A stretch of 64,000 nt of DNA from Neophaeotheca triangularis (GCA_054600435.1 BAAIJX010000047.1:1-64000), one strand, 5' to 3'; shown: positions 1-64,000, counted from the first letter of the stretch. Program-made: numbers and translations. Notes: generated by a model from the letters alone, not told the origin.

Positions 1-118
1 CTAACCCTAACCCTAACCCTAACCCTAACCCTAACCCTAACCCTAACCCTAACCCTAACCCTAACCCTAACCCTAACCCTAACCCTAACCCTAACCCTAA
101 CCCTAACCCTAACCCTAA
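1..118. repeat. Telomere, (CCCTAA)n, about 19 copies
   Basis: Perfect CCCTAA hexamer array from base 1; TTAGGG is the usual Pezizomycotina telomere repeat. Confidence 0.99.
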
Positions 119-235
119 AAATCTACTTTGTCTTTAGCGTAAATGCTAGGTTTTTAATACTAGATTTTCAACGCACCTATTGTCGAGCGGCGCGAGTACT
201 TAAGAAGCCGGGAGACTAGTTTTGTTTAGGGAGGT

Positions 236-340
236 ATTGTTCGTAGTAGTTACGAACAATGTAGCAGGATTAGGAATAAGGTATAGTCGGGAATTAGGGA
301 TTGTTCGTAGTAGTTACGAACAATATAACGGGATTAGAAA
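236..340. repeat. Direct repeat (64-bp period), each copy with a 10-bp-stem palindrome ATTGTTCGTA-gtagt-TACGAACAAT
   Basis: Identical 25-mer at 236-260 and 300-324, with similar downstream flanks. Confidence 0.85.
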
Positions 341-620
341 TCAGTCAAGTCTATTATAGTAGATAGAGGCTACTTTAATCAGTCGCAAATCATTCTATGT
401 GTGTCTGTCTAGGTAGGTGTCTAAGATATAAGTACTAGTGTTAGGGAAGGTGTAGGTATATGAAGGGGGTAATAATAAAGTAAATACTATAAAACAAACA
501 TGCCTATTAATGTAGTACGGGAGTCACTACGACAATAGTAGTACTAGACGCTAGTAGTGTCGATGTAAGGAGTATCCTACATGGCGCTTAGTATATAGAT
601 AGGTAAAGTGCAATGATACT

Positions 621-734
621 AAAGTACTAAGGTCGGAAGTGCTAAGGTCGGAAGTACTAAGGTCGGAAGTGCTAAGGTCGGAAGTACTAAGGTTAGAAGT
701 GCTAAGGTTAGAAGTGCTAAGGTTAGAAGTGCTA
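621..734. repeat. 15-bp minisatellite GAAGT(A/G)CTAAGGT(CG/TA), about 7.5 copies
   Basis: Tandem copies differ only by transitions. Confidence 0.9.
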
Positions 735-1064
735 CTACTTAGTAGATCTCCCTAGTCGTAATATATCTCCCTAGTAGTAAAGGAAGAGAGTGGCCCCTAA
801 AGTCGCTACTCGGCTATACCTGTATTAAGAACACTACTTCTTTTCGAAAATCTATTTCTCGATAGTCTATAGTTTAAATGTCCTAAAATTGATTTTTGAC
901 TACGGAATTAATTTATAGTCTAAACTGTGAAATTATAGGGAAGATCTAAGGTACTAGTAAATAGCAAATTGCTACCTCTTTCTAAATCAAACTGCCCCTC
1001 TAGTCAAAATTTGGCGCTAAAATCCTCACCTATTTTAAATCAAATTGCCGCAATTTGGTCGTGG

Positions 1065-1562
1065 CATTATAGTTAGTAGCGTCCGGGCTCGGTAATATGT
1101 AGCGAGCGGTCTCTAGAGCATCGCTAGACAGGGAACGTGGAGACCGAAAGCGGTATGTTAAGTCGATAGCGCTCGGCTTCTCTGTCCCAAATGTACGGAA
1201 GTCTAGTCTCTTCCTCGTAGGCGACCTAGCGCCAATACTCTTCCTTAGATATTAGGCGATTAAGGCTGTCATAGAACCCGGATAGCAAATCTTTTGCTTA
1301 AGGATTCGTCCTAGTCATCTGTGTTTCGTTACTAGGGATCGGGAGGCCGTCATTGCTATTAGGACGAGCGCTACTTGGCGAAAGGGGAATTCAGCTTGAT
1401 ATTCTAAGATGTAACGCTCGGAGTGGATAATCACCTTATAGACGTTAATACCGCGTAACGATATGGTATAGCTATCGATACTAGGGCATTTAAGGATGTA
1501 GCGGCGCAAATTCCCACTAAGCCTAAGCTAGAGGCGAGATAGATGCTCTTAAGAAGCCTCAT
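1065..1562 (-). pseudogene. RIP-inactivated, probably 3'-truncated secreted protein; paralog of 2125-3051
   Basis: ATG at 1562 gives signal-like MRLLKSIYLASSLGLVGICAA. A downstream frame reads LLSGFYDSLNRLISKEEYWR*VAYEEETRLPYIWD...STFPV*RCSRDRSLHITEPGRY. The link between the two frames (intron or frameshift) is unresolved. Confidence 0.7.
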
Positions 1563-2124
1563 TTTCGCCATAAGATTACTATCGGGTTTAACGAGGAAGA
1601 GGAGAAAGCACGTTTCTAGCTTGCAATGTAAGTTGTTAAGCGATGCGCATCATTAGTCTACGGATGATAGCGAGTACAAAGGGTCGTCATATGGCATTCG
1701 CTTTAATAGCGCTAAACGTGCTTCCGAGGATCCGTTCTAGGCTGTTGTTAATCTCGCGGGACTAGCTTACATTATCGCCAAGAAGGTTCGAGCTTGCTTA
1801 TGTATGTCTACGGGTGTTCTAAGTAAACACTTAGCGTATAGCCTAAGTACGTCTAAGGTAACCGTGTGTAGACAAGGTAGGATTTACTAGAGCACGAGTT
1901 TGTTTTTAAAGGCGAAAGAGAATAGAGGGGCTTGTGAACTTCTAAAGTAGTGATGTCACGGAATGAATATAGACATCTACTGATTTTCGGTACACACTGC
2001 CTTCTGTACCCATTTCCCACAATTGTTAACATGCGGTCTTCTTTATCCTTCCTATCTACTAACTTTGCGCTTCTTAGTCACGTAGCCAAGGCAGACCCTA
2101 AGCTGCCTAGCCCCCTTATCGCTA

Positions 2125-3051
2125 TTATGCGGTGTCGTAGGTAATAGTAATACTACTATAGCTGTCTCCCGAATAGTATCTAGAAGCGCCGATACCACGT
2201 AAGTCCTCGATGTTAATGTATAGGTTGTCTTAGTAGTAGCCGTCTGTCTAAGTGATGACTTTACAGTTATTTAGGAGGTTATTAACACTAAAGCTCACTC
2301 TATTAATGCTACCGTAGCACTCGTCAAATTCGGTGACATAGCGGAGCACTTCACCACGACATTAACCGGAAACGAAAGTAATAATGTCAAGATCTAGATC
2401 TCGTTCCTCGACTACATGGTTGTCCTAAGTCTCTAGAATGTAGGCAGCGTCGTTATCATCTTGCCATTAAACTTGACGCCAGTACTCTTCCTTAGAGATC
2501 GGGTTCTCGAAGGCATCGTAGAATCTAGAGGGCAGATAATGGGGGTCAACAGGACGCTTAAGCAATGCCGTCAAGTCCTTGTCTGTCTATTCGTCTAGAT
2601 CGTTTTCTTCGCTAGTGTCTATGCCATTTCTAATGGCCCTTTTCTTGTAGCCACCGTAGTACGAGCAGTTATCGTTATAGATTGCGGAAGGGTATTTTCG
2701 AAGGCAGGTGAGCTAAACACTAGTTCCTAGTGATCTACCTCTAATGTAGGCGTCCGGTTCGCCGAAATACGCTTAGTCTTATACCGAGCATTACGTCTAG
2801 AAGTTGCCGCGATAGACGATGCTCACTTCGCTAACATCTCCGACTACACTAGTAATTTGTAGTGACCCGCTTTTCTTAGCTCCTTTCTCGTAATAAGTCG
2901 CCTATAGCTAGCCGCTATCGCGTATAATTAAGTCCCGCGCTAAGCATACCGCTAAGGGCCTAACGTAGCCATGTCTCGACCATTTCTTAAGCGTCTAGGC
3001 ATCTATACCTAGTGCAAGGTAGGCTATAAGAGCTAGAACACGGGCAATCAT
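2125..3051 (-). pseudogene. RIP-inactivated secreted Cys-containing protein (~308 codons)
   Basis: One frame from ATG 3051 (MIARVLALIAYLALGIDA*TL) through CLRKYPSAIYNDNCSYYGGYKKRA, LPSRFYDAFENPISKEEYWRQV and FVSG*CRGEVLRYVTEFDECYG to TAA at 2125; internal stops are all TAA/TAG. Confidence 0.8.
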
Positions 3052-3834
3052 GTTGTCTCGGTCGAGGAACACGAAGGGGTAGCAGTTCTCTAGATAGTGG
3101 CTAGAATATGAGTCGGGTTGCGGATAAATCAAGTCGAAGAATACGGGGTTATAGCTCTGTCTAACTGTCGGTAGGCCGCGAAACAGGCGACATCTATCTT
3201 CTTATGTCTCGTCTAGTATAGGCATACGTTAGTGCCTATCCCTATAGAGAGCTATAGGGAGCTATTAGAAGGAACTCGTAAGCTTCCGTTCCTGTAATAC
3301 TTAACTAGTAGCTTAGAGAGGGTTAGTACTGTCACCGAATCTAGTGCTATAGCTATAGTGCCCCTCGGAATATGTCCCTAGTAGAACTCTCGACTATAAG
3401 CTCGAGTCCTCTATTCGAAATAGTCTGCGAAGATCGACATGCAATTGTTAGTATTAGTAAGGCGGCTATGAAGCCTAGGATGCACATATGCTATAGAGAT
3501 AGGACTACTAGGCCGATCAGATCGGCGATTTCTAAACTATCGACTAGTGAGGCGTCTCGTTCGAATTGCCCAAAACGTAGTAGGTATTTCCGACAACATT
3601 ACAAGAAGGTAGACACACTCGACATTGCTAATGTGGCCCGGACCTTGTCGCCTTACTAAGACTAAGCATAGAACTATCTCTCTCCGGCAACCTAAAATGG
3701 AAATCCGGGGATATACCCCGTAGGCTAAGCATCCTCCCCGAAGAAGAGTTGAAGAAGAGGCTTAAGCTTAAAGCTTTCTTTTCTCTTAGTACCTTGGCAG
3801 CAATCATTCAATTAATCGATAGTCGTTAGGGTCA

Positions 3835-6294
3835 TTAGGTAGATCTTGCGCTAATTCTAAGGGGGGTCCTTACCTCGTGAGTATGCCCTCCCTTCCCTTC
3901 GATAGTATTATCGATCTCATGACGTAGCTAGTAATCGGCATGGTCTTGATTGCGACTATACTGCCCACTTGTCTCGTCGCGTATAGCGAGAGACTCCGCC
4001 TACTACGTATAAAGATTAGAACTAGCGTGATCGGGAGGTGTAACTAAACCCTTATTAGACGCGGTAGAGGTAGGATCTAGAGCCTATACCATAAAGTCGT
4101 CCTACACTTTTAGTCTTTCCAATTCTTTCTCCTAGGCTTGCAAATAGGCGGCACCGCTTAAGGCGAGGTTATCTATGTACTTGCTCTAAAGACCTTCGAT
4201 AGGGCCTTTAAGCCGCCCTAGTGCCGCTTATAGAAGTCATGAAGTCCTACCTAAGCATAGGCAAGTATGATTGTAGGGAGAAGCATGGCTTGCTATAACG
4301 AGTATTTCCTATCCTCGTTCTTAGCGTATAACTAATCGAGGCTAGTTAGCAACGTCCGCAGCGTCATCTTAGCCGATCCGTCTTTAAGTGTAACGTCTTC
4401 CTCTAGCACTATAAAAGGTTAGCCGAGTAGGGTATAGGCGACAGGACTACATAGTACGTGCGACAGCTCCGTAGCCGTATGTGAACTAATCGTATAGCGC
4501 TTAAGGTCGCCCTCCTAGTCAAGACATACATACACACATTACAAGACACTCCTAATCAAGCCGGAGAAGTCAAGATCCTTGATTAGGCCGAGGTCTAGGT
4601 AATAGTTACTACGCTAGACTAGCCTAGGAACGTATATAGCTAGCCGGAAGCGAACCATGCTATTCTAAGGATACGATAGCGAGGGGCCGAGATCGACCGA
4701 AGGCATAGCTAACTCGTGAGTTTTACGGCTTTTCCTAGCAATCTCGAGGCTAACTTTAAGAACATCTTCCGTGCTAGACCATGTTCTAAGACTAGTACGA
4801 AGTGCCGGAATGCATAACAGTATGTAGTTGTCAACGAAGCTTGATCCTAGGGATAAGATAGCCTTATTAGCTTCGCTCTTAATGCGTTCGCCGCTACTAG
4901 ATGTCGAAAGTGAATCGATTTTCTGTGTAGGTAGCGAAAGAGCCTTATTCGAAGCATAGCGAACTGTCATAATAAGGCTGTCGTCGAAAGTATCGTGCAT
5001 TAGGCTGATCTAATGTTCGATTAATCCTATACTACTAGCAGTTACTAGTAGAAAGCTCTAGGTCATAAAAGCCTAATAGGCTATAGTAAACTAGGTAATA
5101 GCTAGAGTGCCTAAAGAAACCTACTAAGGTACTATATAGATACTAAGGTATAGTAAAACATATAATCTAAGTATCCCTCCTACTAGGAATAGAGTCTACT
5201 ATTCTTATGTCGCTTTATTAGTCGAAGTCATCATTCGAGGCTTAGTAATTGTTAGGACGTTCGAGGGAGGACCTAGAGTCAGTCTATACTTAGTATAACG
5301 GAAGTCACTAAAGGTCTATGTAGCTTAGCTAAAGGCGACTAGTAGTCATTAATGCTCTAGTCTTATCTCGCCTTTTTATGGTTAAGAGAAGTCCGAGTAT
5401 GAAGTAAGCGATACTAATATAGCCTATTACACCTATCGTAAGACTCTATATAGAGTTACTACTATAGAGAAAGCCTAGTACCTATAAGCTAACTACTATA
5501 GTGGTAAACAAGAACCTAAAGGCTAAGTCTCAAAATATCGATAAGGATAGTAAGCTAGCTGTAGAGGAAGATACTATTTGAGTTAGGCTAATACCTATAG
5601 TCCGAAAGCTCAAGGATGCTTTAATAGTTTAGCTAAAGCATAATAAGTCGTCTCGCTTCATCTAACTAAGTTTCGCGGTCTCGATAGCTCGAACGGCATC
5701 TTTAAAGGTGTTGATTCCGTAGTAGGATGCTATGATAATCTCGCGATCCTCGTCGTTAGGAAACCCTAAGGGTCTAGCTATCGCTAGCTCGACTAGTCCC
5801 CTAAGCGTATCGTGAAGGGACGTTTCTTAGACATAGCTGCTCACAAACGCTACCGAGTCCTTCTCATAGATCGGTTGAACTTCGACACTACGCGTTGTAT
5901 AAGATGAAGTGGCTGGTTTCACGCTAAGGGGTGTTAACTCTACCAAGGCCTCGCTTCGTCTTTCGCCTTGCCTTCTAACTAGCTGCTGGAGGAAGGTTGA
6001 GCCACTCAAGCGCGTAGCACTAACGACAATTGCCAGAATCCCGAGTGGGGCGGTTGCGAGAGGAACGAAATGGTGCCAGGACGAGATGATTCGCATGTAC
6101 TCCTTCGCATTCCGGTCTCCAACAAGTGCCATGAGAGGGGCCACGCTGGCCACTACAGTTGCCCACACATCGCTGGATTCGTCGAAGGGCTGGTCGTCGG
6201 AGGTGACAGGGTAGCCTGATGCTGTCAGAAACGAGATAGGGAACAGTGGCAGACTTGGATGGATACGAAAATAGTGCTGCAAAGAAGGCGCCAT
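3835..6294 (-). pseudogene. Membrane protein gene with intact 5' end and RIP-destroyed body
   Basis: The N-terminal APLMALVGDRNAKEYM...APLGILAIVVSATRLSG resembles the conserved N-terminal membrane region of a fungal family often annotated as ankyrin-repeat proteins (from memory). The frame continues past TAA 5827 into hydrophobic segments, with many TAA/TAG stops and at least two frameshifts. Confidence 0.75.
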
Positions 6295-7150
6295 TCTTGG
6301 TCTTTAGAGCAAGCCATGTACTGGAGAGCGGCTTCGTGGTGATATAAGCAAGCACCACCTAAGCGGACTTCTGGTGTGATGTCCGCGCCCAATTCCGGTC
6401 CGCTTGTAGAGGTTGTTGCCTATTAACGTAGCATGCTGACTGCGTCGTGGTCTAGAAGGCAAAGAAGGCAAAGCTTACGAGGGCGATGTAGAAAGGGCTG
6501 TGCTGCATCGCCCTGTGCTGTACGACCGCCCGGATCAGGCTTTGAGGTATTCCTTGGTCGGGCGTTGCGACGCCATGTAAAAAAGGGATGGAAGGGAGCA
6601 TTTGATACGTACCTGAACGGGAGCCTGGGTAGAAGACGTACATGACTTCTAAACAACCGCTAGATGTGAGATGTGAGACCATCCGCCTCGAAGTCATGGT
6701 ACGGCAAGGCTGAGTGGAGAGGATGCAGCGCACCCCCCTCACGCGATTCCCACGCTCGTGAGGTGCGCTGGCAGCTCATGCATGTAGAGCTAGTAGCTCT
6801 CATGGCAGGCTGCTGTCTTGATGGCTGACTGGTGATGGTTATGGTTTTTGCCTCGATGGCTGCTGGCTGGCTGGCTGGCTTAGAATTTGGGCGGTACTGC
6901 ACGGCGTCTTGGGCGTCTTCTCGTTAGCTGCAGCCATGTTCCTCGCGGCAAAATCTATAGCTGAATGAGGTCTGTTGACCGCGATTAAAGAGAGTTTCGT
7001 AAATGCTAGCTGTTCTTCACCAGTAAATCCTTCCCCGCAATCAACTACGATTACATATTTACGACGTAGGAAAGTCGACTACTAGCTTACGACCGTGACG
7101 AGTGACAGACAAGTACGGCTTACGATCGTGACGAGCGACTTCACTTTACC

Positions 7151-8056
7151 ATGGCGAACGAGAAGCGTACTGTACTCATCACAGGATGCTCCGATGGATC
7201 ACTCGGCTCGGCTCTAGCACTCGCGCTCCATGAGCGCGGCGGTCATCGAGTATTCGCAACCGCGCGAGATACCGGTCGCATGGCAAAGCTTGCCGAACGG
7301 GGCATTGAGACACTTGAGCTGGACGTGACCACGGACGACTCGATCAAGTCGCTCGTCGAGAAACTCTCCTCCTTCACTTCGGGCAGATTGGACATGCTCA
7401 TCAACTCTATCGGCGGAGGACACTACATGCCTTTCTATCACCTCGACATTGGGAAAGCGAAAGCCCTCTTTGACGTTAACGTATGGGGCTTCGTCTCCGT
7501 GACGCAGGCACTCCTGCCCATGCTGATGAAAAGCGCTTCTCCCCGGCCAGATAGTCGCAAGGCCGTTATTGTCAACAATACCTCCATCTCCTCGGTGCTG
7601 AAGACGCCTTACCACAGTGCGTACAGCGCTTCCAAGGCGGCCATGGCATCCTTCAACGAGGCCCAGCGGATTGAGCTAAAGCCCTTTGGTATTCGCGTGG
7701 TTGATTTGAAGACTGGAAGCACCGAATCGAACTTCCAAGACAACAAGACCAGCGATGCCACGCTTCCGGTCGATTCGCCGTATCAGCCAATTCAAGAAGA
7801 GGTCATGAAAGTCATCACCGGCGAGAAGACGGAAGCGTATGCTGAGGATAGAGACGAATGGGCGAAGAACGTCGTCAACGACTTGCTAGCAAACCCGGAC
7901 GATCCCCCGGCGGAGATCTGGAGGGGTGGTGCGGCTGGTCTTGTCAAAGTTCAGAGCAAGCTTGTCAACGTCATACCAACATCTGTCGGAGACAAAGGCT
8001 TCGAGAGTCTGGGGGGCCTCGACAAGCTCGAAGGCGAGCTGACGAAGGCTGGGTAG
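7151..8056 (+). CDS. Short-chain dehydrogenase/reductase, Ayr1 (1-acyl-DHAP reductase)-like
   Basis: VLITGCSDGSLG Rossmann motif, VFATAR and YSASK catalytic motif; intronless 301 aa. Confidence 0.92.
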   Translation: MANEKRTVLITGCSDGSLGSALALALHERGGHRVFATARDTGRMAKLAERGIETLELDVTTDDSIKSLVEKLSSFTSGRLDMLINSIGGGHYMPFYHLDIGKAKALFDVNVWGFVSVTQALLPMLMKSASPRPDSRKAVIVNNTSISSVLKTPYHSAYSASKAAMASFNEAQRIELKPFGIRVVDLKTGSTESNFQDNKTSDATLPVDSPYQPIQEEVMKVITGEKTEAYAEDRDEWAKNVVNDLLANPDDPPAEIWRGGAAGLVKVQSKLVNVIPTSVGDKGFESLGGLDKLEGELTKAG

Positions 8057-8944
8057 TCGCGGTCCTTGCCAATGCGAGCCGGAAGCCGTAACGGGGCCAG
8101 TACATTTTAAGTTGTCTTGCGTGTTGAGTCGAAAATTGGCAGAGTGTATTATCGACGGAATTACTCTTTCGCGCGCCGCTATTGTGTCGCTTTAAGCTAC
8201 TTTAGGATAATATTGGCCTCCGTCTTCTCGCTTACCATGATCCTCCTTCCCTCGCCGTTGCAATGCGGTAGTGGGAGGGGTCGACATGCGCGACTGCGGT
8301 ATTCGAAGTCTGCGACCAAACCCAGATAGTTGGACTGCATGTCGTGTACCGACCAAAGTTTCACACGTCCGGCTTTCGTCCTTGCTTAGGAACTATGAGT
8401 AAAGACACTCGACGCATTGATCGCCTGAGGTCCCGCTTACGGTAAGGACAAAAATTGGCCTGTAGTAGTGGTCTGCACATGAGATGTGAGAGACGTCCGT
8501 CGTAAAGACCTTGCTTTGCTCGTTCTACCCTGAATCTCGGCTACGATCGATAGTCTCCGAAAGCGGAAAAGACGACGATGCTAGCGCGTGTCATCAGTAC
8601 CACGAATCGCCGAAACACATCCAGGACCGAACAACGGTAGATGGTGATGTCAACTCCTCGATCATCATCACCATTCCATTGTTTCCACGTCAACGATCAT
8701 GACGCCGATTGTTGCGCCAATGGCCATCCATGACGATATAGTTTCCAGCCTTCACCCTCCTGTAAGGCGCCGTCGCCATGTCGAGGTACGTTAAAGAGCG
8801 TGCAGGTTCGCGTCTTCTTCGTCTGGTTTTATGCTCTCTCGAATTCAACCCCGTCTACAGACCTGTACCACTGCCCTGCTCAAGACTCACTCTAGTCATT
8901 TTATTTCTTTTTTCTTCTACTTCTCGACGTCTCGCTTAAGAACA

Positions 8945-9985
8945 ATGCCTCCTAAAGACAAGTACTCCGACCCGAAGCTCCGCGATCAAATTAAGGAAGA
9001 GCTCCACAACAGCGACAAAGGGGGTCAGCCAGGGCAATGGAGCGCCCGCAAAGCACAGCTGATGGTGAGTTTCATCCTTGCACAATTCTCTTTGCATTCA
9101 GCCCATCTGATGTTGCTACAGGCAAAAGAGTACAAGGAGCGCGGGGGCACCTACAACACGGACGAGTCGCAGAAAGACAGTTCTCAACAAAACCTCACCA
9201 ACTGGGGCGACGAGGAATGGCAGACCAAAGACGGCTCAGGCGAAGCGCGAGAGGCAGATGGGACCGAACATCGCTACCTGCCCAAGGAGGCTTGGGAGAA
9301 CATGACCGAGGAGGAGAAAGAGAAGACGGATCAGAAGAAGGTGAACGAGAGTAAAAAGGGCAAGCAACACGTTGGGAATACGCAAGATGCGAAGGAGAAA
9401 AGAAAAAAGGCTAGCAAGGATACGCAGCAGAAGAATGGGGAGGGTAAGGAGGGGTCCGACAACGACGACGGAGATCAAGATGACGCCGAGGGCAGCGATA
9501 GCGAGGAGGAATACGTGGATGACAACGAAGCCAACGAGGACCAAGACGGCGAACAGGAGCTTGAAGGCGAAGAAGGAGCAGAGGAGAACAGTGACGGCGA
9601 GGACGATGACAACGCTCAAACTGGTCAAAAGCGCAAGCAGAGCCCGAGCAAGGGCCAGTCCAAAGGTCAATCGAAGTCGCAGAAGACCAATCAGGGCAAA
9701 GGCAAACAGCAGCAAAGTGGGGAGACTGTTGGCTCGAAACACCAGCCGGCGGAGGAGCCTGCGCCCAAAGGATCTGCCGACCGTTTGCCAAAGGTTGGCC
9801 AGAAAGTACAATGGAAGGCTTTGCCTGGATACGTCGAGGGAGAAGTTGTCGAGATAGTCACTGAGGAGAAGGAAGTTGAGGGTAAGCAGGTCAAGGGCAG
9901 CGAGAAGGATCCGAGGGTTGTGTTGAAGAGCTCGAGTAGCGGAAAGATTGCGGTGCACAAGCCTGATGCTTGTTTTTACGAGTGA
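8945..9985 (+). CDS. DUF5872-like N-terminal domain, acidic linker and C-terminal Hva1/DUF2945-like Tudor domain
   Basis: GGQPGQWSARKAQLM|AKEYKERGG, EEWQTKDG, RYLPKEAW and C-terminal GQKVQWKALPGYVEGEVVE...SSSGKIAVHKP; 57-nt GT-AG intron at 9065-9121. Confidence 0.8.
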   Translation: MPPKDKYSDPKLRDQIKEELHNSDKGGQPGQWSARKAQLMVSFILAQFSLHSAHLMLLQAKEYKERGGTYNTDESQKDSSQQNLTNWGDEEWQTKDGSGEAREADGTEHRYLPKEAWENMTEEEKEKTDQKKVNESKKGKQHVGNTQDAKEKRKKASKDTQQKNGEGKEGSDNDDGDQDDAEGSDSEEEYVDDNEANEDQDGEQELEGEEGAEENSDGEDDDNAQTGQKRKQSPSKGQSKGQSKSQKTNQGKGKQQQSGETVGSKHQPAEEPAPKGSADRLPKVGQKVQWKALPGYVEGEVVEIVTEEKEVEGKQVKGSEKDPRVVLKSSSSGKIAVHKPDACFYE

Positions 9986-10531
9986 ACTGGAATGTAATGC
10001 TACTTGTCTGCGACGACTTGAGGGGGTTTGTACAATAAATTTAGCGGTCCTATGCAATACCTTGTCGTGTACTGATATCTTCATCATCCCGTAACTTCGT
10101 AACCGTATATTACGCAGTCTTGGCGGTGGACCATCAGTCGCGTCTTCTGTAGTCCCAACTGTCGACAAATTCGCCTTAGAACCTGTCTTCACCAGTACTA
10201 GTGGTAAGCGAATTATGTTGTCTGTTCATGTAACGATGTCTTTCCCCCACGCGCGTGTGCATATGTGCATACTGAACTCTCGCCTCGAAAAAGTAGAAAG
10301 ACTCACCCTTCCCTTCCCACCTTTAGCCGCGAAGATAGCCGGCAGGTGGAGAGCTTCCGGAACAATACCCACCGACGCAAGTCGCCCAGGCCGCGCAGAC
10401 CTGGAACGATTGAAGACGTTTCCATCTTCTACACTTAGAACGATCTGGAGGGCCAGTAAAGCATAGCAGCCAGCAACGAGTGACAGCCGAGTTACTTCTA
10501 TTCGAAAAGAAAGCCGCCATCAAGTCCGACC

Positions 10532-11435
10532 ATGCCAGACTCAAGCACCGTCTCCGGCAAAATGGGCCGCAATAACGACATGGCGAACAAAGTCTTCTGC
10601 ATTGCCGGAGGCGCGAGCGGCATCGGTCTGGCCACAGCCCAGATCCTTCACGCCCGGGGAGCAACCGTTGCAGTAGGTGACCTCGACAATGAAGCCATCG
10701 CGACAGCGAAGCGATCCCTGGAACCGCAAAACGCCGCCGAGCGCACTCTCTTCACCCAGCTCGACGTCTCTAAGCGGGAATCTGTGGACTCATGGGTAGC
10801 CTCCGTCGTCGAAAAGTTCGGCCGCTTGGACGGCGCGGCGAATTGCGCGGGTGTGATTGGGAAGCACCACGGCACTCGCAAGTTGGAGGATTTGGAGGAT
10901 GATCAGTGGGATTTGATCATCGGAGTGAATCTGACGGGCATGATGTATTGTATACGAGCGCAGTTGAAGGCGATGCAGGGGCCGGGGAGTGTGGTCTGTG
11001 TTAGCTCTATCCAAGGCATCATGGGGTTTGCGAAGCATGCTGCTTACACGGCGAGCAAGCATGGAATTTTGGGTGAGTTTGGGTCAAGGAGTAGGATTAA
11101 AGATTGGCTGCTGACGATCGTAGGTCTCGTGAGGTCTGCCGCGAAGGAGGTCGGTGACCGGAAGATTAGAGTCAACGCCGTAACTCCGTGAGTTTACCCA
11201 AGTTCAGAAAACATCCAAACAATACTAACACGGCGGCAGCGGCTCAATCGAAACTCCACTTATGCACAAACGAAATGCCCTCGAGGGCGTTGACCCATCT
11301 TACCCGGAAACACCCATCAATCGGCTGGGCACTTCTGAAGAATGCGGGAACCTAATAGCATGGCTACTAAGCGACGAGGCGTCATTCGTATCAGGCTCTA
11401 CCTACGGAGTCGACGGCGGCTGGGCAGCATGCTAG
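10532..11435 (+). CDS. Classical SDR oxidoreductase
   Basis: [28 protein letters not shown] and C-terminal [12 protein letters not shown]; introns 11073-11123 and 11188-11239; the start may be a downstream ATG (10562 or 10580). Confidence 0.9.
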
Positions 11436-11496
11436 ACAAAAGCGACAAATTAACCAAGTCGCTGAGACGAGCAACCTCTTCCCTCTTTCACCCCTC

Positions 11497-12533
11497 TCAA
11501 GCCTGTAGCTCTGCAAGCCTAATCCTTCCCTCTCCATCATACAGGATCTCCCTCACCTTCACCGATCTCAAGTGGTTCTTCCCGGATAAACTCGTATCGT
11601 GGTAGAACAAATACCATTTGCCCTTGAACTCCGCAATAGAATGATGCGTCGTCCAGCCCTTGACCGGATCTAGAATCTTGTCCACGTACGTGAAAGGGCC
11701 CAGTGGCGAATCGCCCATAGCGTATGCGAGAAAATGCGTATCGCCCGTCGAGTAGGAGAAGTAGTACTTGCCCTTGTACTTGTGCATCCAAGCGGCCTCG
11801 AAGAAGCGGCGATCGTGCTTGTCGGCTCGAATGAGTTCGCCATCATGGTCTCGTATCTCCAGACCCGTGACCTCGCTCGAGAAGCTGTGCATGTCGTCGT
11901 TCAATTTGGCGACTCGCGGCAAGAGCGCAGGCTCGGAACCGCTGGCTTCCATGGTGTCGTAGGCGGAGCGGTCGAATTCCCCACTGCGCCAGCATTGTAG
12001 TTGCCCGCCCCAGATGCCGCCGAAGTAGAGGTAGGCTTGGCCGTCGTCATCCACGAAGCTGGCCGGATCAATGCTGTAGCTGCCGGAGATGGGTTCGGGG
12101 TCTGGTTTGAAAGGGCCTTCGGGTTTGCTGCCTTCGGCTACGCCGATGCGGAAGACGCCTTGCTATAGGGATTTTAACACACACTTTGCGACTTTGCGTA
12201 TCGAAATCAGTAAAGCCGGCTTACCTTGTCTCTCGCCGGAAAATACAAGTAGTATTTGCCATTCGACTCAGCAGCATCGGGTGCCCACATCTGCTTGTCA
12301 ACCCATGGAACATCTTGAACGCTGAGAGCAACGCCGTGGTCGGTAACAGGTCCGTCCACTTCATCCATCGAGTAGACATGGTAGTCGGCCATGTCGTACT
12401 GATCGCCATTGTCGTTGTCTTCGATGTCTGTCTCGCGATCATGCGATGGGTAGACGTAGAGTTTGCCGTTGAAGACGTGAGCGCTTGGGTCCGCTGTGTA
12501 GAGATGGCTGACGAGGGGTTTGGGTTCGGTCAT
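11497..12533 (-). CDS. GH43 (subfamily 1-like) intracellular beta-xylosidase/arabinofuranosidase
   Basis: YTADPSAHVFNGKLYVYPSHD, WAPDAA, YSIDPASFVDDDG, RRFFEAAW and GWTTHHSI; no signal peptide; one intron near 12161-12224. Confidence 0.95.
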
Positions 12534-12683
12534 GGTTGTGGTTGCAATTCCTGTTTCGCCCGTTCAGCTTTCGTCACCTAATGGCAGACTGGTCTTGATA
12601 TCAATCTCGTCGGATGTTACTCGAGGCCTGAAGTCTGTCGTTGTTGTATATATCCCCCTCACTAAAGCCGGTAAATGTTGGAC

Positions 12684-12690
12684 TTTAGCC
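12684..12690 (-). promoter_or_regulatory. Candidate XlnR site GGCTAAA upstream of GH43
   Basis: Matches the XlnR consensus GGCTAR about 150 bp upstream of the ATG, next to a TATA-like element at about 12646-12653; a short motif that could be chance. Confidence 0.4.
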
Positions 12691-12826
12691 TGAAAGTACG
12701 CTGGGCTTACACAATGTAGCTTTAGTATGTCTTGGAAGGTCAACTCTGCATTAGTTCGATAGTTCGGTCTGGACAGAAAAGTGAATTAACGGAGTCATCT
12801 AGCTTGACCCTGACGAAGCTGCTCGA

Positions 12827-15069
12827 TTAAGCCTTCCAGTAGTGACCTCTTCCCTTGCCATGGCCCTTGCCCCAGTGGTGCCCCTTCCAAGCCTGCTTCC
12901 ACTCTTCATTCCACTGCCTATTATGTCCACCCCATTTGCGGCCGTCATGGCCACCTGAAGAGTCCTCGCCACCCTGCATCTCAGTAGCAAAAACAGCAAT
13001 GCTGAGCTCGGGCAGAGAGAAAGTAAAGGTACCATCCCCATCAGCCGTGACTTCCTGCGTGGTGACCTCAACAACATCCTTGCCAATATCATTGTAAGAC
13101 AAACCATCGGGGGCAGTCAGATAAGTCAAGTTAGCCTTGGTGCCGGCACCGACGCCTTCGAAATTGACGTGGAACGGCACGTCTTCCGAGCTGTTATAGA
13201 CAGCCGCCTTGACAATGTGCTGGCCGGTACCCTCGTTCTTCCCAGCGACGTAGTAAGCTGGGCCGAACTCTTCGTTGGCAATTGGCAGGGTTTCGCTGAT
13301 CCGAGTGTAGGAGAAGAGAGCGGATAAATAATGGCTCGTTGAGCGGACCGTTTGGCTCGGATCGGCCGTGTAGGAGATTTGGTCAGGCACCCACTGGAAT
13401 GCATTGAGATTTTGGAACGTCGGGGCGTAGAAGTTTGCGAAAACCTTGTTGCCGTTGCGCTCAGTACCCAAGAGGAAGATTGCTTCCCCAACGGAGCCGA
13501 TCCAGCTAGGGAACTGAATGCGGTCGTCGAAATCCTGGTTATCTGGATCCTCAACGTTGGCGTTCGTGGTGGCATATTCGCCGACGATGATAGGGTGCTG
13601 GGTGGTGTAGTTGTCAAAGAAACCGAATTGCTCCACGAACATGTCCGGGCGAGTATATTGATGATAGTCCCCGGCAGAGTTGTCGTTTGGGCGTGTTGGG
13701 AAGGTTTGAACGGTCGAAGCAATAATCACCATCTCCGGGTAGACGGCCTTGATAGCGTCGTAGAACATTGGAAAGCGGTACTCATTGTAAGATTCAAGTC
13801 CGTCGTTCAGATTATCTTCGTTGCCGATTTCAACGTAGTTGATCGGCCAAGGGTCCGGGTATCCGAGAGCAATGCGTCGTGCTCCCCAGGTCGTCGACTC
13901 ATCGCCCATCAAGAATTCGAGCTCGTCGAGAGCGTATTGAATCCATGGCTATGAAGGATCAGCAAAGATATGCGGATGTAGTACATTCGCACAGAGTAGG
14001 CTTACCTGAAGCTCCTCCGGGGTCAAAACAGTGCCATCCAGGTATAGTCCAGCCCAGAGACCTAAGATTGGCTCCATACCTAGATCTTCAGCCCAAAGCA
14101 GATACTCAACAAGACCTAACCCATCAGTGTTCTCGTAAGACCAGGTACCGGGACGACCCGGTCTCTCTGTGAGCGAACCAAGCGTCTGGTTCCAGTACCA
14201 CAAGTACGGAGGCATGTCACCCTCGAGATTGTTGCCACCTTTCGATTGTTAGGCGGCCACCGTATTCAGCCATGCGGAGAGAAGACTCACCGGGGAACCG
14301 GAAAAACGACGGGCTCAGCTCAGCCAACGTCTCCATCAAGTCAGTCCTCAGCCCATTTGGCCTGTTGTTGTAAGTAGGCGGGAACAGGCTGATGAGATTG
14401 AAATCCAGATAATCTTCTCCGACGCCACCCTTGTCAAAAGTGACAACAAGGGTGTTATTCGAGTTCGGAGCAGCAGAGTCCGGCGTCAGTGTATACTCAT
14501 GCAGAACCCACTCGCCCGACTTGCAAGCAGAGTCAACCTCCACGCTCCCGAAGGTCTCATCAGTGAGGTTAGATCGCAGCTCCACGGTGAATTTGCCGGA
14601 GTAGTCGCCTTTGGCGTAGAAGGAGCCGTTGTAGGGCTGCACTTGGACGTCCATGCCCCACCAACCCTCGTTGAGGAAACCGACTTGTTCGCTGGTACTG
14701 TTGCCAGCAGAGACGCGCATAGAGGTTGGCAGAGCCCATGAGAGCGGGTCGGAGAGATTTTGCAGCGAGAGAGAGGTATCGCCGACGGGTCGGTAGGCGG
14801 TCAAGGTAGATGGGAAGACCTCCGAGCCCTGGAACGCCCTGTTTTGGACGAGCTCAGCGTAGATGCCGCCGTCGCCGCTGTAGTTGATGTCTGTGACTTG
14901 ATTAGGGAAGAGATTCGTTGGCTCAGAGGGAGTGCGCTGACTTGCCCTCAAACATCACGCCGTACATCATCGGCGACGACATGTTACCCCCAGAAGAAGC
15001 GACATTGAGGTCGACGGCGTGACTGACGCTCAATAGCGCCGAGAGCGCTGCGGTCTTGTATCTCATCAT
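12827..15069 (-). CDS. Secreted GH51 alpha-L-arabinofuranosidase
   Basis: Signal peptide [59 protein letters not shown] and IIVGEYA; three short introns. Confidence 0.95.
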
Positions 15070-16207
15070 GATTGATATTTGCCAGGAGTGAGTTGGCAGA
15101 GCGTCTTCCAAGCGAGAAGAGTCGAGGGCAAGCCATCTTTATGTCTTCTCATGTTGGACCAAACCTCTCCCCCCCCCCCCCACGTATTTGGAGTACAATG
15201 ATGATATCCCGATCCACTTCCGTGCTCATCATAACTACAACGGTGCTCGCCCACTAGTACTCACGCGAGGATCGTACTGTTTCCGCCTTACCCATCGAGA
15301 AATGTCACACATCGGTGTCCCGGCGAGGGCGGAATGATCATCGCGGAGCCGCAACTTAGACAGAGAAGATGTAACTTCAAGCAATCAGAAACGTGCCATT
15401 CCGGCCAGCGAAGACGGGTGTCAGCCGCATGCTGTCGATCGCCATAGCAGATCAAGGGCGTGTGGAACAATAAGCTCCACCAAGATTGAGGAGAGGAAGA
15501 CAAGACGCGGGCGGCCCCGCAAGTGCTTGTAAGTGTGAGTAGTGGAGAGGTGTGGGGTGGAGAATCGTGAAGTGGAGACTGAAACGGATGCTGCGGGCAT
15601 CTCATATGCCAACATTATTCTGTTGCCTGTTCTATCTTTTACTACAACTCCGCATCACTCACGTTGATGAACATGCAGTGTGCCGTTTCTCAGAACCCTG
15701 CGATGCTGGGATTGGAGTGATTGAGACAGGCAGCGTCGCTTTAGCGGTCTTGTTAGTAGATCCACCACCAATAATGTCGCAACGCCATTTGATTGATTCC
15801 CGCATTACCTCCCATCAATTTGCATCAACTAGGCAATGCCCGAATGGCCTCATCAGGGTACCTTTGCAAGGAGAGTCCATGCTTGAATACATTCTGTGGA
15901 AGCCGTGCGGCAGCTCTTCTTCTCGATAAGTTGGGACCAAGTAGCTTTGCTGGTGTAAGTATTCATTGCTTTGAGCATTCTGCTGCGTTGGAACAGCCCG
16001 GAGCAAAGGTTTGTAGCCCACGAGCAGGCTTCTACGGCACCGGGGCAAGTTTCGGCTTCCATCGAGGAGCCGCTCGCCAACGCAGAGCCTACCTATTCGT
16101 CCTATACCGTTGAGCACCGTCGCCCAAAAGCTGAATTAGGGTGAGAGACTACCGTGAGGAAACTTCGGGGTCCTTTTTGCCCCAACTAGGAAGCCCGACA
16201 GCCCTTC

Positions 16208-16970
16208 CTATTTCATACAATTTCTCAGCGCGCTCTCCATGAGCACCTTATCGTACTGGGCATGCAACCACTGCACATGCCAAGGCATCGGGCCCCCCTT
16301 GGTACCAGTCTCATCCCTCTCCCCCAAACCATTGTAGAAGACACTCTTAAGCCCAAACTCGGCGACACCCTCCTCCTTCTTGACCTCCGCCAACATCTCG
16401 AACAGCCCGTCCGACTCCCTAACCTCCATCTTCCTCGGGCTGTCACCGCAACGCACCATAATCGACTCCGGGGTCTTGGAAACCACCTCGAAGTGATCTG
16501 TGATTTGCGTTCCAACCTGACCGCAATAAAAGACATCAGCTTCCACCAGCCAAAAACACCCCTGTTCTCAAAGCCAAACTCACCGGATAATCGCTCTTCA
16601 ACAACTCTCCCCTCTCCCAAAGTTGGCTCTTGGTTTCATCTCCTCTATATTTCTTCTCCAGAAACCGCCTCTGGTAAGCATAACCCACCCCGCCCCACAG
16701 CCCGGCGCAAAAGGCTTCGACCAACTTCCCTTCCTCGGCCTTCTCCAGCAATTCCGGTCGCAGCTGATCCAGCGGCACTTTCCGCAGGCAGAGGTCCTGC
16801 GTCACGGGCGCGTTGTTGGGGTTGTTGCGAGCGTAGGAGGTGGTGTTGAAGATGTAGTCGGTTGGGGGCACGGGAACGATGCGATTTTTGCGCGTAAGGG
16901 CTACGAAGGTGCTGGCGGCGGCTAGGGAGCCCCAGCCTACTACTGCTGTGGTGGTGCGGAATATGCCCAT
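16208..16970 (-). CDS. Fungal hypothetical protein (2 exons)
   Basis: Two adjoining ORFs with normal codon use are joined by a GTGAGT...CTGAT...AG intron; motifs FCAGLWGGVGYAYQR, TDHFEVV, RCGDSP and WLHAQY. Confidence 0.8.
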
Positions 16971-17293
16971 TGTGAGATAGACGAGGGAGTTGCGGCAAAG
17001 CACGAGGATAGATGAGAGAGGCTTTAAAAGAGGAGCTTTGGTGTAGATGGCAGATGCTTATGAAGCCAATTGCTGCCTACGTCCCAGGAGGTACGGTAGC
17101 TGGTTGTTGCTTCGGCGATAGATGCCCCGCTGCCTCGTATCGAGATGTTCCGCGCCTTGACTTCAGCCGAATCCGGCTTCTCCAACTCTAACACTCATCA
17201 AGGACCTTAAAACCATTACAAGGAATATCATATCAGACCAAACCTCCCAAACATGAGACAACATACAAGACTACCCTTTCAACTTCTCTCCTC

Positions 17294-17656
17294 TCAATCC
17301 AAAAATCGTGCATCCTCGTCGAGCCCCCATTTTCCTCCTCCCACCTTCCATTCCCTCCCCTCCGGATCATCGGTCCTCCTCAAAACCTCCGCACAAGCTG
17401 CTCGGAGCTTCTGTTTAACTGTGTTGGTAATGGCGTTCCAGAGACCGTCTGCCAAGGTGGTGAGGTCTGCTTGCCAGGTTTGAGAAGATGTGGAAGAAGA
17501 ACTCTGGCTGGAGGCGGGAGTGCTGGCTTGCTGTGGACTTGTTTGTTGAGGACTTGCTGATGTTGTGGTATTGGTGGAACGGGTACTGATAGCGTCGTCG
17601 TCGGTTATGATTATTGGTAGGCCAAGGAAGTGCTCCGGGAAGGCTTCCATGGTCAC
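17294..17656 (-). CDS. Possible small Ser/Thr-rich hypothetical protein
   Basis: 120-aa ORF with a low-complexity middle and no recognisable motif. Confidence 0.35.
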   Translation of the reverse strand: MTMEAFPEHFLGLPIIITDDDAISTRSTNTTTSASPQQTSPQQASTPASSQSSSSTSSQTWQADLTTLADGLWNAITNTVKQKLRAACAEVLRRTDDPEGREWKVGGGKWGLDEDARFLD

Positions 17657-18828
17657 TGCTTGCCTGGTTGGCTAGTGGTCATGCATGAAAGTCCTGCTAT
17701 GGTCTTGTAAGCGTTCGAGTGACTCAGGAGTAGGACTGGTACGAGAGCGAGATTGAGTCTTGCTCGGGAACGGGTGCCTTTGATTTGTTGGCCTCTGCCA
17801 GCTGTGGAAGCACGAGGTGAGGGCATTCTGCTGCAACGAGGTTACAAATCCATTGTCCGGATGCGGTCATAGGGGAACAACGTTGGATGGACAAAGATAA
17901 AACCCCGTGATCTTCGAGGCTTCGAACATCTGGAAATGGCTTTGTCTGCACCGGTCTGGCCCTCGTAGGAAGGATAGACATTGCAAGCATGATAGAGACT
18001 GGTGTTGCTCTTGAATATCTGGACTCGAGGCTTCGGGTACCTTGTTAACGAATGGTTGCGAACTTGGCTCCTTGCCTAAGCTCGCTGCTTGGGATGCGCT
18101 TTGTAGAAGTCGCCGGACTACAGTGATAGCCATTGATTCAGTGGTCCTACGTCGCTCTGTGTTCCCGGCGACTTAGCATCGTTCCCCTCCCTGCCTTCTT
18201 TATAGGTCGGGTGTTCACCTGCAACAGGTAACTTGCCTGTCCCGCGGCGATTACGGGCCGCTCCAGGGGTCGGCCCCGGACCGCTGAAAACAGCCAATCA
18301 CCTGGCCAGTAGCTGTGCTATCAGGCAGTTTGAACCCCACCTACACTATGTACCTAACCTTGGAAGGTTGCCTCGCGGATTTAATGGCTGCCAGTGGTTA
18401 ACGCCGAGGCCGGGGCTGACTCGACTCGACAGCTGCGCGGCATGGTCGTCGTTCTTTCTTTCTGCCTGCCCGCCTGCCTGCCTGTCCATATAAGGTACCT
18501 ACAAGACTGAAACTACCTATACGACTGGACCCGGACCCGACGTCGTGAACAATCATTCCTCGCCGCTGGTCCAAACACGACCATTTCGTCATTCCTGCTA
18601 CCTTTCTCGAGCTTCATACCTAAGCTGAGGTGACTTTTGAGAAGCAACAGATCATACTTCAACGACAGCGCGAGCGCATCGAACGAGCACAGTCTCTCTG
18701 GCCTGCGTCTACTTCAATCCTCTGCGAAAAGCGCGACGCCTTCGACCTGGCCATCTTCCCACCGAGCCCCTGCCTTTGCGCTCCAGACCACCACATTCAG
18801 CGCCTAGAGCGCACCTACTTCTGCGACA

Positions 18829-21749
18829 ATGATGCCCCGCAATGGTCCTACCCCTCCCTCTTCACACTCCTCTAACGGACCCTCCCCCGACGGCGCGCCA
18901 TTCCGCGTGGTCAGGAAACGTAACCGCATACCCCTCTCGTGCGGGCCATGCCGTCACCGCAAGCTCAAATGCAACCGTGGGAGCCCTTGCGATAACTGCA
19001 GCAAGCGAGGTGATGCGGCTTCGTGCAATTATGCCAATGCGCAGAGCCGGCGCAAGAACACCAACGGCGGCACTGGCCCGGATGAGATGCAAAATCGCAT
19101 TGACAGGTTGGAGGGGTTGGTCCTGTCGCTCATGACAGCTGGCGGACAGCAGCAGGGAGGAGGCGCGGGAGCGGCTGCGGCGGCACAGGTGGCGATCAAT
19201 GGGAGTCGGAGTAATAGCACTACCAACAGCATGGGTGGGGCATCCGAGTTGCGGCTATATCGAGGGGAGGATGATATGATCAAGGAGGAAGGCGAAATGC
19301 CCGACGAAAGTGATGTCGACCAGGTCTCGAGAGGGATTGGGATAATGAAGATGGACAACGGACGGGCTCTCTTCGCGTCCGATGCGCATTGGTATGCGAT
19401 TTTGGGGGAGATTAGTGAGGTCAAAAACTACTTCAATGCACACAAGGAGGATTACGTGAGTCAGGTAGCCAAGGTGGCCGCGACAACAAATGATGGCGAT
19501 TCCAAGGGCACCATACTTTTGCGCGCGCCGTTGGCAAAAGACAAGTCGGAGATCTTGGCGCAGTTTCCGGCAAAAGCTGATAGTGATCGTTTGATCGCGA
19601 GATACTTCAATGCCTACGACCCGTCAGTGCACATCATCCACGGACCAACCTTTCAATCTCAATATGATCAGCATTGGACGAACCCAGAGGAAACTTCAGT
19701 GGCCTGGCTGGGACTCTGTTTCGCCATGATGACCCTGGCGCTGCAATCTTACACCCGAGCTGGAGACGAACCACCGGAATACCAGGGCAGGGCGCTGGAA
19801 CTCTCAAACACTTTTCGAAGGCTTACGGCCCAGTGTCTGATACTTGCGGACATTACGCAGCCGCTCCCTCACGCCCTCGAAACACTTATACTTCACATAA
19901 TGGCCGAGTACGGACGCAGTAGAGACCCTGACCCGGGCGTACTCATTCTAGTCAGTCTTTGCGTGCGACAGGCTATGAGAATGGGTTATCATCGCGACCC
20001 GGGCCCGCATCCGAACGTACCCCCTTTTCAAAAAGAGATGAGGCGGCGTGTTTGGTGTTTCGTCAGGACATGCGACCTCGTCATTTCTTTTCAATTCGGT
20101 ATGCCTGCCATGATCAGGACTGATCACATTGATACTTTACCACCGAGAAATCTCTTCGACGACGAGTTGTACGAAGATATGAAAGCCCTGCCGCCATCAA
20201 GACCGACTTATGAAGCCACGCCAATGTCTTATATGATCGCGAAAGCGAGAATGACCTTTGCGTTTGGCCAGATTGTAGAGCGAACGCAGTCGGTCAGCAA
20301 TCCACCCTCTCATGAAGAAACGATGGCCTTTGACCAGGAATTGCGGGAAGTCCGAGCAGGCCATCCACCGCACATCCAGATGCGCTCCTTCCAAGACTCC
20401 GCCCGAGATCCCGCTAACCTCATCATGCAGCGCTACGGGCTAGAAATGGTCTTCCTCCGTTCGCTCTTCGTCCTGCACAAACGCTTCATAGCCCGTGGTC
20501 GTGACAACCCGCGCTTCGCCTATTCCCGCCGCACCTGTATCGACGCCTCAATGGAACTCCTAGCCCACCAAGCAACTCTCCACCGCGAAGCGCAACCTGG
20601 CGGCCGCCTGCGGTCAGTCAAATGGTACATTTCGTCTCTCACAACCCACGACTTTCTGCTCGCCGGCATGCTCGTCTGTCTAGACCTCTATCACGTCGCC
20701 GAAGCGGAGTGCTACGGCCGCAAACCACCCACCACTGAGGCGGATGATCCCTCCGCCGATGAACGTCGTGCGAGCATGATGTCCGCAGTCGAGCATAGCA
20801 TAGCGATATGGCGTACGCTACAAGACCACAGCGTCGAGGCGTGGAAAGCTGCGACTACTCTGAGCGTTTTGGTGGATAAGTTAAAAGCGCACTCGGCGCA
20901 GCGCAGCATGGAGCAGAGCGCCCAACAATCGCAGCAGCCTCAGCAGCAAGACCGCAACTTTCAATTCTCCCGCCAAAACCAAAGCCAACCGTTCAACTCC
21001 TACACAAACTCCGACTTCCCCGCCGAGGACCTCGCGCCGGAGCAATCTGCCGCGATGACGCTAGGTATGTTGTCATCAGGCGGCATTACCTCACCGGGCA
21101 ACTCTTTCACGAATATGCAGCAACAGCAACAAGCAGCCAGTAACGCGGACAAGCAAGGCTCATACCCCCCAACCAACCTGGCAGCTCTACTAAACGACAA
21201 CCCTATGGGCGCCGAGAGAACAGGTCTGACGCCCGGCTACTCCGGGTCGGGTGGAATTGACAGTAGTGGCGCGGGGGCAATGAGCCCTTTCAGCCAGATG
21301 TTTGGCTCCGGTACCAACGCTGGCGGCGTGGCAGGTGGATTCAGCGGGCTCGAGGGCGGTGGTGACATCGATTGGGTGAGCCTTCCTCTTATCCTTCCTC
21401 CAACCCACCTCTTCCACGTGCGCGATGAAATCACATCAGGCACTCTACTGACTTTACCTTTCAGGGCGCCTGGGACTCCTACATTCAAGGCCCGTCCCCA
21501 CCGAACATGGACGCGAGTGCCTCTCTCTGGCCGCTGAATTTCGATTTTAACAACAACAATGCTCTGGTTCCGCCCATGGCGGGACAGCAGGTGGACCCGC
21601 AGCTGGCCGCTCAACAGGGGCAGAGCAGCGGTGGCGGCAATACAGGACCTCCCCCGAATGGCGGTGTTGCGAATGGCGGCTTTGTTGGTGCGAATGTGGG
21701 TGGGAGCGGTGATGGTGGTGGTAACAGTGGGGGTGGGTATGTAAGTTGA
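18829..21749 (+). CDS. Zn(II)2Cys6 transcription factor with fungal-specific TF domain
   Basis: CGPCRHRKLKCNRGSPCDNCSKRGDAASC and AMRMGYHRDP...EMRRRVW; intron 21376-21464 joins DIDW|GAWDSYIQG; the 3' end is less certain. Confidence 0.93.
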
Positions 21750-22665
21750 GACTTGTTGGGTGACTGGTTCCAATTTATCGCAAGCCAAGAAATAGGCAAG
21801 TCCAGCGTCTGTGAGCGCAGGCAGGTAACGATGCTACGAACTTGGAGTAATTTCGCCACGGCGTGGCTATGGTATGCCAGGGAGAATGTAAATGTTTATG
21901 ACGCCCCAAAGCTACTTGCAGCGAGGCGGATACGAAGCGGGCAGCGTAGAAACGCATGTATAGTAACACGATCTTCATATCGGTTCCTTTCTCTTGACCA
22001 AGATTTTGGGATACAGGGGTTGGTATCAGTTACAACGCTGGTAATCGAGAGTTGAATCACCAAGACAGGAAACTTAGGACAAGGTACTCAAGATCAAACC
22101 CGATATCGAAAATCTGGAGGCTTCAATTCTACCTCCAAGACAGCGATGGATTGCTAAGACACAAGACTCCGAAACGGTATCTATAAAAGGTGCAGAGCTT
22201 GCTCACTGTCCAAGTCCTTACCAGCGGTGGGGACGCTCTCAATCACAGACGTCTTCATACCACAGTTGGCCGGGACGACGTGGAGCTGTTTGTAAGACGA
22301 CCACAAGGACTTGTCTACCAAACTAGTTCGCTGGCGAGCCGCCGGAGAAATACAGTCACAGTTACAAACGACACGCACCCGACTAGAGCTCGACAGTTGA
22401 GACTATATCTTGATGTTTCCCGGCTCAAAAGACCTAGATAAGAGTGTGTGGCTCGAGATGAGACGTGTAAAAACCCAAATTAAACTATACTCGTCCATTT
22501 CCCTCCCAGACCGTCCACGCCCTTTCGCAACTCAGTCAACCCGACCGACCACACCAAAGCTCTCGAGCGCTGTCCACGCTCCCCCCAGAAAAACCCTTCC
22601 CGACATCACAACCCACTATCCAGGAACCAAAACCAGCCAAGCCAGCCCTCCAAACACCAAGACCC

Positions 22666-24609
22666 TCAGTCCCTCGCCTCCTTAGCAATAAACCCCTCAT
22701 CCATGACATAACTGCCCCCACCGCGCGCGACCTCAGTACCATCATCGCTCAAAACCCATCTCCGCCTATCCCTGACAACACCGCCACCCCTCCTGAACCC
22801 CCACTTCAAACCGCTTTGCCGCGAAGTCTCCAGTCCACGGCTTTTGAGTTTCCTCCCGGCAGCCGCTTTGGCTTCCCCATTGCTGATCTTGCCGATGAAC
22901 CCATGCTCCATGACCATGGCGTTGGCCGTTTCGCCGGATTGGTAGTAGTTGTCGACGTAAGCGCGGCGGGGGTTGGAGTGTTTGGAAGTCGGGTCGTCGG
23001 AGTTGGCGGTGGTGTTGTTTTGATCGTTGTTGTTGTTGTTGTTGTTGTTCTTGACGGCGGAAGCGAAGAAATCGAGGAGAGAAGCGGGGAAAGCGCTGGG
23101 TTCGTTGCGTTTGGGTTTCGGGGTGGGAGTGAGCACGCTGGTGACGGCGCGGCGGAGTTTGCCCAGAACACCGCTGGAGTGTAGTAGCGACGAGGCGTGC
23201 ATGTTGGGGGCGAAAGCGTCGTGGTGGGAGTTTTCGGGGGTTGCGAGCTTGCTAGCGGGAGCGTTTGGGCCTTCATCAGCAGAGGTTGTATCAACGTGGC
23301 TAGCCGTACCGACGGCGGCAGTACCGATGGCATGCACGCCGTTACTCGCGACGACCATTTCGCCGACCTCGCTCGTGCTACGGCCGCCACTCTTCTCGCT
23401 GCCCAGCCTCTCGCCGTTCATGCGCACCCACTCCTTGACTAGCGAGGGCGATTGAGCAAGTGTGCTGTTGGATGCAATGGCGTAAGCAACTATGCCGGTG
23501 ACGTGGGGCGTCGCCATAGAAGTGCCGGATAGGGAGTTGATGAAATTCGGGTCGCCGGGCCACGCGGAAATAATGTCCTCGCCTGGCGCGTACACGTCAA
23601 CACAGGCTCCGTAGTTGGAGAAATCGCTGCGGACGTCGTCCATACCCACGGAACCGACGGTGATGGCGCCGCCGTTTTGGCCGCCGGCGGAAGCGGGAGA
23701 GGAGGAGCAGGCGTCTTCGTTGGCGTTGCCGGCGGCTACGCAGGTGTGGATGCCGGCTTCGACGGCGGCGGCGATGGCTGCGTCGATGGCGGCTACAGGA
23801 GCGGAAGCGGCGAGGGAAAGAGACATGACGGAGCCTGCGGTGGCGATGGAGGGGTCGGCTTGCCTGTCGTCGTGGGCCTGAATGACGCGGTTGATGGCTG
23901 CGACGACGTTGGAAGACCATCCGCCACCTTCAGTGTCGAGAGCGCGGACCCCGAAGAGGTTTGCGTTGGAGGCTACGCCGAGGAGATGCCCGCCTGCTGT
24001 GGCTGCCACGTGAGTGCCATGGCCATCCGGATCACTGGTTTCGGAATCGAATGACCAGAGCATTTGCGCGCGGTCGTCAAAATCGTTGTGGGCTGTGTAG
24101 AGGCCCGTGTCGATGATGTAAATGTCCGCGCCGGTGCCGAGATCGGCGTTGGCGTAGTTGTAGGTGTAGTCCATTTGCTTGGGGTCGCCGCGTGACAGGT
24201 CATTGGTGGTTGAGATGCGTTGGAGGCCCCATGGAGAGTGAGGGCGGGAGCCGTAGGTGGCTTGCTGCCGTCTGCGGTGGGAGAGGGTGGATTGGACTGT
24301 TGTCGTTGCTTCGACGATGGAGACGTCGGTCATGTTGGCTAAGAGATCGAGACAGTGATGTTTCATATTTGCGGCGAAACCTTTAAAGGCGCTGTTGTCG
24401 AAGACGTGATGAACGTCCGGGTTGGACTCATTGAGGGCCAGTCGTTCGAGAATATCTGCTACTCGTGGGGGAATCGGTGATGATTTGTCGATGATGACAA
24501 TGTGTTCAGCGCCGCCTTGTTCGTGAGGGGCGACTTGTTCTTGTTGAGCCAAAGGAGCGGCCAGGATAGTGGCGGCGAAGGCCAAGGTAGTGAGTAGTGT
24601 GGACTTCAT
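22666..24609 (-). CDS. Secreted S8 subtilisin (proteinase K-like) with I9-type propeptide and long C-terminal extension
   Basis: Signal MKSTLLTTLAFAATILA; triad motifs IIDTG, HGTHVA and SGTSMATPHV; AAGN oxyanion motif. Confidence 0.93.
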   Translation of the reverse strand: MKSTLLTTLAFAATILAAPLAQQEQVAPHEQGGAEHIVIIDKSSPIPPRVADILERLALNESNPDVHHVFDNSAFKGFAANMKHHCLDLLANMTDVSIVEATTTVQSTLSHRRRQQATYGSRPHSPWGLQRISTTNDLSRGDPKQMDYTYNYANADLGTGADIYIIDTGLYTAHNDFDDRAQMLWSFDSETSDPDGHGTHVAATAGGHLLGVASNANLFGVRALDTEGGGWSSNVVAAINRVIQAHDDRQADPSIATAGSVMSLSLAASAPVAAIDAAIAAAVEAGIHTCVAAGNANEDACSSSPASAGGQNGGAITVGSVGMDDVRSDFSNYGACVDVYAPGEDIISAWPGDPNFINSLSGTSMATPHVTGIVAYAIASNSTLAQSPSLVKEWVRMNGERLGSEKSGGRSTSEVGEMVVASNGVHAIGTAAVGTASHVDTTSADEGPNAPASKLATPENSHHDAFAPNMHASSLLHSSGVLGKLRRAVTSVLTPTPKPKRNEPSAFPASLLDFFASAVKNNNNNNNNDQNNTTANSDDPTSKHSNPRRAYVDNYYQSGETANAMVMEHGFIGKISNGEAKAAAGRKLKSRGLETSRQSGLKWGFRRGGGVVRDRRRWVLSDDGTEVARGGGSYVMDEGFIAKEARD

Positions 24610-25902
24610 GGTTCGGTTAATGGAAGAAAGGAAGAGTCTGGTGTTGGATTTGATTGAACGAAAGTGGTCTATGTGAGAAGTTGAGAACAATAGGCTATTG
24701 TCTTGCAACAGCAAATTTTGCTTCTGAGGTAGTCGCCGTCAAGTGAAGGTGGGTGTGCCAGCACAGTGAATCGTAATGAGTGTGATTACTATGTAGCGTC
24801 GGGTAAAGGAAAGGATTAAGAAGGAGACTGCGCGGCGAGGAGAGAAGGGGGAGACGGGGTAGGTAGAAAGGAAGAGAACGGATAGGCAAAGTGAGAGGAG
24901 GAACAGGCAAGGCAGGTATAGAAAGAAAGAAAAAAAGAAAGAAAGGGTAGGAGAGAGATGTGGTTAGTATACCTGACAGAGACAAGTGTGTTGGCGGGTA
25001 GTAGTAGTAGTAGCACAAAAGTAGTAACTCGAAACAGCCGCTCCGACCGACCATGACCCAAGTTTCTCGTCTAGTGACTTAGCCTTAGCCTACTCTTCGC
25101 CATGTCTCTTTCTTATTACTATTCGAACCTCTCAGCCTATTCTGGACTCAAGACTCCAAGCCATTGTTACAAGTCAGATCGTTTCCGGACAAGAAGTCTC
25201 ACCCTGAACGGGGTGTTGGAGTGCAGGAGTGTAGGAGTCATGCTTGTTTCCCGCCTTTTGGTGAAGTCAGAGGTGACTAGAGTGGCTGAAGATGCTGCTG
25301 TTGTTCTGCTGTTGGCTACGGAGCAATTCAAATGTATATTCAAATGGGCGGTTAGAGGATGTGCTCGCTAAGAGTACAAGGAGAGCGTATAGGGGAAGAA
25401 GCGAAAGAGGACGGTCTTGGCTGAAACAGGGGAAGGCAGTGGAGGCGTGTATCAGATTGATGTGACGGAGAACTTGATTAAATAGTCACAAGCCACTCAC
25501 TATGCATGCATACGGTAAGGTATCAAGAGAACCTAGGTCCAGGCCTCGACGACGATGGTATTCGTGATTTGTTTGTCGTTCCTCGTTCTGTCTCATTTGT
25601 TGAAGTCAGCTGGAGCTTGATGGACAAGAGACCTTGGGGTTAGGGTTGAAGGATGGATGAAGTTGTGCATGTCACTCTGTTTCACGTGACCGCTTATCTG
25701 TCTTATCTTCCGGCAAACCTTCCCGTACTAGTACCTGGGAGGTACCCACGTCCGGAGCAAAGGAAGGCGACTTGCTAGCTCTCTTCACCTTTTCCCTCTT
25801 TCAATTGTAACTCGACCGTTGTCAACCCTTCGTCCGTCACAGGTGGGTCACCATTGTTTCCACACAACCGAAGTTACATACTCATCAACAGTGTGTCAGC
25901 AC

Positions 25903-25926
25903 ACATACATACATACATACATACAT
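25903..25926. repeat. (ACAT)6 microsatellite
   Basis: Read directly from the sequence. Confidence 0.9.
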
Positions 25927-26223
25927 AGGTAGCCAGCCAGCATATCACTACCTTTTACTCTTCTACCTACCTACTCCCTTTTCTCGGCCAAGTATCCTTC
26001 TTCCTTTCTCACCCCGCCATTCGCCAGTCAGTAGTCCAGACCTTCCTAGGTACTTACCTACACTACTACACAACCCAGCATCAGCTCCCCCTCCAATCAA
26101 CAGACCAAACCTCTGCTCACGTACAAAAGTGCATGTGACAACTCTCCTACATACACAAACCAACTCCTCCTCACCTCCAAGACTACTACCACATCCGCGA
26201 CTCCTCCCGCACGCAGAAGCAAC

Positions 26224-26224
<1 letters not shown>

Positions 26225-26266
<42 letters not shown>
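26225..26266. repeat. (CCACGA)7 microsatellite immediately before a start codon
   Basis: Seven perfect copies followed by CC-ATG at 26269. Confidence 0.9.
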
Positions 26267-26268
<2 letters not shown>

Positions 26269-26269
<1 letters not shown>

Positions 26270-27486
26270 TGCATCACCCCCCGACCCCAGACACCCGCTC
26301 CCTTCTCCCACCCCTCCTAGCCTGTCTCCCTACAGCCTTCCTCGCACCCCGACCCCCACCAGCTCTCCTCCCCCTCCTCTCCCCGGTCCTCCGTCAGCGC
26401 CTGAATTTCCTAACTGCGACAAACACCCAAGGCCCCAATGGCTGGCTCCCTCTCCTCGCATGGGATACTCAGCGCGCAGCAAAGCTCCCGAGCATCGTCG
26501 AGACCATGGAGCTAGAACCACACCCTGTATCTGGAGAGATGGAGGTGGATGATGTGCGGGCCATCAAGTACAGAAGACTGGACGAGGAGACTCTGCAATC
26601 GCGGCTGGAAGTGGAGCAGTTTGGGTTGCTGCCTGTGTACGTATGGTGCGCGGAGGATGAGCACGGGGGAACTGGACCTGGCTGGAAAATGGCCGAGTTG
26701 AGGAGTCTCGAGGATGCGGAAGAGGACGAGACAGAATGGTATGAGACACAACTCGAAGCCAACGACGTGGCATCCTCTTCCACATCCACCACAACGGCCC
26801 CTGCACAATCTCAATCGCAGCAACAAGCGTCCCTCACCGCTGAAGACGACGACGATGAGGACGACGCCTCCTACTGGGCTCAATACGACGCAACCCCCGG
26901 GCCTTCGCAAAAACCCTCTCCCGCGCCTCCCAACCAGCGAACCTTCCCCTCTACAAATAGCACCACGACCACCACGGCTCGCCCAGGTCTCTCGGCCCAA
27001 GAAGCCGAATATTTCGCCCGCTACGGCGACGAAGTGCAACCAGCTCTAGACTCCCATGACCCAGACGAAGAAGCGCCCGAAATCAACGGCCAAAGCACTC
27101 TACAAGGCAGCTCGCAACGCCAACGGGCGCTGCAAGACCAACACCATGACGAAACTAGCAAACCCCACGACTCAGCCATCAGCAGCCTAACCCACTCCAT
27201 CACCCACACCCACGCTCCCTCGGAAGCGATTCCCGCCCCGCGCCCCCTAAGCCCTGAATCCTCTCCGAACAGCCGAACCAGCAGCGTCGATAAGCTGGAA
27301 GAGCAAGCGAGGAGCATGTCACGCTCGGATGCCGAGGAGCGGGCGGAAAGAGGCGTGAGGCAGCATATCTCAACGGATGTTAAAAGTTTGTTTCGCTTGG
27401 CTAGGGGGGTTGGTATGTCCAGGGGGGAGTTTGAGGCGTGTGTACAACGGGAACTTGCTGTGCTTGGGATGCTGGAGGAGGAGTAA
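26269..27486 (+). CDS. Fungal hypothetical protein
   Basis: 405-aa intronless ORF with motif-like blocks LLPPLLACLPTAF, EPHPVSGE, YWAQYD, EYFARYG and HISTDVKSLFRLA. Confidence 0.85.
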
Positions 27487-29955
27487 GAGGGTAGCACTTG
27501 AGCTGGCGAGGGTGGAGGGGATGGATTCGGTAAAGGGGTTGTGCATGAGGTGGTCGCGGCGCACTACGCTGAGTGGTTCAGAAAGTGAAAAAGCGATAGT
27601 GTCGGCTGTGGTGATGGGCACAACGAATGCATGGCTCCTTCGACTAAATACGTTATAGCACGACATCTCATGGGCTGGACTGGGGATTATACTACTGGAT
27701 TGCATCGCATAGCGTCGGTTAGCGCAAGGAAAGATCAAGAAAGCAAGCAGCTATTGAAACCGCAGCTCCCACCGTTAGAGTTGAGAAGCTTCACATCAAG
27801 CCAGCAGACGAGAAAAAAACATGTCGATCGTGCAAGCGAAACGCATTCATTCAAAAGTTCATTGCGCTTGGGCTGCTAGCACGGTCTGCAATAGGGGCGA
27901 CTATGGCTGGCAGAACATGACGCGAAAGGGCAGAGGCAAAGGTAAGCTTGCGGACAGCCTTGTTGACTTGCCGGTGATGTCTAGGGCTGTACAGGACGCT
28001 CGTGGAAATGTAGGTAAGGGATGTCCTGCAATTACCTCAAGGCGTTGACAGCAGAATCGTGTCATGTAACGAACGAACTCGGGACTATTTCAAGGAGGTA
28101 TCTCTTATTCTTGCCGTACTGTTCTTGCCTCTCGGCCACGGTTGTGCCTTTTTACCTCTTGGCACTGTTTAGAGTGACTCTCACAGCTATGAGTAGGTAC
28201 GTCTCGAGGAGAGAAGGACAAACCGTAGTCGGGTAGTTTAAAACCGGGAGATCAGAGCACGTAGACGACACTACTTATGTGGATTTGTTCCGCATTTTAT
28301 TGCCATACGGAGGGACATCTGCCCTACGCTGCTCTAGTCACTTTGGTTGAGTCTTTGGTTTGATGGATTAAAGCACCGGAGGTAAGGTTATATGTAGGCT
28401 AAAAGGACGCCAAGATTGTCGGTCATGCTCGGGCTTTCCCAGATAGGATGTGGCGTAAAACACTTCCACGGCTCCGGGTCCTTATTTGGACCTCACTTGG
28501 GTCCTGGGCACTCTTTCCATAACCTCTACCCCTGGTTTCCCACAACGCCACGGTAGTTCGGTATACGCTGCATCATGGATCGTCGTGGTCGTCCGCCTCT
28601 TCTGTATGTACTACCGTGGTCTGGAAAAGCAGCAACAAGCCTTCCGAGGCCATCTAGCCTCAAGAACCGCCATTCATCAGTCTTCTACTTGATGTCACTT
28701 CCCGGCGGCTCGTTAGAGTTCCACCGGCATTGCACACCTTTAACGTCCCGGTCAAGTAGCAGCAAAGGCATGTTGCAGGGCGTGCTTGTTGGCCAGCACT
28801 TCTGCTCGAATTTGTGTTCGTCCCGCCCCACGACCCCACGGACACTGTGCTTTGGCTTGCGCCCGCGACCAGACCTGAGCTCAATCAAGATGTTGGTAGC
28901 CGTCGCGGCGTCGGAGCAGCAAGCAATCGTTGTCTTCGAGCGTTTTCATGGGGTAATGGACGGCCAAGGCTCCATCGTCATCGCGTCGCTGAAGAGACAC
29001 AGGAGGCTTTCGAGATCGATATCGTTGAATGGGCCGCGCCCGAGCAGAGTTTGTTCATGCTACGGCCACGATGCATTAGCTAATTCGGACTGCAGAGTGC
29101 ATATGGACGGCGAGAGCCTTTACTTCAATGTGACGGGCCTCGGGATCCTCCCTTGGAGCTAGACGTGAGATATTCCCCGCAAGCGTTGATCGGAGTGGCC
29201 TCCGCAAGGCTAGCGTATCCTAATGCCCTAGGCAAGGGTTCATCAGAACCACCCTGAGGACCGACTTTCACTACCTCCCAGCTTTGAAAGCTCGAGATCG
29301 CTGCCGTCTGTTTGTGTGATCGTTGCGCTGACTTGCAAGACGGGGGCCGAGCAGTAACTCTATTGTCAGGGTAAATCTATGCTCTCCACCCGATCCTGGA
29401 GTCTGCATGGCGTCTTCGAACCAGCCAGAATGTTATGAGCCCGATGTAATGGTAGGTTATGGGCTTGGCAACCCGGTCAAGAGCAGGCAAACAGCCGTGA
29501 AACGATCTAGAATTCGCTTTTCGTCCCTGCGATGGGAAACGTTCTAGCTGGACCATGACCGCTTCGGTCAAATGCCTTACTGGAAACCACAGCAGTGGCC
29601 GGACCTGGCTTCTAGGGATGTCGTTCGTTGCACTTATTGCCGTCCCAAACAGCTCGTCGATGCTTTTGATACTACCGCTATCCGCGCGACCAGCCAATCG
29701 ATTCAACCATGTATTGGCGGATCGCGGCATGAGCCAGCCATAGTGAGCTCTGGACTTTGGACTGCGAAATCTCGACCGCGTCATGGCACGACGCCGCCAG
29801 ATTGTGCAGATATTGGTCCTTCTCCTTGGCCCTATCTAGAGATTATAAGGGACTACCCTTTGCCGTCCTAAAGAGCTGACAAGCACCCTTACCGGCGCAG
29901 CCACGTTTGTAGAGAGGTGTCTGTTTTGTACTTTTTCTTCGCTGACCTATCAGCT

Positions 29956-32900
29956 ATGCGTTTCGCTGTCATCCTTGCTGCATTGTGCAGCGTCGTATCA
30001 GCGAATCCCCTCCACCGCCGTGCTCCCTGTAGCCCTGAGGCTGTACAGGCTCCAGGCGCCCCGGTGCCAAACCCGAACACCCCAAGAGCTTTCAGGAGTA
30101 ACACTCAGCATGGTGCTATAGCGACTTCCGCTGCCACTCCGGCCGGCTGGCAGCAAGTCTATGCTAACCTGGCCGCTTCTAACAAGCGAGTAAAAACTTC
30201 ACCAGTACGACAGGCCTCACAATGCTAATTCCTCGGCAGTGCCCCCCAATATTTAACCACTATAGCACTGAACTCATACGACCCCGCTGTCTGCGCTAAC
30301 CGATGCAATAGTATCAATGGTTGCGAGTCGTTCAACATCTATTTCCAACGATCACCTAGTGTGGAGCCGGGGTATCAGCAGTGCCAGAACCCAACAGCAG
30401 TCACAACGATCCACTGCGCGTTTTGGGGTAGCAGAATCTCCCTCGCAAACGCCGTCAACTCTGGCCAGTTCCGTGCTGACTTCCAGGTTCTCATTGCTGG
30501 CTCGAACGGGTACGGTAGGGCACCCCCACCCTCTTCCGTGACGACCCGCACCACCCCGACCTCTGCCGCCGTCTCGACTCGGACAACTCAAACTTCTGCG
30601 CCTGTATCAAGTCCAACCTCCAGGACAACTGGACCTGCGTCCAGCCCAACCACTAGGACAACTAGACCTGCGTCGAGCCCAACCACCGTCACAACTAGAC
30701 CTGCGTCGAGCCCAACTACCAGGACGACTGTGCCTGCGTCGAGCCCAACTACCAGGACAACTAGACCTGCGTCGAGCCCAACTACCAGGACGACTGTACC
30801 TGCGTCCAGTCCAACCACCAGGACAACTAGACCTGCGTCGAGCCCAACTACCAGGACAACTATACCCGCATCGAGTCCAACGACGAGAACTTCTGTACCT
30901 GTGTCAAGCCCAACTACCCCGACCTCCGGGCCTGTATCAACCGCCACCACTCAACCTTCTCCGCCTCTTGAGACTCCTACAACATTGACTTCGCCTGTTG
31001 AGAGCCCCACGACCCCTATCGTCCCGCCCGTGGAGACACCTTCCACGCCGACCACTCTTCCGATCGAGCCCTCCAGCGACCTAGCTTCTCCCCCCATCGC
31101 TACGTCCACTGCCGTTCCCGAAGTGAGCACGGCTACTTTCGTGTCTGAGGCCACCTCCGTCGTTGATGGTACGACAACTGTCGTGTCTGAGATTGTGACT
31201 GAGACGGGCATTCCTCCGCCCGTCGAGAGTCCTACCGACCTGACTTCCTTTCCTATAGAGACTCCTACTTCTATTCCGGAATTGAGCACGGCTACTTTTG
31301 TGTCCGAGGGTACAAGCGTTATTGATGGCTCGACAACTGTCGTGTCTGAGATTGTGACTGAGACGGGCATTCCTCCGCCCATTGAGAATCCTACCGACCT
31401 GACTTCCTTTCCTGTGGAGACTCCTACTTCCATTCCGGAATTGAGCACGGCCACTTTTGTCTCTGAGGGCACGAGTGTTATTGATGGCTCGACAACTGTC
31501 GTGTCTGAGATCGTGACTGAGACGGTTATCTCTGACATCGAAACTCCTACCGACCTGACCTCCCTTCCCATCGGGACTTCTACCAGCATCCCAGTGGAAG
31601 TGAGCACGGCCACTTTTGTGTCCGAGGGCACAAGCGTCATTGATGGATCAACGACTATAGCGTCTGAGACGGTGACCGAGACGGGCATTCCTTCGCCGAT
31701 TGAGACTCTCACCTCCACTTTTGTGACAGAGGGCACCAGTTTTATTGACGGCACACCGACCTTGGTGTCTGAGACGGTGACCGAAACGAGCGTTGCTTCG
31801 TCAATCGAGCCGATCTCGTCCACTTTCGCGACTGAGAGCACGAGTGTCATTGACGGGACACCAACCTTGGTGTCTGAAACGGCGACTGAGACGAGCCTTC
31901 CAGCCGAGACAGAAACCAATCTTCCAACCGATACTGCCACCACCGAGGTGACTACATCGAGTGCAGTTCCTGCGGAGACGACAGAGACCACCGAACTTGA
32001 ACTAACCACGTCCACTCTCGTCTCTGAGGTTTTAACCCTCACCGACGGCACCGAGATCACTGTCACGGAACCAGAAGCGAGCCTTTCTACTTTCATTTCT
32101 GTATCCGCGAGCGCTACAGTCATCGACGGAAGCACGTCTGCTATCCTCGTTTCTGAAACTCTGACGGCGACCAACATTCCGATACCAGAACTGACTACTT
32201 CCACCTTTATCTCTGAAATCGCTACCATTATTGACGGAAGCACATCAATCGTTTCACAAACATTCACAGAGATTGATACAGCCCCGGCTGAGACTGCTAC
32301 GACATCCGACGGTCCAGTCCCAACCGATACTCCCATCGATGACCAGATTTTCTCTGCTCTTTCCATCATCCTCAACACCGGCGCCCAAGACTTCTGCCTA
32401 AACCTTCTGGGTCAAGGTTCTAACGTCAATGTCCTCCGTCGCTTCAGTAGGCTGTTTGCGCGTCAGATCAATGACGTTCCGGCGCCTCTTTCTGGGTTCG
32501 ATCTCAACGTCTTGACAGCAGCTTGTCGGCTAGCAGTGGATGATTCGGCAACCACTACTACCGCCGATGCCGCCACTACTGCTACCGTTCCTTCCACGGA
32601 AATTGGCGAGACTCTGCTCCCAACTGAGACTGCCGGGGAGACAGTCATCACTTTGCCAACAGAAACTTTGACGCTGCCGTCTGATGAATCGACTGATGCC
32701 TCGCTTCCGGCCGAACCCACTGAAACTCAGTCCCAGACGGACTCAGACTCTTCGCTGCCAATTGTGACTGATGGGCAGACCGTGATTACGTTGTCTACCG
32801 GAACGATCGTTTTGCCTCCTCCTGAAGCTACCGATGTCTCGCTTTCAACCGAGACCGATGGAACTCTCATCCCCACGGAAACCGAAGCTCCCCCTGCATC

Positions 32901-35900
32901 GGAGACTGATGAGACCGTGATTATTTTGCCTACCGAGTCGATCACCTTACCAGTATCTGAGCAGCCGACTGAGATCCCGGTTTCCACGGACACCGAAGCT
33001 CCCCTTCAATCCGAGACCGTGATTATTTTGCCTACCGAGTCGATCACTTTACCAGTATCTGAGCAGCCTACTGAGGTCCCGGTTTCCACGGACACTGGAG
33101 CTCCGCTTCAATCTGAGACCGTGATCATTTTGCCTACGGAGTCGATCACTGTACCAGTATCTGAGCAGCCGACTGAGGTCCCGATTTCCACGGACACTGA
33201 AGCTCCGCTTGCATCCGAGACAGTGATTGTTCTGCCCTCGGAGTCAATCACTTTACCAGTATCTGAGCAGCCGACTGAGATCCCGGTTTCCACGGACACT
33301 GAAGCTCCGCTTGCATCTGAGACAGTGATAGTTCTGCCCTCGGAGTCAATCACTTTACCAGCACCTGAGCCTACTGAAGTCCCGCTTTCCACGGACACGG
33401 AAGCTGTATCTGAGACTGATGAGACGGTGATTATCTTGCCCACAGAATCAATTACCTTGCCAGCGTCTGAGCCAATTATCGTCTCGCTTTCCACGGACAC
33501 TGCAGTTGCGTCTGCGACTGAAGATACGGTGATTATCTTGCCCACCGGATCTATAACCTTGCCAGTACCTGAGCCTACTGACGTTCCGCTTTCCACGGAC
33601 ACTGCAGTTGCGTCTGAGACTGAAGAGACGGTGATTATCTTGCCCACCGGATCCATCACCTTGCCAGTACCTGAGTCTACCGACGCCTCGTTCTCAACTG
33701 ACACCGAGGTCCAGCTCCCAACTGAGACGGATGAGACGGTGATTATCGGGCCCACGGAATCGATCACTGTACCAGTGTCTGCGACGGTAGTGGACGGGAC
33801 TACTTCGATCATCTCTGAGACTGGCCTTCCGCTTCCGACGGAAACATCCCCTCCTGAAGTGACAACATCTCCATCGGCCTCCGAGAGCACTACACTTGTG
33901 GACGGCACCATTTCAACCATCTCTGAAATCTCTGAGATTGCTACTGAGACTGGTCTTCCGATAACGACAGAGACCTTCGTCCCTCTCCCGACGGAGACCT
34001 CCCTTCCAGGCACAAACACATTCGTGTTTGTTTCTGAAAGCACAACTGTAATCGACGGGATCACTTCCATCGTCTCGGAAAGCTTCATTGAAACCAGCCT
34101 TGATGCTTCGTCTGAGACGTTCGTTCCGCTTCCGACTGACAATACTCCACCCGAGGCCACTGCGTCTGCTTCGGCCTCTGAGGCTACTACCATAACCGAT
34201 GAGCTTAGCACTTCCGTTGGCTCTGAAACTCTTGTCGAGACTGGCATCCCCATCCCAAGCGAGACCGACATCCCAGCCACCAGTGAGGCCTCCACTGTAT
34301 CGCCAAGTCAGAGCCTCCCGGCCCCATCAACAGATACTGCTCTTTCCGAGCTGACAACATCCACATTGGTGTCTGAAATTACCACTGTCGTTGACGGCAC
34401 TATGACACTGATCATTTCTGAGACCGTGATTGAGACTGAAATTCCTTTCACGAGCGAGACCCTGGCTCCCATCCCCAGTGAGACGCTCTTGTCGACCTCA
34501 AGTGACGTTTTCAATCCGATCCCAAGCGTGACGCCCATCCCGGTCCCGACGGAGACCGCTCTCCCTGATCTCACCTCGACCTTCATCTCTGAAAGCTCCA
34601 CCGTTGCTGGCGGTATAACCTCAATCGGTTCAGAGACGGTGACCGAGATTGCAACCCCAGGAGAGACTTCTTCTTTCGTCTCGGAAGTCCCAACCGTTAT
34701 CGAAGAAACTTCCGCCGTGGTGACTCCAGTCGAGACCTCTACATCCATCTCGGAAATTACTACAGTGATTGATGGCACCTTCACCGCTTCTGAGATCGAG
34801 ACTGAGACCCTGCCTCCTCTTGTGACCTCTACTCTCGTCTCTGAAGTTACTACCGTCATTGATGGTACAATCTCCACCTTCTCTGAGACGGCGATCGAAA
34901 CCACCGGTATCGTGTCGGAGACGGGGGTCGAAACTGAGTCTACTACTGGCATCCCGCTCCCAACTGACACCGAGGTCGTGCTCCCAACCGAGACTGATGA
35001 GACGGTAATTATTCTGCCTACGGAATCGATTACCTTGTCCGCACCTGAACCTACTGACGTCCCACTCTCGACTGACACTGAGATCGGTCTCCCAACTGAG
35101 ACTGATGAGACGGTGATTGCTCTGCCAACGGAAACATTCACCTTGCCAGCACCGGAGCCCACTGACGTCCCGCTCTCGACTGACACCGAGATCGGTTTCC
35201 CAACTGAGACTGATGAGACGGTGATTATTCTGCCTACGGAATCGATTACCTTGTCAGCTACTGACGTCCCACTCTCGACTGACACTGAGATCGGTCTCCC
35301 AACTGAGACTGATGAGACGGTGATTGCTCTGCCAACGGAAACATTCACCTTGCGAGCACCGGAGCCCACTGACGTCCCGCTCTCGACTGACACCGAGATC
35401 GGTCTCCCAACTGAGACCGATGAGACGGTGATTATTCTGCCTACGGAATCGATTACCTTGTCAGCACCTGAACCTACTGACGTCCCGCTCTCGACTGACA
35501 CCGAGATCGGTCTCCCAACTGAGACTGATGAGACGGTGATTGCTCTGCCAACGGAAACATTCACCTTGCCAGCACCTGAACCTACTGACGATTCGACCAC
35601 GAGCGAGCTAGATGAGGCCCCGGTCACAACGGGCAGCGATGTTCCTCTTCCAACTGAGACCGACGAGACAGTGACCATTCTGCCGACCGAAACAGCCACT
35701 ATCTCTGCATCTGAGCCTACCGATGTTCCGCTCTCAACCGAGACAGAAGAAAGTGTTACCGCTGACCCTACTGCGACGCTCATTCTGCCGACCGATGCGC
35801 TCTCTACTGGAACCGATGAAACTCTTATCACGCTCCCTTCCGAGACGCTTACTCTACCAACGGCCACTACGGAACTGCCAATACCTACGGAAACAGACGA

Positions 35901-38900
35901 GACAGCTATTGCAGTGCCAACAAGCACACAGATCCAGTCGACCGATACTGCCGGAGTGTCCCTTCCTAGCGAAGAGACTGTCGTCGCTCTGCCTTCGGAG
36001 ACTCTTACTCTGCCGACTGACGCTGTTGAGCCACCACTTCCTACCGAGGCCGAAGAGACTGTCATTGTTTTACCCTCCCAGACATTGACTCTGCCCACTG
36101 ACGCTGTTGAGCCACCACTTCCTACCGAGGCCGAAGAGACTGTCATTGTTTTACCCTCCCAGACCTTGACTCTGCCGACTGACGCTGTTGAGCCACCACT
36201 TCCTACCGAGGCCGAAGAGACTGTCATTGTCTTACCCTCGGAGACCTTGACTCTGCCGAGTGACGCACCCGCTTCAGAAACTGCTGATACAGTGACTCTT
36301 CCGACTACTCTACCAACTGATGCCGAAGTGACGCTCCCTACCGCAAGCGAGGAAACGACCATCGTCCTCCCTAGTGAGACACTTACTTTGCCGGCTACTT
36401 CTTTCCCTATCATATCGACTCCCCCGATTCCAACAGACATTCCCATCGATGATCTGATCCTCTCGGCCCGTGCGGCTATTCGAGCTGACAGTCAACAACC
36501 ATTCTGCAGTCTGTTACTTGGCCTTGATCTTAACCCCGTCGTTGATGCTCTTCAGCGCCGCGATGTGGTCTTTGAGCGTCAAATCAGCGTACCTTCTGGT
36601 TTTCCGGCCATTCCCTCTTCTCTTGCTGGTATCAATATTCAACTCCTCGCGGCAGCTTGTAGACAAGAGGTACCAGCTCCTGCTGTCACTACTGGCACCT
36701 TTTCCTTGATAACTGCGCTGCCAACGGAAACTGCACTGACTACGTCTACATTCACCTCCGAGAGCACGCTCCCTGTCGAGACCTCGACCTTCATATCAGA
36801 TATTGCTACCGTCATTGACGGCACGACTTTTACAATCTCTGAGACAGCGATTGAGACCAGTGTGATCGTGTCTGAGACGGGGTTCGAAAGTCTGCCTCCG
36901 GTCGCGACCTCTATCTCGGAGATTGCCACTACTGTCGTTTCCGAGACAGTGACCGAAACTGGCGTCCAAGCTCCAATCGAAACCATTACGTTCATTTCTG
37001 AGATCGACACCATCATCGATGGAACGCCAACGATAACTTTCGAGACCTTTACCGAGACTGAAATCCCCCCAGTTGAGACTACTACATTCATCTCGACCAG
37101 TGCTACCGTCATTGATGGCACTTCGTTGCTGTCTGGGACTGTGGTCGAGACGGTTGACCCAACGCTTACAGACCTCACCACGGATGTTTCGACCTTCCCG
37201 GCGCCTTCTGGTCTACCCACCGATCTCCCCACCGTTGTAATCCCGACAGACGGGCCAGTAGACACGACTCTAGAGATTCCAACAGACTTGCCAACAGACC
37301 TCCCAACCGCGAACATCCCAACAGATGATCCTACAAGTCTCCCAACCGACTTGCCGACAGTTGTAGTTACAACAGGTGACGAATCTCTCACAACTATAGA
37401 GATTCCGACTGACCTCCCAACTGATCTGCCCACTGTGGTCGTTCCAACCGGTGGGATCCCAACGACTATCGAGACCTCGTCAGGCCTTCCAACCGATTTA
37501 CCAACTGTGATAATTCCAACTGATGGATCGAGTATCGAGATCCCCACAGATCTCCCGACAGATCTGCCGACTGTGATTATTCCAACCGATGGCACCGCTG
37601 ACCCAACGATCGTGATTCCTACAAGTGGGCTCTCTGAGCTTCCTCCAACTGTTGTTGTGCCAACGACGCTCCCACCTGAGCTCACATCTGACCTGACTAG
37701 TGATCTTCCATCGACAGTCGTGGTGCCGACTGTACTCCCACCAGAGCTCACGTCCGACCTCACCATCGTTTCGCCGCCGACAGTCGTGGTCCCGACAACA
37801 CTCCCCCCGGAGCTCACGTCTGACTTCACCACTGAGCTCCCGCCAACTGTTGTGGTTCCAACAGTACTGCCCACAGACCTTACTACTGACACGGCCACCA
37901 ATCTACCGACAGTCGTTGTCCCGACGGTACTTCCTCCGGAGCTCACGTCTGACTTGACTGTTGATCTTCCACCAACTGTTGTCGTTCCGATTACTGAGCA
38001 ATCGACGGCCCCAACAACTGAGCCTACCACTGCTCCGACGATAGTAATTCCGTCAGTTCCTACTACTGAGCTGACCACTGCTCCTACAATCGTGATCCCA
38101 CCTAGTCCGACTACTGAGCAGTCGACGGCCCCAACAACTGAGCCTACCACTGCTCCGACGATCGTAATTCCGTCAGTTCCTACTACTGAGCTGACCACTG
38201 CTCCTACAATCGTGATCCCGCCTAGTCCGACTACTGAGCAATCGACGGCCCCAACAACTGAGCCTACTACTGCTCCAACTGAGCCGACCACGGCTCCGAC
38301 GATTATAATTCCGCCTGTTCCGACTACTGAGCAATCGACGGCCCCGACGACGGAGCCTACCACTGCTCCGACAATCGTAATTCCGCCAGTTCCTACTACA
38401 GGGCCGACAACTGCTCCGACGATCGTAATCCCGCCTGTTCCGACTACTGAGCAATCGACGGCCCCGACGACTGTGCCGACCACTGCTCCTACCACTGCTC
38501 CGACAATCGTAATCCCGCCTGTTCCGACTACTGAGCAATCGACGGCCCCGACGACTGTGCCGACCACTGCTCCGACAACTGCTCCGACGATCGTAATCCC
38601 GCCTGTTCCGACTACTGAGCAATCGACGGCCCCGACGACCGTGCCGACCACTGCTCCGACAACTGCTCCGACGATTGTAATTCCGCCTGTTCCAACTACT
38701 GAGCAATCGACGGCCCCAACGACTGTGCCGACCACTGCTCCGACAACTGCTCCGACAACTGCTCCGACAACTGCTCCGACCATCGTAATCCCGCCTGTTC
38801 CGACTACTGACCAATCGACGGCTCCGACGACTGTGCCGACCACTGCTCCCACAATAATTCCGTCAATTCCTACCACCGGGCCGACAACTGCTGCAACGAT

Positions 38901-40017
38901 TGTAATTCCGTCTGTCCCGACTGCTCAGCTTCCTACGACGCCCAGCACTCCGAACGCGCCGAGTACGACCACGACTACAACGATCACAATTGTTCCGACC
39001 GCTCCTGGTACCACTGCTCCCCTTCCGACTACCCCAAGCACTACAACAACTGTCCCATCGGTCCAGACTACCCCCAGAACTACTATTACTGTCCTCCCAC
39101 CTACCGTCCCTCTCCCTACTACCCTGATAACTTCCGCCATCCCGACAACTAATCCAGTGGAACTTGTTCGCCAAGCTGTCGCTGTCATTACGGCAATCAG
39201 TGCACAACCCTTTTGCTCGACGCTGCTTCTCTACTCAACGCCAATCGTGACCAACACCATACCTGTTACCACGACTCCTGTGGTCACCACCAGGGTCCAG
39301 TTTACCTCAGTCACTATCACCACGACGAATCCACCTGCCATAGTGCTAAGGACGTTCAACTCTGCCAACTATGCGAATGGTGTTTTCCCTTCCACAATTC
39401 CAGTCTCCTATCCTTCCTTCCTCCCGGGTGCTACATTCGCTACTACCGCGGGTATTCAGGCACGCCAAGCCAATCCTACGCCGACGGCGCTCGCGAATAG
39501 CTTCGCTCCGTCCATCATCACATCCGCTTGCAGGACCGCTGTCCCGTCGCCTACTGGCACCATCACCAACCTCATCACCTCTATTGTAACGGCAACGCCG
39601 ACTACGACGACCATCACTACGTCCACTGTCGTCGCTACTGCGACGGTGCTCAGCGCGCCTGCGTGTGCTCTCGGTGGCACTCAGGTCACAGGTGCGGGAC
39701 GTTGTCGATGCACCTATGACCTGACCTGTGGTCGTTTCGACAGCGCGGTCTGCAACCTAGCCGCGGGCACCTACACCTCGACCGCCGCCTGCGCCCAAGC
39801 CTGTGACACATTCAATGGCTGCGTCGGCGCCAACTTCAACCGCCAATCGGGGCTGTGTACTCTTTGCAGAGGCGAGCAACTCGGGAGCCCGAACCCTCTC
39901 AACCCGGCCCTCTCGAATGCTCTGTTGAACTTCAACTCAGCCTTTGGCGTCAACACGACTTCTGTTCTCAGACGCGATAGCTCTTGTTTAGCGAATACTA
40001 ACGTCTGTTTCCAATGA
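29956..40017 (+). CDS. Giant secreted Thr/Pro/Glu-rich modular mucin/adhesin-like protein (~3,335 aa)
   Basis: Signal MRFAVILAALCSVVSA; Cys-rich N-domain (SYDPAVCANRC...GCESFNIYFQRSPS...IHCAFWG); several tandem repeat families; three FC...AC modules; C-terminal Cys-rich PAN/Apple-like region; inferred GC-AG intron 30186-30239. Confidence 0.9.
30630..38860 (+). repeat. Coding tandem repeat arrays within the giant gene
   Basis: Units of 33 bp (~30630-30890), 159 bp (~31120-31700), 102 bp (~32910-33400), 108 bp (~34960-35590) and 81 bp (~36000-36260), plus PTTAPT/IVIPPVPTTEQST arrays (~37990-38860). Confidence 0.9.
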
Positions 40018-42050
40018 GTGGCTTTCTACTAGCATTCATATCGAACGAGTGCAGGCCCCGGTCGTTGCTTTCCAAAGACTTAGATCGGATGATGACGGTC
40101 GCGGCGATGCTGGCGTTTTGAAAGCTTAGATGCCGGAAAAGCATGGATTGCATTTTACGCAATTTCTCGCTTCAATTTTCTTGAACATTCGAGATTTTTT
40201 TGCTTTTCGTACATTTAATTTGTCTAGTCCCCCGTAGATATCATTCAATCTTTAGCCTTTGTTGAAACTTCAATAGATGGTCATTATGTTGATAGTATCG
40301 GCTGCAAATGCGCGGAGAAGCGATGTCGCCAGTGCTAGAATTGAAGATATCCGAGAATTCTGCCAGGAAAGGTAGAGTTTTGTTCACTCTATAGAAATCC
40401 AAGAGCAGTAAATCTACGGAGCATCGGAAGGGTTGTGCTAAAGACAAATCTAGTAAAGATTGAAGTCTGGTCAAGAAACCCAGCCGCGGCGCTTCCCTAT
40501 CCGCTACCTACACATATTAAGTAAATTCTACAACTCTGGAGGACAACTCATCCTAACCAACTGCTCGAACTTTTCACCTCGCTATCATCCTTCACGCTCG
40601 AACAAAAGCCTACTCAATGCTCTTGACTCTTTGCAGACACCATCCATCCTCACAAAGTGTTCCCAGCAGACACTAGATCCCCTTGATGCGGCACCTAACC
40701 GTGGCCGTAGGGTAGTCTCCAGACTCACGACGGGTACTTCAGTCATTTGCCAAGAGCCGGGGGAAAGGCTCGTTGTGGCCAAGAGGCAAAGATAGCATAC
40801 CGACCATCTCCCGGGTGGGAACGTAGAAGAAAATAATCTCTACCCGCTATTCGAACCAAGCTCGACCATGTATCGCCAGCGCGAGAGCTCATGTTCAACC
40901 GCCCAGCCGTCTTCACTTCCCCACTCCCCCACCCCTTTCGAGGCAAGCCCACCCACCCACCACTCATCATCCCAAAACCCGCCCCAGTTTTTCAGAAAGA
41001 CCACGTCCGATAGCGCGCCGAGTGCCCTTGTAAACAGAAGCCACCACTCGCGCGCGAAGAGTGCCGTGGTGGTTACCCGGCCAGCCAGCTCACACAGCTG
41101 CATCGTCAGATGGCACGCAAGCACCGCGCTTCAACCGCCGTGCCCCGATCCAAAGGTCGAGAGACAATCGCCGTTCGTCATCAGCTGCTGCTCGCGTTTG
41201 ATGCTGCGCCGGGGGACCACGCGTGGGCACTGCAAGCGTGGTCCTCATGTCGGTTTTTGGCGTAGCTTATCCGCTAGAGAGGGTAGGCGCGGCGATCGGC
41301 GTCGGCCTTGTGCTAGTGGAGTGGAACGTCGTCTTCAGCGTCGGAGCTCTCGCGCCGTCTGAGCCCCAAGTCTGGAGGGATCGGGAATGCGATGAGACGT
41401 GTTGGAGAGCGTCGATGCGAGAGGCATCGCCAGTACGCACGAGCAGCGTCGGCGGCATAAGAGGGAGAGGAGGTAGCCGCCACGCGCCGGACACGCTCGC
41501 TCCCAAACCGGGACATCCAGGGCGGCGTCTAGTTAGGTCGTCTGGGGGGAAATTGATTTGGAGACGGTAAGGACTAGTCTGGGATTAAAGCAGCGCAGCC
41601 TACCGCGAGGAGGGGGAGTCGAGTGCGCCGGGACCTGGGTGAACGGGTTCTCAACTGAAAGCGTACGATGACCCCAAGCGTACGATGTAATTGTGGGCGT
41701 CGATTTGCTGGAAGATGGCAAGATAGTCCATCTGCTTTTAGTCGAGGGAAAGTGGGAGACGGGGTGGTGGGAGCGGTAGGGTGGAGAGCGAGGGTCATGG
41801 GCTGGAAGGGTATGGAGAGTGGCCGGAACTCTTTGGGGAGCTTCGCCCAAGGATTGGTGGGGTAAGCACTTTGTAAAGGGAGAAGTAGTGAGCAAAAACA
41901 TCGTTGGTGCTTCAACTGCCACCCTCGAAGAATGACCTACCCTGGCAGTAAGAGATTTCAATTGCCTGTGTCGGAGATGAACCAAGGTAGCGTGAATTAA
42001 TTTCCATGTCCTCGTGATCATCGTAATCGTGTACTTTTCCCCAAAACGCC

Positions 42051-43415
42051 CTACCCTCTCCCACTACCCCGTCTCGTCTCCATAACATGTTCACTGACCG
42101 TCCCAGTAGCGGAAGGCGTCCTCATCAAATTCCCCGGCGCCAGTCCTCCTCCCCCACTTCCAACAGCCCTGCTATCCTTCCTCCCATCCCCCGAACCGCC
42201 ACTGCCATCGCCAGCTCCTGGAGCAGCAGCACCACCACCATCACTGCCGCCTTCTCTAACACTGCCGTCAGATGCTTTCCCCCTCGGTTCCAGCTTATCC
42301 TCGAAAGTGTCATAAGGTGCCGAGACCATGAATTCTCGCCCCCGATCTCCACTCCCGTACCTCGCATCGCTGGGCCAGCGTTGTTGTTGGTTGTGCATTT
42401 GATCCAGGCCTGTGGCATTGAGGTTGTATTTCGCCCAGTTGATATGGGGGGTACGGGTTACGGATTGCGGGGCTGGGATTGGGGGGTAAGAGGGTCGCGG
42501 TGGCTGTTGGTTTGATGGTGGTGGTGGTTGGGAGAAAGTGAAGGAGGTGGAAGGGAGGGAGGGTTGGGAATTTGGAATCTCGTGGTCGCTTGTGGAGGGT
42601 TGAGGCTGGGGGGGTTGTTGGGTTGGTGGGCGAGTGGTGGAGGCTTCTGCCGTGGCACCTGGGACGACGTTGGGTTCGTTTTCGTCGTCGGTGTCGGTGT
42701 CGGTGTCTGGGCCTTCGTTACCGGCGCGTTCGAGTAGCGCTTGCATCCCGCTTCCTGGTCTCCTTTCTTCCTTTACCCGTCCTGCTGCCAGTTCGTTGCT
42801 GAAGTGTTGCGGGTCTTGCAGGGCCAGCTTTTTGATCTTCTCCAGTGCTCGTAGATCATCTTGCGCCTTCTTTCGTTGAAATTGGAGGGTTGAAATGGCG
42901 GCTCTTAACGCAATGGCATCGCTTGAATCTTCGCTAGAAAACGGCAAACTCGGCGGTTCGGGTACATATTGAGTTGGCGGTATACTTGGCTCCGGAACTG
43001 CTGGTTGCGCCATCACCGTGGGAGCAGTGTCATCTGCCTGCTGCTGCTGTCTTTCGTGTTGATCAGCTTTACTGACCCCCCCATCCTGTGCCTGCGCCTG
43101 TGAAGTTCCAACCGCTTCCTGCACATCTTCCGGCGGTGGTTGCACGGTCCCTAGTTTTGCCAATATCGCTGGCAGCGCTTTGGGAGTGATGGGGCTGTAC
43201 TCGGGGCGGCGTGGAGAAGGTTGGCGTTGTGGTGGTGCTGCTGCTGCTCCTCCTTCTTGTTCGGACACTGCGGTGTTGGCGGCGGCGGCGGAGGCGGCGG
43301 AAGCGTCGCGTTGTAACGGTGATGGGCAGGTTGCGATGGTAGTGGGTGGAATGGTCGTCTGTGATTGATGAGGTTGATCGCCCGGTGGGCGGGGTGGCTT
43401 AATCGTCAAGGGCAT
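42051..43415 (-). CDS. Pro/Gln-rich hypothetical protein with a coiled-coil core
   Basis: 454-aa ORF with ordered blocks DAIALRAAISTLQFQRKKAQDDLRALEKIK and IPAPQSVTRTPHINWAKY. Confidence 0.8.
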   Translation of the reverse strand: MPLTIKPPRPPGDQPHQSQTTIPPTTIATCPSPLQRDASAASAAAANTAVSEQEGGAAAAPPQRQPSPRRPEYSPITPKALPAILAKLGTVQPPPEDVQEAVGTSQAQAQDGGVSKADQHERQQQQADDTAPTVMAQPAVPEPSIPPTQYVPEPPSLPFSSEDSSDAIALRAAISTLQFQRKKAQDDLRALEKIKKLALQDPQHFSNELAAGRVKEERRPGSGMQALLERAGNEGPDTDTDTDDENEPNVVPGATAEASTTRPPTQQPPQPQPSTSDHEIPNSQPSLPSTSFTFSQPPPPSNQQPPRPSYPPIPAPQSVTRTPHINWAKYNLNATGLDQMHNQQQRWPSDARYGSGDRGREFMVSAPYDTFEDKLEPRGKASDGSVREGGSDGGGAAAPGAGDGSGGSGDGRKDSRAVGSGGGGLAPGNLMRTPSATGTVSEHVMETRRGSGRG

Positions 43416-44250
43416 GTGACTTTGGTGGCCTGTGCGCGGAGGAGAGATGAGGTTAAGAGGCTACGAGGATTGTTCGTTTGATTTCGTTAGGCTTGCTGCC
43501 TTTGGACCTTTTCTCAATCAAATTAAAACAGTTGAAACCTGCGTGTTTGTTTGAGGATAACCTATGTCAGTAATTACCCAGTGGAGTTAGGTACTCTCGA
43601 CCGATCAGGTAAGGTACCTTCAGTAACTTAGTCTTTCTTCCCGAAGCCGTGCCTGTTCGTTCTCGCCACCTGCATTATTCCAGTTCGCCACGTGACCCCG
43701 CGTCAATGACGCGACTTTCCGTCAATTGCCGGCTTCATGCCTTCCCTTTTCGGTCAAGAACAGATGAACGCGTCGAGTGTGAGGTGTTGTACCTAAAGAT
43801 TGTACAGATTACAACTCCTACATGTCTTACACTCCCCATCGCTATAGGTTTTGTGCCAAGCGCCGCGGTGAATGCCACAGTGAAGCTGTATAGGCTGAGC
43901 CGGTGTGCAAAGCGTAGGTTCAAATACCCTCTATCATACCTACGTCCGGAAGGCATCCCGTCAGTGTGATGGCTACTGTATCATGTCATAGGTGTATTCA
44001 TGCTACTGGCAAGTACAGACGCCAGGCAGTAAGGAAGTAGCGCAGTATGGCCTTTCTTCCCATGTCCGGAGACTGTAGTCCTTCATACCACCTTTAGCTC
44101 GAGACTGTTCGTGCTTTTGCCGAGTTGTCTACTGCCAACTACACCCACTCCGTCCACGCTGTCAACGAACATTAGCCGAACGAACACTAGGAACTGTTGG
44201 AGTCGATAGATACCACACCGCCTAGAGCCCCGGCCAGCACAATCTCCATC

Positions 44251-45250
44251 ATGGCTCTCCTCACACTCCTCCTCATTCCAACCACGCTCGCCCTCGCTCA
44301 ATCACCGCCAGCCTGTCTAGTACCTCAACCATCGCACCCCAAACACCAACCGCGGCTAACACCCCACGCAGCTCCCTTGCCTCGAGCCCCTAGCAAACCA
44401 AACCAGTACCCTCTGCACCAACACCCTCCCGGACCTACTGACCTGCCTGACCACCGCCTGCTCAACCATACCACTGCAATCCACCAATCCCACCCTCAAC
44501 ACCACCACTGCAGCTCACACCCTAACACTCTCCCCCCAGCGCCAGCCCTTTTGCGAAACCAGCAGCATCATCTCGGCCGACACCCCGACCCGAAACTCAG
44601 GCCCCAAGCTCGATCTCACCAGCGAAAGCGAGTGTGTCACCAACGATTGGAAATTCGGCAGTTTCACCGCTTCCCCATCCGGCTCGGAGGACTGGCAAGA
44701 GTTGCAAGAGCTCTGCGTCGTAATGGTGTATCCCGAGGGCGACTGTAGTGGGATCGCGAGCCGAGAGTCTTTGGCAAACGTGTTGGAGGGAACGTGTGTG
44801 TGGCGTGAAGGGCGGAGTGTACGGCTTGTGTGCGCGGGGAATCGGTATGAGGGTGAGTCTTCCTTCTTGGCGAGTAGATGGACTCGTGGGTTTGATGGAG
44901 TGAGTGACTAATGTGGACGTGCAGATGCTCTGGCTTATGTGACGCACTTTTGCCGTGGTGAGGCTACGCTGCCGATTGCTCCCAGTCCCATGATTGCGAG
45001 CTCGACCTCTTCAGTGGATGGGGCGAGGGCTACGACTTCCGCGACACTGGGGTTAGTCATACCGGTCGTGGGTGCGAACGGCACTGTTTTTGCTACCGAG
45101 GCGCCACAGTCTCCGCCTGGGGATGGGGTTTATGGGCTCAACAACTCGCTGGGAAATGCGATGCTCGAGAGTGTTGCAGGCGAAGCTGAAGTTTCCTTGG
45201 GCTCGTTTGCGGTTGTTGTGGGCGTTCTCGTGGTGGTAATAGTTTTCTGA
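44251..45250 (+). CDS. Small secreted, probably GPI-anchored Cys-containing protein (3 exons)
   Basis: Signal MALLTLLLIPTTLALA; introns 44320-44371 and ~44852-44923 restore one frame; PPACLLPC...LC...TC...AC pattern; hydrophobic C-terminus FAVVVGVLVVVIVF. Confidence 0.8.
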
Positions 45251-45591
45251 AGTCGACGACAATTTGACACACGTTTAGGACTCACGATGTTCACTGAGCG
45301 AAGATGGCAATGGCATGGTCAGTCTAACACGGCACGGCAATCGACGGAACTAGTCGATATAGTAAAGCAGCAGATTAAATGCATCCATATGTTCAGGGTG
45401 TCAGTCCGCGTGCGTCGTGAACAGCTGGAGCTTGCCCGAGCTGGAGCGTGTCCGTCCGGGTGTCCATGACGTCCTCGACGTTGAACGTCATGATGATAAA
45501 TAAAAGGCATTCCAACAAACCTGACAGTCGAAACTCACATAACGTGATAGATAACTATAGCTCACATCTTTCTTCTCTTGCAGCAAATAAC

Positions 45592-46754
45592 ATGCTCCGT
45601 CTCTTCTCTTCCAAAACTCCCTCAACCAGCACCTGCACCTTCCTCCGTACAGCAATCTCCACCGCTTCCAGACGCTCCACCCTCGCTCCCCTTACCCTCG
45701 TCTCCCCACGCACACGCACAATGGCTACCGGAAAGGCAGACAATGAGCAGATGAAGGCTTCGAGCCTGTTTGATGTCTCGCACATGTAAGGAAACTCTCC
45801 GTCACCATCGAGGACATGCAACATCTGACAATTTTCCCAGCACTGCCCTCGTCACCGGTGGTGCTACTGGTAATCACACCCCCCTTAACCTCCGTCAATA
45901 CTTGTCCCCCACAAACTAACCATCCCACCCTCCCCTACTCCCCAGGCGTCGGTCTCATGATCACTCAAGCCCTCGTCGCAAACGGCGCCAAAGTCTACAT
46001 CACCGGCCGCCGGCAAGAAGTCCTGGACCAAACGGTAAAACTCTACTCAACAGGTCCGGGTAGCATCCACGCCATCCAGGGCGACGTCTCCAAAAAGGAC
46101 GAATGCATCCGCCTAGCCTCGGAACTCTCCCAAAAAGAATCCAAAGGCCTCCATCTCCTCGTCAACAACGCCGGCGTCGCCCGCGATCAAAAAACCCAAT
46201 TCGCAGTCGCCGGCATGCCGCAAATGGACTCCCCCGAAGCAATCTCCAAGCACTTCCTCCAAACCCCGGAAGAGTCCTGGGACGAAACCTTCCGCATCAA
46301 CGTCACAGGCGCTTACTACATGTCCATGGCCTTCCTCCCCCTCCTCGCCAAAGGCCGCGACGTCACTCCCGGCTACACCTCCCAAATCGTCAACGTCTCC
46401 TCCATCTCCGGCGCCATGAAGGGAATGTCCGGCGGGCAACCAGCTTACGCTGCTTCGAAAGCGGCCTTCACCCACCTCTCCCGCATGCTAGCCACGACGA
46501 TCAAGGACACCAAGGTCCGCTGCAACGTCATCGCCCCGGGTCCTTTCCCCAGCGAAATGACCGCCGGCAGCAGCGGCGAGGACAACAAGTCCAAATTGGA
46601 CATGCAAGTCACCAACCCTGCCGGCAGAGTCGGGCATGATACGGACATGGGCGCGACCATTTTGTTCTTGGCCGGGAAAGGTGGCGTCTTTTACAATGAG
46701 CAGATCATGTACCCGGATGGCGGCAAGACGCTTATTGAGCCCGCTTACAAATAG
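45592..46754 (+). CDS. SDR oxidoreductase with a possible mitochondrial presequence
   Basis: Spliced ALVTGGATGVG, LVNNAGV, YAASK and NVIAPGPFPSEMT; introns 45786-45840 and 45870-45945; Arg/Ser/Thr-rich, acid-free N-terminus; second in-frame ATG at 45721. Confidence 0.9.
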
Positions 46755-48430
46755 ATAAGACGGCTGGTTTGGTATCTGTACACTGTAGGATAGAACGGGT
46801 GTGCAAGTGGAAAAGATGATAACGACCGAGGCTGTTCGGGGTACATGATGTTTGATCACGACAGACAGCAATCTGTTATCACGTTACAATAATGCAAGTT
46901 TAAATTCGGCAGTTAAGTAAAATCTCCTTTTTCTCGTACCCGGATTGCTTCCCGCATCTACAGTCTCCGCGCGAAGAGTCAGCGGTTGCGTACGAGACGA
47001 GCCAAAAAAAAAAAAAACTGCCACGAAAAGAAAGAAGAAGAGGAAGAAGAAGAGGCCCCCCTCCTACACTAACCAACTACAGCCACATCCCTGCCTCGCG
47101 TACCTTACTTCGGCCAAAAGCCTCTAAACACCCCAAAATAAGTAGTATCACCGAAAAAAAAAGAAATAAAAAACGTCCCCCAGCTAGCCCCGCAGTTACA
47201 CAAGAAGAGTGCAACCAATCTTCCGCCGCAGCGAGTACAGCTTCCCCATCTCCTGCTATGGCAATATGAAGTCTCTATAGCTTGGGCGAGCGGGTTTGAA
47301 GAAGCGAGCTTAGGATGAGAGACGCTTCGTGGTCTAGAAGTTATAGGGTAGTAGGGACGGAGCTAGGCAGGTTTGGTTGGGCTGGGTTTTTTTCCTTTAG
47401 GGGTCCTCTTCTAGGGAGGGGGGTTAGTTTGGAGGTTTACGGCTCCGGACTGTAGGGTTTGGTTTTAGAGCTAGGTTAGGTCGTTGGCTTGGTTGTGTGC
47501 GGTAATCGGGTAGCGAGGTCGGTAGGGAGGAATGGCTAAGCATGTGTTTTTGTGTGTATATTGGTGTTTGTGTATATAGTAGGTATGTGTGTGTAGTTTG
47601 CAGGGTGCGGTTAGCTTAGAGTTAAGCGTAATGGCTCGTGGCTTTGTGCTAGAGAGATGCGACGATTATATCTATTTCGTTAGAACCAGCCTAAGAGGGC
47701 ACGAAAGTACGAGGGCGTATTCCGTACAATGCGCATTCATGCCTCTTTCGTGATCGTCGCGTGAGAAAGAGTGGTTGTCACATCGGCCTCCAAACAACCG
47801 CAAGCCCGATTATCCACTACCTCACTTCACTTCACTTCGGTTTTTTCAACAATAGAGCAACGCATATCAATGGCTACCCACCGACAATACCCAAACAATG
47901 TCTCAAGCAACAATATCCATTCAGTCAGAGACATGCCATCCTATTGTCTCAAACTTCACCTTGAAGCTATTCAAGCGACTCCCACTGAGACCTATAACTT
48001 CAACATCGTCCACCACCGTTCCCTTCCTCTTTCTTTCCTTTTTCCTCCAGACTACATAATATAATTCAACTTTCCTCGCAGGCGAAAGAGCATTCCTTAC
48101 CATTCACCGTTCACCACGCAACTTCGACCGAATCCGTCACAAAGACAAAGAAAAGCCACACTTCGAGATCCTTCTCCCAGGCGAAGAACAAAGACATCTA
48201 CCACTCTCCACACACGCACACATCGACAACAATGCCCTCCCCATCCCCCATTCCAGCCAAAATCGCCAGCCCAGGCGCAAAGAAAGCCTCGAGGAAACCC
48301 TTCAGCGTCGGCCGGACCGTCAGACGCGAACAAAGCGTAAGTCCCTCCTTTTTTTTCTTCCCAGTCTGCTCCCGTTCTACCTCTCTCGTCACATTCCTTC
48401 ACCAGTCGTGCTAGAGACAATGCAAGCGCA

Positions 48431-50053
48431 ATGGCTGACGACGAAATTTTCAAACAGTATTACGCCAATGCCTACGAGGATGCCAGACGCCGCGCCGAGA
48501 TTGCGCAGTATCGGCTTGCTCACCCTGAGGAGGCCTATGTCGATTTACCAAGTCAGGGATTGCCAGCCTCGACGCCGGAGAAGTTTGCCACGGTTGCTGG
48601 GAAGCAGGTAGAGGGTGGGTCCCTGGCTCTGTTGAAGGGGATCTTGCTGTGGCTATTGCTGGCTGCGGCTGTTATCGTCGTTGGTTGGTCTGTGTGGAAG
48701 ATTGCTGCCAAGGTCGCTGGGTTCGACGAGAGAGAGAAGGAAGTGATCGAGTTGGACGATGGCGACGACGACGACGATGTGGTTGTGATTGTCGAACGTC
48801 CGAGTGCAAAGGCACCCGCTCCGGCTCCAACTCCAGCTCCGGCTCCAGCCCCGGCACTCTACTACGAAGAGAGCGACGACGATATGGACGAGGAGGAAGA
48901 GCGCATCCTGGCGGAAGTGAACCGTCGCGCTGCTAAGCAAGCCGCCGCCGCCGAAGTTGGAAAGAACTCCTTCTTATTCCTCGCCAATATCTTCGGGCCA
49001 TTTTTCACCCTCATCTTCGAAATCTACGACACTATCGTCGAGATCCTCGGCGCCATCTATAGGCTCTTCGGTGACTTTTGCGGCCTCTTCGCCTTGGACA
49101 TTCCCAACTTTATCGCAAACTTCACCGTCAATTGGCGTATCATCGGCCGCGACCTCGCCTTGTTCGTCGACAGGGTCTTACACGGCATTGCATCACTCCT
49201 GGGGACCGTTCTCCTTCTGACTTTTTACCCAATCCGTTTCATCTACAACCACATCCTCCGCCCTCTCGGCCGCCTTTTTCGCTACCTATCTACCCGCCCC
49301 CTCATCTCCAACCAGACCCGCATCGCCGTCGACAACCAGCTCGAAGCCTTCCTAAACGCCCGAATCTGGCGATTCCTAACCGAGACCCACAACACCCTCG
49401 TCGACAACCTCGCCCGCTACCTCCTCCGCCTCTTCTGGCTCTTGCCCTTGCTCCTCCTCGCAGCCGCCCTCCTAATCTCCCCCTACCGCAACCTCCGCAA
49501 CCACCTCACCACCTCAGGCATCCCCCTAACCCACCCCTTCCACCTCCCCTCCTGGGCCCACACCGCCCGAGCCAGACAATACGGCCTCCCACCCCCAGAG
49601 CCGATAGCACGTTGGCGGGACCTGCTAGACTGGCGGCCGGCCTCCTCCGGCCCTTCGGCGGAAACCGTGTGGACGCGCCTCCTTCCCCTCGCGCCCACGG
49701 GCTCCGCCACCGAGCCGGAGGACTCCTGGGTCACGCTAACAGTCACGGAGACTCTCCCACCGGCTCCCGCCGCGACGGAGACTTCGTGGCTTGCGGCCAC
49801 CGCTACGGAGACCCTAGAGCGGGAGACGGTGACGGAGGTGGCGACGTTGACGCACGTCGTGACTGCGACTGCGACTGCGGGCGCGGTGGATGCCGCAGGA
49901 GGGAGTTTCGGGTCGGAGGCGCTCGGCCATAGGGTTTTGGAGGATTGGGGACGGGTGGGGGCTGGGGGGCTCGCGGCGAGGGAGATGGGGGAGCAGTGGA
50001 GGGGGTTTTGTCGGGATTGTAAGCAGGCGCATTGTTGCGAGTTGAAGGAGTGA
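48431..50053 (+). CDS. Hypothetical multi-pass membrane protein
   Basis: 540-aa ORF with several hydrophobic segments and C-terminal CRDCKQAHCC; the 5' structure is uncertain. Confidence 0.7.
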   Translation: MADDEIFKQYYANAYEDARRRAEIAQYRLAHPEEAYVDLPSQGLPASTPEKFATVAGKQVEGGSLALLKGILLWLLLAAAVIVVGWSVWKIAAKVAGFDEREKEVIELDDGDDDDDVVVIVERPSAKAPAPAPTPAPAPAPALYYEESDDDMDEEEERILAEVNRRAAKQAAAAEVGKNSFLFLANIFGPFFTLIFEIYDTIVEILGAIYRLFGDFCGLFALDIPNFIANFTVNWRIIGRDLALFVDRVLHGIASLLGTVLLLTFYPIRFIYNHILRPLGRLFRYLSTRPLISNQTRIAVDNQLEAFLNARIWRFLTETHNTLVDNLARYLLRLFWLLPLLLLAAALLISPYRNLRNHLTTSGIPLTHPFHLPSWAHTARARQYGLPPPEPIARWRDLLDWRPASSGPSAETVWTRLLPLAPTGSATEPEDSWVTLTVTETLPPAPAATETSWLAATATETLERETVTEVATLTHVVTATATAGAVDAAGGSFGSEALGHRVLEDWGRVGAGGLAAREMGEQWRGFCRDCKQAHCCELKE

Positions 50054-51513
50054 GGGATGGGGGAGAGGGGGAGTGGTTGTTGGGGCGCTGGGGAGAGTTG
50101 TTCTGGGGGGTTATAGAGCTATCGATGTCTTCTTTCTTTAGGCGTGTAGATATCTTGGATGGTATGGATTCTTTGGCGAGCTACTGCTGGGTTTTGTTAT
50201 TGCGCTATCGTCCCCTTCTGGCTAATGAGTGTGGTTGACGGTGCCTCTCATTACCCGTCTTGTCTGGCATGACAATAGTCCCGATCAGTGTTGATGTTAA
50301 GCGTATTAGAGTCATATGAGCCAGGTTACAGCACTCTCGCTGCCCACAGAGACGAGACTTGGTTGATTTCTTCTCGAAGAACTTGCTCTTAGGGGTGGTT
50401 TGACCTTTGTCGATAAGCATTACCTACCCAGGTAATACTGTAAGACGTGCCCACAAGACCAATCACCCATCGTCACGGTACTTCTTCCACCTCGGCATAT
50501 GTAACGCAATCATTTGCTTCATGATTTGTCGCTTAGATCCAGTACGGTCGCAGAGAATGCACGCAGAATCCTTCCCCGGCCGTTTGACGTTGATTTTCCC
50601 ATCGTGTAGGATGTCAAGAGGACAGAGAAACTCTTCATCTGTCGCCAGGGGGAGAGCAGGAAATGCTAAATTTCCAGTTACCCACCGTACTCGGCGGCGA
50701 GTAGAGTGGGCGACAAAGACGTGCTGGCCTGGGATAAAGGCAGCAACCAGGCCACTCACTATTAGCTACCGGGCTATAGGCGGTTTCAACCAAACCGGTG
50801 TCCTCTCCGCCCGGGAGCTTCGAAGAATGCACAGGATAGCTACAACATCGTCATGACCACCAACTCATCCATCAAAGCAGGTCGCACAAACAATGCTCAA
50901 CCTCAAACCAGCCAAGCCACGTGTGCAACCCACCCAGCAACAAAGAAGCACGGCGCGGAATGCTTGGCAGCCACCCAATGGGAAGCACAAACCCTTTGTA
51001 CGGCACGACGAGCTGCCGCAAACGCCGCACAACGACCAAACAAGCAGGAAAAAGCACCGGAAATGGTCACGAGCGAGCCCAGCACCTCGCTTGAACAGCC
51101 TCAGTCCGGCGAAACCGACCTTTGAGGCCAAGCATTCCTTGCTTCTTTCTGGCGCCTTTTTTCTTTCTTTCTACTCTTTTCTTTCATCGCTGGCAGTGGG
51201 GTTTGATTTAGGTATTGTCGCCCGCCATGTTCGCGCCTCCTCCGTGGCCTACGTTATCGAGAGCGCAGATTCGGGCATTGAACGTGAAACGACGACAGGC
51301 TGAGATTGGTATTTTGAGTGGCGATAGTGTTGTCAAGAAGGCGATTAGTTCCAACAATCTTCAAGTTTCGCATTTGACGGTGAGGAAGTTGAGAGCAGGC
51401 CTGTTGTCAGTGATACTGCGGAAAGTGAGAACTCGACGTTTTTCAAGTGGGAAAGAAAGCGAAGGAAAGGGAAGGGAAGGAAATTATCAGACGACGACCA
51501 GAACCACTCCAAG

Positions 51514-54015
51514 ATGCGATCATTCTGGGCGAGTAAGAAGGAGGCGGAGAAGGGAAGGGGAAGTGCCGCGACGCCACCCATGTCGCCAAAGCCATCCTAC
51601 TCACCAAGCAATTCTCCGAACGCAACTCCGTTGTCGCCTTCCAGCGCCAGTGTACGCTCTTCGGACAGCAGCAGAGATGGGCGCTCAGCGATGGAGATCC
51701 GGCTCGAGAAGCGCATGCAGGCGGAAAAGTTGGCAAAGGAGGTCCGACAGCACGCCATGGGTAATGCAGGAAAGGCCGAAGCGGCTGCCCAGAAGGAGGA
51801 GATCAAGCCTACCACGCCGAGCACGCCCATTCCTCACGCGTATCCATCACCTCAGTCTAATTCGCATTATGCGCCCGCTAAGGTCGAAGAGACTCCTAAG
51901 CCAGTTCAGACACCATCTCCGCAGAGAGACAGGAGGCAGACGAGTGCGATGGCTTCAAGATTCGATGAACCGACGTCAACTCGCAAAGCGCCTTCGAGAC
52001 CTCCCAGACCGACAGAGGCGCAACTTCCACCGCTACCACCCATGTCGCCACCGAGACATCATAGCGAAACGATACCACCTGCTTTACCTGCGTCGCCTCC
52101 ACCTAGGGCTTCGCTACCTCCAGTACCGGTGATGAGGGTGAATTCACCGCATCAGTCTCCTCCGCCCGTTCCAGACAAGTCGCCTAGACGGGTGTCAAGC
52201 ACTAAAAGGGGAGAAGAGGATCTACGGTCGCGAGGGAGGTCCCGATCGAACAGATCCGCCGAAGAGGAACTGCCAAACGCCTGGTCACAGACAACCGAAA
52301 AGTCGCTTTCAGCAGCCATAGCACAGCTCGAGCTAGACGGCACAGGACGTCCAGAAGCATCCAGAACCTCGACAGCGCCCAACTTCGTCAACAACCATCA
52401 ACTGAGCCCCATTGGACCCAAGCGCACCTTTGACCGCCAGCGAAGTGCAGGTCAAGGCAGTATTCCCAAAGCCAAAGCAAACCGCCCGCTCAGTGTGGCA
52501 AGCTCAGCCAGCAACACTAGCACCATCAGCAGCGACAACAAAGTCTCCAAATCCAACGGGAGCGTCGGCAGCCTTCCCCGCTCCAACGCGACAGCAGCCA
52601 TAAAAGCCGCTCTAGAAGACATAGGTGAGCGCGACCCTTCCCTCCGCGAAAGACGGGCGACTGACGGCGAACTCAGATCTGGCGGAGATGCGATAGCGAC
52701 GACACCGCCCGCTCAGGTTGGCGAAGACGGCTCGCCCGTGCGTTTGCCCTGGAAGCGTACCCGTAGGGGCGAAACGATGAGTATGCTGCTGGAGACGGGA
52801 TTTTTCCCACCGCCGGACGAATTGGAGGAGTTGAAGCTGAGTGTCAATCTGCGCAAAGCGATGCCCCCGAGCCTGATCAGGATTCCCGCTCAGCAGTTGA
52901 TCAAGGATAGGGAATTGCCGGATACGCCGGGGAGCATTGCGTCTACGCCGACGGAGTTGTACTCTGGAGGCATCGGATCGAAGGTCTTACCGAAACGGAT
53001 ACTGAAGACGAGAGGGAGCAGGCTGCACAAACGCAGCCCGCTAAGCAAGGTAGCCGCCACGAATGTCAAATCAAATGCGGATACTGCTTTCGACGCTGAA
53101 GCCGCCAGATTGTCTGCCATCCCGGAAAGTGCTTTGAGTGTCCTTGCTTCCAAGGAGAATTCTCCGCCTGCTTCAGTCGTCTCGTCACCCGCGCCAACAC
53201 AAATTCAACTCCGCAATGGCTCGGTCGTCACCATCAACACGCCTGAAAGCACAGCCTGGCTACGGCACGCTTACATCCAAGGACCGATAAGGCTGAACAA
53301 GACCGCTGTCACGATGCGCAAAGATTCCATCGCAAGCCTAGAGCCGTTTCAAGAGACTGTCGATCGTCTCTACCAAGACACGTTGACGATTACTCGGCGT
53401 AGAAGCGAGGATGCCACCATTGACGAGATCTGCGACTTCTTCGACGAGTTCGATTTCGAAGACATCGGGTACGGTGGCGATTCCCTCGGGGCTGAGGACG
53501 TCAACGAGCAGGAAGCCATCGAAGCCGAAGTTGATGAAATGGAACTCGATGCGAATGAGCGTTTCACGACGCCTCCCACGGAGGTGCCTTCAGACGACGA
53601 TAAAGTTGCGCCGAAACCCGTGCCCAAGCCGCCCATCCCCCCAATTCCTATAGCACCACCGGAGAGCCAGGAACAACTGCGGGTCAAAGGTATCGCGCGG
53701 CTGTCTCACCTTTCGGGCAAGTCCAACGACTCCGCACCAAGCACTCGCTCAGGCAGAGATTCGGTCATGTCAGAGGCGGCCATGACTAGCGAGGATGCAT
53801 CCAAGACACAGCAACCGGAGATTACCGTGCTCGAGATGGTGGAGGAAACGGCGGGGTACGGGGCGAGACCTGACCAGGGAGGCTTCGATTGGGATGACGA
53901 TGACGTTGAGGAGGTCGATGGCGGTTCGGCTTGGTTGGCACCTGGAACTTTGCCGCGGAATGCTGCTGGGAGAGTTTGGCGGGTTGCTAGGCATGGTATA
54001 CGTTCGAGGAGGTAA
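51514..54015 (+). CDS. Pro/Ser-rich, largely disordered hypothetical protein
   Basis: 833-aa intronless ORF with short ordered blocks (GSVVTINTPESTAW...YIQGPIRL; RRRSEDATIDEICDFF). Confidence 0.8.
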   Translation: MRSFWASKKEAEKGRGSAATPPMSPKPSYSPSNSPNATPLSPSSASVRSSDSSRDGRSAMEIRLEKRMQAEKLAKEVRQHAMGNAGKAEAAAQKEEIKPTTPSTPIPHAYPSPQSNSHYAPAKVEETPKPVQTPSPQRDRRQTSAMASRFDEPTSTRKAPSRPPRPTEAQLPPLPPMSPPRHHSETIPPALPASPPPRASLPPVPVMRVNSPHQSPPPVPDKSPRRVSSTKRGEEDLRSRGRSRSNRSAEEELPNAWSQTTEKSLSAAIAQLELDGTGRPEASRTSTAPNFVNNHQLSPIGPKRTFDRQRSAGQGSIPKAKANRPLSVASSASNTSTISSDNKVSKSNGSVGSLPRSNATAAIKAALEDIGERDPSLRERRATDGELRSGGDAIATTPPAQVGEDGSPVRLPWKRTRRGETMSMLLETGFFPPPDELEELKLSVNLRKAMPPSLIRIPAQQLIKDRELPDTPGSIASTPTELYSGGIGSKVLPKRILKTRGSRLHKRSPLSKVAATNVKSNADTAFDAEAARLSAIPESALSVLASKENSPPASVVSSPAPTQIQLRNGSVVTINTPESTAWLRHAYIQGPIRLNKTAVTMRKDSIASLEPFQETVDRLYQDTLTITRRRSEDATIDEICDFFDEFDFEDIGYGGDSLGAEDVNEQEAIEAEVDEMELDANERFTTPPTEVPSDDDKVAPKPVPKPPIPPIPIAPPESQEQLRVKGIARLSHLSGKSNDSAPSTRSGRDSVMSEAAMTSEDASKTQQPEITVLEMVEETAGYGARPDQGGFDWDDDDVEEVDGGSAWLAPGTLPRNAAGRVWRVARHGIRSRR

Positions 54016-54678
54016 GAAAGACCTCATCAGGAGTGGTTTTTAGTTGTAGCGGTACGTGGTATAGTAGTCCTCCTAAGATATAGTCCTGAATATTTTTGTT
54101 TGAGCCTTGAACATCAGTGCCACAGCGGCTTTCCAATGACTGTCTTTGTAGCCATGTCGGTGTAATGCAGAGCTCTTTGGTCAAACATTTCGAGTTTATT
54201 GGCAGTCAAGCTGGGTCGAGGCCGTATTGCCGCAGCGACTCGAGGAAACGCAGGCGTCTCATTCTCACTCAACAGCTTGAGCTCCTGTACCTGCGAGCAT
54301 TCCTTGCTGTTGGCTGGTGATGAAGTAGCACATGTGGGAATGGAGAGGTGAGGTGTGGTTGTAAGGGCCGGATGTAAGTGGAGGTGGAGGTGAAAGTGAA
54401 GTCGGTTGGAGCCGATGTGCGGAGAAATCCCCAGCCCCCCTCATCCCTTTTCCCCCGGGGGACCGTCGGGGCGACCCACCGGAAGTCCAACGACATGCGC
54501 ATCGTGCAAGCTGCACCTTTCCCTCACCCCGAGCATGACAGGACCATGACATGATGTGACCCTGCTGGGCAGCCAAGACCAGACCATGTCCTTATCTGGA
54601 GAGAGAGGCACAATGGAGAGGAGAGAGTGTCCCTCATTCTCACCTACTTATCTTCCCTAACGTCCAGCACAATCCACA

Positions 54679-56829
54679 ATGGCAAAACAGTTCCAATGGG
54701 TAACTCCATCACTGATCGTTGGCTTCCAAGTCCTCGAATCCGGCCCTATCTGTATCAGCAATGTGCGCTCTTCGGGGCTTGATGAAGCCGCCAATTCATG
54801 GCCATCAGCGTCGCTGCTGCCAATGCATCAGCTTCGTCTTGCCGGAGAGGGCAACTTCAACATGGCCAAATCGTCGAAAGCCATGGTATCGACGTACGTG
54901 TCAACAAGGCTACATTACACGGGACATCGCCAATACGAGGAAGCTGGTGTGAGCTATTGTGAAATCGACACTAAAGACTCAGATTCTTTGATGCGTGTCT
55001 CTTCGAAACTCAGCGTTTATCCCAGCTCTCCCGTGCTACGAGCCGAAACAACCGTTTATAATGACTCCGAAGCAACTGCGACGATCACGTCTCTACCTTC
55101 GCTGGTCATTGGGGGGTTGACAAGAGGCTCTGAGGAATGGTGGCACGACTTTAAGCTGTCCGACGCAACCAACAGTTGGTTCAGAGAGGCCATGTGGAGG
55201 CAGCATCATCTATCGGACATTGGACTCGGTCCCTGCGGGATATGGCGACCGCCGGGTGGATGTCCGGCATCTTTCGCTACCTATTCTCTTTCGAATTTGG
55301 GATCCTTTTCGACCGGCAGTTACTTACCCATGGGTGCACTACACAACAAAGCCAGCTCCGAGACTTGGGCATGGCAGGTTGAACACAATGGCTCGTGGAA
55401 GTGGGAGGTTGGCGACTGGGAGGGAAACATATACCTTGCCGCAGGCGGACCAAACTCCAACGATCATCATTGTAAACATCGTTTGGCTCCAGGAGAATCG
55501 GTCTGTTCTGTGCCTGTAGCCTTGTGCCACGTTGCAGGTGGACCGACTACCGCTTTCCAAGCCTTGACTACCTACCGCCGAAGCATGCGTCGATATCATC
55601 TTGACAACCAGGAGATGCCCATAATCTTCAACGACTACATGAATTGCTTGATGGGCGACCCAACGGAAGATAAAGTCAGCGCCCTAATCGAACCTGCAGC
55701 TCGCATGGGTTGCGATATCTTCGTGATCGATGCTGGCTGGTATGCCGACGATGGTAATTGGTGGGACGATATTGGAGTTTGGGAACCTTCCAAGTCCCGG
55801 TTTCCTTCGGGTTTGCAGCAACTCACCGCAAAGATCAAGAAAAAGGGGTTAATCCTTGGAGCATGGCTCGAGCCTGAATCCATTGGAGTCAAATCATCCA
55901 TGGCTTCTACCCTCCCAGACGAAGCCTTTTTCCAAGAAGACGGACACAGGATCATCGAACGGGACCGCTACCAACTAGACTTTCGTCATCCCTCAGTCAT
56001 TGAGCATCTGAGCAACGTCGTCGACCGTCTAGTCAATCAATACCACTTGCGCTACTTCAAGTTCGACTACAACATAGAAATAATCCAGGGCACCGACACA
56101 GGCGGCGAGAACCCAGGAGCCGCCTTCCTCGCCCACAACCGCGCATATCTCAGATGGGTCTCGACCTTATTCGACAAGTATCCAGATTTAGTCATCGAAA
56201 GCTGCTCGAGTGGCGCTCAGCGAATGGACTATGCAATGCTATCGGTACACCCAATCCAATCCACCAGCGATCAAGAAGACCCAGCCATGTACGCGCCAAT
56301 CGCCGCAGCGCTCCCAACAGCAGTCGCTCCCGAACAGAGCGCCACCTGGGCCTACCCTCAACCAGGCTGGAGCGATGAGACCAACGTCCTGACCGTCATC
56401 AACAGCATGCTAGGCCGTTTCTACCTGAGCGGCCACATAGCAGAGCTCTCCGAGCACCAGTTCAAGCTTGTCCAAGAAGGCGTGCGAGTCTTCAAAAGCA
56501 TTCGTGCGGATATCCGCACCGGGGTACCTTTCTGGCCTTTGGGCTTACCCGGCTGGCACGATGACTGGGTGGCACTCGGTTTGATGTCCGAGGACCACGC
56601 ATACCTGTCGGTTTGGCGCCGAGGCGGTAAGACGAGCTGTGATATCCCGCTAGCGGATCTTCCGCGTGAGAAATGGGAGGGCATGAGTCTTGATCTGCTG
56701 TATCCAAAACACTTCGAGCGGGATTGCGACGTTACTCGTTCTCAGACCCCTGGGCAGCCGGGTTCTTTCACGTTGCGCTTCCACGGGCTACCTGACACTG
56801 CATGTGCGCGCTTTTTCCAGCTGTATTGA
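54679..56829 (+). CDS. GH36 alpha-galactosidase, intracellular
   Basis: IIFNDYMNCL, FVIDAGWY, GAWLEPE, YFKFDYN (nucleophile Asp), ESCSSGAQRMD and STSDQ; no signal peptide or introns. Confidence 0.92.
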   Translation: MAKQFQWVTPSLIVGFQVLESGPICISNVRSSGLDEAANSWPSASLLPMHQLRLAGEGNFNMAKSSKAMVSTYVSTRLHYTGHRQYEEAGVSYCEIDTKDSDSLMRVSSKLSVYPSSPVLRAETTVYNDSEATATITSLPSLVIGGLTRGSEEWWHDFKLSDATNSWFREAMWRQHHLSDIGLGPCGIWRPPGGCPASFATYSLSNLGSFSTGSYLPMGALHNKASSETWAWQVEHNGSWKWEVGDWEGNIYLAAGGPNSNDHHCKHRLAPGESVCSVPVALCHVAGGPTTAFQALTTYRRSMRRYHLDNQEMPIIFNDYMNCLMGDPTEDKVSALIEPAARMGCDIFVIDAGWYADDGNWWDDIGVWEPSKSRFPSGLQQLTAKIKKKGLILGAWLEPESIGVKSSMASTLPDEAFFQEDGHRIIERDRYQLDFRHPSVIEHLSNVVDRLVNQYHLRYFKFDYNIEIIQGTDTGGENPGAAFLAHNRAYLRWVSTLFDKYPDLVIESCSSGAQRMDYAMLSVHPIQSTSDQEDPAMYAPIAAALPTAVAPEQSATWAYPQPGWSDETNVLTVINSMLGRFYLSGHIAELSEHQFKLVQEGVRVFKSIRADIRTGVPFWPLGLPGWHDDWVALGLMSEDHAYLSVWRRGGKTSCDIPLADLPREKWEGMSLDLLYPKHFERDCDVTRSQTPGQPGSFTLRFHGLPDTACARFFQLY

Positions 56830-57204
56830 GAATTGATATGGCTGCGCACTAGTAACTCTTGGGCATATCACGGAAGAAAACTAGTAGACTCTTACGATGG
56901 TGTCGAACCTCAATGAACCGATGGAGGTGTTGACAAAGACTGTCCATAGATAGATCAAATAGTTTTGTCTTTACTACGAGTAACTTGTACACGTATCCTC
57001 CCAGATCTACGCTTCACCGCCGGCACCTAAACGTACGATTCTTATCAAATTTCCTCGTTCGGTATCGTTCTTAGTTGAATTAGAAGGAACGAAGACATCG
57101 ATTGCAGCAAAAAGGCTCTCTCAGCACTTGAGCATCGACCAACTCAAAGGGTCCGCCTTACGATAAACTAGACACGATACCTGCAGTCCTCTAAAGCGTC
57201 GTTC

Positions 57205-59088
57205 TCAAGCATAATTCGGGTCATCAGCTTTCTCGGCGGGAAGATTGTTCTCATCATCAAACTCATCAATCTTAGTCGTCTTGAACTTGCGAGCCGGCAC
57301 CTCCTTCATGAACAGGAGATCCAAAGCAGCGAAACTGCGGTCTCGGGTCTCGGGCAAGCGGAAGTAGATCCAGACGAATGTGAGAGCGGAGAGGCCGGCC
57401 TGTTGTTTTAGGATTAGCTCAGTCGTTTTGTCAAGTAGATGTTAAAACCCGAGGTGGTGAGGCTTACGTAGAAGTACCCGACTTTGCCCTGCCAGTTCCC
57501 TTCGGTGGGGTTCACCATGTAAGGGTACGCGGCCATGTTGAAGATCTGGCTGATGTAGTAGGCAATGCGAGCGAGACAGATGGATTTCGATCGAAGGCTT
57601 AGCGATGGCGTTTCGCCGATGATGGCATAGCAGACGGGCCCGAGGGTTGAGTAGAAAAGCACTTCCCAGACCAATACTAACCCGGCTTGCGCGTAGCTAG
57701 CTCCCGGGGAGTCGCTAACGGAGTCGATAATGCCGATGGTCAGGAGCAGTATGGTGAGCGCTGCTGTGGGCCAGAGGTATAGCGCTCGGCGACCAAGTTT
57801 GCCAATGAGGTACCAAGAGATGATGACGCCGACGGAAGCGAGACCCAGGGCGCCGGTGGCGAAGTTGAAGGATTCGGCTGAGGAGACGCCGGCCTGGAGG
57901 AAGAAGTAGGTTGGAGTGCCACCGATGGCGACGCCGGTGGTGTTCTGCGCTGCCCAGACGCAGCAGACGATTTCCGTGCGCCGCTTGTTAGTACCTCTAA
58001 AGCAGTCGCGGTAGCTGGAGCCGAGCCCGGAGTGGTCTTCTATATCGTTGGTGTGCTGGACCATGGCCAAAGTTTTGTCGCGATCCATTGGGTAGGACTT
58101 TGTCGTGATCCTGGTTAGGACGTGTTTTGCTTCTTCCAGCAAACCTCTGCGCGCCAACCAATATGGAGATTCGGGTGCAAACCAGAAAACTGCAATCAGA
58201 GGCAAAGGCCAAATCCATTGAATCGCAAAGGGAATCCGGAATGCCCACTCATCCGGTCGAGATTCCATACCGTTCAGCACACCGGCGCTCATGAGTTGAC
58301 CCAAAGCCCAGCACAGGCAGACGTAGTTGGCCAAGTAACCTCGTAGTTTGATGGGACAGATTTCCGATGCATAAGCGGGGGCCATGGTTGCAAAGACACC
58401 CCAGGGTAACCCGCAGAGTACTTGACCCGCCATGAGCATGCCTAGTCTTTGGGCGAAGAAGGTCACAAAGATGAAGAGCGTTACCGATACCATCGACACG
58501 AGAAGGGTCTTGCGGTAACCAAACCGGTGGGTCAACCTGTCAAGTTTAGCCACTGCTACTCAGGTTGCTTCTGCATGAAACTCACCAGCCGTTAGCAAAG
58601 GCACCGACTATATTGCCAATAGCTGTAGCGCAACCCATTCCTAGGAAACTGTCAGTCGCTCAGCGAAGAGAAATCTATTGTTTTAGTGACAACTCACCCA
58701 CTTGCCACGGCCCCGTGATCTGCCACCCGAGGTCGTCGCCAAAATACGATCCATAATAGCGTTGGAAAGCCGGCTGAGCCATCATGTTGCCGATCAGTAC
58801 GATATCGTAACCCCTATCAGAGGTGAGCATTCGGGAGAAGACTAAAGGTCATAACGCAGGGTATACCCACTCCATGACAATAGAAGTCGATACTGCAACA
58901 GACCAAAAGACCGCCCAAGGGTACAATCTGAGGGCCTGGCGGACAGTCATGTTTTGTTCGAAATCCGTCGCCTCTTTCGCCCTACTCATGAAGTCGTCGG
59001 CATGGTCCACAGAGGATTTCTTTTCGACATGGTCGTCCGCTGCTGTCTTTTCGACAAACGGCTCGGGATTTGTTGGTAGCGAAGTCAT
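57205..59088 (-). CDS. MFS sugar porter, maltose/alpha-glucoside permease-like
   Basis: AVFWSVAVSTSIVME, RFGYRK, AYASEICP, PESPYWL, CYAIIGE...LRSKSI and RLPETRDRSF; several introns. Confidence 0.93.
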
Positions 59089-59831
59089 AGCTCTATCGGA
59101 TCGTTGGCGCAGAGAAGTTCAACATCTGACGATCGGTATAAGGTGAAGACTCGGGAGATTCGTGGGAGCATCGCAAACCCTTTAAAGGATGATCAAACTG
59201 GAGAAAACGGAGTTCTTTCGAATCATGGCGGCCCCGATGATCCCCGTTCCCATGTGAGTAGTCCATGGCTTTCGGTATACGCCTTTCGCGTGGTAGGATT
59301 GGTAGTCTTTCCGCGCAGTCATGTCTCTCCACGCCGATCCCCGCATTTCCCCACGCCCTAAGAGCAATTCAGCTGGGGACAGAAAAGGGGTTGCGGAAGT
59401 ACAGCCATCTCCCCTCCGGTGGGGCTACTTCTGGTCCCAATGGCTGTGTGCAATCTTGAGTCAGTGAGTGTTGTGCAATCCAAGGACAAGAGCCTTAGCC
59501 ATGCACTTGGACCAGCGGTCTACCAATTATATAGCTGTCTCCTCCGCTACGTAGGTCCCATGATAGCCGGAGGGGGGGTGCGGGGTCGCCTAAAGAAAAC
59601 CTGGGAAAACTTGGACGCGAGATATGGTCCTAGATCTATGCCCCAAGCGCCAAAGTCGACTTCCAGAGGGATCCTGTTATTGATAGGAACACAAGTTCAC
59701 AGGTCGTACGCAGTGATACCACGGAATGTATCAGCCCGGTCGGTAATACCGCAGCTCATTCTAGGACCTAACTCATTCTGCATGCCTCCTCCAAGCATAG
59801 TAACGGCCATAGAACATCGCCCAGACCACTT

Positions 59832-62316
59832 TTACTCGGAAACGACAAGCTCAAAAGAGGTTTCCCCAACGATATCACGGCTACTAGCACCCAAGTAGAC
59901 CTTGTATTCACCCTCGTAGATGCGCCAAGCCTGCGCGACAGTTTCCCAAACACTCAGATCTCGACGCTGGAGCGTGAAAGACAACGACTTGGTCTCACGG
60001 CATTGGAGGAAGACTTTCTGGTACCCACGAAGCTGCTTGGCCGGACTCATTGACGCTTCGGGGAAGCCAAGGTAGAGTTGAGCGATCTCGCTACCTGCCA
60101 TGTCTCCAGAATTTGTGACTGTGGCCTCGATGGTGACGAGCTCGTCGAACAAATCTTCTGGACCGCCTTCCACTGTCTTACCAGTGGCGTAGGCGGCAGA
60201 CTTCGAGTCGTGCGATGGCTGCTTTGTGACCTTGGGATCTTCGTAGCTGTACGTGGTGTACGACAAACCGAAGCCAAACTCGAACCGAGGCTCGATGTTC
60301 GCCTGGTCGAAGTGTCGGTAGTCGATGTATAAGCCCTCGGTGTAGTCGCATTCGCAGCAGGGGCAGATTTCGCCGTTGTAGTCATCTGCGTCCTTGGCAA
60401 CCGTGTAGACCAATTTGGCAGAAGGGTTGACGTCGCCAAAAAGCACGTCCATGATGGCGTGCCCGCTCTCTTGGCCGAGGGTACCGGCATTTAGGACGGC
60501 CTGGGTCGCATATGTATTAGTGTGGAAAATGGGCGCGAGAGGTAAGGAAGAAAAGACTTACGGTGACGTTGGGGTTTTCAATCCAGGCATCTACCAATCG
60601 GACACCTGCGTTGTTCATGACGACGATTGTGCTGTCGCAATAGCTCGCCACATCATTCACGAGCTGGTCTTGTACATCGTTGGTTGATTCCCTTCTATCG
60701 TGGCCTTCTTTAGCGAAGGCTTTAAATGAAGACAAGGCAGTGGTCCGTCTCGCTAGCGTAACTAGACACTGAGACAGGTTGGAGAAAGCTCAAAAAGTCG
60801 GGTCCGGACGATCCCTCTGGCGTCACAGTGTAGTTGTCGGAAATGATGTACCGTAGGCCAAACCCCGAACCTTCCCTGGCTCGCTCGGTGATTGCGTCCA
60901 GAGGAGTGACAAGGTAGGGGTTAGGCGCTGGAGAACCACCGCCGGTAGAGAGATGGCCTTCGAAAGTTTCTCCTTGGTAATCGCGGAAGTTGGATGCCAT
61001 TGCAGGACCAGTGATTGGGTTTGCAGCATCGAGTCCGAAGACTCCGATGGAGGTAACATTGGAGAGCGGGAGGGTATTCTTTTCATTCTTGAGAAGCACG
61101 ATACTCTGAGCGCCGGCATGGCGGATGAAGTCCTGGCTATCGGCTTCCCGCACATTGACGACTTCCATATCATCGACGTCAGGATACTCACTTGGCGGGA
61201 AGTTGAAGTTCAGATTGGTGGCAACGATGCGCAATGCATTTTCCCGAATGCTGTTCGGAGAGACAGTGCCGTTCTCGACCAGCTCTGTAATGCTGTCAAG
61301 ATCTAAGCCGGTATTCCAGTCTAGGCCATGGAGCAGACCCGCGGTCTGATTGACCGGAGCTGAAGCGTCAGGAAGGATGAAGCCTGCAAACCCGTTAGCA
61401 CCGACTGCCAATTCAAGGATGCCCTTTACGAGCAAGCTGTAAAACGCAAAGTTCTCATGACGTCTGTAAAAGTACCTTTGAAGCCGGATTCTTCTTTCAA
61501 GATCTTGTTCTGAAGATGGTCGTTCTCGCAACCGATCGTACCTATTGTTCGATAGTGAGTAACGGCTCGCGTCGATCAAAGGCGGTGATAAGGGCTTCAT
61601 ACCGTTGACCCTGTTCATCACACACATCACCGAGCCCATTCCGGCACGGATACCATCGATCCAGGGCCAGAGGTACACCTCGTGCAAAGTACGGTCGTCG
61701 AGATTGGAGGAAGTACGATCTTCAGCGAGGCTCGCTGTTCGATTAGTTTCCTGTTCGTTGGCCAGATAGTGCTTTCCAGACGAAACCACTCCTTGCTTCT
61801 GTATCGCAGCTACGCCGGCGCCGAAGAGGCGTCCACTGAGCCAGACATCGCTGCCAAAGTTCTCGAAGAGCCGTGCACCGTAGGCGCTCCGGCCTGAAGG
61901 CCCGGTCGATGGACCAAGACTGCCACGGCACCGTAAGCATTCATCCACGACTGAGGCTCGTTATGCTTTGCTTACAGCACTTCGAAGCCCTTGTTCCGAA
62001 ACTCGCGGGCCATGCGGGCATACTGCTCGGCGACGAGATCAGCGTCCCACGATGCAGCCAGTGTTTGCGGTGTCACCCAGCCCGAGACTCCCCTCCCGTT
62101 GGAGTACCCGGCAGGCCCATCAGAGAGCGTGTATGGCTCGAAACCAGGAGCAGAACCATCTCGGATCGTGACCTTGGCTTGTTGTTCGATCGTCCATGAT
62201 GAAATGAGCTCCTCGGCCTCTGCGTATGCTCGGCCCCAGTCCATGTACGGGCGCTGGCATAGCACTGACGGAAAGAAAGCGAGCGCGGTGGCGCAGGTAG
62301 CAGAAGAGGGGAACAT
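59832..62316 (-). CDS. Secreted GH3 beta-glucosidase-like enzyme
   Basis: Signal MFPSSATCATALAFFPSVLC; SDGPAG, KHYLANEQET, SIVLLKN, YTEGLYIDYRHFD, FGFGLSYT and FnIII-like KQLRGYQKV; several introns. Confidence 0.92.
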
Positions 62317-63815
62317 CCCGGATCCTTTGCGTCTCACGAAAAGCTGAATGTATCGCAAAAGAGGAATGATCGATCTGATCAACTCACATTATATCTATGC
62401 CAGTTTCGAGGCTCGATCACTGCCTTCGCTTCGGCTTCACATATACCGACTTTGATCAAGACTCATTGCTCTTGTGACTAAGGAGACGACTCTGTTGGAG
62501 CACTAGCAGTATTCCTAGCATCAATCCTTCCTTCGTGAAGACCAAGGATGCTCGGGTCCCGCACTCGGCAACCAGATCCAGTGAAGTTGATAGGCATTTG
62601 GTGAGTGCGCTTGGGCAGCGATGCAACCAGAAAAACGTTCTATCCCCAGTGAACCCCCGCAGGAAGGCTTGGGGATGCGGAGGATGCATTGCCTCTTGCC
62701 TAATAAGGTGGAAAGGAGAGAGAGGAGTGTGGGTGGGACCAAAGGCTAGGGCTCAGGAAAGCCTGGAGAATTGAAGAGTGCTGGTTCGGAGAGAAATGCA
62801 CCGAGAAGGCCCTAGCTGATGTCGGCAGATATTGCAGTGTGAGAAATGGTACTTCTTCTTGCAGGTGCTTTGCCATCAAACTGCATCCGAGGTGAGAATT
62901 CGTCCATACTCTACTGTATAGACTCTCCACTCTCCCGGGGTAAGTACTGCTTCTAATCAGGCAATGCAGGGATGAGGTACCTTCGGCAGTTCGAGATCGA
63001 CTTAGGGCTTCCTCGGTGTCTCGGATCAGAAGTACCTATGCCCTGTTGGTGCTTTTGCAGTAGGAGGTACCTATGTAGTCAGCCTTGTAGGCTAGAGAGC
63101 GCCCCTTTCTGAATCAGCCTATCAAAGCCGGGCAAGCCAGTATTGAACACGGTTTCCCGCGGTGGCTCTAAGGTCGCGCACTCTCGTTCTCCTCGCTAAC
63201 CTATACCCTGCCGTTCATTGCCATCCTTCGAGACTCCCTCGACATGCGTTGCTTGCTCCCCGCCTCGTGCGGCACCGTGCCCTATCTACCTCGGCCCTCA
63301 GCGCTGCTCCGCCTCCACCTATCTCCTGCCAAACCAGGTGAAGACCACAGTTTCTAGTTCGACAAGTCTATGCTAGACCTCCTTTCACGCGCCATCTGGC
63401 TGGAAGAGTCTGGCTCCATCCTCGGGAAAATTCAGTCCGCTATAGCAGCTAAGCCAACCTTCGAGGCGATTGAACCACTTGAGTTCTGATAGAGCCGAGA
63501 GAACGGGTTATAGTGAGGACTAAATTCCCGGGTTGGCGAAAGGGCGCCGTAGTCTAGATGCTAAGTGGCAGGTGTGTTGATAACAGTCACCTCCTAATAT
63601 TTCTTTCCAGCTAAATCGTGAATAGACAAGCCTAGGAGGTGGTCTTTTGTAAACATGTAGTATCAATGACCTTCGACGGAGGATTCAGAAATGCCGTCTA
63701 CTACCGCCCGCTCTAAAGCTATGCAAATCAGAAAGAAAAACCACCGTCCCGGCTCCTGTAGACGTGACAAACCAGAGCGGGAACACAAAACGTCTCGGCA
63801 GTATCAACACCAACC

Positions 63816-64000
63816 CTAGTCCTTAGCCGGGACTCCATACTCCTCGACGTGGTCTTTGACGCCCAGCTCCTTCTCAGCCGCCTTGGCCGCATCCGGGTCT
63901 TCGAGAGCGTGCGGCACAAGCTGGTCTCCAAAGAGAATATCCATTTGCTCGAGCGTCTTGCCCTTTGTTTCCGGGTAGAAGAGGGTGAAGCAGATGAAGC
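63816..64000 (-). CDS. 3' end of a second MFS sugar porter (partial, runs off the window)
   Basis: The minus strand reads FICFTLFYPETKGKTLEQMDILFGD...PAKD*; PETKG is the sugar-porter signature. This frame is not in the ORF track. Confidence 0.9.
   Translation of the reverse strand, partial: FICFTLFYPETKGKTLEQMDILFGDQLVPHALEDPDAAKAAEKELGVKDHVEEYGVPAKD

Follow-up and report, generated by a model that had tools for sequence, protein, structure and literature searches.

The gene and its product

The window analyzed here is a stretch of 64,000 nucleotides (64 kb) from Neophaeotheca triangularis, and on its plus strand lies a real two-exon fungal gene (Table 1). The spliced CDS has a length divisible by three, and its program translation is a protein of 3,335 aa with a mass of ~342 kDa and a pI of ~4. 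The ATG at 29956 opens a start that, judged by eye, looks like a signal peptide, and the N-terminus resembles those of two N. triangularis paralogues (P0001 and P0032).

The GC–AG intron is probably real, as supported by the alignment with homologues and, weakly, by the end of an RNA contig. First, joining 30185 to 30240 yields AAT (Asn) as the junction codon and unites the two frames, with ...ASN-N-APQYL... running uninterrupted across the junction where homologues have ...ASNNAYGYL...; unspliced read-through of the end of exon 1 would give K-R-V-K. Second, a contig from the X4 RNA library spans 29919–30185 and ends at the intron border, whereas the X3 DNA contig continues through the intron. 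This is a weak hint, and since the X4 contig does not bridge the intron it is no proof of splicing; runs X3 and X5 contain no more than short segments of the stretch and enter into no statement on habitat. Two GT donors, at 30190 and 30206, were rejected because neither leaves the frame open when paired with the CAG acceptor at 30239. The only frame-compatible pairing, donor 30206 with acceptor 30265, was likewise rejected because it would remove residues conserved in the homologues. For annotation, the outcome is a documented GC–AG intron and a corrected model of a giant gene. Antisense ORFs of 395–745 aa within the gene are an expected consequence of its skewed codon make-up.

Table 1. Features of the giant gene and its product, in window coordinates.
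Feature	Position	Strand	Remarks
Exon 1	29956..30185	+	Codons 1–76 and first two bases of codon 77; signal-peptide-like start, HRR dibasic site, first third of N-domain
N-terminal PAN/apple-like domain	30022..30519	+	Residues 23–170, intron inside; 6 Cys
Intron, GC–AG, 54 nt	30186..30239	+	Donor GCGAGT, branch-like CTAAT, acceptor CAG
Exon 2, including stop codon	30240..40017	+	Last base of codon 77 and 3,258 full codons
His135 codon	30412..30414	+	Position is Lys in 27/28 homologous copies from other fungi
Nine 11-residue Pro/Thr/Arg/Ala/Ser repeats	30613..30918	+	PTTRTTRPASS type
53- and 35-residue acidic Thr/Ser/Val/Glu repeats	31108..31901	+	
Two-Cys module 1	32335..32538	+	C796...RR...C839; equivalent to the PFCSTLLGY...SSAC module of homologues
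About eight 34-residue acidic repeats	32904..33767	+	ETVIILPTESITLP type
Six 36-residue acidic repeats	34943..35590	+	
27-residue acidic repeat	35970..36266	+	~3.7 copies
Two-Cys module 2	36445..36672	+	C2166...RR...C2217
22-residue repeats, then 16–28-residue Thr/Ala/Pro/Ile/Val repeats	37669..38854	+	
Two-Cys module 3	39151..39543	+	C3069...C3174; aligned with modules of P0024–P0031
C-terminal Cys-rich PAN-like domain	39658..40014	+	12 Cys; without hydrophobic tail

Domain architecture and repeats

The protein belongs, in greatly enlarged form, to a family of secreted "apple domain-containing" proteins found in ascomycetes, and its closest relatives are from N. triangularis. Its N-domain recovered 23 homologous proteins (E 1.5e-71 to 3.5e-16; 44–71% identity), and the family shows 23 invariant positions in this domain, 5 Cys among them. 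As in these relatives, the N-domain is accompanied by the two-Cys module and then a Cys-rich C-domain; a search with the last 302 aa matched 8 representatives (E 1.5e-49 to 1.6e-4). No giant homologue emerged when the N-domain was searched against proteins of 1,791–5,702 aa (73 candidates, 0 matches at E <= 0.001). A second family domain (YNLAHPP...CQFFNTY...QGQYC), present in P0002, P0003, P0016, P0025, P0026, P0029–31 and P0035, is absent from the sequences of the giant protein, P0001 and P0032.

The Pfam scores of the giant protein lie below the gathering cut-offs, both for the N-domain (PAN_4, PF14295, 13.6 bits against 27) and for the C-domain (PAN_1, PF00024, 11.3 against 21.4). Among its relatives, P0001 barely reaches PAN_1 (21.7 against 21.4), P0032 reaches PAN_3 in another domain (31.6 against 21.1), and PAN_1 or PAN_4 is detected in P0026, P0035 and P0024 (E 6e-4 to 1e-3). 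An AF2 model of the N-domain (pLDDT 70.8) has an E-H-E-E topology and gave 0 Foldseek matches in the PDB at E <= 0.001. In the wide VIA-align comparison, PAN, apple, WSC or MANEC chains made up 11 of the 14 top rows at Z 4.0–5.5, below the tool's distinctive level, and the top PAN/apple matches of the domain scored 4.3–5.5. The nearest Atlas cluster is labeled "Apple domain-containing protein".

Between these ends lie ~2,700 residues of Thr/Pro/Ser/Val/Glu-rich tandem repeats (24 tandem-repeat rows), and ~80% of the protein consists of repeats built from 11 residue types. Thr, Pro and Ser (T759, P428, S346) account for 46% of all residues and Ile, Leu and Val for ~23%, with N54, Q61 and W2. 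Long Pro/Thr/Ser-rich tandem repeats behind a signal-peptide-like start give the protein a mucin-like make-up. The first array is basic, with Arg as its only basic residue, encoded by AGA/AGG codons. The center is acidic (~15% Asp+Glu; 19–41 per 200 residues across residues 401–2800), and its 53-residue repeats gave a single-sequence AF2 model with a pLDDT of just 46.9. By eye, the C-terminus shows no hydrophobic GPI-attachment signal, ending instead in an RR site, polar residues and two Cys.

Absence of lysine

Not one Lys occurs among the 3,335 residues of the spliced product, as against 49 Arg and 3 His, in agreement with the sequence-only reading, which had noted an apparently complete lack of lysine. 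The open frame 30229–40017 by itself (3,262 codons; T755, P419, S341, V283, E259, I245, L235, A228, D141, R44, H1) has none, nor do the 76 codons of exon 1 (29956–30183). The sole in-frame Lys codon of exon 1, the AAG at 30184–30186, is split by the intron and becomes AAT in the spliced CDS, just as that reading had proposed. It had further noted three Cys modules and a C-domain without Lys, all of which are indeed present, the C-domain being Cys-rich, and RR rather than KR at the dibasic sites, which are RR in four cases and KR in none; two of the three two-Cys modules hold such an RR. Exon 2 has AAA or AAG at 93 out-of-frame places but at 0 in-frame ones. Of the 49 Arg, 24 are encoded by AGA/AGG, each one transition away from a Lys codon. 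Lysine deserts are defined as Lys-free runs of at least 150 residues or as Lys absence over at least 50% of the sequence; here, 3,335 of 3,335 residues qualify.

We used the K/(K+R) of 20 other long ORFs of the window (0.38) as background. At this value, the probability of 0 Lys among 49 basic residues is 7e-11, with the repeats making the residues not fully independent. The non-acidic ends (residues 1–300 and 2801–3335, 835 aa) hold 37 Arg and 0 Lys with just 16 Asp+Glu, for which P = 2e-8, independence again being reduced by repeats. Within these ends, the 150-residue N-domain stretch compared has 7 Arg, 2 His, 5 Asp+Glu and 0 Lys, and the last 302 aa have 12 Arg, 6 Asp+Glu and 0 Lys; 14 Lys-containing N-domain homologues average 3.6 Lys, 3.2 Arg and 10.1 Asp+Glu. 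Charge loss does not account for the absence of Lys. Substitutions within seven tight tandem arrays (95 minimal changes) are weak evidence alone, with P(no Lys) of ~0.03 on the assumption that 3.5–3.9% of non-synonymous mutations yield Lys. Three unrelated proteins with acidic Thr/Glu repeats, picked out through shared words, served as a control and contain 28–51 Lys.

The neighboring genes do use Lys, as seen in the pieces of GH51 (12 Lys in 373 residues and 4 in 245), GH3 (10 in 241 and 6 in 412) and GH43 (13 in 221) and in an S8 protease (21 in 690). Their use of Lys, which the sequence-only reading had called normal for GH51 and GH3, is on the low side, at 1.5–5.9% in these other enzymes of the window.

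Lysine across the family

Comparison with homologues is stronger evidence than the K/(K+R) statistics of the window. All 28 N-domain copies from other fungi contain Lys (1–12 each), while the four Neophaeotheca-type copies have none; equally Lys-free domains in other fungi, which would have spoken against a special constraint, are therefore not seen. At a column with Lys in 27 of the 28 other copies, the giant protein has His, P0032 has Tyr, and the two P0001 copies have His and Phe. Another, with Lys in 13 of the 28 (Arg in 3), has R, V, R and R in the Neophaeotheca-type copies. Conserved lysines have been replaced in this lineage only.

In the tree, the four Lys-free copies group together as a single clade (SH-aLRT 91), whose inner branches total 1.63 changes per site across 151 columns, or ~246 inferred changes, with no Lys arising among them (P = 3e-3 at the family's own Lys frequency). 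Further proteins of the group also have few or no Lys: paralogue P0001 has 0 Lys in 625 aa (D+E 93), P0032 has 2 in 804 aa (D+E 104), and the C-terminal relative P0024 has 0 in 269 aa, the other 7 representatives of the C-terminal search having 1–12. Dibasic sites follow the same pattern, with RR 9 and KR 1 in the lysine-free set versus KR 45, RR 15, KK 13 and RK 9 in 33 other family members. Likewise, the pro-peptide site before the first Cys is RR (HRR) in 3/3 Neophaeotheca-type proteins and KR in many homologues. One of the two lysines of P0032 lies in a KR site and could be cut off by processing, which would fit a constraint on the mature, exposed protein.

Lysine loss is specific to the Neophaeotheca-type clade, in which the comparison shows that Lys was purged and then kept out. 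Since all lysine-free copies fall in one clade, this is essentially one evolutionary event and its maintenance. Among other black yeasts that are melanised and salt-tolerant, the Hortaea werneckii homologue P0035 has 15 Lys in 628 aa, including the near-invariant one, and the Aureobasidium homologues have 4–17; exposure to salt or melanin is therefore not enough by itself to bring about the purge.

What might have driven the loss

That selection has acted against the lysine side chain itself, in the folded domains as well and with Arg left in place, is well supported: positive charge is retained through Arg and His, which points to selection on the side chain and not on charge. The earlier proposal of selection against primary amines in an exposed surface protein stands in this respect, given the lineage-specific replacements, the ~246 changes without Lys and the Arg-only non-acidic parts. 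Its plant setting, in which plant quinones or aldehydes would be the threat, is doubtful, since N. triangularis, the source of the closest relatives, is described as a halophilic black yeast that lives in salterns and marine sediments (PMC10914880, PMC13000284). As to the driver, we rank Lys-directed cleavage or amine chemistry above salt adaptation, and the latter above an intracellular cause.

Our leading explanation as a whole, held tentatively, is that Lys was purged from an exposed tether under Lys-directed attack. The mature protein would probably serve as a tether or matrix linker that is long, O-glycosylated and mostly unfolded, with a head at either end, and that stays exposed at all times on the cell surface of a melanised yeast living in brine; its secretion, glycosylation and location are predicted from sequence. 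In such a tether, a single Lys anywhere might be a point of attack, either as the cut site of Lys-directed proteases (the yeast's own surface enzymes or those of neighboring microbes) or as a nucleophilic amine that quinones, aldehydes or oxidases might capture covalently. A single such event would cut or immobilize the entire tether, and the resulting large penalty per site would favor strict zero rather than mere depletion. Against this, the retained Arg still leaves cut sites for trypsin-like enzymes, and the pro-peptide site is RR where many homologues have KR even though a Lys there would be removed before export, a poor fit to an exposure argument, albeit one that comes from a single shared event. 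Still more tentatively, these proteins might be the first case of a lysine desert selected for outside the cell: a halophilic black yeast would keep a limited set of exposed, two-headed PAN tethers wholly without primary amines, since lysines would be attacked specifically by a protease, an amine oxidase, or quinone or aldehyde tanning in the brine, the mat or its own melanising wall. A search of the open-access literature for lysine-free, -less or -depleted secreted or wall proteins returned, in the text accessible, no paper on fungal secreted proteins.

Salt adaptation, a serious rival that the sequence-only reading had left out, is in our estimation unlikely to be the driver. Here Lys would have been lost as part of the classical halophile make-up (acidic, low in Lys, with Arg preferred), which would hold so large a surface polymer in hydrated, soluble form at 3–5 M NaCl. 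N. triangularis is reported to thrive at 22–28% NaCl (PMC10914880), the center of the protein and both paralogues are rich in Asp+Glu, and Lys is absent with Arg retained as in halophilic proteins. Moreover, surface Lys replacement is cited as having raised the salt-dependent stability of a model protein (Tadeo et al. 2009, via PMC13696103), and the acid-enriched hydrophobins of Wallemia offer a precedent among wall proteins (PMC3849046). However, the halophilic-type excess of acidic over basic residues is not present throughout: the non-acidic ends have fewer Asp+Glu than Arg, and neither the N-domain nor the last 302 aa is acidic, yet both have 0 Lys. The Ile+Leu+Val content is unlike the low hydrophobicity of halophilic proteins, the other enzymes of the window retain their Lys, and the H. 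werneckii homologue keeps even its near-invariant one. Bulk solubility would also impose a tiny penalty per site in a protein of this length, a poor fit to strict zero.

Improbable, in our judgment, is an intracellular lysine desert, whereby the giant unfolded precursor is spared ubiquitylation or other Lys modification during synthesis and threading into the ER. The published size definitions of such deserts (PMC13696103) do apply to the protein, and the avoidance of Lys extends to the dibasic site of the pro-peptide, a site that is lost before the protein is exported. ER quality control has a second handle in N-glycosylation sequons, and these too are almost missing (1 versus ~10 expected), but this poverty is common to Lys-containing homologues and is thus a separate trait, which we set aside. 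Co-translationally translocated chains barely meet cytosolic ligases, and the secretory start makes exposure to them doubtful here. Furthermore, homologues of the same architecture in other fungi have Lys, P0032 tolerates Lys in its KR site, and the accessible text of the review PMC13696103 contains 0 occurrences each of "secreted", "extracellular" and "mucin".

The reading without selection, in which zero is a by-product of amplified Lys-free repeats in a low-complexity, acidic protein and of chance loss in small domains, is already disfavored and we give it little chance. The few residue types of the repeats, the modest probability from the tandem arrays and the single ancestor of all lysine-free copies speak for it. 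Against it stand the folded domains and non-acidic ends, which also lack Lys while keeping Arg, the near-invariant column replaced in four copies by three different residues, the clade's changes, none to Lys, the three further proteins with 0, 0 and 2 Lys, and the 24 AGA/AGG codons that never became Lys.

Thrift with nitrogen has been proposed for marine microbes in the literature, and the protein has few nitrogen-rich residues overall, but economy under lysine or nitrogen scarcity is very hard to credit as the driver, as Arg, with twice the nitrogen of Lys, is kept and even substituted for it, fungi make lysine themselves, and we saw no regulatory evidence for it.

Significance

One amino acid missing from a 342-kDa protein, even at a conserved structural position, offers a clean natural experiment on the extracellular cost of the lysine side chain and would carry the lysine-desert idea beyond ubiquitin biology to the cell surface. 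It provides a testable handle on how extremophilic fungi might protect long-lived surface polymers in brine, and it hints at how secreted polymers might be designed to be chemically inert and resistant to proteases. With no Lys, 49 Arg in its 3,335 residues and probably heavy glycosylation, the protein would fall in a blind spot of routine proteomics; if the interpretation is true, standard workflows with Lys-C or trypsin would overlook an extracellular class of Lys-free proteins.

Comparison with known systems

The Als adhesins of Candida and Flo11 of Saccharomyces combine a signal peptide, a binding head and long, glycosylated, Thr/Ser/Val/Ile-rich repeats with a GPI anchor. Unlike these, the giant protein has no hydrophobic tail and carries a second head in its place. 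Closer in architecture are the uncharacterised "apple domain-containing" proteins, such as those of Elsinoe fawcettii (KAF4554910.1, P0026) and H. werneckii (P0035), which have in common with it the order of N-domain, two-Cys module with internal dibasic site(s) and Cys-rich C-domain. They differ in their size of 350–950 aa, their 1–5% Lys, their second domain (YNLAHPP...CQFFNTY) and their neutral Thr/Ser linkers, where the giant protein has ~2,700 aa of acidic repeats, 0 Lys and no such domain. The best structural matches of the N-domain are Sarcocystis SML-2 (PDB 2yil, Z 5.5) and Toxoplasma MIC4 (PDB 4a5v, Z 4.8), sugar-binding PAN/apple heads on apicomplexan adhesins, albeit at 12–15% identity and with Z-scores in the tool's common range.

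By its description (PMC3338822), Ss-Sl2 of Sclerotinia sclerotiorum is a comparable secreted wall protein with two PAN modules that has been linked to cell cohesion and integrity; unlike the Neophaeotheca protein, it is not reported there to be giant, repetitive or Lys-free. The hydrophobins of Wallemia ichthyophaga (Zajc et al. 2013, PMC3849046) likewise belong to the wall or surface of a halophilic fungus, and their halophile-like composition has been ascribed to direct contact with brine. What is described for them is an acidic excess, with lysine mentioned 0 times in the accessible text, whereas the giant protein has zero Lys including in its non-acidic domains. Finally, lysine deserts as described (Szulc et al. 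2023, PMC10665810; Kampmeyer et al. 2023, PMC10169902; 2026 review, PMC13696103) likewise feature a long, conserved Lys-free stretch with Arg kept, read as selected absence. Those described are cytosolic or nuclear proteins of the ubiquitin–proteasome system, bacterial pupylation targets and toxin subunits, whereas here the desert spans an entire secretory protein of 3,335 residues.

A giant protein encoded without lysine

Our count of translated residues showed that the frame 30229-40017, with 3,262 codons, does not code for a single lysine (T755, P419, S341, V283, E259, I245, L235, A228, D141, G105, F67, Q57, N47, R44, C23, Y10, H1, W1, M1). Upstream of it, the ATG at 29956 starts 76 lysine-free codons with a signal-peptide-like beginning; read through without splicing, exon 1 continues as AAG-CGA-GTA-AAA (K-R-V-K) and soon meets a stop. 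Removal of a GC-AG intron, as proposed by the sequence-only reading, joins AA and T into an asparagine codon and leaves a coding sequence divisible by three, whose 3,335 residues include 49 Arg and 3 His and, just as that reading had claimed, no Lys. The intron is backed from two independent sides. First, the homologue alignment spans the splice junction (query residues 21-178), with NLAASNNAYGYLG in the homologues and NLAASNNAPQYLT in the spliced model. Second, and as weak hints, a metatranscriptome contig from RNA run X4 covers 29919-30185 and ends at the final base of exon 1 plus two non-fitting letters, and a DNA contig from run X3 continues through the intron. The GT donors at 30190 and 30206 were rejected, as neither gives an open frame with the acceptor at 30239.

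Coordinates of the giant gene and other features in the window
Feature	Position	Strand	Details
Exon 1	29956-30185	+	
GC-AG intron	30186-30239	+	54 nt; donor GCGAGT, CTAAT branch-like motif, acceptor CAG
Exon 2	30240-40017	+	
N-domain search query	30241-30528	+	96 residues
Two-Cys module 1	32335-32538	+	cysteine pair with loop
Two-Cys module 2	36445-36672	+	cysteine pair with loop
Two-Cys module 3	39151-39543	+	cysteine pair with loop
Antisense ORFs	30588-39207	-	395-745 aa, within the giant gene
Hva1_TUDOR ORF	8795-9985		Lys 46/396
Polysaccharide-use genes	11497-14954, 18808-21537, 22666-24738, 54661-61960		
Low-GC stretch	1-6000		GC 0.42-0.45

All 93 AAA or AAG trinucleotides of exon 2 lie out of frame. 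Across 20 further long ORFs in the window, which total 8,480 residues, lysine makes up 3.84% and K/(K+R) is 0.38; at this ratio, the probability that 49 basic residues would all be Arg is 7 × 10−11, a figure inflated by the repeats. We therefore took separately the ends of the protein, which are not acidic or repetitive in the same way (residues 1-300 and 2801-3335; 835 aa with R37, D+E 16 and K0), and obtained P = 2 × 10−8. Nearly half of the arginine codons (24 of 49) are AGA or AGG, a single transition from a lysine codon, and 3.5-3.9% of the possible non-synonymous point mutations in the coding sequence would create lysine. The seven tight tandem arrays offer 95 countable minimal residue changes, for which the absence of lysine has P ~0.03, weak by itself. 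Every dibasic site was said to be RR, and we indeed found four RR and no KR.

The claim that the adjacent GH51 and GH3 genes use lysine normally also stood, though their share is on the low side: the ORF pieces examined from the neighbours (GH43, GH51, S8 protease, melibiase, sugar transporter and GH3) have 1.5-5.9% Lys. The giant gene lies amid a polysaccharide-use set of GH43, GH51 arabinofuranosidase, a fungal zinc-cluster-type transcription factor, S8 subtilase, melibiase, an MFS sugar transporter and GH3. At the opposite extreme to it is the Hva1_TUDOR ORF, with 11.6% Lys. The long antisense ORFs and the strongly negative GC skew over the giant gene (-0.18 to -0.30) are both to be expected where codons are so rich in ACN, CCN and GAG, and do not point to genes. 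Separately, the start of the window is lower in GC than the remainder (0.50-0.59).

Domain architecture

Pfam searches on the window gave only sub-threshold PAN hits (PAN_4, 13.6 bits, at the N-end; PAN_1, 11.3 bits, at the C-end), with relatives scoring at or near threshold. An AF2 model of the N-domain from an 18-sequence alignment (pLDDT 70.8) has a strand-helix-strand-strand topology. Foldseek recovered no match to it in the PDB at E <= 0.001; in VIA-align against 48,161 chains, 11 of the 14 top rows were PAN, apple, WSC or MANEC domains with Z scores of only 4.0-5.5, among them the SML-2 lectin (2yil, Z 5.5) and the MIC4 apple domains (4a5v, Z 4.8). The ESM Atlas cluster nearest to P0001, an N. 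triangularis paralogue, is labeled "Apple domain-containing protein" (score 0.90). Given these sub-threshold profile and weak structural matches, we term both ends putatively PAN/apple-like and not Pfam members.

In the family plan, as in Elsinoe KAF4554910.1, a signal peptide and the N-domain are followed by a second "YNLAHPP" domain, then by a two-Cys module that contains dibasic sites, and finally by a Thr-rich linker leading to a Cys-rich C-domain. In contrast, the giant protein (predicted mass 342 kDa, pI ~4.05) has neither the "YNLAHPP" domain nor a hydrophobic C-terminal tail and features three two-Cys modules and about 2,700 repeat residues from at least eight repeat families; an AF2 model of the 53-residue repeats has a pLDDT of 46.9, too low to define their fold. 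Both the three Cys modules and a C-domain had been noted from the sequence. A head at each end of a long Thr/Pro-rich spacer suggests that the protein might be a two-headed tether or matrix cross-linker; P0001 displays the same head-spacer-head plan in miniature, with N-domains flanking an acidic TETETLPP-type spacer.

The loop of the two-Cys module nearly always carries one or two dibasic sites (in the giant protein and P0002, P0003, P0016 and P0025-P0031), which are RR in the giant protein and KR in other fungi. A Kex2-type protease may cut this loop, and the disulfide would then keep the two chains together. The giant protein is also poor in N-glycosylation sequons, with one N-x-S/T among 54 Asn and three Asn in N-P-T, as against 15.6 expected from whole-protein shuffles and 10.7 from 20-residue block shuffles (one or none in 0 of 2,000 shuffles). 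P0001 and P0024, a C-terminal relative, have none, and the lysine-containing homologues P0018 (1 against 7.6 expected) and P0016 (2 against 7.2) are likewise depleted; thus, sequon scarcity looks like a family trait distinct from the lysine purge.

Lineage-specific loss of lysine

Searches with the N-domain recovered 23 proteins of 169-2,000 aa (E 1.5 × 10−71 to 3.5 × 10−16). The best match is P0001 (625 aa, 71% identity), which bears the domain at each end and contains R13 but K0, and the remaining 22, from Aureobasidium, Elsinoe, Xylaria, Colletotrichum, Sphaceloma, Pycnora, Myriangium and unnamed sources, have 1.1-5.2% Lys. With P0001 as the query we recovered a third protein named as from N. 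triangularis, P0032 (804 aa; K2, R20, D+E 104), which combines the N-domain with PAN_3-type domains, and the Hortaea werneckii homologue P0035 (K15 in 628 aa). The last 302 residues, searched against 1.84 billion representatives, matched eight proteins, of which the top one, P0024 (269 aa, 43% identity), has K0 and R9 and the other seven 1-12 Lys.

Alignment of 32 N-domain copies divided them in two: lysine is absent from all four Neophaeotheca-type copies (those of the giant protein, P0032 and both ends of P0001), whereas each of the 28 others has 1-12. At one column, 27 of those 28 have Lys, where the giant protein has His, P0032 has Tyr and P0001 has His and Phe; at another, where 13 of the 28 have Lys and 3 have Arg, the four read R, V, R, R. 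In the C-terminal alignment, the giant protein has P, A, P, S and S at columns where 2-5 of the eight other sequences have Lys. Dibasic sites in the four Lys-free or Lys-poor proteins number 9 RR and 1 KR, against 45 KR, 15 RR, 13 KK and 9 RK in 33 other family members.

In a maximum-likelihood tree of 30 N-domain rows (the short P0009 and P0031 omitted), the four Neophaeotheca-type copies share one side of a branch with SH-aLRT 91. The inner branches of this group have a combined length of 1.63 changes per column. Over the 151 columns this makes ~246 changes, none of which brought in a lysine; the expected arrivals are 5.9 at the family frequency of 2.4% (P = 3 × 10−3) and 14.5 at general protein frequency (P = 5 × 10−7). 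Run X2, which samples the same organism a second time, matches the giant-gene stretch at ~98% identity and has further contigs with loose ends like the second domain of P0001. P0001 is therefore paralogous, and belongs to the same organism or to a sister of it. Hence, the purge of lysine is a single evolutionary event followed by long upkeep across several gene copies. As a single case, X2 differs from the window at two bases of one codon (30325-30327), GAG (Glu) to AAT (Asn), where the first base change alone would give AAG (Lys).

Possible causes of the lysine purge

Charge is not the explanation. The N-domain stretch of the giant protein has K0, R7, H2 and D+E 5, against domain core averages of K 3.6, R 3.2 and D+E 10.1 in 14 lysine-containing homologues; thus, the basic count is conserved but is made up of other residues. 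In the last 302 residues we counted K0, R12 and D+E 6. As a control, between 28 and 51 Lys are present in each of three unrelated acidic Thr/Glu-repeat proteins that were found through shared words. The pattern is solid and has no trivial explanation, though it comes from one evolutionary event. Its extent in one lineage across several paralogues, folded and unfolded regions, and acidic and non-acidic parts gives good support to selection against lysine itself. That part of the sequence-only interpretation is upheld by the lineage comparison and the retention of Arg. Neither its agents (plant quinones or aldehydes, or Lys-specific proteases) nor its plant setting is supported, and the closest relatives come from a species described as halophilic.

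Lysine might have been kept out because an exposed tether would be open to lysine-directed attack. This is a tentative explanation, if the best fit to the strict zero, the retained arginine and the single lysine tolerated by P0032 in a removable KR site. Against it, trypsin-like enzymes can still cleave at the remaining Arg, the pro-peptide site is likewise RR, and other melanised, salt-tolerant yeasts keep their lysine.

Adaptation to salt is a rather unlikely driver of the removal. In its favour, N. triangularis has been described as a halophile at 22-28% NaCl (PMC10914880), and as having DHN melanin and growing as clumps or hyphae according to salt (PMC13000284); Wallemia hydrophobins are reported to be acid-rich (PMC3849046), and lysine replacement to raise salt-dependent stability (reviewed in PMC13696103). 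However, the ends of the giant protein are lysine-free yet non-acidic, Ile+Leu+Val amount to 23%, the adjoining enzymes contain lysine and the Hortaea homologue has it too. A lysine desert of the intracellular kind is improbable. Still less credible is an absence of selection on lysine, against which the lineage comparison speaks, and least of all an economy of lysine or nitrogen, contradicted by the arginine being kept.

Lysine deserts have been described from ubiquitin-system proteins, pupylation targets and toxin subunits (PMC13696103). The words "secreted", "extracellular" and "mucin" do not occur in that 2026 review, and titles and abstracts of the open-access literature yielded no paper on lysine-free fungal secreted or wall proteins. 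In contrast to the described deserts, the present one lies in a giant, putatively extracellular protein from a halophilic fungus, and would extend the range of known lysine deserts.
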